64,000 bases of DNA, from NCBI GenBank assembly GCA_030324005.1, contig JARDVH010000137.1:18936011-19000010 (forward strand), in the 5' to 3' direction. Under the pieces are notes generated by a model that was not told the DNA's origin, did not search any database, and was given only the letters and a program-made list of their open reading frames with translations. Shown here piece by piece: positions 1 through 64,000 of the stretch; the stretch's first letter is position 1, and each line of letters opens with the position of its first letter. A program made the translations under genes and the position numbers. This DNA comes from Negaprion brevirostris (Eukaryota).

Positions 1-486
1 GTGTACTTGGTGGATGTCTTCTCACGTGAGATGATGGCATCCGTGTCAATGATCCGGCACGTCTTGCAGAGGTTTCTGTGGCAGGGTTGTGTGGTGTTCT
101 GGCTACTGTTCTCCTGAAGGCTGGGCAGTTGCTGCGGACAATGGTCTGCTTGAGGTTGTGCGGTCATTTGAAGGCAAGAAGTGAGGGCGTGGGGATGGCC
201 TTGATGTAATGTTCATCTTCATCAATGACATGTTGAAGGCTTTGGAGAAGATGTCGTAGCTTCTCCGCTCTGCGGAAGTACTGGACGACGAAGGTGTCCA
301 TCTTCTGTCTACCTTGTCCCATGCTTGTCTTCTGAGAAGGCTGGTGCAGTTTTTCGCTGTGGCACATCGCTCACCTGATGAAGGAGCAGTGCTCTGAAAG
401 CTTGTGGCTTGTGCTACCAAATAACCTGGTGTTGTGAGACTTCTTACTGTGCTTACCCCGGTCCAACACCGGCAGCTCCACATCAC
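1..486 (-). mobile_element. Penelope-like element fragment (post-RT region and Cys-rich linker toward GIY-YIG) joined to an inverted pseudo-LTR (369-486)
   Basis: Minus-strand translation FVVQYFRRAEKLRHLLQSLQHVIDEDEH...LLAFK, then after a stop and frameshift QPCHRNLCKTCRIIDTDAIISRE. 369-486 matches the terminal repeat seen at 5242-6071, 7109, 14080, 28373 and 55230. Confidence 0.75.
372..406 (+). ncRNA. Minimal type I hammerhead ribozyme motif in Penelope pseudo-LTR
   Basis: CAC-CTGATGA-A-GGAGC-AGT-GCTCT-GAAA-GC-TT-GTG: conserved CUGAUGA and GAAA core, helix II, palindromic AGCU helix III, CAC/GTG helix I. Confidence 0.65.
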
Positions 487-1014
487 AATTTCTACAGACA
501 GAATTGAGAGCTGTTGATGCCTCAGTGACCCATCTCTAACTACTATGGCTTCCAGTTAAAACTAAGAACAAAGGAAAGCTTTTTTTTAATGTTACAAGGG
601 CCTCCAGTTGCTAAGCAATCTGTGCATGCCTCTGCTGGCCCATTCATTCTTCATTACATAGTCCTCTCTAAGCACAACAGAAACCTATTTAGAACTTCAC
701 CAATCCCCACATATAAAAACATCTTTGTCCAGCATGAATCTAACTGTAGACACAGGAACATTAAATTAAACCCACTTAAAACTATTCCTTAATTCTAATA
801 TTTACCAAGACAAATATAAACCTCTTAGAACAACCTTTGTTTTCTTAACATCAACAACTACATACAATTACGTAATCAATCTTGGAAACAGCAGAAATAT
901 ATGAGATTTGGGGATCAATTCTGTTGACTAATTTCAGAATTTAAGGATTGAATTTTCCAATCCAGCACAAGCGATCAAGAGACATTGCAACCATCTGAAG
1001 GAAATAACAATTTA

Positions 1015-1760
1015 TATTTATTTTGCACTTTTAACATAATAAACCTCCCTCAGGTACTTCACAGGAGCATTACAGAATAAAGTATGACATGGATCCACAA
1101 AAAAGGGGATATTAGGAGAGTTGAAGAAAAGCTTGAACAAAAAGATCGGTTTTAAGAAGTGTTCTAAAAGAGGAAAGTGAGATAGAGAGGGATAGGGAGG
1201 CTATTCCAGAGTAGGAGGCCTAGGAAACCGAAGGCATGGTCATCAATGTTGGAAATTAAAAATCAGTGATTAATAAGAGGCCAGAAACAGAGGAGAACAG
1301 ATATCTCACAGGGTTGTGGAGGAGGTTACAGAGATAGGAAGGGGCAATGTCATGGGGGGCCTTAAAAACAAGAATCAGAATTTGAAAATCAAGATATTGC
1401 TTGGCCTGGAGTGATAAGGGAATGGAACTGGGCATGTATTAAGACACAGACAGCTGACTTTTAGATGACCTTCAGTTTACATAGGGTAGAACGTGGGAGA
1501 CCAGTCAGTATGTGTAGCAGGAGTCAATCTGGTGATATCAAAGGCATAAATGAAGCTTTTAGCGGTAGATAAGCTAAGACAGGGGTGAAGGTAGTTGCTG
1601 TTACTGAGTGCCTAAAGGCGTTGACACAAACGAGGCTGGAACTCATCTTGAAGTTGTATGTGACACCAAGGTTGTGAACAGTGGCTTAATCCTGAACTGT
1701 TGCTCAATAGAGTGTCCAGAGGAAGACACTGTGATCAACTGCATCAAACCTGCACTTGGA
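1015..1760 (-). mobile_element. Degraded L2-like LINE 3' region
   Basis: Similar text recurs at ~10120-10370 (aagaagtg..ttaaaggagga..gagag..ttccagag). No intact ORF. Confidence 0.4.
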
Positions 1761-2414
1761 TCGAGAGGATAAGGAAGAAACATTTACTAATTCCGTGCAT
1801 TCTATCAATTGCATGCAATTTGGACAGGTGCTCCTGAAAATTGCAGTCAAAGTTTCAGTTTCTTGAGAACAGAACAAAAATATATTAATAGATAAGATTC
1901 ATTTATGAAGCCACATTCTTCACCCTTTGTGATGAATAGCAGCATAAATGTTTTGCATATCTGAAAGACATATCCTCTTCATTTACCTATGTAATTCCAA
2001 AATCTCAGCAATTTAGCCATGGCCATGAGAAATTCTAATGTTCTAGTAATAAAACAGGTAGCTTTTGGGCACACTATGTCTGGAATGTGTTAACTCTCAT
2101 GGACAGCTGTGGAAGGATACTACCAGAAATGTGGGTGATCCAGGTACCAGTCCTTTGGAAGTAAAATATTGCACTTAGGGAAGCGATCAAGATAAACAGA
2201 AATGCTAAAATTTATTCTGAAAAAAAATTGAATCTATTCATATTACCTTAATATATCAAGAAACTTTAACTGTGAAGGTGAAATATAATTATTTCAAATA
2301 TTAACTGGAAATTTAAAGATTAATAATGACTGTAACAGCACTGTTATCACATTTGGCAGTCTACAACCTTCTTTATGATTTCACTAAAATTAGCTTTCAA
2401 TTGCTGTTACTTAC

Positions 2415-2975
2415 AGTAAAATGAAGTCTACCTGCTGTCTCGTATATTACATTCAACTGAAGCATCATTATGTCATCCAGGAACAGTGTCTTCTCAGTGC
2501 GACTTAGTGTAGCTGTATAGCCAGTACTGGTTGGAGAAAGATCATCTATGTTGTAAGAAGGATAATTTAATGGTAAAAAACAAAGTGGGGAAGACGCATT
2601 GGCCATTGGATTCCAGCAGCAGCCACGAGCCCGACATTTCATCATGTCAATCAGCTCATTGAAAGCACAATCAAACCTACTATTAGTATCGATATCACAC
2701 TGAGAGGCCTGGAGTCGATTCTTATTCAATGATAGCTTGCTCAATGTTTTCGAGGTCTCTGTTCTGTTTTTATAATTTGGACATTGCCATAATAGGTCAA
2801 ATTTAGATTTCCCCACATTAACAGATGTAGAAATGATTAGAAACTCTGGTGTCGAATAACTATGGTAAGTGATCGCACCAGCTAGAATAATAGCAAGGAG
2901 GATTGCTCCATATTTAAGAGCAGTAATTGCCTGTACCCTTGGTTTAGCCACAGATGAAAGTCCCATGAACTCCAT
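2415..2975 (-). CDS. GAA: Lysosomal alpha-glucosidase-like, copy 2, first coding exon (human exon 2 equivalent; exon spans 2415-3067)
   Basis: 187 codons with a hydrophobic signal/anchor (YGAILLAIILAGAITY) and trefoil domain (CDIDTNSRFDCA...CRARGCCWNP...PLCFLPLNYPSY). Ends GRLHFT|gtaagt, the same position as GAA exon 2. Polypyrimidine acceptor ctctaccctttag ends at 3068. Confidence 0.9.
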
Positions 2976-3877
2976 TCCTTCACTTCCTGAAGCAAAAGCT
3001 CATTTATTTGCTTCGTAATGTGGTGGAAAAAGCAGATGATCTTGAAGCTGTGGTTTAGTTTGTCCAACTAAAGGGTAGAGGAGAAAAAGTATTGCTTAAA
3101 AAATGGAGGGTATAATTTGTACTACTAATGCATCAAAATGTTAACAAACAAGCCACTTCACATTAAAATGAATGCTTACAGGATATAAGGAGACATAATC
3201 AGACTTGCAAGTGGATGTATACATGACAGATAAAATTCTATATAGCAAATCATGAAGTTGTTGATTTGTTTCTCAGAAAATAAGAAACTCAATAAAGCAA
3301 AGAGANNNNNNNNNATGAAGAAATACAAAGCACTAAAAGTAGCAATGCAGGTAGATAAGGCCGTAAGTTTTTAGGATTCACTTCTCAGGGAATAAAATAC
3401 AGACGTTGTGAGGAAATGTGACATTTATATAGAACTTTGATTAGGCCACAATTGGAACTATTGTACATGCAGTGCTCTAAATAATTAAGATATTATTAAA
3501 GCATTAGGGAAAATGCATAAAAGATTTACAAGGGTGTTATTGTGATGTAGAGTGGTAGCTATCAAGAAAGATTGTGCAAGCTGCAGCTCTTTCCTCTGCA
3601 GAATCTTTAAACTCATCAAGAGGTTTCTAACATGGGGAAAATCCACTGTCATTTGTGGGCCTGTCTAAGTTGGAGAGTGTAAATTTATGACAGCTACTAA
3701 CTAACCAAAGTTAGGAAGAATATCTGCAGAGAGTGATGAGAAATGTAGAACTTGCTGTCATGTTGGAAGCGTTGAAATAGTGTTGATGTACTTACGTGGT
3801 AGCTTGAAGTGTACATGAAGAAAGGAAGAGAGAGAAAAATGTGTAACCTGGGAAAAGGTAAGTAGGTGAGAGAAACT

Positions 3878-4138
3878 AAGAGAAAAAATGCTGGAAAATC
3901 TCAGCAGGTCTGGTAGCTTCTGTAAGGAGAAAAGAGCTGATGTTGAGTCCACATGACCCTTTGTCAAAGCTACTGCTTTGACAAAGCTTCTATAGTGTGA
4001 TCAAAGCTATAGCTTTGACAAAGGGTCATCTGAACTCAAAACATCAACTCATTTTTCTCCTTACAGATGCTGCCGGACCTGCTGAGATTTTCCAGCATTT
4101 TCTCTTTTGATTTCAGATTTCAGCATCCGCAGTAATTT
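3878..4138. repeat. Fold-back (inverted) pair of a second Penelope-type terminal repeat family
   Basis: 3878-3971 is the reverse complement of ~4011-4108. The family recurs at ~5120-5240/6071-6110, 50250-50370 and 53400-53490. Confidence 0.7.
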
Positions 4139-5241
4139 TATGTAGAGTGAGGGAACATTGGCTGAGTGTGGACACCCGCACAGCCCAAATGAGCCAAATG
4201 GCCTGCTTCTGTGATGTGGATTTTATGTAATCTACAGTGTGGTCAATTTTCTTCAGATGCAATTTTACAATATAAAATAAGTGCAATCTTACAATTATTG
4301 TAATATTTTGAACAGATCATCAACTTCTCATTAAAGTTACATGTATTTCACCACAGACTCTTACTTGCCACTTCCTAAATCACTCACTTTCGTATCACCT
4401 CCACATAAGAAGCTTTGGATTCAAATCCCACCAGTGACCTAAGCAGATAATCCATATTGATGCTGCAGAATTTAAGAAATGCTACATTATCAGACCCTCT
4501 TTTGGTCTAGATGTTAAATTGAAGGAACTCTGTTTGCTGAAATAACATGTAAAAGATCCCACGGCACCAAGAGGGACAGGTAGTTTCCCTTGGTACCTTT
4601 ACCAACACTTTGCCAACTACTACTACTATCAGAAAAAGAATATCATTGTTTATTGATTTGCTGTTTGTGGGATCTTGTGGTGTATAAAGGTTCTGATCCA
4701 CAGCTTGCCTATCAATAACATTTCAAAAGAATGCTGGGACATTCCTACAATCTCAATTTAAATGTCAGTCTTTTTGCTTAATTTTGAAGGATTGTGTTGG
4801 CACATTTAATTTTCTTTGCATCTTCCTTATGTTGCGTTCACTTATGTCTGTACAGGCACCCACGCTGAACCCAGTTGTCTACTGCATAGTATGCAGCCTT
4901 TCTGCTCCAAATTCAGGTCAAATGGTTTTGCTAACATCTACTTCAGGATGACACATAATAAAGTGCCCATTTGGTGAGGTTCTGTAAAGTTACTGAACTT
5001 AAGGGCAGAGGTATGTCCCAACACAAGGGTTTAAAATTAGGTTTTTAAAAATACAAGAGACATACATGGGAGAAAATTTACCAAATTTAGTTTGCCAGCA
5101 TGCCAGTCAATTGCATAAGGGCAAATTACTGCACGTGCTGGAATCTGAAACAAAAACCGAAAATGCTGGAAAACTCAACAGATCTGATAGCATCTGTGGA
5201 GAAGTCATGCAGACGTGAAACATTGACTCTTTCCTCTCTCC

Positions 5242-6071
5242 ATGATGTGGAGATGCGGATATTGGATTGGGGTGAACACAGTAAGAAGTCTCACAACACC
5301 AGGTTAAAGTCCAGCAGGTTTATTTGGTAGCACAAGCCACTAGCTTTCGGAGCACTGCCCCCTTCATGAGTTGAGTGGGGGTTCTGTTCACAAACTGGGT
5401 GTATAAAGACACAAATTCAATTTGTAGAATAATGAATTAGTTTGTAAATTGAGTTTGTGTCTTTATATGCCCTGTTNNNNNNNNNNNNNNNNNNNNNNNN
5501 NNNNNNNNNNNNNNNNNNNNNNNNNNNNNNNNNNNNNNNNNNNNNNNNNNNNNNNNNNNNNNNNNNNNNNNNNNNNTATAAAGACAAAACTCAATTTACA
5601 AAATAATGGTTGGAATGTAAGTCTTTACAGGTAATCAAGTCTTAAAAATACAGACAATGTGAGTGGAGAGAGGATTAAGCACAGGTTAAAGACATGTGCG
5701 TTGTCTCCAGCCAGGACAGTTGGTGAGATTTTTCTGACTCATTAAGGCTTCAACCAGGATCTTGGGTTCATGTCATACTACCTGTAACTCCCACTACTTG
5801 CCTGGGCTTGCAAAATCTCTAACTGTCCTGGCTGAAGATAATACACATGCTTAACCTGCCCTCCACTCACATTGTCTGTACTTTAAGACTTAATCATGTG
5901 TAAAGACTCACACTCCAACCTTTATTTTGTAAATTGAGTTTGTCTTTATAAGCCTGGTTTGTGAACAGAACTCCCACTCATCTGATGAAGGAGCAGTGCT
6001 CTGAAAGCTAGTGGCTTGTGCTACCAAATAAACCTGTTGGATTTTAACCTGGTGTTGTGAGACTTCTTACT
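5242..6071. mobile_element. Penelope-like element remnant with inverted pseudo-LTRs, nested in an older repeat
   Basis: 5279-5430 is inverted against ~5920-6071, with an inner inverted pair ~5577-5735/5810-5950. Flanking near-duplication tct(t/a)t(c/t)ctctctcca at 5228-5242 and 6071-6085. Confidence 0.75.
5979..6013 (+). ncRNA. Minimal hammerhead ribozyme motif in Penelope pseudo-LTR
   Basis: CAT-CTGATGA-A-GGAGC-AGT-GCTCT-GAAA-GC-TA-GTG with intact core. The inverted partner at 5338-5372 (minus) has CUCAUGA, a core mutation. Confidence 0.65.
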
Positions 6072-6589
6072 CTATTCTCTCTCCACAGATGCTGTCAATC
6101 TGTGGAGTTTTCTGTCTGTCAATTGCCATTGCTTTTGTTTGTTCCCTACTGCTCTCACCCACCCCAGATCAACGGGACTATAAAGTCTCTTCTGATTCCT
6201 GTTGCTGGGAAGCACCTCATAATCACCTGATTGGTCCACAACATTAAGTACCTTCAAAATTAAAATCCATCAGTTTGAAACAAGAAATGATAGCGCTTAC
6301 CCTCTCAAAAACTAAACGCTGAGATAAGATTCTTGTTAGTGGAATTAAAGGTTATGGGTTCAAAGGAGTCAGGTATCGNNNNNNNNNNCTGGAGGGGCTG
6401 AATGGCCTCCTCCTGCTCGCCCCCGTGTAGTCTCGGTGCTGCTGATTCTGGGGTTTGGTAAAAATGGAAACTACTGCAGGTCTGTCCCCATCTGTGGAAC
6501 TGCACCCACTCCAATCTTTTGCAGCTATTCCGGGACACAGTGACCCCTCGTCCCCTTGAAAACATTAAAACAGGAACAAGTTCCGAGTC

Positions 6590-6890
6590 ATTTCACGTGT
6601 GCAAAGGAGAGAAGCCAATCCTAATTGGCAACCAGGCATAAAATAAATAATTAGTCACCAAAACCTAAATAATATGGCGGCTATAGCCTCCCTCAGGTCC
6701 GTTTCACAACCCCGGGGGCCGGGGGGGGGGGGGGTGGTAAGCGACTCCCCCTCTCCACTCCCAGCATTGACGCTCCGAACTCAAAACCCCCCTCCCCAGA
6801 CAGTGGTATGGTCCAGCACCAGGCCTGCTGCGGCCCGGGTTGTTGTTGTTTCTTAGCAACAGGGAAGATGGCGGATGAGGACAGGTAACT
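6590..6890. promoter_or_regulatory. GC/CpG-rich putative bidirectional promoter for GAA copy 2 (minus) and a plus-strand gene remnant
   Basis: Most CpG-dense non-repeat patch of the window. TCACGTG E-box 6593-6599, CCAAT/ATTGG ~6613-6628, ATGGCGG motifs at 6674 and 6868, RFX-like GTTTCTTAGCAAC 6848-6860. Confidence 0.6.
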
Positions 6891-7108
6891 GGACATGAGC
6901 ATTCCCAATCTGTACACAACGCTTTCCTCTCACATATATAAATAAATGTCATTGTAATTTCACTGCTTGCCAAATCAGAGATTTCAGAATTATTTCGGGA
7001 TTTTATTTCATATTTGTCTTCACATTCCCAGACCCGTCAAAACTCAGTATCATTTGACAATGTCTGATGTCTGTTTTAACTTGAGTCAACACTGGCATAT
7101 CAAAATCA

Positions 7109-7258
7109 TGATGTGGAGATGTCGGTATTGGACAGGGGTGGGCAAGATGTGAGGTCACACGACACCAGGCTATAGTCCAACCTGATGAAGGAGCAGCATT
7201 CCTCAAAAGCTTGTGTTTTCAAATAAACCTGTTGGACTATAACTTGGTATTGTGACCT
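7109..7258. mobile_element. Short fold-back Penelope pseudo-LTR remnant with degenerate hammerhead core
   Basis: atgtggagatgtcggtattggac..cacgacaccaggctatagtccaac-ctgatgaaggagcag..caaaagcttgtg..gttggactataacttggtattgtgac. Confidence 0.65.
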
Positions 7259-7929
7259 CTCATATAAAAATCAGGTGCTTCCTATAATAGGTGACCTATC
7301 GGCAACACCAGNNNNNNNNNNNNNNNNNNNNNNNNNNNNNNNNNNNNNNNNNNNNNNNNNNNNNNNNNNNNNNNNNNNNNNNNNNNNNNNNNNNNNNNNN
7401 NNNNNNNNNNNGTTTCAACCCAGACAGTAATTAAAAGTTTACCTGAACATAACTTTACAGAAGAGATGAAAACAATATTCCCCCAGCGAGCACAGCAGAG
7501 GTGATTCACCAATCGGATGGTGAGACGAATCATGGTTGTGTGTACTGAGGATATGTAACTGGAGTGAAATTAATCAGAGTGCAGCCTCCAATAAATTAAT
7601 GTAGAAAGAGCTGGATGATGAATGAGTAAAAGATTAATATGAAAAAGGAGAACACTGACTGAGAAGGCATTCCCAAGATAATGAAATCTTTCACATACTG
7701 TATCTTTTGGAGTTATTTCAGAACAAACCTGACCGCCATGGTGTGATGATAAATTATTTAGAATGCAGAATGCCAGACACTTTGAAACCTTTGGGACTTG
7801 TCCCAGAACAATGACAATACCTCAACAAAATATTTAAGAATGAAGTCCAGGAGTTTTATAACACTTTTTGAATGAAACCAAGATGAAGAGCCAAGGTACC
7901 GTAGGTAGGATACCACCAACAATGAAAAG

Positions 7930-8203
7930 AGATCAGGCAGAAAGATACAAAAGTCTGAGAACACATACCAACTGACTCAACTACAGCTTCTTCCCTGCTG
8001 CCATTAGACTTTTGAATGGTCCTACCATATATTAAGCTGATCTTTCTCTTCACCCAATCTGTAACTGCAGCATTACATCCTACATCCTATCCTTCTCCCC
8101 GACATACTCTACGAATGGTATGTTTTGCCTCTACAGCACTCAAGAAACAATACTTTTCAGTGCATCCCAATACATCTGACAATAATAAATAAAATCAAAT
8201 AAA
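7930..8203 (+). mobile_element. Rex1/Babar-type LINE 3' end
   Basis: Matches the 3' end of the 26814-29650 LINE and ends in an aataataaat..atcaaat tail. Similar pieces at ~44893-45095 and ~47900-48031. Confidence 0.65.
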
Positions 8204-11087
8204 TCTTTTTATATTATGTCTGGCCTTTTGTTCCAAGGTGGTATATTAATCAAGGAGTTCCAACCCAGAAGGAATAAGTAAGCAGTTTGTCATGGTCATC
8301 TAATCTCTGAAATAAGATTAGAACCTTTAATCACTCTCAGTCCTTAGTTATTGTTAGTAACTTATTTAGGACAGAATTTATGCTGTTTTTGTGACAATAG
8401 CAATTTTTATTGTGAATGTTTCCTGTTAGCACACTCCACATCTGAGATGCATAATGATTATCGATTGTGCCATTTTTTTGCAGACTTAATACTAATTTTT
8501 AGAAAAATCTATATAAATGATGGACTCAGAAGAGAAATAATTCCACTGAATTGCATTATGTGGGAAGAATATCTTTCCAGTTGCTCTTTTGCCAGCTGTG
8601 AAATCATGAAATTTTGCTCTAACAATATCATGAATAATAACGGAGACTGTGGATTGCCCTTCTCATTAAAAGAAAACACTTGGTAATGCCATATCAAGGG
8701 AGGGGGCTTCCGAACAAGATCTCTGCCTGTCTTTAACCAGCAGCGGCACTGTATAAAACATTTGAGGGATAATAATTGTACATTCAAAAACCTTTTAAAC
8801 AGGTCAATTATGGGAAAATTAACAAAATGCACAGATCTTAATAGTCTGCAGAGAAAACACATTTCCCTCATGATGTTAGCAGGCAGAGCACTTCATGTAG
8901 AAACTTGAGAAATCTCCATTTTTAGCTTTTGTCAGCTGTTTGATAAGTACATGCTCACTTAAATGAAAAAGCAATTTACCCTTTAAATGTTTTTTCATTA
9001 ACATGGCTTCTGATGAAGTGCTTCTAGGAACTCTGAAAAACCACCTTTCAAAGCTATTGGAGAAGCCAATCCTGGAGCTCAGGGAATAAATAAGTGCAGT
9101 AAAAAGCGCTTTTAATGCAACACATGTAATCAAATAATGTAAATTTTAGTGCAGTGATTTAGCATTCAGCAACATTTGAATTTCAGGTCTCCAACAATAT
9201 TAGTTATGTACAAACAGCAGTAATGGAAACTTATTCATCAGAAAATTGTTTGTTAGATATAACTCTTGACTACAGATTTTTTGGCTTGCCTATTATCTGC
9301 AATCCAAACACTAAGCATTTTCCACATAGAGGAAGTATTAGCAAGCATGACTTCCAAAACTGAAAAAAAACTATTAAAAATTAATTATATATTTTATATT
9401 GGTTTTAAATGGGCATATCTCTTTTTAGCATTGCATTATGCAATTATTTTCAACTTCAACAGAATTCCGTTTCCTTTAGTAACCATGCTGTGTTTACCAT
9501 TGTGCCCACAGTGTTTAAGTGATGAAGGGAAGCTACATTTCCATAAACACTAATTCTGTGCTCCAAAACGTTTTCTATACAGATTAAAACAAATTCAAGT
9601 TAGTAATTAGTGACCATGCTGTTTTGTCTCTAATACTTGGAGAATGAAAAAGCACACATGGACCCTAGTTGCTTGGTGGGGTTTTGACACAGGAGTGATT
9701 CTTTACAACAGTCTCTTGCCCAGATTCAAGTGGAATTTGAAAAATACCTTTGCTCATGAGTTTCTGCAAAGAAAAAACGGATTATTTGGCAGGTATAAGT
9801 AATCTTTATCAAATGTCATAAGCCAGAACAAATAGGGAGCACGAAACAGTCAGGTTAATGGTTTATTTAATCATTTTCTACAGTTACATAAAACAAAACT
9901 CTCATTGAAATCAGTGGCTTACCGGTTAAAGAAGTTTCCCTGCAAGATGTTTAGATGTATTTGTTTTTGCCGTATATGTAGAAATGCAAATGATGAGACA
10001 GACTCCTGATATTTGTTTCACATGCCATGCTGGATTCAAATTAAGCAAATACAAATAATTGGACCAGTTCTAGCTAGTTCTCTTCTGCATGATGCAATTG
10101 AAATGAAGGAAACACTTCTATTTCATACACAGTGACACTTTCAATAATTGGCATGTAAGCAGAGAAGAACATTCCAAGATAATTTACAGACATAATCAGG
10201 CAAAAATGAAGCCAAGATGCAGATTGAAATATTAGGGTAGGTAACTAAAAACCTTGTTAAAAAAGTTAGTTTTAGAGAATGCCTTGAAGGAGAAGAGAGA
10301 AGTAGAAGGGCAGAAACATTCAAGGAGGGAATTCCAGAGCAGGATAACCCAGCCAGTGGGATGAAGGAAACTGGGATATAGCATTACCATTAATAGTTTT
10401 GAGCTTGAACATTATGATGGTTGATCAAGCCTCACTGAATTCTGATAAAGCTCCACCAGCACGCACTCTTCATACACTTAATCATATCATGTTTCAGCAT
10501 TACCTAATTCTCCATTCATGTTCTTTATCAATAACTTAACATGTACACACCTGATTTATCCTTTAATCGATCCTTAGCTGATAAACAGTTATATAAATTC
10601 ATTAAATATTGAAGGCCTTATTACTTCCTGTCTGTGTGGGATGCAACCTTTCCACCATCCAAGGCCTTATAAGAACATAAGAAATAGGAGCAGGAGTAGG
10701 CCATCTAGCCCTTTGAGCCTGCCCCGCCATTCAATAAGATTATGNNNNNNNNNNNNNNNNNNNNNNNNNNNNNNNNNNNNNNNNNNNNNNNNNNNNNNNN
10801 NNNNNNNNNNNNNNNNNNNNNNNNNNNNNNNNNNNNNNNNNNNNCCATCCGGTCCTGGGGACTTGTCCACAATCAGTCCCTCCAGTCTGTCGAGCACCGC
10901 CTCTCTAGTAACAATAATGTATCCCTCTGTCAGATATAGCCTACCAAGCTTGCTTTTGCATGCAGCTGTTTATGCCTGACCAATATGGCACTTTGCAGTC
11001 ATCTAATCATTGAAATGTCACAGATCTCCTGGGTCCCCTTGCGAAGTTAAAAGATAAATAGTTGTATTGTTACATACCACCCACCTG

Positions 11088-12700
11088 GAACATAAGCAAC
11101 AGGAGCAGAAGTAGGCAATTAAGCCCCTTGAGCCTGGTCTGTCATTCAATAAATTTACGGCTGATCTTCTACTTCAACACAAGCTTTCCCGAACTATACC
11201 CATATTTCATGATATTTTTAAAAAAGAAATCTATGGATCTGTCTTGAACATATTCAATGATTTAACTTCCACAGCCTTCTGACACAGGTAATTCCAAAGG
11301 TTCACCATTCTCTAAGTGATGAAACTCCTCCTCATCGAAATCCTAAATGGCCTGCTCTTTATTCTCAGACTGTGTCCCCTGGTTCTAGATTCCCTCCTGT
11401 TGATCTTTAAGAATTTTGTATGTTTGAATGAGATAATCTCTCATTCTTCTAAACTTTAGAGAATAATGCCCAGTCTATTTAATCTTTCCTTGTAGGACAA
11501 CCTCTCTGTCCCAGGAATTGGTTTAGTGAACATTCATTGTATTTCTATGGCAAGTATATTTTTCCTTAAGTAAGGAGTCCAAAACTGCACACAATGCTCT
11601 GGGTGTGATCACATCAAGGCTCTTTTACTCCTATACTCAAATCCCCATCATAAAGACCAACATACCATTTGCCTTCTTAATTGCTTGCTGTTTCTGCATG
11701 TTAGTTTTCATGGAACACTCAGGAACAAGGAAAAGTTTATTTATTTGTCACAGTTAAAGCTTACAGTTACACTGTAATGAAGTTAGTGTGAAATTCTCCT
11801 TGTCGCCACAATCCAGCACCTATTTGAGTCAATACACCTAACCAGCACACCTTTCAGAATGTAGGAGGAAACCAGAGCGCTCGGAGAAATCCCATGCAGA
11901 TAAGGGGAGAACTTGCAAACTTCCACAGACAGTGACGCAAGCCGGGAATCAAACCCAGCCCCTTGGCGCTGTGAAGCAGCAGTGCTAACCAATGTGCTAC
12001 CACGCCGTCCCAAGTCCCTTTGAAATTCAACATCTGTCTGTCCTCATTCAAGAAATATTCTATTTCTGTTTTTCCTACCAAACCTCACACATCTCCACAT
12101 CATGTTGCATTAGCCAAGGTTTTGCCCACTCACTTAGCCTCTCCCAATCCCCTTGAGGTGCTTTTGCACCCTCCTCACAACTCTCACTTCCACCTAATTT
12201 TAAATCATCCTGGAGTTATATTTTACCTCAACATCCAAATTATTGATATAGATTGTGAATAGCTAGGGCCCAAGTACTGATCCAATACTGTACCCCACTA
12301 GTCACAGTCTGCCAAAATGAGTCATTTATCCTTACTGTCTGTTTTCTGCCCATTCTGTTCTCAATCCATGCCAGTATACTACCCAAATTCCGTGCACTCT
12401 ATTTTTGTTCACTAACCTCTTGCGTGGAACCTTATCAACAGCGTTCTGAAAATCTCAATATATCATGTGCCTTCTGGTTCTCTTCTTTCTGTTCTACTAG
12501 TATAGATAAAAAGATCCTCAAAAGACCCCAGCAGGTTTGTTAAACATGTTTACCTTTCATAAATCTATATTGAACCTACTCAATCCTACTATTATTTTCT
12601 ACCTGTTCTGATACCAAATTCTTTATTATAAATTCTGGCTTTTATCCTACGACTGATATTTGACAAATAGATCTCTAGTTCTCTGTTTCCTCTCTTCCTC
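11088..12700 (-). mobile_element. Degraded CR1-type LINE interrupted by a SINE
   Basis: 3' end aacataag..aggagcagaagtaggc..agcccc plus RT-region remnants resembling 32310-33490. Confidence 0.6.
11735..12010 (-). mobile_element. HE1-type tRNA-derived SINE
   Basis: Reverse complement reads gacggcgtggtagcacattggttagcactgctgcttcacagcgccaagggg..gggtttgattcccggcttg (A/B boxes). Confidence 0.8.
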
Positions 12701-13852
12701 TTTGTACTTTTTACATTAGTTACAGTAACTGTTATATCAAAGGAACAATTAAAAAGCTAGTGGGATTAGCTACAATTGAAAAGTTACTGAACGTAAATAA
12801 GGAAGTGATTATTAAGAGAAATCTAGAAGAAGAAGAGACCATCAGCATCTGCATTTTCCCTCTAAATCGTCAACTATCTTGACTTGGAAGTGTATTATCA
12901 TTCCTTCATTATTGCATGGTCAAAATCATGGAATTCCTTTCCTGACAATACCGTGGGTACTTTCATCACGAAAGTTTCAAGAAGGCAACTCACCACCAAC
13001 ATTTCAAAGCCAACCCTCCAGATTGGGCTGGAGTCTCCAGGAACTGAACATCAAAATCTAGGACACAACTCTGAATAGAATTGTTGAGGCATTAAAAATG
13101 ATTTTTTTTTTGCCATTTTCTTTGGACATTTCTCTTTACTAAATACAAGAATATTGAAAATTGAGGGAAAATGGTTCATTGGCTAACAGTCAAGCATCAT
13201 CCAACTGGATCGTCTTTTTGTTTTCAAATTAGTGTAGGGAGATGGTGTGTCACAGGGATGGATATGTTGACAGGTGAATAGCCAGAATGTAGGGGCAAGT
13301 ATGTGATGACAGCGCTCGGAATACATTTAATCACAGTTTGGCAAACCTATCTGTCTCAAGGGCAATTAGGGATGGACAATAAATGTCGGCTTTGGCAGTG
13401 CCACCAACATAGACCATGAATATATTGAAAAAAATCAATTGCAGTATCATATGATTAATCACTTCCTAATATGAATATTTGTTTAAAAAATATTTTGCAC
13501 TCTTCCGATCCACTACCTTATTTTTACTTATCATGTTTTTGTCACAGTTTTGTCCATTATAAATGAGTGTTCATATTTAGAATCATGCTACAATAACGCC
13601 CTCCCCCCAGTGATGGTCTATCAGCTCCTCAGCCTGCTCTTGCAAATTCAAGTGACGTGAAGAGAGTATTAGAAGTTGCATAAAACTAAAATATATTGTT
13701 TGTGGTTACTGATCCAGAAGTAGCAGTGGGAGCAATTTGAGATGGCTTAATGCCTTTGTAATAACAATGAAACTATCAGCATAGGAGTAGCACATATTGC
13801 TGAGGCAGAGAGTTGGGAGTTCAAGCACCAGCATGAACTTGAACATATAAAG

Positions 13853-14912
13853 CAGGCCTATCCAATATGCAGCCCATGGGCCAGCATCTAACCTGGCCTA
13901 TGGAAGGGAGAATGACCACCAGGGTTGGGGGAGGGGTGGTGGTGGTGGTGGGGAAGGGTTGAAGAGAGTGACTAGTAAGCAGATGGAGTAAGTATTTAAT
14001 GGTGAAGAAGAGTCTGTTTGTTCATGGAAGAGTGTGGCTGCCAACTGGGCAGAGAACGTCTGCCAGTGGGATGGTGGTCATGATGTGGATATGCCGGCGT
14101 TGGACTGGGGTAAACACAGTAAAAAGTCTGACAACACCAGGGTTTAGTCCAACCGATTTATTTGATAATAAACCCACAAGCTTTCGAGGGGTCACCCTNN
14201 NNNNNNNNNNNNNNNNNNNNNNNNNNNNNNNNNNNNNNNNNNNNNNNNNNNNNNNNNNNNNNNNNNNNNNNNNNNNNNNNNNNNNNNNNNNNNNNNNNTT
14301 TTAGTCCACCCGATTTATTAATAACAAATAAATCGGTTGGACTAAAACCTGGTGTTGTCAGACTTTTTAGTGGGATGGTGAGACAGTGGCCTGATTATGT
14401 GGTGGTGGGGGAGAGCAGCTATTGGTGCAGGGACACAAAAGTGGCTGCTGATGTGGGAGAGAGAATAAATGCTGCTGGGACAGAGCATGGCTGCTTATGA
14501 GTGAGAGTGTTTGTGTGACTGAGTGAGAGAGGTGTGCGTGTGTGTGAGTCAACGAGTTGTGTGTGTGTGTGTGTGTGTGTCTGGCTCACTTCCCGTTTCA
14601 GGGTTTGCACTCACCTTCACCCCCACACAGCAACTTACACAGTGTAAATGGGTAAGGATGAGTCAGCACCTTAAGATTGATGATGAGTCAGACAAAACAA
14701 TTTGACCCCCCTCACACTCTTAATGACTTTTTTTTGAAATTGTTTTATTTTTGCTTAGCAAGTTGCTTCTTTTCTTCATGCCTACACACTTTATTGAAAT
14801 ACATGTTTAATGTTTTGCCAAACCTTAACTTTCTGAAATTTGCTCATTGGATCCTTGAGTGAGAAAAAAAATTGAAGTGTGGCACCTTGCACAAAATGGT
14901 TGGACAAGGCTG
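13853..14912. mobile_element. Probable non-autonomous hAT-like element containing a Penelope insertion and a (GT)n tract
   Basis: Imperfect TIRs CAGGCCTATCCAA / TTGGACAAGGCTG. No convincing 8-bp TSD. Confidence 0.4.
14080..14368. mobile_element. Fold-back Penelope pseudo-LTR insertion
   Basis: Inverted arms around a gap, internal hairpin 14299-14349, 12-bp duplication agtgggatggtg at 14065-14076 and 14369-14380. Confidence 0.75.
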
Positions 14913-15379
14913 ATTCAAGATTATGTTTCAGTACCGGGCGACTCTTGCATTGCCAGAGGTGCTAGCTTTAAGATATGATACTAAAGCCTCAAAGAGACAT
15001 AGAAAATAACAGCAGGAGACCATTCAGCCCTTTGAGCCTGCTCCGCCATTCATTATGATCACAGCTATTGAGTCCAACTCAATAGCCTGATCCTTTCCTC
15101 TCCATAGAAAATAGAAGCAGGAATGTAAAAGATCCACAGCATATCTTCATTTCAGAATTAACAAAACAGATTCACTGGCCATCTCATTGTTATTTGTGGG
15201 ACCTTCGCAGACCACTGTGTTTGCCTAGATTGAAACAATTTCTATACATAAGTATTGGCTTTAGGTGTTATGAGGACACAATAGGCATTGTATAAATGCA
15301 AGTTTTTTATTTATAATTGCTATTATTCCTCAGATGTGTTGGTGTTAATTCCAGCAGTAGGTTTCATGACAACGCCACA

Positions 15380-15952
15380 GGCAAAATTTTCTCTGATATC
15401 AGCAAAGTAAGCCCACTGCAGCATTGATGGCCTTTCACATCATATAGGGCGGGACCTCATGCAAAAAGGCAGCAGGCAGGGCTTTCATGACATATCACTG
15501 GCAGGTGGCCTCTGAATCACATCAGCACTCCAAAGATCTGGGTGCCATTTTTAAAGGCCCCCATAGCACACAACATGCATACTAGGGAACAATCTTCACC
15601 CAGGTGCACCCAATAGCAGCACCCTCTGCCCCTGGAACTGCACTATGTGCACATTGCTCTCCTCAGCACACTGTTCATCAGATATACGCCTTCTAATACC
15701 AGTTGTGTATCCCGCCGCTTTGACACCACACACATTTTTTGACGTGGGGTATGATTCTGGCATATTGGCCCAGAAATGATATGCGAATATATAACCATTC
15801 GGTTCCTGACATCGAATGGTGACAAACATGTGCTGCCACTGACAGTGGGAGATGATGATCACTTCATACTCTTACATGAAACGCAACTTTGGCCATCTAG
15901 GTCTATTTTCCATTCCTACTGCCAACATGAATGGGAGCAGAAAATCCCGGCC
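15380..15952. mobile_element. MITE-like element (Harbinger-type ends)
   Basis: Ends ggcaaaattttct / agaaaatcccggcc. Shorter relatives at ~16180-16300 and 25001-25125. Confidence 0.5.
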
Positions 15953-16487
15953 TATAATCTTGGAAAAATAAGAACTGAAGTACATAAAAATGAGATTGTT
16001 TACCTAGTCAGGTCCTGTTCATTTTATACAATAGACTATGGCAGACACACAAATTTAATCTGACTTCATAAAAAAATGACTGATTTATTCCACAAAAGTG
16101 AAAAATGGGAAACATATCCACAAATAAAGAAGCATGGAAATTTCTCAAGGTTTTGGTATACACTTGCTATAAAACTCCTTGGTGGGATTTTCTGTCCACA
16201 GTTGCTCCAAAACTAGAAAATCCTGCCTGAGGTCAACGAACCTTTCCATAGTCCACCCCCCCCCGCCCATGGCTGGCAGGACGAGAAATTTGCACCCCAC
16301 CCCGTGTACAAGTTTAGCTTACAGACAAGGATCAGAAAAAGAAACAAAATTATCACCCCCTCCATTTACAGTTTCATGGACATTATAATTGTGATAATTT
16401 CTTATTGACATGCTATTTGTATCATCATATTCCTGTTGCCTTCTTAAAAGAAAGCAGAGCATTATTCTGAAAATGTATTTAATTAAG

Positions 16488-16978
16488 GTCACCACACTAT
16501 CGAAAGGACGTGAAAGCTTTGTTGAAAGTGCAAAGAAAGTTCACCAGGATGCTGTCTGGTCTTGAGATGTTAACTATGAGGACAGGTTGAATAAACTAGG
16601 ATTGTTTTCACTTGAAAGACGGTAGCTGAGGGGAGACCTGATAGAGGTCTACAAGACTATGAGAGGCAGAGACAGGGTGGAAGTATCAATTACAAGGGGG
16701 CACAGATTCAAGGTGAGAGGGGGAAAGTTTAAGGGAGATGTGTGGGGTAAGTTTTTCACGCAGAGTGGTGGGTGCCTGGAACGCGGTGCCAGGGGATGTG
16801 GTGGAAGCAGGCACATTAGCAACATTTAAGAGGCATCTGGATGTGTGCAGGAATATGGAGGAAATAGAAGATTATGGACTGACAAGGCAGACTTTTTTTA
16901 AGCTAGAGCATCATGATGGGTACAGGCTTGGACGGCGGAAGAGACTGTTCCTGTGCTGTACTTTTCTTTGTTCTTTGT
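16488..16978 (+). mobile_element. CR1/HER1 LINE 3' end
   Basis: ..RDLIEVYKTMRGRDRV..; FSRRVVGAWNAVPGDVVEAGTLATFKRHLD; ends in a ttctttgttctttgt tail. Confidence 0.8.
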
Positions 16979-19194
16979 ATTCGTCATGATGTGGTCAATG
17001 TGTTGATGTTGTGCACAAGTTTTACCAATGCTTTAGGATTTAAAGGGGAATTGCTTGCAATACAAATAGCATTTTCAAATGATAGCTTTGCTTTGCTACA
17101 AATCTAATTGAAAACACAAAGAAACCTCATATACAGCAGAGATTTGCATAGAAATGGACTTGGTTGTACATCCTGCTGAAATGTTCTACTGCAATGGTTG
17201 CAGGTCGATTAAGTTGCTGGGAAACAGGATTGCAACTCTCCCCTTTTAAACATTCGAGGAACTCTACAGGATGTTTGTATGAATGGAAGATATTAGTTTT
17301 CTGCAATAATTATTGAGACACATTATTACATGATTGGAGAAAATGATAATAATTTAGGGTTAATAGGTTCAGATTTGAATTTCAAATTGGCACTTAAAAG
17401 CTGTATAGATAACAATACATGTTAGAGTTCATATTTAGAGTAATTTCAGCTGCCAAAAATATGTTTAATGAGTTCTCCAAAATAGTTCCCAAGCTGGCTA
17501 TTTGAAATGCAACCTGTCCATGTCTTTAATTCAGAATACATTGCAGCTTGTAGTAATCAAAATCTCTTCCTTATCTTATCTCTTGTTACCAGTATCAAGG
17601 TGCTTTGAAATTTGCTCTCAGTAGTAAGTGAAAGCTATTGTGTCTCCTATTCGCACACTTTACATAAGTGAAATGATTATGACTCTCTCCTAATCTACCT
17701 GCAAATAAATCTTTTTTGATCTCTGTGCTCCCAGATGAGTCATTCCAATCACCTTCAACTATTCGCTTTGTCTACTTGGGAGCCAAGCTGCACAAAGAAA
17801 CCACAAAATAATGAAACCTTTGGAAGACTACAATGCCAATTCCAACTGTAATTGACTTTATGATTATAGTGTAATTTTTATCATTATTAACCCATCAACA
17901 TGTAGAAATGTGAAACGCTCAATAAGGCTGCTAAGAATTTTACCAACTTACCAAGTATTAGAATTGGTAACTTCTGTCTATCAATGGAAAAAAACGTTCC
18001 AGTTCTTTTTAAAATATGTTCACAAGTATGCAGTGAATATGTATTCCACAATCAGAAGGAATGGCATGTGGTTAGGAGCTCATTATCAGACATACAAAGT
18101 CTCAGTGCAATAATTTCATGGCAAAGAACCTAAGGATAGAACACATAATATGAATTCTTACCACACATATAACAGATATCTCCTCCTCCTTTCGGTACTA
18201 CGCGCTGGTACCATGGTGGATGACCATGGACTTCCATTGGATTGATCCGTTATTATGTATAGCAAAGTTTTGCAGTAGTTTACTATTGCCTTGTGCAGTA
18301 TGGCTGACCAGGAAACACTCTTACTCTCTCTGCTGCCATATTGGAAATATTTACAGGCTAGTAATCAACCTGTTTGGCATCATTATAAACACAATTTCCA
18401 TGGCCATCAAATCCAAAGTAGGATTTGAATCTGAGTTTCAGGTCCAGAGGTAGGGACACTACCCACTGTGCCACAAAACAGACATCATTGTACCCATCTT
18501 AATTTATTGCTATCCTATCTATGGAAAGAGAATGTCATTGGCAAGGCCAGCACTTATTGTCTGTTCGTAATGCTCCCGAAAAGGTGGTGAACCAGGTCAT
18601 TTAACTGTTGCAGTCACTTCCATTGCAGTCCTTGGAGGTTGTGAGAAAGCTTTAAGGCCCAGGCAGCTGAAGGCTCACTCACCAATGGGGTTGTGATTAA
18701 AACTGGAGATGCTCAAGAGCACAGGACTAGAAGAGCCCACATATCTCAAAGGATTACAGGGCTTGAGGATATTACTGAGATAGGGAGAGTGATTGACCTT
18801 TCTAACTACTGTCCATGTGAAATCTTTTGTCAGGGTTACTGCCCCCTTCCTGGTTCCTGGCAGGGGTCACAGCCCTTACTGACACTCCTGGTTGAGATTA
18901 GCAAACAGTATTACTCCATAGTGTCCTTACTACTACACTACTACATTCCTTTTCACTTGTGCCATTTGAATGCTCTTTTCCACAGTGCTATGTTCTGTTT
19001 ACTCATCCACCATGCAAACTTTGATGTCAATAGCACAAGCTGCATGCAGTAATCTTATGCCTGTTGTATGAATAAAAGCTGAGATTGTTCCAGCACTGCA
19101 CCTGGGATCCCCTTAACTGCCTAACTCAGTACACTCACCTGTCCCTGACCACTATCTAGGCTCGTATCATTTTCTAATCTTAGGAGACTGAGCA

Positions 19195-19770
19195 CTGTCA
19201 CCTGTTTCCTGGATCAAAGTATCCAGAACACAGTCCCCCTTTCTGTTGCCTGCAATGTCTGTACCTCGATCTTCCAGGTGGTAGTGTTCCCATATATCTA
19301 TTAGCCTTGTCCTTCTAGTGGGTAGCGGTCAAGGGTTCGAAAGATGCTGTCAAAGAATGCTTCGCAATTTGATGCAGTCTTTTATGTGGTGCCATGATAT
19401 CAAGGACAGTAACTCTTGTCTTGTGAATTTAGGTCTTGTCGATGTTTGCATCAAGGTTGCAGTAAGGTCTGGAGCCAAGTAGCCTTGGCAGAATTCATAC
19501 TGAGCATTGGTAAGCAAGTTATTACTGCTGTTGATAACATCTTCCATCACTTCGCTGAAGATCAAGGATAGACTGATGGGGCAATAATTGACTGGATTGG
19601 ATTTGACCTGCTTTTTGTGAACAGGACATGCCTGAGCAATTGTCTGATGAATGCCTGTGTTGTAGCTTTCCTGGAACAACTTGGCTAGGGGTACAGGTAG
19701 TTTTGGAGCACGAGCTTTCAGCACAAACTGCTGGTATGTTGATAAGCCTATAACTTTTACTGCATTCAAT
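19195..19770 (-). mobile_element. CR1-clade LINE RT fragment
   Basis: APKLPVPLAKLFQESYNTGI..PVHKKQVKSNPVNYCPISL, a LINE RT N-terminal motif. Confidence 0.75.
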
Positions 19771-20391
19771 GTCTATATTCAATCAGCTTAGCTTATGGTT
19801 GATATTAAAAAATGCACTCAACACTGTTCTGCAACCACATGGTGTCAGCAGATACTGCTTACTTTAACACAGCATTTTAAACCACATCCAAGCTACAACT
19901 ACTCACAGTAATTAGCACCCAGTCAGGCATTCACTAACAGTTGATTAAGTTACCTGCCATAGACAAGAAGTTTATTGACAAAATTGTGGTTTATCTTACA
20001 ATTTTTAAAGTTCCAAGTTAAATTTGAAAGTTCGATTAAATTTCAGTTTGATATTGTGCATCCACAATATCAAGGTTTCACTTGCACCAAATTTTACTCT
20101 GCGCCATGCACTGTTTTATGACATGTTGATTTATTTACGATGGTGCACAATATTGTCTGTATAAACTTTGATACCCATTTTAAATAACACTATCTATTAA
20201 TGACGTACTACTACTTGACAAATTATTTTTGTGTATGTTTAATAAGCAATTATGTACCAAACTTTTAAATTCTGATTTGCAATAAATAATATGCCTTTCT
20301 TGGCAAGAATTTACCCATTAGTTGACAGCACCTTTCTAACTCTTGACCTCTACCGACTAGGAGGGCAAGGCTAACAGATATATAATCATTA

Positions 20392-20706
20392 TGTGGCGAA
20401 AAACTGTAGCAGGCAATGGTGCAGAGGGACCTCGGGGTCCTTGTGCATGAGTTGCATAAACCCAGCCTTCAGGTGCAGCAGGTGGTCAGGAAGGCTAATG
20501 GGATGCTGGCCTTCATAGCGAGGGGGATTGAATANNNNNNNNNNNNNNNNNNNNNNNNNNNNNNNNNNNNNNNNNNNNNNNNNNNNNNNNNNNNNNNNNN
20601 NNNNNNNNNNNNNNNNNNNNNNNNNNNNNNNNNNTTGAATGGCGGGGCAGGCTCGAAGGGCTAGATGGCCTACTCCTGCTCCTATTTCTTATGTTCTTAT
20701 GTTCTT
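20392..20706 (+). mobile_element. CR1 LINE fragment spanning a gap
   Basis: VQRDLGVLVHE..QVVRKANGMLAFIARGIE; 3' tail ttcttatgttcttatgttct. Confidence 0.75.
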
Positions 20707-21095
20707 AAAATTTAGTAAATTAAAATTAATTTTGATAGAATCTGGTTTGTGTAAGATAGTTTGGTGAGCTGAGCAGGGCGTCAATCATCTTTAAACTAAA
20801 GTAGGAAAGTAAAATCTTAAACCTTACACAAAATGAAGTAAACATACCATCACTCAACTGGGCTACACCAAACGCAATGTAACAAATGAAAAAATAGCAA
20901 AGCACAGAATAAACTATCTTCTCATGTTTCAAAAATACAACAACAGGCCTCTGTCTATTATACAAAAAACCAAGGATAGATAGATTGACTACAGGATGAG
21001 AAAAAAACTGCCAAACAGTTGTTAAAGGAAGCCACTCAGCATCTTACATCGACTGTTTCATGACTGAAAGAACAAAACCATCATTGTATTGCAAA

Positions 21096-23161
21096 TTTAT
21101 TTAAAAAGAATCCAAAAAATGTAAATGAATGCAATCCGTTCAATCTTAAGCATCTCTCCAAAATGCACTTTTTTAAAAAAATCGGGTAATAATCTGATTT
21201 CACCAATAAAAAATTCTCTTAAAGACCATTATATTACTCAAAGATATTAACAAGCACTTCAATGTAAAACTATGATGGGGTTTTTTTGCTTTGCTATTGA
21301 CGTTTGTAACAACTTTCAAATATATAGTGATTCTAAGAAAGGAATGCTTTTTCAATGTAAAATACTCACCCTCCTACAATGTAGTTTCAACTGAAGAAAA
21401 ATGCTATCTGCCTCATGGTTACCTGCTATTTAGTTTGGAATCTACCATGGAGCCCCTTTCTGTTGACATGAAGTCTTGAAGGAAATAGATTATTACACAA
21501 ACATAGACCACTATTCTTTTTAAACCCGGGCACTGACCATTTTCAAGCTATGGCAATTCTTTCTCTCAAGTAAAATATGCAAGATATTCTTTTATTTTGA
21601 AGCCTTGTTTAGTGCAATGAATTAGGCTGAGATGCAAATGTCATCTTGGCTTTTCCAAATTCATGAAATTCACTGAATTATTCAACCCCCCAAACAATGT
21701 ACTGTTCCCAGATCTGTAAAAACATAACAGTCTTAAATGTGCGAATGCATCCTTCTGCATGGAGCAATAAATGAGTACCTTCTGCTCTCAAAGGGAAGAG
21801 AATTAACAATAATTCACTGGACACAACAGTAGGCACATTAGGAGATACAGATCGCTCCTTCAATCGGAACCGAAACAAGTGGTTTTGTCTGTGTCAAAAT
21901 AATTAGCAGATTTTACTGTCAGAGAATCAGATAGTGCGGGAGAACCTTTAAGCCCTGTGCTGCTTCTTTCTCTGAAAAAACTATCAATTTCTCCACCTTC
22001 CTTGTTCTTTACCCATTCCCTCACATATTTATTTAACTGGTCCAATTCCCTTTTGAAATTTCCATTGACATAGCTTCTCCTACTTTTCAGGCAATACATT
22101 TCACATCGTAACTTGCTTGGTAAAAAAAATTCTCATCTTCTCCATAGCTTCTTAGCTAATTATGTAATCTGTGATCTCTGGTTACTTATTATGCTTTATT
22201 TTTGAAGTAAAAGGAATTACATTTAAATAGCACTTCATTCAGTCGCCCAGAAATATCCCAAATTTAGCACATAAGTTACTTAGAAAAATAGTTAGTACAA
22301 TTGCTTCGGTGACCGTTATGGTTCTGTAGCTGATAGTTATCTAATTAAATCATGTTGTGATTCATTTCTTAAAAGATAAGATAATTCATTTCTAAAAAAC
22401 ATTCTCTCTGCTGACACTAGCATGGATTTTAATAAATAATTCCCTTATCAATTGGCAGAAGGCACTTTTAAAATAAATATTTCACACCTGAAGATAAGGA
22501 AAGCAATATCATTCATTGTTGTCAATCTTCTTGTTTTAAGAAACATTAAGTCAATGAATGTGGAAGACAAATTCCCGTTAATCTTCATCTCCTCCTGTCA
22601 TGCAATACTTTTGAGGTTCAGAAAAAATAAAATGCATAGCAATAGTTCATAAAATTGCTATAAATTAATATATCAAAAGAAAACCATCAAATACCAAAAA
22701 CTAAATCATTCTGGGAAACATCGGCGAATAGATTAAAAAAAAGAAAATCCTTTCAACTGTGCATTAGGAAAAGTAAAAACTTCTGTGGCACAGGATAGGT
22801 GAAACAATGAGAACGCTGAAGGGAGTCAACTTCGAGTTGGTGTTTTCACACATTTGTGATAATTTTCTTGATTTATGACTGTCACAGATCTCAAAGAAGG
22901 ATCATTCCCCCCGATAACCACTTCTCCCCAATACTCAAATAACAAGACTTAACTGGAACTCTGTTCAAACACAAAATATTCTGTTTCCTTCTTATTAAAT
23001 TCAATTTCAAATGATCCAAGTAATTTTGTTGAAGCATTAATCACAATCCAGTCATAAACATTTTCTTTAAAACTTTTCCCAGACTTTATCATTGGTTAAC
23101 AATAATCGCCTGTTCTTTTGTGGAGACTCTCATGGTAGGAACAGGTTCTGCTTCACTTTTT
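21096..23161 (-). other. GAA: Probable GAA copy 1 3' UTR with candidate polyadenylation signals
   Basis: AT-rich, mostly unique sequence after the stop. Minus-strand AATAAA at 22195-22200, 21591-21596 and 21096-21101 (also 19971-19976). The true end is unknown. Confidence 0.4.
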
Positions 23162-23224
23162 TCAGAACCAAGTTATTGTGAACTGTTCTCCCATTAAAAT
23201 AGACAGATTCTGCAAAGTCAGCAC
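23162..23224 (-). CDS. GAA: GAA copy 1, exon 20 (terminal)
   Basis: cag|VLTLQNLSILMGEQFTITWF-TGA, matching the GAA C-terminus LLMGEQFLVSW. Confidence 0.92.
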   Translation of the reverse strand: MLTLQNLSILMGEQFTITWF

Positions 23225-23816
23225 CTGAGAGAGAAAAAAGGGAAAATCAGATACATGACATGAACAAAACCACCAAATTTGTTTGTGATCTTGATTCTGA
23301 AACAAAGATATTTTTTGTAGATTTGATGTACAACACTATAAAACTGAATTGAATTCCTTTCAGTTAAAGAATTGAAGAAGATGAATGATGTAAATCACAC
23401 AGAACTCAGATTTACAGCCTGAACTTGCCACCTACCACCTTTCTTCACCAAGTTTGCTTATTCCAGGCAATGCAGAAACAGGGCTGCAATGCAAGTTTAG
23501 GAAGAAGAAACTGACAACGATTCTCATTCTGGACCATTGTCCATGATTCCAGCATGCATGCAGGGTGAAATCAACCCCAACAGTGATGTTCTCATCACTG
23601 TTTATTGTCTCAGCTCACCATTGACGAATGGAAATTTGTGTAAGATACCCTACTGTCTATGACACTATACAACCCAGCAAGGGTCAACTTCTTCATGAGA
23701 CAACAAATTTAAAGGAATAAGGAATTTATCCAAAACATTTCCATAACTAAAAATGTATTTTATTTGTGTTTATCAAGATGTCTAAAATGCTATTTAGACA
23801 CAGCGCGTATCCTCAC

Positions 23817-23969
23817 CTTTGTGTCTGTCCGGTAGGAGAAGTCTGAGATCCAGAATCCATTCACAGAAATTTTCTGTGGGGCAAATGGAACTCCGAAGAT
23901 AAGGACACCGCCTAGTTTAAGGCCATCTATTTGACTGTTCAGATGGATTATCTCACTGAACAGCATGTT
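23817..23969 (-). CDS. GAA: GAA copy 1, exon 19
   Basis: 153 nt, NMLFSEIIHLNSQIDGLKLGGVLIFGVPFAPQKISVNGFWISDFSYRTDTK, cag/gtgag. Confidence 0.92.
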
Positions 23970-24635
23970 CTGTGAGGGGTCAAGACAAACAGAATAGGTG
24001 CCACATAGAATCCAATGTCCTCATATTACACGTCAATTTCTCAAGCTACTGTATAAATAGAACGCATTACAATCCAAAAAAGGTACATAAACAAAACATT
24101 GCTTTGGGACTGTTTTGCGTCTTAAAATAAAGTTCATAATTCTGTAACATTTCTAATTCAAAATTAATTTAAATATACAATCCTAAAACGAAATATCTAG
24201 AAATTACATATTTAATTATAAGTTAGGGTCAATTAAGTCTCTAAGGTTGCCTTTAACATAAAGCTTTCCATTTACTTAAAACTAGTTTCCACCTTAGGAT
24301 TCCACCAATAATCTCCTATCATCAGCATTCCTATTGTAGCTGAGGGGCTTGGTTGTAAATCAAGCAGATGTTCTGGTGCTGTTGATATTCTTACATGACT
24401 GCACAAGGTGCAGAGGTATTGCTAGGCATAGTTCAGTCCCATTTCTATTGGTTGCCACATTACATTTGGTTTACACCAACAACCCTTCTTATGGATTTGA
24501 AGTTTCAGGTATTAAAAAAAGCATTAAAACTCTTTGATCATAGACTTATATGTTGTCATTTTATGTTATTCAGAGGACTGTTTCAAGTTTATATTCTGTG
24601 CAATCAATATTAATAATGAAGTGTTTGAAACTTAC

Positions 24636-24800
24636 ATTTTTGGCTAGGAAGATAATTTCAGTATAATCCCCATTTTCATAACTCAGCAGGCTGTCACCAT
24701 CATCCCAGAAGAGTTCTCCTCTAGCAATTCCCTGATCAGACAATGCGACAATCAGACCAAATGGGTTTCCTCGAGAGGCAGTAGTTGTGGTGTTGGGCTC
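24636..24800 (-). CDS. GAA: GAA copy 1, exon 18
   Basis: 165 nt, EPNTTTTASRGNPFGLIVAL..ARGELFWDDGDS..IIFLAKN, aag/gtaag. Confidence 0.93.
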
Positions 24801-26214
24801 CTTGATTGAATGCATATTTACATATAATCAACGTATGCAACCATATTATGACAATTAAGGACATAGATTTACATTAGTACTAAGTTGTCACTTCTGAAGA
24901 TATTTTATGCTGATAATGTGCTTTGATGACACATGTGACAGCTGTTCTCCAAACAGAGAAAAACTCTTGTCCTGGAAAATATGGAAATATACACTTTACA
25001 GGCAGAATTTTCCCATCCCACCCACCACGAGAATCACAGCAGGCGGGACACAGGCCATGCAAAAGTCCATTGACCCCGGTGGGATTTTCCAGCTCTGGGG
25101 TGAGCAATGCCGAAAAATCCCGACTATCTTTTATATTGCCAGGTGACAGGATGAGGTATGGAAAATAAACACATTTTCCTATTGGCCTTCCAAATGAGCT
25201 CACAGTCACTTGTAGCATGTGACAAAGTAAAATAATCAGAGCAACATTTGGTGATCAACAGGGTCTCAATGCCAGTGCTGCTGTCCTGGAATCCGAATGT
25301 ACAATACAAATAGATATTGAGATCAAAGTGCTTTGAACAGATGGCTGCTGAATCCTGGTTCAGAAGAAATAAATTTGGGAACATAAATTCCAAGAAAATG
25401 TGCACTGATTGTTTTGAATAAGATGTGCATCTGCAGCACACTGCTGCCACCATCCATGTATTCGAGAAGGTTTAGAAGGTTGTGGCCAGGATCAGCACCT
25501 TTTCAGTTTTCATCTTCATTTCCTTCAGTAATCTATGATATATCCAATCCAGATTGGGTGATTTATCCAATTCAATTTACTGGCAGCCTTTCCATTAACT
25601 CATTCAATAGCAACAATCTTCCTGTTTATGGTAGCTTTGGTCAAATCCTCTCTCATAACAAACACAGGCACAAAATATTTCAGATGCGTTTTCTTCCTTT
25701 ACTAATAAATTTTCATTTTGGCCCCTCATTGGTGCCATCATTCCTCTGACAACTTATTTACTGTTGAAATACCTACAGAAGACTTTGGGATTCTCTTTTA
25801 TATCAGCTGCCAATCTATTTCTNNNNNNNNNNTATACTAAACAATGCAGTACATTTAGTAAGTGAATAGTATAACATTTTAGTTAGGCAATCTTAAAAAT
25901 CTGTTAGTTCAAAGGATAAAATATACTACATGTCAGACAGCGGGTGAGTGTGAGTTTCATATTACAATCCAACATATGAGCTAAATGCGAGGCTTGGCTA
26001 ATCCAAACAAACAGCATTTACAAAATGTTAGAATTTCAGACATATAGCTTTATAACGTGACTGTTGTTATGCTCAAGTTCAACATCATCAGGGTAGAAGA
26101 GGAAGTGGAAGAGGAAAACTGGAAGAGGAAAATCTAATGAGCTCCAACACTCGTTTTGCACTGCTTCCCAACTTAAAATTCACCTCCACAAATCACCTTC
26201 TTGGACACTTTTAC

Positions 26215-26313
26215 CTGTGTAGGCAAAATGCAGCCTCCTCGTAAATGAACATTTATTGTATCCAAAGGTGCTTGCAGTATAATGTACTGGCCTTTACTAC
26301 ATACAGCAGAACC
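26215..26313 (-). CDS. GAA: GAA copy 1, exon 17
   Basis: 99 nt, [33 protein letters not shown], tag/gtaaa. Confidence 0.92.
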
Positions 26314-26925
26314 CTAAAAATTGAAATACACATGATCAGAGAAAGAGGTACTAAAATAATAACATTTATAACTACATATGCACATATAAATAATACATTA
26401 TGCACTGAGAAGAATTAGTTTGACTTTAGTTAATCCAGTTCATTATTGCTGGATTAGAATGGAGTAGATAATTTGGGTTGAGTTAAAAAATTTACTGGAT
26501 ACTGCACGTAAACTGTTTTGTATTTCACTGGACCAACCCTGGAGTAAAACATTTTTGTGACTCTTCTCGGGTTTCGTACAAGCAAAATAAAACTGCTTAT
26601 TGTAGACTAATATTACTAAGCAGACAAAATGAAGTGAAACAAAAAGATGAGCTGGACAGACGCACAGACTTTTCGATCTGTTTTGAACGGTATCTCAGAT
26701 CAGGCAGTGGCACAGTGTGAGAAGGTTCACCCAGTATCCTCAAACTATAACCCCTAGTTCTGGACTTCCCCACCCTTGGGAACATTCTTTCTGAATTTAT
26801 TCTGTCTAACCCTTTGATTTGATTTGATCTGATTTATTATTGTCACTTGTATTGATATATACTGAAAGATATTGTTTTTTGCGCACGATACAGACAAAGC
26901 ATATCAAGCAGAGAAGGACAGAGTG

Positions 26926-27051
26926 TGCAGTATAATGTACTGGCCTTTACTATATACAGCAGAACCCTAAGAATTGAAATACACATAATCAGAGAAAGAG
27001 GTACTAAAATAATAATAAATTTTGTAACTACATATGCACATATAAATAATA
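26926..27051 (-). repeat. Local duplicate of the GAA exon 17 5' half plus acceptor and intron (source 26273-26395)
   Basis: tgcagtataatgtactggcctttacta(c/t)atacagcagaaccctaa..gcacatataaataata is present at both sites. Confidence 0.92.
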
Positions 27052-27946
27052 ATTGCAGTCTGTGGGTTAGGTAGTGTTACAGTCATAGCTAGGGTATAGA
27101 GAAAGATCAACTTAATATAAAGTAGGTCCATTCAAAAGTCTGATGGCAGCAGAGAAGAAACTGCTCTTGAGTTGGTTGATACATGTCCTCAGACTTTTGT
27201 ATCATTTTCCTGACAGAAAAAGGTGGAAGAGAGTATGTCTGAGGTGCGTGGGTTTTTTTTTTTTATTTTGCTGGCTGTTTTTCCGAGAAATGAAGACAGT
27301 GTCAATGGATGAAAGGCTGGTCTGAGTGATGGACTGGGCTTCATTCATGGCCCTTTGTAATTTCTTGTGGTTTTGGCAGAGCAGAAGCCATTACCAAGCT
27401 GTGATACAACCAGAAAGAATGCTTCCTATGGCGTATCTGTAGAAGTTGGTGAGAGTCATAGCTGATATGCAAAATTTTCTTTGTCTTCAAAGAAAGTAGA
27501 GGCATTGATGGGCTTTCTTAACTATAGTGTCGGCATGGAGGGACCAGGACAGGTTGTTGGTGATTGGGATACCGAAAAACCTGAAGCTCCGGGCCATTTC
27601 TGCTTAGTCCCCACTGATGTGGGTAGGTGCACGTTCTCCACTTCCTGAAGTTGACGACTATTTCCTTCGTTTTGTTGATATTGAGGAAGAGATTATTGTT
27701 GTCACACCAATTCCTCTATCTCATTCCTGTACTCTGTCTCGTCATTGTTTGAGATGTGACCCACTCTAGTGGTATCATCAGCAAACTTGAAAATTGAGTT
27801 GAAAGGGAAGCTGTCCATACAGTCATAGATGAATAAGGAGTATAGTAAGGAGCTGAAGACAGCCTTGTGGGGCACCAGAGTTGAGGATGATTGTGAAGGC
27901 GGTGTCATTGATTATCTTTACTGATTGTAGTCTGTGGGTTAGGAAG

Positions 27947-28225
27947 AGGGCAGCATGGTGGCACAGTGCTTAGTAGGGATCCAAGTGCAATTCTCAGCTT
28001 GGGCGACTGTGTGTGTGGAGTTTGCACATTCTCCCCATTTCTTTGTGGGTTTCCTTTTGGTGCTCTGGTTTCCTCCCACAATCCAAAGGACATGCAGGTT
28101 AGGTGCTAATTCTCCCTCAATGCACCCGAACAGGTGCCAGAGTGAGATGACTAGGGGATATTCACATTATCTTCTTTGTCATGTTAATGTAAGCCTACTT
28201 GTGACACTAATAAAATAAAACGTTT
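27947..28225 (+). mobile_element. HE1-type SINE nested in the Rex1 LINE
   Basis: gggcagcatggtggcacagtg..gactgtgtgtgtggagtttgcacattctcccc..cctacttgtgacactaataaa. Confidence 0.8.
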
Positions 28226-28372
28226 TAAAAAAGTTCAGGACCCAGTTGCTGAGGGTGGAGCTGAGCCCGAGGCCACGGAGCTTGGGGATTAATTTTGTAG
28301 GAATAACGGTGTTTAAGTCTGAGCTGTAGTCAATAAATAGGAGTCCGACATAGGTGTCTTTGTTATCTAGGT

Positions 28373-28503
28373 GTAAAAAGTCTGACAACACCAGGTTTAA
28401 GTCCAACCGATTTATTTGACCAAATAAATTGGTTGGACTTAAACCTGGTGTTGTCAGACTTTTTACTGTGTTTACCCCCGTCCAACACTGGCATATCCAC
28501 ATC
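28373..28503. mobile_element. Hairpin Penelope pseudo-LTR end with 12-bp TSD
   Basis: Near-perfect palindrome 28373-28466; ttatctaggtgt at 28363-28374 and 28504-28515. Confidence 0.85.
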
Positions 28504-29959
28504 TTATCTAGGTGTTCCAGGGTTAAATGCAGGACCAGGGAGATGGCATCCGCTGCTGCACTGTTAAGCGAACTGTAGTGGATTCAGGCAAGCTAGGAGG
28601 TCGCAATTGATTCATGCCATGACTAACTTTTTTGAAGCACTTCATAATGATGGATGTCAGAGCCACCGGACGATAATCATTAAGGCACGCTGCTTGGTTT
28701 TTCTTTGGTATCAGGATGATGGTCGTCTTCTTGAAGCAAGGAGAAACCTCAAATTGGTGTAAAGAAAGGTTGAAGTTGTCCAGGAATACCCCCCATCAGC
28801 TGGTCTGCAAAGGATCTGAGTGCTCATTCGGGTGCCCTATCCAGGCCAGTCACTTTCTGTGGGTTGACCTTCGAAGGCTGCTCTGACATTTGCAAAGGTA
28901 ACCTCAGATACAGGTTTGTCTGAGGCTTCTGAGCTGGAGGGTGTGCTCTCACTGACCTCTTGCTCAAAACAGGCATAAAATGCATTGAGCTCAGCAGAAT
29001 GGGGTGCTTTGGTGCTAATTCTACATGCCTTCATCTTGTAGCCTGTAATATCTTGCAGACCTTGCTATAGTTGGCGGTGTGGCTAGCCTGGGACTCTAGC
29101 TTAGTCCGGTACTGTATTTTGGCATTTTTGATGGATCCCCGTACATCGTACCTGGCTTTCTTGTATAGGTCGAGGTTGCCGGATTTGAACACCTCAGACT
29201 TAGGCTTCAGAAAGCAGTGGATATCCCTGTTCATCCATGGTCTCTGGTTGGGAAATGGACGGATTTGCATCTTTGGCACACAGTCTTCTATACGCATACT
29301 AATGAAGTCAGTTACTGTAGTGGCGTACTCTTTCAGATTGGTTGCTGAGTTTTAAAATACTGACCAGTCCACTGACTAAGTAGTCTCATAGGAGATCATC
29401 TGATACCTCAAACCAAAATTGCACGACTTCCTTTAACGATTCTCCTGTTTCAGCTTTTGCTTGTAAGATGGGAGCAGGAGCACAGTCTTGTGGTCTAATT
29501 TGTCCAAGTGCGGGCAGGCAATAGAGCAGTAGGCATATTTGATATTTGTGTAGCAGTGGTCTAGGATGTTTTGGGCCTCTGGTGGATCAGGAGACATTTT
29601 GATCGTATTTTGTAGGATGCTCTTGAGCTTGGCCTGATTGTAAGTTTCCATGAGATCCCCTCTCGCTTTCTAAATGCCAGTGAATATAATTCTAACCAAC
29701 TTAGTCTTTCCTCACATCACAGAACTGCCATCCCAGGAATCAGCCTGGTAAACCATTGCTATACACCCTCTATAGCAAGGACATCCTTCCCCAGGCAAGA
29801 ACACCAAAACTGCACACAATACGCCAGGTGTGGTCTCACCAACGCCCTATATAATTGCAACAAAACATCCCTGTGCTCAAATCCTCTCGATTTGAAGACC
29901 AACATATCTTCTTTACTGCCAGCTCTACCAGCGCGCTTACTTTCAGTGACTGATGCACG

Positions 29960-30452
29960 AGGACAACAAAATCTTGCTGATTTTGTACAGTGTATGCAAG
30001 AGGGTTTCCTGACACAGTATGTGGATAAGCCAACAAGAGGTGGGGCCACATTGGACTCAGTACTGGGTAATGAACCGGGCCAAGTGTTAGATTTATTTGT
30101 GGGAAAGCACTTTGGAGAAAGTGACCACAATTCGGTGTCCTTCATTGTTGCAATGGAGAGGGATAGGGTCACATGGCAGGGCAAGGTTTATATTTGGGGC
30201 AGGGATAATTATGATGCGATTAGGCAAGAATTAGGAAGCATAAGATGGGAACAGAAACTGTCAGGGAAAGGCACAAATGAAAAGTGGAGCTTGTTCAAGG
30301 AACAAATACCACGTGTCCTTGATCGGTATGTCCCTGTCAAGTGGGGAGGAAATGGCAGAGTGAGGGAACCATGGCTCACAGAAGAGGTCGAATGCCTTAC
30401 CAAGAGGAAAAAGGAAGCATATGTAAGAATGAGGAAACGAGGTTCAGTTCGC
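29960..30452 (+). mobile_element. CR1/HER1 LINE ORF2 fragment (endonuclease C-terminus and linker), running into a gap
   Basis: FVQCMQEGFLTQYVDKPTRGGATLDSVLGNEPGQV..GESDHNSVSF..EPWLT. Confidence 0.85.
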
Positions 30453-31789
30453 ANNNNNNNNNNNNNNNNNNNNNNNNNNNNNNNNNNNNNNNNNNNNNNN
30501 NNNNNNNNNNNNNNNNNNNNNNNNNNNNNNNNNNNNNNNNNNNNNNNNNNNNNNNNNNNNNNNNNNNNNNNNNNNNNNNNNNNNNNNNNNNNNNNNNNNN
30601 NNNNNNNNNNNNNNNNNNNNNNNNNNNNNNNNNNNNNNNNNNNNNNNNNNNNNNNNNNNNNNNNNNNNNNNNNNNNNNNNNNNNNNNNNNNNNNNNNNNN
30701 NNNNNNNNNNNNNNNNNNNNNNNNNNNNNNNNNNNNNNNNNNNNNNNNNNNNNNNNNNNNNNNNNNNNNNNNNNNNNNNNNNNNNNNNNNNNNNNNNNNN
30801 NNNNNNNNNNNNNNNNNNNNNNNNNNNNNNNNNNNNNNNNNNNNNNNNNNNNNNNNNNNNNNNNNNNNNNNNNNNNNNNNNNNNNNNNNNNNNNNNNNNN
30901 NNNNNNNNNNNNNNNNNNNNNNNNNNNNNNNNNNNNNNNNNNNATGGGGAGAACATGCAAACTCTACACAGACAGTGACCCGAACCGCAGTTGAACTCAG
31001 GTCCCTGATGCTGTGAGGCAGCAGTGCTGACCACTGTTCAAAGTTTCCAGGGGTTGCTCCCTTACCATCTGGCATCACCCTTGAAAATGCTTTACTTCAT
31101 TCTAGCTCCTGTCCCTGTGTCCTTATTTGGAAGATCAGGATGGTGATTGTGCACAGTCCTCCAAGTGTGGTCTGACCAAGACTCTCTTAGCCACTGTGCA
31201 GGTCTGTTGTTGGAAGTTTGTGTGATGTTCTGGACAATGTCTTGGCTGGGATTCAGCCCACTGTCTGGAGTAAATTAAGGAAGGCTGAAGGGGAGTTGAC
31301 AAGCTGCTTTCACTGTTGACTATTCTACTACCGCTGATGTACGCAATTTGTCTGGCAACATGACTCTGCAGACTTAGGTCCGGAGTACATTATTCATCGA
31401 ATAACATTGATCTGACTGTTAGTATGCATGACTTTCAGACTGTGCTGGGTAAGAGGCTAACATTTGGGAAGCTTTCCAAACTGGTTTCAGCCAGACAGCT
31501 GACTGTTCGACAAAACCCTGAATGTTCTCATTTTGAAACTCTGAATCTGAAAGAACACACAGGCAGGAGAAGGCCATTCAATCCCTGAAACCTCTTCCAC
31601 TATTCATCTGTGATCTACATCCTCACTCCATTCACCCACTTTCCTTCCATATCTCTTCATACCCTTATTCGCAAGAAATCTAACTGTCTTCGATATAAAA
31701 TCATTAATCAGGAGAGGCAATGGCCTGGTGATATTATTGCAAATTCAGAAACTCAACTAATGTTCAGGTTTGAATCCCCACCATGGCCT

Positions 31790-32300
31790 AGAATCCCCAC
31801 AATCCCTACGGTGCAGAAGGAAGCCATCCGGCCCATTGAATCTGCACCAACCACAATCTCACCCAGCTGCTAACCCCATAACCCCACGCATTTACCCTGC
31901 TAACACCAAGTGGCAATTTAACATGGCCAATCAACCTATCCTGCACACCTCTGGAGTGTGGGAGGAAACCAGAGTACCCGGAGGAAACCCACGCAGACAT
32001 GGGAGAACGTGCAAACTCCACACAGACATCCTGTTACTTGGGGGCATAACTATAAGGCTCATGGTGGGAGATATAGGAGGGATGTCCAAGGTAGACTCTT
32101 TACTCAGAGAGTGGTTGGGGTGTGGAATACACTGCCTGCTGTGATAGTGGAGTTGGACACTTTAGGAACTTTCAAGCAGTTATTGGATAGGCACATGGAG
32201 CACTCCAGAATTATAGGGAGGGGATAGCTCGATCTTGGGATTGGACATAGCTCGGCACAACATTGAGGGTCGAAGGGCCTGTACGGTGCTGTAACGTTCT
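31790..32300. mobile_element. SINE remnant (minus) followed by a CR1 3' end (plus)
   Basis: ggaggaaaccagagtacccggaggaaacccacgcagac; FTQRVVGVWNTLPAVIVELDTLGTFKQLLDRHM. Confidence 0.65.
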
Positions 32301-32309
32301 ACCTTTCTA

Positions 32310-33490
32310 TGAGTATCCACCCCTCTCAACTTACACCCATTCAAGTAATAATCAGTCTCCCTATTATTGCTACCAAAGTGGATTTATCTACATTATACTG
32401 CATGTGCCAAGCAGTTGCCCGCACACAGCCTGTCCAAATCATGCTGAAGCATCTTTGCATCCTCCTCACAACTCACCTTCCCACCCAACTTTGTATCATC
32501 TACAAATTTGAAGATAATACATTCAGTTCCCGCTTCCAAATCATTAATATATAATATGAACAGTTGAGGTCTTCGCACAAACCCCTGCAGAATCCCACTA
32601 TCACTGACTGCCAATCAGAAAAAGACCCATTTATGCTCTCTTTGCTTCCTATCTGCTAACCAGCTTTCTACCCATCTCAAGACATTACCTGCTATCCCAC
32701 GTGCTTTAACTTTACATACTAGTTTGTTATGCGAGACCTTGTCCAAAGTCTTCTGAAGGTCTAAATGAATCATATTCACTGGTTCTCCTCAGTCAACTCT
32801 ACTAGTTACATCCTCATAGAATTCCAATAGATTCATAAAGCATGATTTCCCTTTTGTAAATCCATGTTGATTTTGTTTGATTATACCATTGCCTTCCAAA
32901 TGTTGAGTTGTGAAATCCTTGATAATGGACTCTAGTAACTTCCCCGTACAGACATCAGGCTCATTGGTCTATAGTTCCCTGTTTTCTCTCTACCTCCCTT
33001 TCTCAATAGTGGGCTTACATTAGCTACCCTCCAATCTGTATGAACCAGCCCATCATCCAAAGAATTTTGGAAAATAACCACCAATGGATCTACTATTCCC
33101 AGGGCCACTTCCTTAAGTACTCTGGGATGAAGATTATCAGGATATAATCAAGGAGATTTATTCATCTTCAATCCCACTGATTTCCCCAAAACCATTTCTC
33201 TACTAATGCTGATTTTCTTCAGCTCCTCATTAAAACTTGTTTCTGTCAGAACTTCTGGTACATTATTTATGTCTTACTTTGTGAAGATTGAAGCAAAGTA
33301 TGCATTTAATTCCTTGGCATTTCTTTATTCCTCATTATGAATTCTCCCGTTTCTGACTGTAAGGAGCCTACATTCGTTTTTGTCAATCCTTTTCTGTCTA
33401 CTTACCTTTTAGAGTCAGGTTTTTATTTTCCCTGCTAGCTTATTTTCATACTCTATTTTTCCCTTCTTAATCAACCCCTTGGTCCTCCTT
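32310..33490 (-). mobile_element. CR1 LINE RT fragment
   Basis: SGILQGFVRRPQLFILYINDLEAGTECIIFKFVDDTKLGGKV. Confidence 0.8.
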
Positions 33491-33528
33491 ACATCATATG
33501 ACATCATCTCACATCTTATAACACTTAC

Positions 33529-33670
33529 ATCATGTAGACTGTACCATTTTGTTGGGGGAAAATAACCAGACACCTCTACTGTTTTAGGTTCCAATACCGG
33601 AGTGATGAGAAGTGCTTCTCCCCACATGAACTGATGATCAATGCTTGGCGTGTTTGGATCTTGAGGGAAT
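33529..33670 (-). CDS. GAA: GAA copy 1, exon 16
   Basis: 142 nt, FPQDPNTPSIDHQFMWGEALLITPVLEPKTVEVSGYFPPTKWYSLHD, tag/gtaag. Confidence 0.94.
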
Positions 33671-36600
33671 CTAAAGCCAAGAAAGAACAGCATTTGTATA
33701 TCTGGAGTAACTCCAATGAAAGAAAAGATCAGACTGAAGTTAATTAACTATTGCTTTTTTGCCATCCAAAGCTACGACAGGCATATACATATTTATAAAC
33801 ATTTGAGGGATCTCTCAATTGGCACATCAAAAATTGTAGGTTGAGCAAAGGCCAGACGTTTCTCCTTAAAGGAGAGATAACTGNNNNNNNNNNNNNNNNN
33901 NNNNNNNNNNNNNNNNNNNNNNNNNNNNNNNNNNNNNNNNNNNNNNNNNNNNNNNNNNNNNNNNNNNNNNNNNNNNNNNNNNNTGGAAAATCTGTCTGCA
34001 AAAGTCAGCCCATGGCTATTCCAACCATCTGGCACAAAACATAATTAAGGTGTTAGAGACCAGTCGGTCCACTTGATGCCTCATTCGGTTTTTGCATTTG
34101 CACAATATACTGAATTACAATTTCAAACACACGGAGTGCTGAAATTATATACACTTCCAAGCTACACCAGAAATAACTTGTTTGCAGTTGGACCAATGAA
34201 CGTAGGAACATTATTACTGGAAGCCTGTTCTGCCATTCACCTTGATCACTGATGATCTGTAGTTCAACTCTTTTTAAACAACTTCATTTCACATCCCTTA
34301 ATATCCTTACCCAACAAAAATCTATTGATCAGTACTGAAAATTTCGATTGACTCAGTATCCAATCTTTTGGGGAAGCAAGTTCCCGATTTCCACCATTCA
34401 TTCTGTGGAAAAATTGCAATCTGATTTCATTCCTACAAAGCCTAGCTTTAATTTAAGATTATGCCCTATTGTTCTGGATTCCTCCACTGAAGGAATAATT
34501 TCTCTTTATCTACCCAAAGAAAATCCCTGTAATATTTGAAATAGCTCAATTAAATCCCCTCCAATTTTCTAAACTCAAGGCAGTTCCACCCAAGTTTTTG
34601 TGACTTGTCCTGAAATATGAACCCTCCAAGATCTGGTACCATTCTCATGAATCAACAAGGTACACCTTGTAAGGTCATTATATTGCTCCTGAGATCCAGT
34701 CCCCCAATAGTAAACTCAATATTTCAGGCTTTATATAACAGAAGCACAGTTTAACCCTCATAAGCCAGCCCCCTGAAAATAGGTCAAAAATCTATTAGAA
34801 TATTTTAAAATTATTTTAATGAGTTATGTGCACTAAATTTGAATCACTGTATTCCTCCACACTTCTTGCCTCCCATCATTGGGAATATATTCCCATTTGT
34901 CGAACACAGGTCCAAAATGAATAAATTCATGCTTTCCCATATGGAACTAAATCTTTGTGCCATGATTTTCACTTATTTTATCTATGTCCCTCTGTTCGCC
35001 ATCTTCCCATCACACTACTTACTGTTCCTCCTAACTTAATGTTATCTGCACACTTAAATATAAAATATTATCTGAATTAAATGAAAAGCTAAAACTACAG
35101 CAACACCACTTATCATATCCTGCAATCAGATAGCAAAGATGAACAGGAGTAGGCCATATCAACCTCTCGACTTTGTTCTGCCATTCAATATGAACACGGC
35201 TAATCTAACTCCATATACCCACCTTGACCCAAAATCCCTTGATATATTTGTTAACAATAATCCATTAACCTCAGATTTAAAATTAAGGATTCATCTTTAT
35301 AAATTGCTATTTGCAGAAGAGTTCTACCTTTCTTTCTAAATAGAAGCACTTCACAATTCCATTCCTGAAAGATCTGCCTTCAATTTTATTTTACAACGTC
35401 TCCTCGCCCAAGACTCTTCAAGCAGCATATAGTTTCTCTTTATCTATTCACCTTAATATCATGAAAACTTTAATCAAATCACCTCCTTACGTTGAATTCC
35501 AAGGAATTGTGTAATCTTTCCTGGTAATTTGTCTCTTGGAGTATGGGCAACACTTTGGTAAATTCTCGCTCCAGTCCGTTCATAACCAACGTGGTCTTCC
35601 CATGATGTGATGTTGGTTCCCAAGAACTGCTGAGAGCACTCCAGCTGTGGTCTAACAAACCCCCCCATTCTTACTTTTGGTCTTTTACCTCCCAAACACA
35701 AGTCCCAAAGTTACCTCTGATTCCAAGAGTTGTAATTTTTGATAATAACATCTTGTGCAGATTGGAATGTTATATTGGTCACTCAGTTTAAATCTGGATG
35801 AAGAGTGCTGGACCAATAAAGAGTCATTACATTAAAAAATAATTGTCACAATTGAGAAATGTTACCAGGTAAGGACATGAAAAGTTTTTAGGGATTGTGC
35901 TTGATATGCAACCTGAGTGGTAAATGGTAAAATGTGAACACATTAGATTTCCGATAATCCAAATTTTAGCTCTGAAATAAGCTAACAGTCAAAGTTTGAA
36001 GTTTGGGTAAAAAAGTGACCGAATCATTTGAAACAGTCCAAACTTTTTGCGTGGGGAGGCCAGATTTTGATGTTTTTCTCATTCAAGGGGCCAATAAGCA
36101 AACTTTGGAATGATCAGGTTTGGCACATTAATCGTGAATTTTAAAAACAGGTGACATTTGAAAAGAAACAATTTATTGAGCAAAACAACAACATCAAACA
36201 ATAAACTCAAAATTTAAAAGAGAGTTATAAAGATGATTATTCTCACTTTTGCGTCTCTAACACTACCCTTTGTAATATAAACACACACTCCCCTCTCCCT
36301 CTCCCACGCGCACATGTTCTTCCCGCTCCTCCCCTCACGTACACAGACATCCTCACTCTCAAACCCCATCTCTCTCACACAAACACCGATTACATGCCCC
36401 TCTCCATCACATCATTGATTACATTCCCCTCTCTCTCCGAGACCCGCTCCTCCTCTCCCTCCCTCTTGCCCTGGAACTTAGCTTGAAAACTTACTTTCCC
36501 CACTATTTCCTGTTTGTCCAATTACAGGGTGTTTTTTTCCTGCATGATTGGACAAATAGTTTTACAGCATTTTCCAAACGTACATCAGTTGAAAGTCCAA

Positions 36601-37051
36601 TGAGCTTGGAAGCCAAATTCAGAGACCTTTGAGGTCACAATGTGGCCTGCGGCTGGAGAAATCTGATCTAAAACTAACACTCAAGCAAAACAGATCATGA
36701 AGTAGTTTCTACTTATGCTTGAATATAGCTATTACTAATTTCCAACCTCATTGGATAGCAGGTCTTTTGTTTTACACACAGTACTAAAAGGTTACATAGT
36801 CAAATGACAGTGGCCAAACAACTGGAAGTAATGTGAATGATAAAATATGAACCCTCTAGATTTCTGATGACACAAGGTTTAGTTGTAGAATCAACCAACA
36901 GAGAAAGTTTGAAGTTTCAATTCAAATATGACTGGATTATCAGGAACACATTCACAAGGAAAATATAAGATCAGAATTTGTTTCTGGTTCCTCAGGTACA
37001 GCTATGATTTTTAAATCTTGTTTCAAATAGTACTAAAAAAAGGTAACATAC

Positions 37052-37200
37052 TCAAATGACAATGGTCGAACAACCATCTCTCCAGCAGAATGGGCTTTAT
37101 GGAAAAGTGTGTAAAGGAAAGGGAGCAGCATGTATCTTGTGAAGAGAGCTTTCCGCATTGCTGATTGTGCTGACTCGCTGAAGACGTATGGCTCCTGAGA
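37052..37200 (-). CDS. GAA: GAA copy 1, exon 15
   Basis: 149 nt, [50 protein letters not shown], cag/gtatg. Confidence 0.94.
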
Positions 37201-38233
37201 CTGAAAGACAAAAATGCATTGCTTTTACAAATGGTATTCACATCTAAGGGCAAAATATTGACTGGTACCAAAATCTTAAATGAACAGGACTCACACTAGG
37301 CTTCAACCTTTAATATAATCAAACCAATGTGGATCATGGGCATCCAGAAACAACGCATCAAGGAAAAGGCTTTTAAGTTTGGGGTGCTGCAGGAAACTTC
37401 AGGAAACAGGGAGGGACAGGGAGGTCAAATTCAAACAAATCTTTTGCTTATACCAATATGGAAGATGTTGATGCAATTTTTGCTTGCAAGCAGAGTGTGC
37501 TTCCTGAAGGCTTGGGCACTCATTTTGAAAATGGGCACGTCACTGTTAAATTTCCAAGACTACTTCTCTGGTCAGAACAAGTCTTGTTTCCTTTCTCAAG
37601 GCCTCTTCCCCACTTGGCTCCTTTAGAGATCATCAGGACTCATCATTACCTATGACTTAGATCACAAATGCTAAATTTGCCTTAGTGAACTAAAATCTTT
37701 TGAGATTTACAATAAGCAGATAACTCCATCCAAAATTTAGCTCTTAGCATTCATTTTTCTCGTCTCATGCATCATGGGATCCTGCCACTCACATCCTTAT
37801 TTCAGAGGAGGAAGCTGTGCATTGTTTTTGCTTTTCTTGCCACAAGCAATGCCTCCAGTCATGATGCCCTTAATCCAGATTATAGATTTGTGGCAAAACA
37901 TCACACCCTCAAATAGCACTAACGACTTCCACATATCAAACAAAACAAGTACTGGTGTTATTACAGTGTTCTCAATTCATGGAAAAACAATTAATGTTGT
38001 ACCAAATATACTATAAATTGCAATACCATGCAAGGTAAACTTCTGCTTCACAGTTAATGTCCTTTTCCATTTTGAAATGTCACAGATAAATATCTGAAAA
38101 CATTTGCTCATGCTCTGTTATTAGACAGAAGTCCAACAATTAATCTTTTAATTTTACTCCATGCATTCTAATGTCTGAAAATTAACCAAAGTAGACAATT
38201 TCAATAAGCCAACTTCAATATTTACTAGTATCA

Positions 38234-38443
<210 letters not shown>

Positions 38444-40334
38444 TCACAATTCATATTTCAACAGTACAATAGACTACTGAAAGCTAGTATAACTGTCCTA
38501 ATGATAGGCTTTAATATAAAGACTTCGTTCTGTGGTGGTATCATACTTGCAGATTTACAATATATTCAATCACAAAGTTTTGTATTTTTAGTTTCTCTAC
38601 AGTGAGGACATGAACAGACAGTGGGAATTAAAACGAAAAAATAAAGTAAATTATCCTGCATTTCTGTCACACAATCCTAGTGGTCAATGTATAGGCAGAG
38701 TGTTATGAAAGCGAATTTACCTTCTCGTTGACAGCAGAGGTTGAGAACTCCAAGTTCAGATTTGTGTAGACCCTAAGTGGGCAGTGTATGTGCAATTCAA
38801 CATCTTACATTCTTTGGTCCAAAGATGGGCCGAAAGCGCACTTGCAAAAAGGGTTCAAAAACCTGGGACACCTGACCAGGAACAGAGAACTATTGCAGAC
38901 AAATGCCCCAGGCAGGCAACCAAGGAGAGTTTCTATGAGGTGGGGACAGAGATAGGGTGAGGCCCCATTTGAGAAGAAAGGGGAGCAGAGAAAGAATCCA
39001 AGCAGGAAAAAGGCTGTGGTTGGCTGAGTCTAAATGGTGATGTCTTAAGAGGAGTCCTGCCAATCAAAGAGGAGTCAAGAGAAACTCCAATGATCTAAGA
39101 TGGCAGCAGTAGGTTGGTGACTCCCTGCTGTGAGCTGTTGGGGTGAAGATATCAATCTACTTGAAGATCTGAAAAGCTGAAGTTGTGCATGTTAGTTGGT
39201 GCTTGCATGCATACTCAGAAATCCAGGGGAACGATGTCTAACCCTGCAAGGTGGGCAGTTATTGCAGCAGACTGATTGGGAATAACATTTGGTGAGAATT
39301 CCAAAGCGAGATCTTTGAAGGTGGGTAAGAGAGTCACAGTTTCAATGAAATTGGTTAACACAGTGTTCCTGACATCTGGGTGGGTTGTTGAGAAATCCAG
39401 GGAATCTGTCCTGGCCAATCACAGTTTGCCTGTTAATTCACATGATCCTCATTTTATCCCTGAATATGACAGATACCATGAATTGTTTTATTTTTCTGAC
39501 CTTGTAAGGTTTTTTTTTGTATTTGTTCAAAAGCTGTGGAATCCTGTGATCTTATTCACTTCGCAACTGTCTTGAATCTCAAATTCTGTCAACTTAAAAA
39601 AAATGTTATTGATCCCTAATCAGGTTGTACCAAACATTTGACAATCTCATCCTGGGTCAAAACAAGAGGTTATGAGCAACTGCCTGCTCCATTGTAACTC
39701 GGCCCATAGATTCCACAGAAAAATTCCAGAGTGAAAATTGAAAAAATATAAATCATGAAAAATAAAAGAAATATCCTGCATCTGGCTGACCACAAACCTC
39801 AAGAGTCATCGAGCAAGAGTCAGTCTCCTATTTCTCTCATTGCTGTAATATCTTTGTGGTTCACAGTTGTGTTAATTTTACTGTGACATGTTTTGATACT
39901 TAGACATTGGAAAATGTATTTAAATATTCCTGCAAATGTCAGAGAACAAAAACCTTTAAGAATGACGAAGTGATTCTCCTCCAAATGCTTCATAGCTTCT
40001 CATTTATTAGAGTTAAAGGAAAATTTTGGTTGACTAATCATGTCAGTAATCATGTCATGGCAGCTTAAGAACATAAAAAAGAGCAGAAGCAAGAAATTCA
40101 TCCTTTCAAGACAGCTTCATCAGCCAATAAATTAATGGCTGATCCTCTCGTTCAATTCTCTATGTATTCAACACATTGAAATATGAGTATATGTGCTGAT
40201 GCTGGGAGTGGGTGACTGCTGTGAAGCCTCTTCAACAGTGGAGTTGAAAAAATGCCCCTCTGAACTGCTGGAGTCTGATGATTCCGGGGGACGGGGGGAG
40301 GGGGGGGGGGAAATACACAGGGAACATTGATTAC

Positions 40335-41000
40335 TCATTTGAGACTTGACAACATTTGTATTGAAGATTCTTGTTTCTTTGCTGCCCTCACTTCACTAGC
40401 AGTGCAGGAACGGTCTTCCTCCTCCCTGGCCAGCTCAAGGGTCCATTCCTTGAAGTGAGTGAGGGTTTGCAACACAGGCATGACTCCAGATGGCTGCGCC
40501 CGCTCTGCATAGTTTGTCTTGCAATGACATGGTGCAGGTGGCAGCGTGGACATTTAAGATGGGGATGAGGTGCGNNNNNNNNNNNNNNNNNNNNNNNNNN
40601 NNNNNNNNNNNNNNNNNNNNNNNNNNNNNNNNNNNNNNNNNNNNNNNNNNNNNNNNNNNNNNNNNNNNNNNNNNNNNNNNNNNNNNNNNNNNNNNNNNNN
40701 NNNNNNNNNNNNNNNNNNNNNNNNNNNNNNNNNNNNNNNNNNNNNNNNNNNNNNNNNNNNNNNNNNNNNNNNNNNNGAACAGGATCATTCATCTTCTTTC
40801 AACACTGCTGCCCTGTCCTCTTTTGCAGTGTTCTGGCACTGATCAGAGGTGCATCCCAGATAGGGTGTGGTCACCTGCTGGATGGCTGTCACTTGGAGCG
40901 TGGGTATAGGGCTTCCCTCCTCTGCACCACTATCAAGTAGTCTGGTGAGGGGCCCCTCTGTAAAGCATGGTGCTGGATTTTTGGCCGCCATCCCCTGCAG
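40335..41000 (-). mobile_element. PIF/Harbinger transposon relic encoding a Myb/SANT-like accessory protein
   Basis: Frameshifted MAAKNPAPCFTEGPLTRLLD..RREALYP..KRTGQQC*KKMND and LTHFKEWTLELAREEEDRSC. Confidence 0.6.
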
Positions 41001-41543
41001 TTGTGAACAAATGCCTGGGAGTCGTTTATATGGAGTTCCCCTGTGCTTGCAGCAGTTAAGTCCTTACACAGCAGAGGAATTAGAGAAAACACGCTGCTGG
41101 AATGGCATGCAAAATGTGGGAATAAAAGTTAATACCAATGAGCCGTAAGATTCAGAACAAAAACACATCGGCGCCATTGGTGGCCAATACCCCATTTTTC
41201 TAGCCAGAGCCAACACTCTGCCATTTTTTCTAAGATCTTGCCCAACATCTCTGATCGCACCTGAAGGACTCCCTCACTGCTGCACTGGAGTGTCAGTTTT
41301 GACTTTTAAGCTCAACAGCAGGAATGGTACTTGAGCCCACAGCCTTCTGACCAAGGTGAGACTGCATACTATCAATAGAGCCAAGGTGCACACAACCACA
41401 GGAATGTATAGTTAGTTACATAAAAATGTAACTTATTTTGAAAAATAATTTCCAAAGTCCTTGGAAAAACTCAGCACATCAGATAACCTTCCTGAAGAAA
41501 AACAAGTAGGTTTACTGGCAAAACTCCATTCTAATTTCCATAC

Positions 41544-41677
41544 CTGGGATGGTATAATACATGTCATTCCAGTCACTCAGGATGTCGCCAGTCCAGTGTC
41601 CAGCATAATGACCATGACTGGGGAATGTGGACCGCGAAATCACAAATGGGCGTTTTCCTATCACCTTGATCAAAGCA
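41544..41677 (-). CDS. GAA: GAA copy 1, exon 13 (acid/base Asp)
   Basis: 134 nt, [44 protein letters not shown], cag/gtatg. Confidence 0.95.
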
Positions 41678-42614
41678 CTGAACATAAGAAAGGAGACAAT
41701 CCTGAAACAAATGAAGGCTGAAAATATTCACCCAGATTACTTCTAATAATGATCCAAAATTTTCAAATTAAATACGATTATACTGAAACTATTTATGCGC
41801 CTTTGTCTTCATTGATGTACCAACCTCATTTTAAAAGATGTCGCATAAGCCATTTCAGTAATGGTTTTAAGATTATAGAAACACACACCCTTTGTTCTTG
41901 TTAGCATCCCTCCACTATCCTTACCTTGTTGTCAAAAATTGCACTTGGTTCTTTTGAACTCCTTGTGGGACTTCAAAAACTGACTCTCAGAGCAATATCA
42001 CTGTTTAGTTGCATAGGATTTTTGGCACAGAAACAGGCCGTTCGGCCCAACTGATCCATGCTAGTGTTTTGTTCCAGAATTCTTCGACCCTCACAGGTCA
42101 TACTATACTAGGATCTGATAAGAATCAATCAGAGGTACCAGATATGCACCTGTAAGCAAGTAGAACAGCAATAGAATCTGTGACCCAAAATGTTTTCTAG
42201 GGCAGGATATTCCCTGTGGCTTTTAAAAGGCAGCCTGAATGCTGCTAATTTCAAATAATGAGCTCCCCACAATGACTCATTGAATGTGTTTAATGAATAC
42301 CTTAATCATAAGCATGAGGAAGGTTTCAAAGTTGGTTACTGGTCTGTGTTGAGGCAGCTGGTTTGAACCAGAGGTACAACTGACATCAGTGCTTTGGTTT
42401 AGGGAGAAAACCACATGCCAAGATTTCTTCTGATTGCTATTCAGTAATGTAAACTGGATGTTCACATCGAATGAAGGCAGGATTCAAGCTTCAGTGGATA
42501 GTCATGACAACATTCATCTAAAGCTTACACTTTAACAATGTTCATTTGCTCAATATACTGGAGAGCAACGAGTAACTGAATTCAAAAGATATGTTTTTTT
42601 AAAAGTTTTTTAAA

Positions 42615-42902
42615 GTTTTATTTATCAGTGCCACAAGTCGACTTACATTAGCACTGCAATGAAGTTACTGTGAAAATCCCCCAATTGCCACTCTCTGACA
42701 CCTGTTCAGGTACATTGAGGGAGAATTTAGCATGGCCAATGCACTTAACCAGCATGTTGTTTGGACTGTGGGAGGAAACCAGAACACCCGCAGATACAAG
42801 GAGAACATGCAGATTCTGCATGGACAGTGACCCAAGGTCAGGATTGAACCTGGGTCTCAGTGCTGTGAGGCAGCAGTGCTAACCACTGTGCCACCGTGCC
42901 AC
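42615..42902 (-). mobile_element. HE1-type SINE
   Basis: Ends gtgaggcagcagtgctaaccactgtgccaccgtgcc (reverse complement of the tRNA head). Others at ~30944-31036, ~45950-46058 and ~56610-56897. Confidence 0.8.
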
Positions 42903-43008
42903 CCATACTTTGAAGATATTTAGCGCAGTGTTCAAGAGCCTTGTCCCGCTACACAGACTACTTCGTCATATCCAGTAAAAATGCACTGCTGTTTCAATTG
43001 TCACTCAC

Positions 43009-43126
43009 TCGTGGGAAGCAATGGCCTCAGTCAAGCCATAAAGGTTGTGTAGGTTATAATGTGATGACAGATATTGTTTACCAGACATACATATTGTACA
43101 AGAGCTCAGATTTCCTCCAGTCATGC
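43009..43126 (-). CDS. GAA: GAA copy 1, exon 12
   Basis: 118 nt, [38 protein letters not shown], cag/gtgag. Confidence 0.94.
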
Positions 43127-43247
43127 CTGCAAACACAAAACAATAATTTTCATAATGAGCTAAATTCTTTCCCACAAAACTTGGATGTCCAAGAAAATGC
43201 AGAACAAAATCAAATAAATCAGCATATACTAAAGCAAAAGAACCTCA

Positions 43248-43466
<219 letters not shown>

Positions 43467-43889
43467 TCAAGTCAGGCCAGACAGACATACCTTCCTCTGC
43501 ATTTTTTAAGCCAACTCTACTGATTATCTACTAATGATATATTCTGATCATCTGTGTTAAAGATTTTTCATTTTAAATAGATAAAATAATGTAGTTCAGC
43601 ATACTCTCCGATTCCAAATGATTTCTCACTTTTCCATCAGATTCAGCCATGCACCGCTGAAAACACCTGGAACGATCTTGTAGTAAGGAATACACTCATG
43701 CTGCACAAGTGTTGAAAGCCGTGCCATTTTAAATACAAAAGCATAACTTGTTCTCTCAAAGAAAGGATTTTTCAATATTTCAATGGTATATTTCAACAGC
43801 ATTCACGAACTGGTCTGCAGTTGAACAGATAATAAGGCAGTGCTCAGATAACTAAGGGGTAGGAACAGTTATATATTCCCAGTGCCCTA

Positions 43890-44633
43890 TGCAATAATAC
43901 TGTGCCTTTAAGAAATGCATTTAATCATGTTTCGCTGCAGGACGATTCTAGCAGGCTCTGGAATTTGTTGGCACTGTATTGTCTGTAGCCGGTGTCCTTT
44001 ACTGATGCTGAGGCAGTATAATTTATAGCATGTTTATTTTTAATCTGCACGAATGCAGTGTTCTGTGGTTTTAATGTGTCCCGTGGGATTGCTGTGTGGA
44101 GCTTGATTGACAGGTCAGGTGATATGCTTGGGGACAGTTCTTTTTGAACCACAGAGCATTCCAGTTTTTAGTTTTGTTTCTCAGTTGCTGCCAGGAGCTG
44201 GTGGAAGAAAGTTTTCTGTGTCTCTCTCTGTCTCCAGAGGCTTTCTGAAAGTTCTACGGCTAGGGAACCTGAGAGAGATTTGATCCAACATTCATAGGAT
44301 CAATTCACAGCAGGTGTTAAAAAGCTGAATGTATTTGCTTTTTGTGCGAAGTCTGAAGAAGGGTGTATGTGGAACAGCAGAGATAGCTAACTGTTAGGAA
44401 TGATACTATTTCATGTTTAACTCTTGTAATTAGTAAATGTTATGCTAATTATTTTTGTTACATTTTAACTGTGTTCTAAATAAACTTTATTTGATGAAAG
44501 CTTGCTAGTGGGTCACTTGAATCATACTTAGGGTTAAACACTTTATGCTCACCCATGCCAAAACCAAATTTAAAAATTAAGGTCTAGGCTAACTTCATAA
44601 AACAATTTGGAGTATCTGGTTTGGGTCCTAACA
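43890..44633 (+). mobile_element. Solo LTR-like element
   Basis: TG..CA ends and near-TSD ccta/tcta. The start motif atactgtgcctttaagaaatg recurs at ~45465, 54778 (minus) and ~63598. Confidence 0.55.
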
Positions 44634-45133
44634 TCTAGCATGCTTATTTAAACCCTTGGATTTTACTGCATACATCCAGCCCAATAATTTAAAGTTCTTT
44701 TATATGTTAAAGTACATCTATTAAACAATAATTTAATGTACTGTAAGTTATACAACAAAAGTGGAAAATTAGCTTAAAAATTATTTGAATCACCATAGGT
44801 CTTGAATAATGCAACTTCAAATTAAGATGTATTTTGACAGGAGAAATAAAGTAGTTATCTAATACATAATGTATTTACTTTTCCATTCACCAGAACAGCT
44901 TCTTCCCTGGTGCCAGACTTTTGAATGGGCCTATTGTATACTAAGCTGATCTTTTCTTCACCCTATCTGCAGCCATATCTGTACCCAATCCTTTCTTTCT
45001 TTCCCATGTACGGTATGTTTTTTCTGTATAACATGCAAAAAACAGTACTTTTCATTGTATCCCAATACATGTGACAATAATAAATTAAATCAAATCACAT
45101 CATAGGACAGGATTTTTGAGATCACGTACTTAC

Positions 45134-45247
45134 AATCCACATCCCATCAAAAGGCACTTTATCATGAAATTCCTTAATATTCTCATACCACCAGGCATGG
45201 GTTTCTGGGTTTGTAAAGTCTGGGAAAGCAGTTGGGCCAGGCCAAAC
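45134..45247 (-). CDS. GAA: GAA copy 1, exon 10
   Basis: 114 nt, [38 protein letters not shown], tag/gtaag. Confidence 0.95.
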
Positions 45248-45554
45248 CTAAATAGAGCAGAACAAAATTTAAATATGCTTTTTGGATCTAGTCTAGCCCA
45301 ATAGGATGAGAATCTAACACTGAACCAGAAATCCACAAGTCCTCATAAGTGATCTAGGGTCTCAGATTCAAATTCCATCAGGACAGCTGGTGGAAATTAA
45401 ATTCAATTAATTATTTAATGAATCTGGAATTTAAAGCTAATCTTAGAAATGGTGACTATGATGTTAGTGTACCTTTAAGAAATGTTTTTTGTTATATCAA
45501 ATTCTCTGCAGCTCTCCCAGCCTCAGTTGATGTCATTGTTGCTGAGTTGGCAGG

Positions 45555-47099
45555 AGAAGTCCTTTTATTGCTCCTCAAGTGGCTTAAATAGGGTTTGTTT
45601 ATTTTTACTTCAGGATCTTTTATGACTCTGCGTTGTTAGAAGGAAGACTGATTGGTAGGTCATTGGTTCCGGCTGAACATTTTAGACATATTTGTTCAGG
45701 GCTATACGTTATTATAGTTGTTTTGTTTTTCTTTGTAATTGATAAAAGTTATTGCTAATCTTCTTTCCATACTNNNNNNNNNNNNNNNNNNNNNNNNNNN
45801 NNNNNNNNNNNNNNNNNNNNNNNNNNNNNNNNNNNNNNNNNNNNNNNNNNNNNNNNNNNNNNNNNNNNNNNNNATGTGATCGGCGCAACTTGTGGGCCGA
45901 AGGGCCTGTTTGTGCTGTAGTGTTCTATGTTCTATGTTCTATGTTCTAAATCCATGCAGACAAGGGGAGAAGGTACAGACCCAGCACAGTGACCCAAGCC
46001 AGGAATTGAACCCAGGTCCCTAGTGCTGTGAGGCAGCAGCGTTAATCACTATGCCACCTAGCTCCCTCAACCTATCTTCATAAGGCATGCCTCTCAATCC
46101 AGGCAACATCCTTGTGAATCTCCTCTGCACCCTCTCAATAGCTTCCACATCCTTCCTGTAATGAGGCGACCAGAACTGCGCGCAGTACTCCAAGTGGGGT
46201 CTGAAATGATGAAGAGATCTGTTGTGTCCATACTAATGCAACAGCTGGGGTCACAGTACTCATCGTTTGGGAGCAGAGACAGCCAGACCTCTGAGGAACA
46301 CACTGTACAGAGGAAAGATAAAGAGAAAGCCAGGCGCAGGCCTTCACCCCTTCTGGGAGCGGAGACAGCTGGTCCTATGAGGGACACACTGTACTGAGGA
46401 GAGGATAAATAGACATCAAGGCTCGGGGCCTCCACATCTTCCAGGAGACAGCCAGACCTGCAAAGGACAGAGAAGAGGATAAATAGAGAGCCAGGTTTGG
46501 AGCCTTCACTTGCCTTCCGGGAGCGGAGACAGCCAGACCTGTGAGGGATACATTGTACTGAGGAGAAAAGAAATTGAGAGCCAGGTTCGGGGCCTTCACT
46601 CACCGTCCAAGAGTGGCAGGTGAGGGACACACTGTACTGAGGCAGCTGAATGTGTTTGAAAAACAATCGGGAATGACATCACAGGAAAACAGTAACCTCA
46701 TCGACTGGATGTAACTAATTTGAATGACCCATTCTAAATTCCTTTCAGATTAAAGGTAATAATGAAAATATTTAACATATTAAAAAGATGCTGTGTTCTT
46801 GTGTACAAAGCTTTGAAGATGTTACCGTGCTGGGATGCCATTCTATCTTGCGATAGACCAGAGTGACTGCCATTAGATTTATCAAAAGCATTCTTGAAGC
46901 CAAACCAGTCAATTACAAACAAAAACAAAACAACTATAATAATGTGTAGCCCTAAACAAATAGGTCTAAAATGTTCAGCCAGAACCAATGACCTACCAAC
47001 CAGTCTTCCTTCTAACAATGCAGAGTCATAAAAGATGCCGAAGTAAAAATAAACAAATCCTATTTAAGCCACTTGAGGACCAATAAAAGGACTTCTCCG
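45555..47099. repeat. ~190-bp inverted repeat pair (45555-45743 and 46907-47099) of LTR-like sequence
   Basis: gagaagtccttttattg..caagtggcttaaatagg..gtaattga versus its reverse complement, with high similarity. Confidence 0.85.
46269..46641. repeat. Degenerate ~87-bp minisatellite, about 4.5 units
   Basis: gggagc(a/g)gagacagccagacct..gagggacacactgtactgaggag..agccagg..gccttcac recurring at ~46269, 46356, 46443, 46519 and 46608. Confidence 0.8.
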
Positions 47100-48339
47100 G
47101 TATAATTACTTCAAAATGACATGCAACAGATATCATCATAAAGCATCTCTCTGAGTTGATGTGTCTTAAAATCTCATCTTTTTAAACTGTATTCGGAGAC
47201 CTACAAATAAGCATCAGAGTTGCACAAAAACATCACTGTGTGCAACTTAATGTGAAGAATCAGTTCATTGTGAATCCCTGTGATGAGAATCAGGAATAAG
47301 AAATCTGAATTTTATTTTCAGTTAAAATAGAATGATTGTAGAATAAAATGCTCCTTTTGAGCATCTGGAATTATCAAAAAGTTTGGTACAGTGTAAATCT
47401 GCTCTGTCACGGCAATGTCAAGGCCAGCATTTGTTGGCCATTCTAATTTGCCTCGGTAGGTAACAGTGAGCCACTTTCTTGAACCACTGTCGTCCATATG
47501 ACATGACTTTTCTGTAAAAGTTTGGTATAATTAAGTGGCAGATTGGTTAGTTCAGAGGGCAATTCAGAGTCAAGCATATTTTTGTGTGTCTGGGAACCAG
47601 GTTAGAATAGTAGCTTTTCTTCCTTAAAGGAAAGAACCAGATGGGTTTTTGCAATAATCATTGTTAGTTTCATGGTCTTGTTATAATTCAGGTGAGAAAC
47701 TCCAAAGTGTTTTTTGTGAAACCCACCTGATCATAAGTTTTGCACTTTTAATTTGGCTAGGGTAAGCATAAGATGCTTCAGTTCCAGAAAGTGGAACTGA
47801 GCCACTTCAGATCAGCCATGATCTTATTGAATGGCAGGGCAGGCTCGAAGGGCTGGATGGCCAACTCCTGCTCCTATTTCTTATGTTCTTATGTTCTAAT
47901 GTAGTGTTGCAACCACAGCTAGGGTGTAGAGAAAGATCAACTCAATACAAGGTAAGTCCATTCAAAAGTCTGACAGCAGCAGGGAAGAAGCTGTTCTTGA
48001 GTCGGTTGGTACGTGACCTCAGAATTTTGTANNNNNNNNNNNNNNNNNNNNNNNNNNNNNNNNNNNNNNNNNNNNNNNNNNNNNNNNNNNNNNNNNNNNN
48101 NNNNNNNNNNNNNNNNNNNNNNNNNNNNNNNCTTTTAAGAGACTTCTGGATGAGTACATGGGATTTAATGGGAATGGGAGTTACAGATAGACCTGGTAGG
48201 TATGGATATGATCGGCGCAACTTGTGGGCCGAAGGGCCTGTTTGTGGTATAGTGTTCTATGTTCTATATGTTCATCATAAGAGTCAGGGGAGGCTGTGTA
48301 ATCTTCCCATTCATTTTACCTTTGGTTATTGTATAACTA

Positions 48340-49166
48340 TGAGGCAGCAATGGGTGCAGACTTTGGCATCCTGTGGAAACATCACCAGATGATGGATATG
48401 GATTTCTCAGACAACATCACCTTGCTGGCCGAAGAATCGCACACTCTCCTAGACATGACCACCAGTCTGGAGTGGCAGTGCCAAGGTTGGTCTACAAATC
48501 AGCTGCGAGAAGACCAAGACAATGATGGTTGAACAGCAACAAGGGCCATTCATTGTCATTAGGCCACACTGAGGATGTTGATCACATCACCTACCAAGAA
48601 AGCAACATTGCCATCACATCTACACATGAATTGGCAAAGTAACTTTGGTCTTCCATCTTCCAAAGGCTCAATATGGTCTGGGCATCCTACATCATGAACA
48701 TGGCCATGAAGCTGTGACTCTACATATCCATAGTAGTAAGAACCATAATCTATGCCAGTGAGACATGGAAGAAAATAGCAAAGATGTCATGTATGTTGGA
48801 CATCTTTCACCAGCACTGCTATATAAGATATTGGGCATCACATAGGGGAGACTGCATCATCAATGAAGTCGTGCTATACAGAACTGGTCAGAGATACCGA
48901 CAAGACATCATGACAGTGAGAAGAATGAAGGGGAGGTCACATAATTTTGCCTCCTGAATGTCCAGACTGCCAAAGTGGGAACGACATGGACACGGCCAGT
49001 TGGAAGAACATGGGACTGGCTCAAGAATACGTAGCGAAGTACATGTAAGGAGGCCATCCAAGAGCGGGGTACCATCTGGGCTGCAGCGAAAGAGATTGTG
49101 ATAGACTGGGCTAGTCGCAAAGTCTTGCTGTCCGTTGTCCTGTATGGGATCAGAGGAACTAAGTCT
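48340..49166 (+). mobile_element. RTE-clade LINE RT and 3' fragment
   Basis: MDMDFSDNITLLAEE (DLDFADD-like), GLQISCEKTKTM, IYASETWK; ends ggaactaagtctaa. Confidence 0.7.
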
Positions 49167-49420
49167 AATTAAGTATCAGGTAGAAATGTAGTGAAAAATA
49201 ACATCACCAAAAAAAAGACTGCATAATTAGGAAAATTGCACCAATGCATATATAATAAATTAGCAGATTTGACATTTAATAGTTTTTTCACAATGAATGA
49301 ATGTTTTCAATAAAGGTGCCGCCCTGAAAGAAATTTAACATAGGAGCTTGCAGCCGATATTTATACAAGTTGCATCAGCCAGTTAAATATGAAATTTGAA
49401 CTTCCCATCGATGCACTGAC

Positions 49421-49531
49421 CTTCCCTATCAATGGTTGGCTGGTTTCATTTTTAATAAAAACACCTCTCTTCACACCATCATCGTATGGTTTGTATTTTC
49501 CTGCTTTCTGTGTACTACTGATACCTGGATC
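49421..49531 (-). CDS. GAA: GAA copy 1, exon 9
   Basis: 111 nt, [37 protein letters not shown], tag/gtcag. Confidence 0.94.
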
Positions 49532-50596
49532 CTACAGGAGAAATCAAAAAGCTGTCAGTGCTAAGAATTCTTAAAGAGCACTGAATTGGAGAAATGCACA
49601 ACCAGACTTCAAAACAAGGTTGACAAAACAATTTAGCATGGCCTGTTAAGAGTTCATTGAAAATAGTCTGCAATATGTCTGAATAACATGTTAACTCTTC
49701 ACAAACCAAGATCAACCACTTGGTTGGTGTCACATTGATGTTAACAGTTCAAGTTCACAATATGGGCTCAGGGATAACAAAGGTAGCACCACGAAGTCTT
49801 TGGTACTCCTGAAGTAAATCAGTAATATTTTACGTGCTAAATAAAAATACCAAAATTGGGACAATGTTACAACAAAGTGTTTTGTTTGTAGAGAGACATC
49901 CTACAGGAATTTCCCAAGTACAGAATCAGAATTTAGTTCAAGACCACCATCGCAACTCGGCCAGAAATAAAGAATTTTTTGCTAAGCAGTAGACAAAGTA
50001 GCTTAAGTCTGTTCAGAACTATCACACTACTTCTTGTCTGCCACTTGTTGATTTTGTGTGTGCTAAACATACTTGATTACATTAATGAACTTCATAAATG
50101 CCATTTTCAACTCCATAAGTAGACATGGATGGCAATTTCCCCATTCACTCCCAACACCATAAGAAACACGTCTTAGACTCTGGATTGGAATCCCTGCACT
50201 ACCTTCAGAGACATAAAATGTAATCAATCCACCACTGCTTAACAGAGTTAAAAGCAAAATATCATGAATGCTGGAATCTGAAACAAAAACAGAAAATGCT
50301 GGAAAATCTCAGCATTTTGACAGCATCTAAGGAGAGAGAATAGAGCCAATGTTTCGAGCCGGATGACACTCATTCTCTGTTTTTGCACTACTGCTTCACA
50401 ACCTCATACTGTAGAGAAATTTACAGCACAAACAACTTAGGAACTGTACAGATGTGGAGCATGAAAGGAAATAGAAAAGTAGCTTAAATGTTGAACTTTA
50501 TGTCAAACATAAAATTTTCCATTTTTAATATGGAAATCAAAGTAATAGTTAAAATACTAATTGTTCTTGAATAATTTGTAGTTCCTTTCTTCTTAC

Positions 50597-50728
50597 CACG
50601 ATCATGATGTATTTCAATTCCTTTTGGTGAAACTCTTTCACCATAATTGCATAGTCTCCAAAGTACTTCAAGTTATAAGTGAAGTCTTTTTTCTGGTCCA
50701 TGTAATCTAAGTCATTCCACTGTACATC
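50597..50728 (-). CDS. GAA: GAA copy 1, exon 8
   Basis: 132 nt, DVQWNDLDYMDQKKDFTYNLKYFGDYAIMVKEFHQKELKYIMIV, cag/gtaag. Confidence 0.95.
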
Positions 50729-52019
50729 CTGCAGAAGGAAAAATCATTCAAAACAAAATTCCTGCTAGTCATCAGTAATTCAGAGTTTGAATCATTCAGG
50801 TATTTTGAACTTCATTTCTTTTTTAATCGCACCATTCTTGGGTGTTCAGTCTAATATATGCAATTTAAAAAGCATCCATCTCACAGGGAAAAAATAATTA
50901 TTTTTGCAGTTTTTAACCCATTTTTTCCACCTATAATACAGGTAATTGTGATTTTGTTCAGTCACTTTTACAGATTCATTTTGTTATCACCAGAAACTCG
51001 CAGGTATGTGCACTTATCCATGCTGATATACAAGTTTCCAAATTGAAGTACTAAAAGATCGACAGTCAAAGAATGATTGAAATCTGGGAAAGTTGTTGTT
51101 TATAGAACAACACTATTCAATTTGTTCACAGGATGTGGGGATCATTGACAAGGGTAGCATTTATTGCCTATTCCTAATTTCCCTCAAGAAGGTGATAATA
51201 AACCTTATTCTTGAACCACTGTAGTCCATGTGATAAATAGGTACCTCCACAGTACTGTCTGGGAGGGATTTTGACAGAGAAGGAATAGTAATATAGTTCC
51301 AAGTTAGGATGGTGTGTGGCTTGGAAGGTGACCTACAGATGCAAGCGTTCCCATGCCTCTAATGCCTTTGGTGGTTTTGAGGTGCTGTTAAAGGAGGCTT
51401 AGTGAGTTGCTGCATCTTGTAGATGGTAGACACTGCTGCCACTGTGCATTAATGGTAGAAGTAGTGACCGTTTAAAGTGATGGATGGGGTGCCAATCAAG
51501 CAGGCTGCTTTGTCCTGGATGGTGTCAGTGAATGTTTTGGAGCTGTATTCATCAGGGAAGAGGAGGAATGGAGCATGTAGGTCCCCATCGCCCACTCAAT
51601 CAAACAGTCCAGGATAAGTGTTCAGTCCCCTACAGACTATCAGGGATCCAGGCTCTGAGTGTAGGGTGCAGCCTCAGAGAGAGAAAGATAAGAGTGAGAA
51701 AGCCAGGCAATAGACAGGGTAGGAAAAGAGGGAGAGAGTAAGTATGAGAAAGATAAGCAAGTAAAAGTTGAGCTGAGTTTCAGAAGTTGTGTGTGTAAGA
51801 CAGAGAAGCAATGTTTCTTGGGTTTTGTTTGGGCGGTTTTGTGTTATCCAATTTGAATTTATATAGTATTTGCCGTATTCAGTGATTTGTTTTATTTTGC
51901 AAGTTATTCCAGTTAGAAATGCACAGGTCTTCACAGGGATTTCAATTCATAAATGTTTTTTCCAGGCAAGAAATTTCTAAAAGAAGCTCTCTCTGATTCC
52001 AATGGAATTCCATATTTCA

Positions 52020-52256
52020 CTTAAAGTTGTGTTGTTTAAAGTTGTGTTGTTTAAAGTTGTGTTGTTTAAAGTTGTGTTGTTTAAAGTTGTGTTGTTTAAA
52101 GTTGTGTTGTTTNNNNNNNNNNNNNNNNNNNNNNNNNNNNNNNNNNNNNNNNNNNNNNNNNNNNNNNNNNNNNNNNNNNNNNNNNNNNNNNNNNNNNNNN
52201 NNNNNNNNNNNNAAAGTTGTGATGTTTAAAGTTGTGATGTTTAAAGTTGTGATGTT
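52020..52256. repeat. 15-bp tandem repeat (TTTAAAGTTGTG[T/A]TG)n spanning a gap
   Basis: About 6 units with GTGTTG before the gap and 3 units with GTGATG after it. Confidence 0.95.
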
Positions 52257-52628
52257 CAGGAATGCAGCACAACCTTAAGCAAGGATGTACTGCATGTAGG
52301 TTTTAGTTTGTTAGTTACCACAAAAAGCTGAGAGAAATAGAGTGGGAAAAGAGATCCCTATGTAGAGTTGGAAATCTTGTCCTGCAGTAATTTCTGTTGG
52401 TTGCTGGGAAATTAAGTTATTGGCCTCAGAAAGGATCACAACATACTGTATAACACTACAAACTCAATTATTTAAGATTTTATTAGAAAAGAAAATACTG
52501 TCTGATATGTTGCTAAAGTCCATTGCTTAGATCCTATAGAAATTTAATGGGATACCCTTTACGAGGTTGTTCTATTTAGTAAACCAGATTTTCTTTCAAG
52601 GTAAAATGACCTTTTACCTCATTCTCAC

Positions 52629-52747
52629 CTGTGGCATGTTAACTCTGGTCATGTTCTCCACAACCTGCCGGGTAATGTTGGTGCTCCAGTAACCCCACCT
52701 ACACAGATGGAATCCTAGGCTCCAGTACGGAGGCATTATTGGATAAC
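52629..52747 (-). CDS. GAA: GAA copy 1, exon 7
   Basis: 119 nt, [39 protein letters not shown], tag/gtgag. Confidence 0.95.
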
Positions 52748-53114
52748 CTATACAGTTATTAAAAAATAGCACAAGATGCACATGACCGCAGACCATTTCT
52801 CAATTACTACATTAAAAATATACAAGCATCTATGCACCATAACAGATTAAAGTCTAGAATTATGTTGTGTGTGAATTCCCATTGTTCACTTGGCACAAGG
52901 ACATAATAAATAGGAGCAAAAGAAGACCGTACAGTCCATCAAGCCTGCTCCACCATTTGATATGATTGTGGCTGATCTTAGGCTTCAACTTCAGTTTCCC
53001 ACCCATTTCCATATCTCTCTCTCAGGGAACATCCTGAGAGACCAAACATCTGTCGTCCCCAGCCTTAATTCTACCCAATGCTGGATAAATAGCAAGTCAT
53101 AGTTTTAATCTTAC

Positions 53115-53234
53115 CGATAATATCCATGTACTGTCTTATCACTGTTTTTGGTTCTGGACCCAAGAATACATAAAAATCAAGGATTCCCCCAATGGTCCTC
53201 CAGGTTAGAGAAGGGGATGGTTGAAGTAATATGT
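53115..53234 (-). CDS. GAA: GAA copy 1, exon 6
   Basis: 120 nt, [39 protein letters not shown], cag/gtaag. Confidence 0.95.
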
Positions 53235-53750
53235 CTGGATAAAACAAAACTGTGTTAATTTTCATAACAGAATATTCTTAAACATCAGTATCACATGGAT
53301 AATATCAATGGAATTGTTAACTCAGTGACCCAGGGAAAAATACAAACAAGTAGCAATACTTGGATAAGGATTGTAATTTCTACACATGGCAGAGGCCTGA
53401 TCTGATGATGATAGGTCATCAACCTAAAATGTCGAAGCTATCTCTCTCCCCACAGGTGCCACCTGACCTGTTGAGTATTTCCAGTACTATTTTCCTATCT
53501 AGCTGAATTGTAAAACGGTCAGCAAAAGCTAAGTTTTATGATTGCACAAGAAAGACCAGGCAATTTTGATAGAAAAATAGAAAGGGTGAAAGACCGAAAC
53601 AAATATACCACATATCAACATGGCAAAAAGCCTACATATATTGCAATGCATTGCCTAACAGAGGTGATTTAGTATTAAATAGGGTGAGCAGACTTCCAAT
53701 TCCAATCAGAGTTACACTTGTATATCCAGACAAACTAGTTAATTTCTTAC

Positions 53751-53847
53751 CCTTGGCATTACTGTTTAACAGGAAAACACCATGCGCTTTTCCATCCTCT
53801 TCCATCACCAAGTAGAAAGGGTGTGAGCCATATAAATTGGCCTTCGG
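53751..53847 (-). CDS. GAA: GAA copy 1, exon 5
   Basis: 97 nt, PKANLYGSHPFYLVMEEDGKAHGVFLLNSNAK, cag/gtaag. Confidence 0.95.
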
Positions 53848-54114
53848 CTGCAATGAAAAGGCTTGTGTCATTGAAAGTACGTGAGTAACATTCTCATTTA
53901 GATTCACAACTGATTCCCTACATATTTTTGTAGACTTAATGTTATCTAGGTCAGAAACTCCCAAGGTATTTTATGAAGATAGCCCAGACCCTTAGTTTTT
54001 ACCTTTGAATTTGGCATGGGTGAGTTTAAGGTGTTTCANNNNNNNNNNNNNNNNNNNNNNNNNNNNNNNNNNNNNNNNNNNNNNNNNNNNNNNNNNNNNN
54101 NNNNNNNNNNNNNN

Positions 54115-54778
54115 AAGAAGAAAAATTAGCATAACTTTTACCAATTACAATAATCAACCATGATATAGTATAAACGTTAGTAGCTAGCCAATTATGATGT
54201 TCCATGTCAAACAACACCCAACAAACATGCGCCTCTTTCTCAACTTGGCACAAAAAACAAGTATGCTGGGTTTTGCAGCTTTTAAACCTGCTGCAAATTG
54301 GTCCTTAAATGTTGGATTAAAACTCTAATGCTTCTAGTCCTGGAACTTTCAGCATGCCTCCAGAGAGAAGGAGAGACACACAGAGACACTGCTTGCCTCC
54401 ACTATCTTCTTAGCAACTCACAGGCAGCAGAATTTTCAACCCCAGAGCCGCTGCTCCCTATCTCACATCCCAACAGCATCTGAGAAAAATGAAACTAAAA
54501 CCTTGGAACTTTCTGTGGGAAAAAAAAACTGTCCCCAGGTAGTACCCGACCTGTCAAACATGCTCCACCCAGCAATTGCAGAAGGCTTATAAAATCCCAG
54601 ACCACTGCATTAGTCCAGATAAAAATAAACATGAGACCCATTATATTGTTTCAGCAACAATTAAAGGACATCAGCTACAGACATTACCGTGCCAATAAAA
54701 CTTTGTAAAGGAACTGCTTGAAAAGCCTGTAAATAAACATGATTAAAATACATTTCTTAAAGGCACAGTATCATCACA
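54115..54778 (-). mobile_element. LTR-like element of the same family as 43890-44633
   Basis: Minus strand begins tgtgatgatactgtgcctttaagaaatg and runs into a gap. Confidence 0.5.
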
Positions 54779-55229
54779 CCTAATGAGAGGTAAACCCTTC
54801 CCAAAGTTCTCCTCTCTATCTGGAAGGTTGGGAGTTTTTTTTCAGCAGGCAATAGCATGTCTTTATTCCTTTGCTAAGTGAATGGTATCAGTCAATTCAA
54901 AGAAGAGGTTTTAACACTGGACATGTTCCTTTCTTCACCTGATTTTCAAACAAATGCACTTCAGAGCAGGGAGGTTGAATAATGATCAGAAGTGGGAACA
55001 TGACATGGTTTCACTCCAAACATTTCAAGGTGTATCAGCTAGGATTCAGACCCATTCTGCATTGCCCATCCCACTAATCTCTTACTGTACATAGAAATAA
55101 GATTGGACCAAGAAATTTGAAATGCCGTTTTTTAATGCCAACGTAATTGGGAAAGATAGAACACCATAATCAAGTACTGAAGAACAAATCAATTAANNNN
55201 NNNNNNNNNNNNNNNNNNNNNNNNNNNNN

Positions 55230-55304
55230 GGTTGGACTAAAACCTGGTGTTGTCAGACTTTTTACTGTGTTTACGCCAGTCCAACGCCGGCATACCCACA
55301 TCAT
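55230..55304 (+). mobile_element. Penelope pseudo-LTR end
   Basis: gttggactaaaacctggtgttgtcagactttttactgtgtttacgccagtccaacgccggcatacccacatc. Confidence 0.75.
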
Positions 55305-55379
55305 GTTGAATCAAAATCAGAGATCACATTATCAGAGTAATGGGCGCCCATCTCTTTATTTACCCATGGGATATGAACA

Positions 55380-57200
55380 TTATTTGTTAGGCCAGCATTT
55401 ATTGTCCATCCCTAATTGACCTTGGAATGTGGTGGTGTGCTGCCTTCTTAACTGCTGCAGTGCATCTGGTGGTTATGTACAGGGTGTAAGGGAAGGAGTT
55501 CCAGGACCCTGATCCGACTTCAGTAAAGAAACAGGATTTAGTCCCAGGTTAGAATGGTGTGTGACTTGGAGGGAAACTTGCAGATGTTCCCATGGTGTCT
55601 CCTGTTCTTGTTCTTTTAATAAATGCAGATTTGGGAAGGTGGCCAAAGGAGTTTTGACAAGTTGTGCTCTGACTCTCAAGCACCATTCAGTTTGTTGGCC
55701 ATAACTCCGGGTGGAAGGTCACATCTTCTTGTCTTGTAGATGCTACACGCAGCTGTCAGTGTGCACCAGTGATGGAGTGAATCAATATTCAAGTTGATGG
55801 ATGGGGTGCTAATCAAGAAGGCTGTTTTCTTTTTGAGGTGTTGAGCTCCTTTAGTGTTGTGAGAGCTGCAATCATTGGACAAGAGGGGTGTATTCCATCA
55901 CACTCCTGACTTGTGCCTGATAGATGGCCGACAGCTGTAGAAAGTCAGGCAGTGAGTTACTTGCAGCAGAATTTTCATCCTTTGATCTGTTCTTGCAATC
56001 ACATTTATTTACACAGCTTGTCCAATTAAAGGTAACACCCAAGATGTTGATGGTGGGGGAATTCAAGGACACTAATGCCATTCAACATCATGGGGGGGGA
56101 TGTTAGATTGCCTATCATTGGAGATGGTTAGATTGCCTATTATTGGAGATGGTCAATGCCTGGTATTTCCACGCTGCACGTATTGCTTGCCTTTCATCAG
56201 CCCTTGCTGCTACCCTTGCTGCATACAGGGACAAACTATTTCCGCATCTGAGGAGCTGCAAATAGGACTGAACACTGAATAATGGAAAGCAGGTAATTGA
56301 TGAGGCTGGGCCTAGGGTACTATGCTGAGGAACTCAATGTGTGGGACTGAAATGACTGGCCTCCAACCACTATCACCTTCCATTGTGCTCACTATGATTC
56401 CAATGAGTGAAAATATTTCCCTTTGATTCCTATTAACTTCAATTTTGCTAGGGATCCTTGATGCTATACTCGATCAAATGCTGTCTTAATGTCAAGGCCA
56501 GTCACTCTCACCTTACCTCTGGGATTCAATTCTCTGGATTATGTTCGAACCTAGGTCATAATAAGACCTGGAGCAGATCGGCCCTGGCAGAACCCAAATT
56601 AAGCAGCTTACAGAATCCCTACAGTGCAGAAGGCCACCATTTGGCCATCGAGTTTGCACCGACCACCATCCCACCAATGCATTTACCCTAGCTAGTGTCA
56701 GGGGGACTAAGGGACAATGTGGCATGGCCAATCTACCTATCCCGCACATCTTTGGACTGTGGAGAAACTGGAGCACCTGGAGGAAACCCCCACAGGCATG
56801 GGGAGAATGTGCAAATTTCACACAGTGACCCAAGCTGGGAATCAATCCCGGGTCCCTGGTGCTGTGAGGTAGCAGTGCTAACCACTGTGCTACCATGCTA
56901 CTATTGCTTAACAAGTATTTCTTAGTGGCAATGTTGACAATACCCTGCATCACTTTGCTGATGACTGAAAGTAGACTAATGAAAGTAAATTGAAAGCAGG
57001 ATCTATTGTATTTCCAGTGCTTTTGGTGGACAAGACATACCTGGGCAATTTTCCATGTTGCTGGGTATATGCCAATGTCCTGGGATTGCTTGCCTAAAGG
57101 TGCAACTAGTTTTGGAGCACAAGTCTTGAAGTGGGGTGTTGTTAGTGCCCATAGTTTTTGATGATTCTAGTGCACTCAGTCTTTTCCTGATGGCATGCAA
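55380..57200 (-). mobile_element. Degraded CR1-clade LINE with nested HE1 SINE (~56610-56897)
   Basis: SPTINILGVTF..LSAIYQAQVRSVMEYTPL; same family as 19195-19770 and ~51120-51560. Confidence 0.65.
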
Positions 57201-58403
57201 ATCAAATTTAAAACCAAGATGAGGAGAAATCTCTTCACTTAAAGAATTGTGGATCTTTTATGTTTTCTGCCCCAAAAGACTGTGGATGCTTTGTAGGAAT
57301 TTGAAAAGGCTTTGGGAGATAAACCCAAAGCACAGAGCCACAATGGCTGAAAGCTCTGCTCCCAATGATTAGCGGAAGGGAAGGAGAAACAGACGGTATA
57401 AAGTTGGAAGCGCAGTGGATGTAAGCAAAACTCAAGGTATAGAGATGGGTGGAGAATGCCCAGAGGGACTCTAAAATCACTCATCAAAATGGGAAACCTG
57501 TGGAGGCCACTGAGCAACGGACTGAAAGGAAAGCTGGGTCTGTTATGGAAAAATGTGCACAGCCTTAAATTCGTTGGTATTCAGGACAAAGTTGTGAAGA
57601 CAGGCAAAGAGGACATTGGAAAAGTTCAGCTTAATAGTGATGAAGGTTTCAGCAGCTAAAAGGATGAGTTATAGATGGAAGTGAATGGAAATAGATGGTT
57701 GTGATGACAGGAATGGTGTTGAATCTCAGCACTGTCAAATCTGATATAAGGTTTGCAGAACAGAAAGGTGCCCTGTGGGATGGAGGATTATAGGGAATAG
57801 TTATGAATAGGAATGTCCGTACCAACTTGGCAATGTTTTCTGCTCCCAAGACAGCCATTAGATCTTCAGCACATGTTCCCCAAATTTCCTTAGTTGCACA
57901 TGGAATTGATCATATGATTCCCCACTGCAGCAAGATTGTTATTCCATAAGTGAAGAAAATACAATGACAATGCTACAAACTAAGGGACATTTAGGTTTGA
58001 GATTCTCAGAGCATGAACAAACTGAGCTGGGTCAGCCTCACATAGCCCTCAAACAGCACTGACCTTAGGCACAATACTGACTGCATTCATATTTTCTCAC
58101 AGTTTGAAATGCTCCAGAATGGGAATTTCTCTNNNNNNNNNNTCTAATCAAACACTGGTATAAAACATTTTTGAAAGAAAGAGAAAGAATCTGAAAGCTA
58201 CACTTCTTCCCACAGAATCCAAGGACAAGGGAAGAAATATAACCAGTAATGGGTATGCATGCATGCCTACTTATTTATAGGTAGGTGTTTATAGCTTACA
58301 TTTCGTCAGGAACATGCTTTACAAGAGTGGTCTCTTCTCAGGCCGAAATTGGCATTTGAATGTCTGAATAGAGGGAAAGAAACAAACAAGTTAATTAACT
58401 TAC

Positions 58404-58569
58404 ATGAGGCACTTGATCTCGGTTCCAGTGAGTTAATCTAGTCCAGTTTACATTCAGGATCAGATTTGTCATGTGCTCTCCCAAACCTGAAATGTACTTT
58501 GAGGCCAGGGAGGTGGAAATCTGCAGAAATTGATCAGTATAAAACAACGGCCCCACTGTTGTGTTCAGG
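58404..58569 (-). CDS. GAA: GAA copy 1, exon 4 (most 5' exon visible; exons 1-3 not found in the window)
   Basis: 166 nt, [55 protein letters not shown], tag/gtaag. Confidence 0.95.
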
Positions 58570-61099
58570 CTAAGAAAAAAATAAATAGGATATATTATAC
58601 AACTAAATGACTGATGCAATAAAAGATAGAAAATACTATTCCATAAGATTGTTGTGTAGAATTGCTTTTTTCTAAACATTCATACAATTATTAAGTCTGT
58701 ATGAGGTAATGCAAGCTTTAAGGTAAAGCCAGGCTTTCACCTGGCTTTGAACAATTTAAGCTGCTAGATTATTGCATTTCATGCAGGCTCAAATATTAAT
58801 TTAAGTGGGCTGAAATCTGGGCTTAAAAAATTCTTTCTTTCAGACTTGTGTAATAAAGGAGAGATTGACCCCCTTTCTGAGAACTAACACCAAAAGAGGA
58901 ATAAGTCACCCGATAATCAGTAAAAAGTGCATGTGAAGTGGTATAATCTGCTCTTCAGCAACTTAAAAGTAAAATAAATCCCTGATATTCTTTTTAAAAT
59001 CAACATGTAGCAATTTATTTATCTAAGTGAACAAATAAACTAAACTATTAACAAACTGAATAAATCCCTTCTATTAACTATTCCTGAATAAAACAAAATT
59101 CTAATGGAATGAATTCAAATAAATACTCCTTAACAAAATACAATTTAGTCACTCTNNNNNNNNNNNNNNNNNNNNNNNNNNNNNNNNNNNNNNNNNNNNN
59201 NNNNNNNNNNNNNNNNNNNNNNNNNNNNNNNNNNNNNNNNNNNNNNNNNNNNNNNNNNNNNNNNNNNNNNNNNNNNNNNNNNNNNNNNNNNNNNNNNNNN
59301 NNNNNNNNNNNNNNNNNNNNNNNNNNNNNNNNNNNNNNNNNNNNNNNNNNNNNNNNNNNNNNNNNNNNNNNNNNNNNNNNNNNNNNNNNNNNNNNNNNNN
59401 NNNNNNNNNNNNNNNNNNNNNNNNNNNNNNNNNNNNNNNNNNNNNNNNNNNNNNNNNNNNNNNNNNNNNNNNNNNNNNNNNNNNNNNNNNNNNNNNNNNN
59501 NNNNNNNNNNNNNNNNNNNNNNNNNNNNNNNNNNNNNNNNNNNNNNNNNNNNNNNNNNNNNNNNNNNNNNNNNNNNNNNNNNNNNNNNNNNNNNNNNNNN
59601 NNNNNNNNNNNNNACACCACCTTTTAACAGGACCACACAAATGCTTCCCCCCTTTAGCATTTTACAAACACCAAATTCTAACTTCCTACCTCCCGACCTA
59701 CTATTTTTCTACTCAACTTCGCAACATTTGCTACCAATTGCAAGAACAATTAAAAGTCAAAACAGAAAATGCTAGTCACACGTGCCAGCATCCCAAAAAA
59801 ATGAGAAAATGGATATTACTGCCTTTGGTCGGAAAAGGTCCCTTCCTATTTAATTTTTAATGGGTGCTATACTTTTCACTGAGTCAAGATTGAATCATGA
59901 AATTGCTTGGTTATCTTCATTCCAACTAAACTTTAATTAAATTGCTTTAGAAATACTCGTTCATGAATCCTTGAATTCAGTTCTTAAGTATACGTGTATG
60001 CATCGAGTGGAAAGTTTCCTTTCTTTCCAATTTTCCTTTGATTTGAACAGCTCATAATGGAAACGGTAACATGGTTGCTGCTGCAGATCAGATCCTTTCT
60101 ATTAGCCTTTTGGCTAATATTCATCTGTGAATTTGGCAATGAAAATTCCCAAGCTATTTATCTGAGGAAATGCCAGGGATTTCTTTATAAATCTTGTTTA
60201 TTTTATCTAATGATAAAAAAAACTCAGAAGGTAGAGCTATCTCTAACTGAATTGTTCCAGCACACCATTTTAGAAACCTCAAATTAGGCTAGTATTCCTT
60301 TCAGCTGAGGATGGCATAGGGAGATCTGGGAAAAGGATTTTGTTTTGCAACATGTCAACATAGTTGTAATACTTCCTATATTTGATATTTCAAACTCAAT
60401 CTTAAAACATTCAAGCTGAGAAAGTCTTCTAGCTTACTTCCAAAACAATCCGAATAACTTATCCAAGTTACTTATCTAAAAAGAAACAGTAAAATAAACC
60501 AATGATGTGCATTTTTATGTTGGGATGGCATCTATCACTGTTTTGTTTTAAATTCTGATTTTCTCTGATGTTATTACACCTGTGGTGAAAGACTTTGGTT
60601 GCAAAGCAAAATACATCACGCTGGATAAATGAACAACTTGCACAACACAGACTGAAATAACAAGGCCCGCTCAAGTAAAGTTCGTAATTGTAATAAAGGT
60701 TTGAACAGCAACAACTAAACATTCCCTTTCTTCATCAACCTCTATGTGCACTTACACATTTTAACAACTGCAATCCTGTTTTTCAGGTTTAAACGGATTT
60801 TAAGTTTATGATCTACATTATAATGAAGTGTTGGACTTATAATAGGGAACATGAATTCAAAGCCACACTAGCAAGTTTGAGAATTTCAACTGAGTTAAAT
60901 TAAGTAATATCTGAAATTAAGACTGAGAATTCACGAAGCTGCATAAAAAAGTAATTGGTTCACCAACATTCTTCAGGAAGAAAATCTACCATCCCTACAT
61001 TTGACTCTTAGCTGCCCTCTTGTGGTCCAGCAAGCAGGTCTTTAGCCATTTACTCCACTTGATAAAGAAATGGCTGCATGTACTAGACAGCAAAGGCTG

Positions 61100-62500
61100 C
61101 AGGCCTCAATAAGAGGGTGTGCATGTACAAGGAATGGAGGAAGTTAATATTCAGATGCAGCAAGCAACTAGGAAGGCAAATGGCATGTTGGCCTTTATTT
61201 GGAGTACAAGACTAAAGAAGTTTTGTGACAATTGTACAAAATTTTGGAGAACCACATCTGGAATATAGTACAGCTGTGCGAGGTAATGCATTTTAGAAGA
61301 TCTATAAGAGATGGGAAATATACAGTAAATGGCAGAACACTTAAGAGTATTGATATGCAGACGATCTGGGTGTACAGGTCACTGAAAGCAGCAATGCAGG
61401 TGAAGAAGGTAGTCAGAAGGCATATGGCATGCTTGCCTTCATCGGCTGGGGCATTGAGTTTAAGAATTGGCAAGTCATGTTGCAGCTTAGTTAGGCCACA
61501 CTTGGAAGATAGTGTTCAATTCTGGTCACCACACTACCAGAAGGATGTGGAGGTTTGGAGAGGGTACAGAAAAGGTTTACAAGGACATTGCCTGGTAAGG
61601 AGTGCATTAGCTATGAGAGGGCAGAGAAACTTGGTTTGTTCTCGCTGGAACAATGGAGGTTGAGGGGCGACCTGCTAGAAGTCTGCAAGATTATGAGGGG
61701 CATGGACAGAGTGGATAGTCAGAAGCTTTTGCGCAGGGTGGAAGAGTCAATTACTAGAGGGCAGAGGTTTAAGGTGCGAGAGGTAAGGTTTAAGGGAGAT
61801 GTATGAGGCAGGTTTTTTTTCAACAGAGGGTGGAGGGTGCCTGAAACTCGCTGTTGGCGGAGGTAGTGGAAACAGATAGGACAGTTACTTTAAGAGGCAT
61901 CTAGACACATACAAGAACAGGATGGGAATAGGGGGATATGGACACTGGAAGGGTAGGGGCTTTAGTTCAGATGGACAGCATGGTTGCTGCAGGTTTGAAG
62001 GGCTGCAGGACCTGTTTCTGTGCTGCAATTTTCTTTGTTCTTTTCGAGAAAGGATATATTTGCACTGGAAGGGGTACAGCAAGGGTTCTTTTAATTGGCC
62101 TCTGAGATGAGGGGGTTGGCTCTGACAAGAGGTTGAGCTTATGGTCTCAAGAATTTAGAAAAATAAGAGGTGCAAAATGCTAATGGGGCTTAATAGACTA
62201 AAGAGATTGTTTCCACTGATCAGAGAATCTAAAACATGGTGAATGATCTCAGGATCATTTTGGACTAAGATTAAGAGACATTACTTCATTCAAAAGGTGG
62301 TGAATCTTTGGAATTCTCTACCTCGGAGGGATGTGGATGCCCCATCACTGAATACATTTAAGGCTGGGAGGGATAGATTTTGTCTTGCAAAGAACCAAAG
62401 GATGTGGGGAGCAGACAGAAAAGTGGAGATGAAGATCAAGATCAACCATAAGTCTACTGAGTGGCAGAGTAGAATTGACAGTCTATACCTGCTCCTATTG
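61100..62500 (+). mobile_element. Nested CR1/HER1 LINE 3' fragments
   Basis: LVRPHLEDSVQFWSPHYQKDV, ERVQKRFTR, RLRGDLLEVCKIMRG, HYFIQKVVNLWNSLP. Confidence 0.8.
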
Positions 62501-63591
62501 TTATTAACTTTGACTGTAATGCTGAAGAGTGATGCTCTCAGACTCAATGAGGCTCTAGCCAAACTATTCCAATGCAGTTACAAAACTGGCATCAACCCAA
62601 AGGGGAAAAGTTTGTCATGATACAAAACAAACAAACAAACTCATCAGAAAAGTAAAGCAAGGAGTCATCAACAATGCAAGAAAATGACACTTATGCACCA
62701 ATAGTGTGGTATTTAGATTAGATTCCACTCAGTATGGGTCACTTCAGCTTGTTCCGTTATTTACTTAGGTCATGGTTGACTTGCAATCTAACTTCATATA
62801 TCTGCCTTTGTCCTAGACCCCAGAATACCTTTGGGCTAACAACTTCAAATGTCAAGCATGATTGATTTTAACAATTAATTGATCTTCTATAGCTGGTTAT
62901 GGAAAATTGTTCCAAACTTCCTCCACATTTTATGTGTAGAACTGTTTCCTACTTTCACTCCTGAAAGATTTGGTTCTAATTTTTTGACTAAACCCCATTG
63001 TCCTAAATTCCCTAACTGGTGCAAGTAGTTTCTATCTACGCTATCTGTTGGAGGTTTTGTCATCTAGTTGGTAGCCTTTCTACCCGAGCCAGAAGCTTTG
63101 GGTTTTGACTCCCACTCCAGCACTCGACAGCTAAAGAGTGTTCAGAATGTAGCCAAACAGGTTGACGATAAACCTTCAAATCCATCTAATATTCCTGATA
63201 ACAGGAGATTCCTGATCTTCCATGTTATGGAAACAACATTGGAGCCTCTCTGATCATGGTTCATAACTTCAACGCATGTTGTCGAAGCACTCCAAGTGAA
63301 AAACAAATCACGACCACAGTATATCATCCATTAACAGATTGAAATCTTTGATGAAATCACCCCTTAACAAAGGATACAATACTATCTAGTGTAACCTCTC
63401 CCTGTAGTTTAAGCCATGGAAGCTAGGTCCATTCTGGTAAATCTATACTGCACTCCCAAGGCCAAAGTATTTGTTCTAAGATGCTCATTACTGCTTATAA
63501 GCCCAGGAATGTTCTAACCAGGGTTTTGAATAGCTTAAGGTGACTTCCAATCCCTTGTTTTCTGGGCCTCTTGGCCTAAATATATGAGTAT

Positions 63592-64000
63592 GCGACAATA
63601 CTGTGCCTTTAAAAAATGTATTATATCATGGTTCTTGTGAAGGGAATATTTAAAAGCCCATTCTGTTAAAATGGTGCTGATGTCTCTGCTCCAGGCAGCC
63701 CACATGCTGAGAATGCATTATAGATCCCCGATATTGTTTTAATGTGAGCTAATGTAGTTTTGACCATCTTTTGGGTTGTTTCCTGGGGTTTCAGAGTAAG
63801 CTTTAATTAAGTTGATTGACAAGGAGCAGAGTCCTGTCAATGGAAGGAGCTAGGGCTACACAGACAAGCAGCAGTTTGTGCTTCGATCTGCACAAAGCAA
63901 GAAATGTTTTTGCTCTCTCTCTTTCTCTCTGAAGACTGCAGTTTCAGTCAGATCTGCTAGAAAATAGGTACCTCTCTTGAGGGGTGTTCTGGAGGCTTGA
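63592..64000 (+). mobile_element. LTR-like element, truncated by the window end
   Basis: tgcgacaatactgtgcctttaaaaaatg start motif shared with 43890. Confidence 0.45.

What the first reader, a model, noticed from the sequence alone, without database searches (positions are those of the whole stretch)
6868..18113. Hidden decayed multi-exon gene on the plus strand between the GAA copies
Seen: a Kozak-like AAGATGGCG start with a 17-nt coding exon, a phase-compatible second exon (MADEDRRDENNIPPASTAE), and then unique blocks between repeats that read as protein in one frame. Examples: SDSLQQSLAQIQVEFEKYLCS*VSAKKKRIIWQ (9693-9792), YIKGTIKKLVGLATIEKLLNVNKEVIIKRNLEEEE (~12730), YQLLSLLLQIQVT*REY (~13620), SIKLLGNRIATLPF*TFEELYRMFV*MEDISFLQ*LLRHIIT*LEKM (~17205-17350), YQGALKFALS|NESFQSPSTIRFVYLGAKLHKE (17593-17847). 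Many stops are TGA/TAA, one transition away from CGA/CAA, and transposons interrupt some exons. Inference: a pseudogenised large gene, mostly invisible to the ORF track. I cannot name the family.
Basis: inference. Interest (0 to 1): 0.7.

Follow-up and report, generated by a model that had tools for sequence, protein, structure and literature searches.

The report
Dead CCDC40 stub from GAA duplication
This stretch of a shark genome holds a broken, cut-off copy of the front of the cilia gene CCDC40, likely carried along when the neighbouring lysosomal enzyme gene GAA was duplicated long ago; most of the other 'exons' are non-coding DNA, and the one oddity is that the shared promoter has changed far less than the rest.

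Summary
All quoted peptides are in the sequence, but they are not one 11-kb gene. The window spans the joint of an old tandem duplication (unit about 70 kb) that doubled GAA. GAA sits head-to-head with CCDC40, so the copy took along the front of CCDC40: shared promoter, RFX-type X-box, exon 1 (MADED), and decayed copies of exons 8-9 (9007-9089, 9635-9848) with flanking introns, ending near 10.4 kb. CCDC40 itself, open in every sequenced exon, starts 74 kb further on. The stub lost exons 2-7 and three of four splice sites of exons 8-9, and carries frameshifts and stops. dS to its parent (0.41) matches dS between the GAA copies (0.42). The duplication predates the split from catsharks. Ordinary duplicated pseudogene, with one unexplained point: the X-box/exon 1/donor block is 96% identical to the parent against about 75% for introns. 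No RNA data were available.

The parts
2415..2975 (-). First coding exon of GAA copy A (trefoil domain); the gene runs leftwards out of the window
   Evidence: Pfam Trefoil E=4.5e-11; 80% to Carcharodon GAA-like; exon model
6301..6567 (-). Likely non-coding exon 1 and promoter of GAA copy A; donor GG|GTAAGC after 6301 is kept in both copies
   Evidence: 94% identity to copy B over 6390-6567; donor; exon status inferred, no RNA
6848..6860 (-). RFX X-box match GTTGCTAAGAAAC, identical in the parent CCDC40 promoter
   Evidence: Strict RYYRYY-N-RRNRAC match (consensus from PMC4168999)
6868..6884 (+). Copy of CCDC40 exon 1 (MADED+AG) with intact donor GTAACT; parent reads MADEES
   Evidence: 6840-6933 has 4 differences in 93 columns to the parent
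7106..7260 (.). Interspersed repeat, followed by an N gap at 7312-7411
7412..7930 (+).
   Evidence: Only itself in the genome; no match to the parent or to proteins; 10 letters inserted at 7741-7742 in a relative
7941..8200 (.). High-copy repeat (LINE-tail-like)
8306..9006 (+). Copy of the CCDC40 intron before exon 8 (73% identity)
9007..9089 (+). Decayed copy of CCDC40 exon 8 (PLMKRFQEALKNHLSKQ...): acceptor AG reads GG, donor GT reads AT, 1-base deletion
9635..9848 (+).
   Evidence: parent exon hits CCDC40 in PDB (E=5e-12) and NCBI
9849..10413 (+). Copy of the CCDC40 intron after exon 9; last detectable CCDC40 homology, before exon 10
   Evidence: 67% over 9860-10200; 10234-10413 reached by 2 of 200 shuffles
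10414..12975 (.). Interval holding the duplication joint, filled with repeats and a gap; includes the unmatched YIKGTIKK block (12733-12837)
   Evidence: joint not placed more finely
13549..18300 (.). Non-coding 3' flank of GAA copy B, paralogous to the 3' flank of copy A about 70-71 kb away; holds the YQLL, SIKLLGN, YQGALK and ESFQ blocks, a repeat at 16474-16976 and a second X-box match at 17213-17225
23162..58569 (-). GAA copy B, 17 of its 19 coding exons; the first two lie beyond the window's right end
   Evidence: 957-aa open model, canonical splice sites

Best explanation
The region is a truncated, decayed duplicate of the 5' end of the cilia gene CCDC40 joined to the non-coding 3' flank of a GAA gene, likely left by one old tandem duplication of about 70 kb. 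Shown: GAA and CCDC40 lie head-to-head; two GAA copies lie in tandem, open in all sequenced exons; promoter, exon 1, exons 8-9 and their introns of CCDC40 are present a second time in the window and broken; from 13.5 kb on the window matches the flank behind GAA copy A. Inferred: unequal crossing-over, with one break in the CCDC40 intron after exon 9 and the other about 17 kb behind GAA, copied GAA whole and CCDC40 only in part; the stub could never make the full coiled coil, lost about 30 kb (exons 2-7) and drifted. The promoter blocks likely stayed conserved because GAA copy A still needs them.
For: Collinear self-alignment at offsets of 63-74 kb from -57 kb to +7 kb and of 103-105 kb at 8.3-9.8 kb. 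Parent exon hits CCDC40: PDB 9fqr E=5e-12, 8j07 E=1e-8; 16 chondrichthyan CCDC40 proteins, best 96%. The closest of them maps on the parent in 20 collinear exon hits with no stop; residues 836-874 are unplaced and a 4.6-kb gap lies there. In 6800-18300, all 16 proteins hit only 9030-9851 at E<0.5. Stub vs parent, 86 codons: dS 0.41, dN 0.18, ratio 0.43; GAA A vs B, 689 codons: dS 0.42, ratio 0.12. Relatives B and C (about 98% alike) carry further frame-breaking indels at 9053/9055 (B), 9770/9771 (both) and 17208 (B). A tree test rejects GAA A+B as one clade (p-AU 0.0005); B groups with Scyliorhinus GAA 100/100.
Against: The dN/dS of 0.43 is somewhat under the roughly 0.55 expected for a copy neutral from birth (my estimate; small sample, gapped codons left out). 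The 6840-6933 block is 96% identical, far above introns and flanks (67-84%; binomial P 1e-5 to 1e-7), so the front of the stub is not drifting freely. The spacer 7412-7930 and the 12.7-kb block are unexplained. The joint is hidden under repeats. Stop-free runs of 35 aa or more are slightly in excess (9 of 200 shuffles). The genome-wide search with the parent exon returned only the parent and not the stub, so it is too blunt to exclude other decayed copies.
Confidence: 0.9

Rival explanations
1. The stub is dead as a protein gene but alive as a regulatory unit: the X-box, exon 1 and 5' splice site still fire a short RFX-driven non-coding transcript, or tune GAA copy A in ciliated and germ cells.
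For: 4 differences in 93 columns over X-box, exon 1, donor and the first 50 intron bases; 10 in 170 over the GAA side; less conserved spacers (79%, 75%) between and after. Ccdc40 is listed among RFX2-dependent genes in mouse (PMC4745085, passages).
Against: The same elements may simply be part of GAA's own promoter, or have been homogenised by gene conversion between the copies; neither was tested. Strict X-box matches occur at 0.55 per kb here.
Confidence: 0.25
2. The 3' blocks (13.5-18.2 kb) are remains of a second, older plus-strand gene that was already dead in the GAA flank before the duplication.
For: The flank stays alignable at 76-80%; slight excess of long stop-free runs; the paralogue of the SIKLLGN block begins in a similar frame (RLIRLLGNRVEAVSF).
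Against: No Pfam hit over the cut-off in 30 frame pieces; no PDB hit for 17799-18200. These blocks were not run against the large protein collections.
Confidence: 0.08
3. One large unnamed multi-exon gene from 6868 to 18113, pseudogenised in place.
For: Good start codon and donor at 6868-6890; a phase-compatible AG..GT piece at 7461-7500; the peptides exist.
Against: The left and right halves descend from two different places 170 kb apart; exon 1 and the 9.7-kb block are CCDC40; the parent's true exon 2 is unrelated to 7461-7500.
Confidence: 0.02

Closest known systems
CCDC40 (FAP172; CCDC39/40 coiled coil of the axonemal 96-nm repeat; Pfam PF24161)
   Same: Exon 1, exon 8 and exon 9 copies, their introns and the promoter align to the CCDC40 gene 74-105 kb away.
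   Different: Covers only about residues 1-6 and 217-318 of a 1069-aa protein, with lost splice sites, frameshifts and stops; cannot encode CCDC40.
Duplicated (unprocessed), truncated pseudogenes left by tandem segmental duplication (class recalled from general knowledge)
   Same: Keeps introns and promoter, lies next to its parent, ends at the duplication break, shows relaxed selection.
   Different: Old (dS about 0.4, older than the split from catsharks) and keeps a strongly conserved promoter, X-box and first exon.
GAA, lysosomal alpha-glucosidase (GH31; PF01055, PF00088)
   Same: Both copies keep the 19-coding-exon layout; 618 of 689 compared residues are identical.
   Different: Two tandem copies under purifying selection, head-to-head with CCDC40; in human the two genes point the same way (recalled, not from a call).

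Membership tests
Duplicated (unprocessed) pseudogene of CCDC40 | Homology to a functional parent gene | tested here: met
Duplicated (unprocessed) pseudogene of CCDC40 | Introns and promoter retained (DNA-level copy, not a retrocopy) | tested here: met
   Intron copies at 67-84% identity, promoter aligned
Duplicated (unprocessed) pseudogene of CCDC40 | Disabling lesions | tested here: met
   Exons 2-7 and 10 onward absent; 3 of 4 splice sites of exons 8-9 lost; frameshifts; 2 stops in the exon-9 copy
Duplicated (unprocessed) pseudogene of CCDC40 | Relaxed selection on codons | tested here: met
   dN/dS 0.43 on 86 codons vs 0.12 for GAA A/B; small sample
Duplicated (unprocessed) pseudogene of CCDC40 | No protein product | not testable with these tools
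   Needs RNA and proteomics from the species
Functional CCDC40 | Open frame of about 900-1100 aa with the long coiled coil | tested here: not met
   Met by the parent as far as sequenced, not by the window copy
Tandem segmental duplication | Collinear, same-strand homology of coding and non-coding DNA in adjacent units | tested here: met
Tandem segmental duplication | A defined joint between the units | tested here: inconclusive
   Lies between 10413 and 12976, under repeats and a gap
RFX-driven bidirectional promoter | X-box close to the start, genes head-to-head | tested here: met
RFX-driven bidirectional promoter | RFX binding and divergent transcription | not testable with these tools
   Needs ChIP, CAGE or stranded RNA
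   7440-7920 and 13380-13700 single copy; 12640-12834 unmatched while 12835-13000 is a repeat; the 17-kb blocks were checked only within the 264 kb fetched

The most novel reading that the evidence does not exclude
For longer than the carcharhiniform radiation, selection has kept the RFX box, first exon and 5' splice site of a dead CCDC40 copy because they work as a regulatory module of the duplicated GAA promoter, putting one lysosomal glucosidase copy under the cilia/sperm programme or firing an antisense non-coding RNA. Sharks and perhaps rays would then carry two differently regulated GAA genes that have not been described.
Probability: 0.2. Interest if true: 0.5.

Novelty: new member of a known kind. 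Interest (0 to 1): 0.22.

Why it matters
As a pseudogene it is ordinary. It is useful as a dated marker of an apparently undescribed, old tandem duplication of GAA (the Pompe disease gene) in sharks, and as a natural experiment on a head-to-head promoter: the protein gene on one side died while the promoter core, X-box and first splice site stayed 94-96% identical, which points at the bases that the surviving GAA gene may need. It also warns that 'hidden genes' read across a duplication joint can be chimeras of unrelated DNA.

Tried and rejected
Direct searches with the window's blocks found nothing: Pfam (no hit over a cut-off outside GAA), PDB (0 hits; 2 weak viral glycoprotein hits, E 0.006 and 0.08, the better one leaning on a His tag, taken as chance), word-based protein search with 7722-7904 (none), HMMER over 1.84 billion representatives with one frame of 7722-8681 (7 hits, all on the repeat). 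My own candidate exons 7722-7904 (4 stops in 61 codons, about the random rate) and 8484-8960 (aligns to a parent intron) were rejected. No RNA holder was listed, so expression is untested. The ESM Atlas gave no result for the 7722-7904 piece. Lay-reads tables were cut (54 substitution rows and 2 indel rows not shown; 20 rows not shown), so no substitution-by-codon count was made on the relatives. Paper searches: CCDC40+GAA+shark (1 unrelated review), acid alpha-glucosidase/duplication/cartilaginous fish/gaa2 (1 Pompe database paper), CCDC40+pseudogene+elasmobranch (0), lysosomal alpha-glucosidase+shark+gene duplication (0), bidirectional promoter set (4 listings, not read). These cover only the open library. 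Earlier scan notes: none near, none by words, 8 on other pieces of the genome, not bearing on this locus.
Full report
Setting. The window is G000:C137:18936011-19000010 of a 2.69-Gb genome. I fetched 100 kb on each side; positions outside the window are given relative to it ('rel.'). The nearest named relative in the protein hits is the shark Mustelus asterias (91.5% over 837 aligned CCDC40 residues).

The observation. The stops in the covered parts are real: run X1 has identical letters over five long pieces, though it may be the source sample. The stop-type argument carries no weight: TAA plus TGA are 78% of stop triplets in the 7368 unique bases. The 7 hand-picked blocks have 6 stops in 177 codons against 10.6 expected, which selection of good-looking blocks can give. 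Direct searches of the blocks against Pfam, PDB and two protein collections found nothing relevant.

The duplication. Aligning the 264-kb region to itself shows a collinear same-strand duplication. Rel. -57 kb to +7 kb matches +13 kb to +81 kb (offset 63-74 kb), and 8306-9838 matches rel. 111199-114470. The unit holds a whole GAA gene on the minus strand. Copy B gives an open 957-aa model with canonical splice sites; copy A gives 941 aa, open in all sequenced parts, with 61 residues unread (exon 13 not found and set as N, part of exon 7 in a gap). dN/dS between them is 0.12 and dS 0.42 on 689 codons.

The parent. Head-to-head with GAA copy B, a plus-strand gene starts at rel. 81107 with the same sequence as window 6868. 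Its exon at rel. 114262-114480 hits CCDC40 in PDB and 16 of 146 candidate proteins, 14 named CCDC40 by a source and 2 hypothetical, all with PF24161. The Mustelus protein maps in 20 collinear exon hits without a stop; with exon 1 and one exon probably in a 4.6-kb gap that makes about 22 exons. Exon numbers here follow that map. In Scyliorhinus torazame the CCDC40 and GAA locus tags are consecutive on one contig, and a RabGAP-TBC gene follows about 75 kb past CCDC40, which fits the human TBC1D16-CCDC40-GAA block (recalled). CCDC39/40 set the 96-nm axonemal repeat; its loss removes that repeat in patients (PMC10266980, passages).

The stub. In the window the CCDC40 copy consists of promoter, exon 1 (6868-6884), intron sequence to 7051, then a jump of about 30 kb in the parent, then the intron before exon 8, exon 8 (9007-9089), the next intron, exon 9 (9635-9848) and intron sequence to about 10.4 kb. 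Exon 8 has lost both splice sites and one base; exon 9 has lost its acceptor and has about eight indels and two stops. The TGA at 9757 faces TTA in the parent; the TAA at 9819 faces CAA, and relatives B and C still read C there. On 86 ungapped codons dS is 0.41 and dN/dS 0.43: the same age as the GAA pair, with selection largely lifted. Searching 6800-18300 with all 16 CCDC40 proteins gives hits at E<0.5 only within 9030-9851.

The other blocks. From 12976 (clearly from 13549) the window aligns to the DNA behind GAA copy A. In the SIKLLGN block the two copies differ by insertions of 1, 2 and 6 bases; the acceptor and donor of YQGALKFALS are absent in the paralogue; the paralogue of ESFQ is broken by indels. 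Organism B has a further 1-base insertion at 17208. One 3-base insertion at 18023 in both relatives is frame-neutral. 86681-86744), and 7412-7930 matches nothing in the region or genome. The 12733-12837 block is also unmatched (46 and 25 of 200 shuffles reach its best scores) and abuts a repeat. About 1945 of the 11246 bases are local multi-copy repeats and 300 are N.

Age. With 10 elasmobranch GAA proteins (two partial ones and, in the second tree, the teleost left out), GAA-B groups with Scyliorhinus (100/100) and GAA-A with Carcharodon (85/95); forcing A and B together is rejected (p-AU 0.0005). So the duplication is older than the split from catsharks. Two Mobula proteins are only 75% alike and Hemiscyllium and Chiloscyllium 81%, which suggests two GAA copies in rays and carpet sharks too; the deep branches are unresolved, so a single pan-elasmobranch event is inference.

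Mechanism. Shown: the anatomy above. Inferred: a single unequal crossover, loss of exons 2-7, neutral decay. The order of truncation and deletion is not known.

What stays odd. The block from the X-box through exon 1, the donor and 50 intron bases has 4 differences in 93 columns, and the GAA-side block 10 in 170, against 67-84% identity for introns and flanks. The X-box matches the published consensus (PMC4168999, passages), and mouse Ccdc40 is RFX2-dependent (PMC4745085, passages); supplements were not read. Selection on the GAA promoter is the simplest cause; a live non-coding transcript or gene conversion are untested rivals.

Verdict. A duplicated, truncated CCDC40 pseudogene plus non-coding flank: a new member of a known kind. 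Four paper searches in the open library found no description of this duplication. Interest 0.22.

Noticed in passing
window 2415-2975 and 23162-58569 (and beyond both ends): Two tandem GAA genes under purifying selection (dN/dS 0.12). Copy A has lost the upstream ATG that copy B uses (MVSLHY...) and is predicted to start 16 residues later (MEFMG...). A further GH31 gene with the same exon pattern lies on contig C128.
   Followed up: partly
window 17014-17388: Non-coding block 80% identical between the two GAA 3' flanks, with an X-box match (17213-17225) in both copies; possible enhancer.
   Followed up: partly
window 7412-7930: Single-copy spacer of unknown origin with AG..GT pieces at 7461-7500 and 7722-7904; no match in the genome or in any protein search.
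   Followed up: yes
L008-L013 (rel. 81107-149050) and C137:19158677: CCDC40 is head-to-head with GAA and on the same strand as the next RabGAP-TBC gene, the reverse of the human arrangement as recalled; suggests a single-gene inversion in one lineage.
   Followed up: no
L008:6742-6956 (rel. 110742-110956): A 100-N gap splits CCDC40 exon 7 and repeats 17 bases on both sides with one difference; looks like an assembly artefact at a heterozygous site. A 10-N gap also sits inside a later exon (rel. 127964-127973).
   Followed up: no
proteins P0008, P0013, P0014, P0017: The acidic N-terminus of shark CCDC40 is built of similar short exons repeated in different numbers among species.
   Followed up: no
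window 14119-14371: Two SINE-like copies face each other as an inverted pair across an N gap.
   Followed up: no
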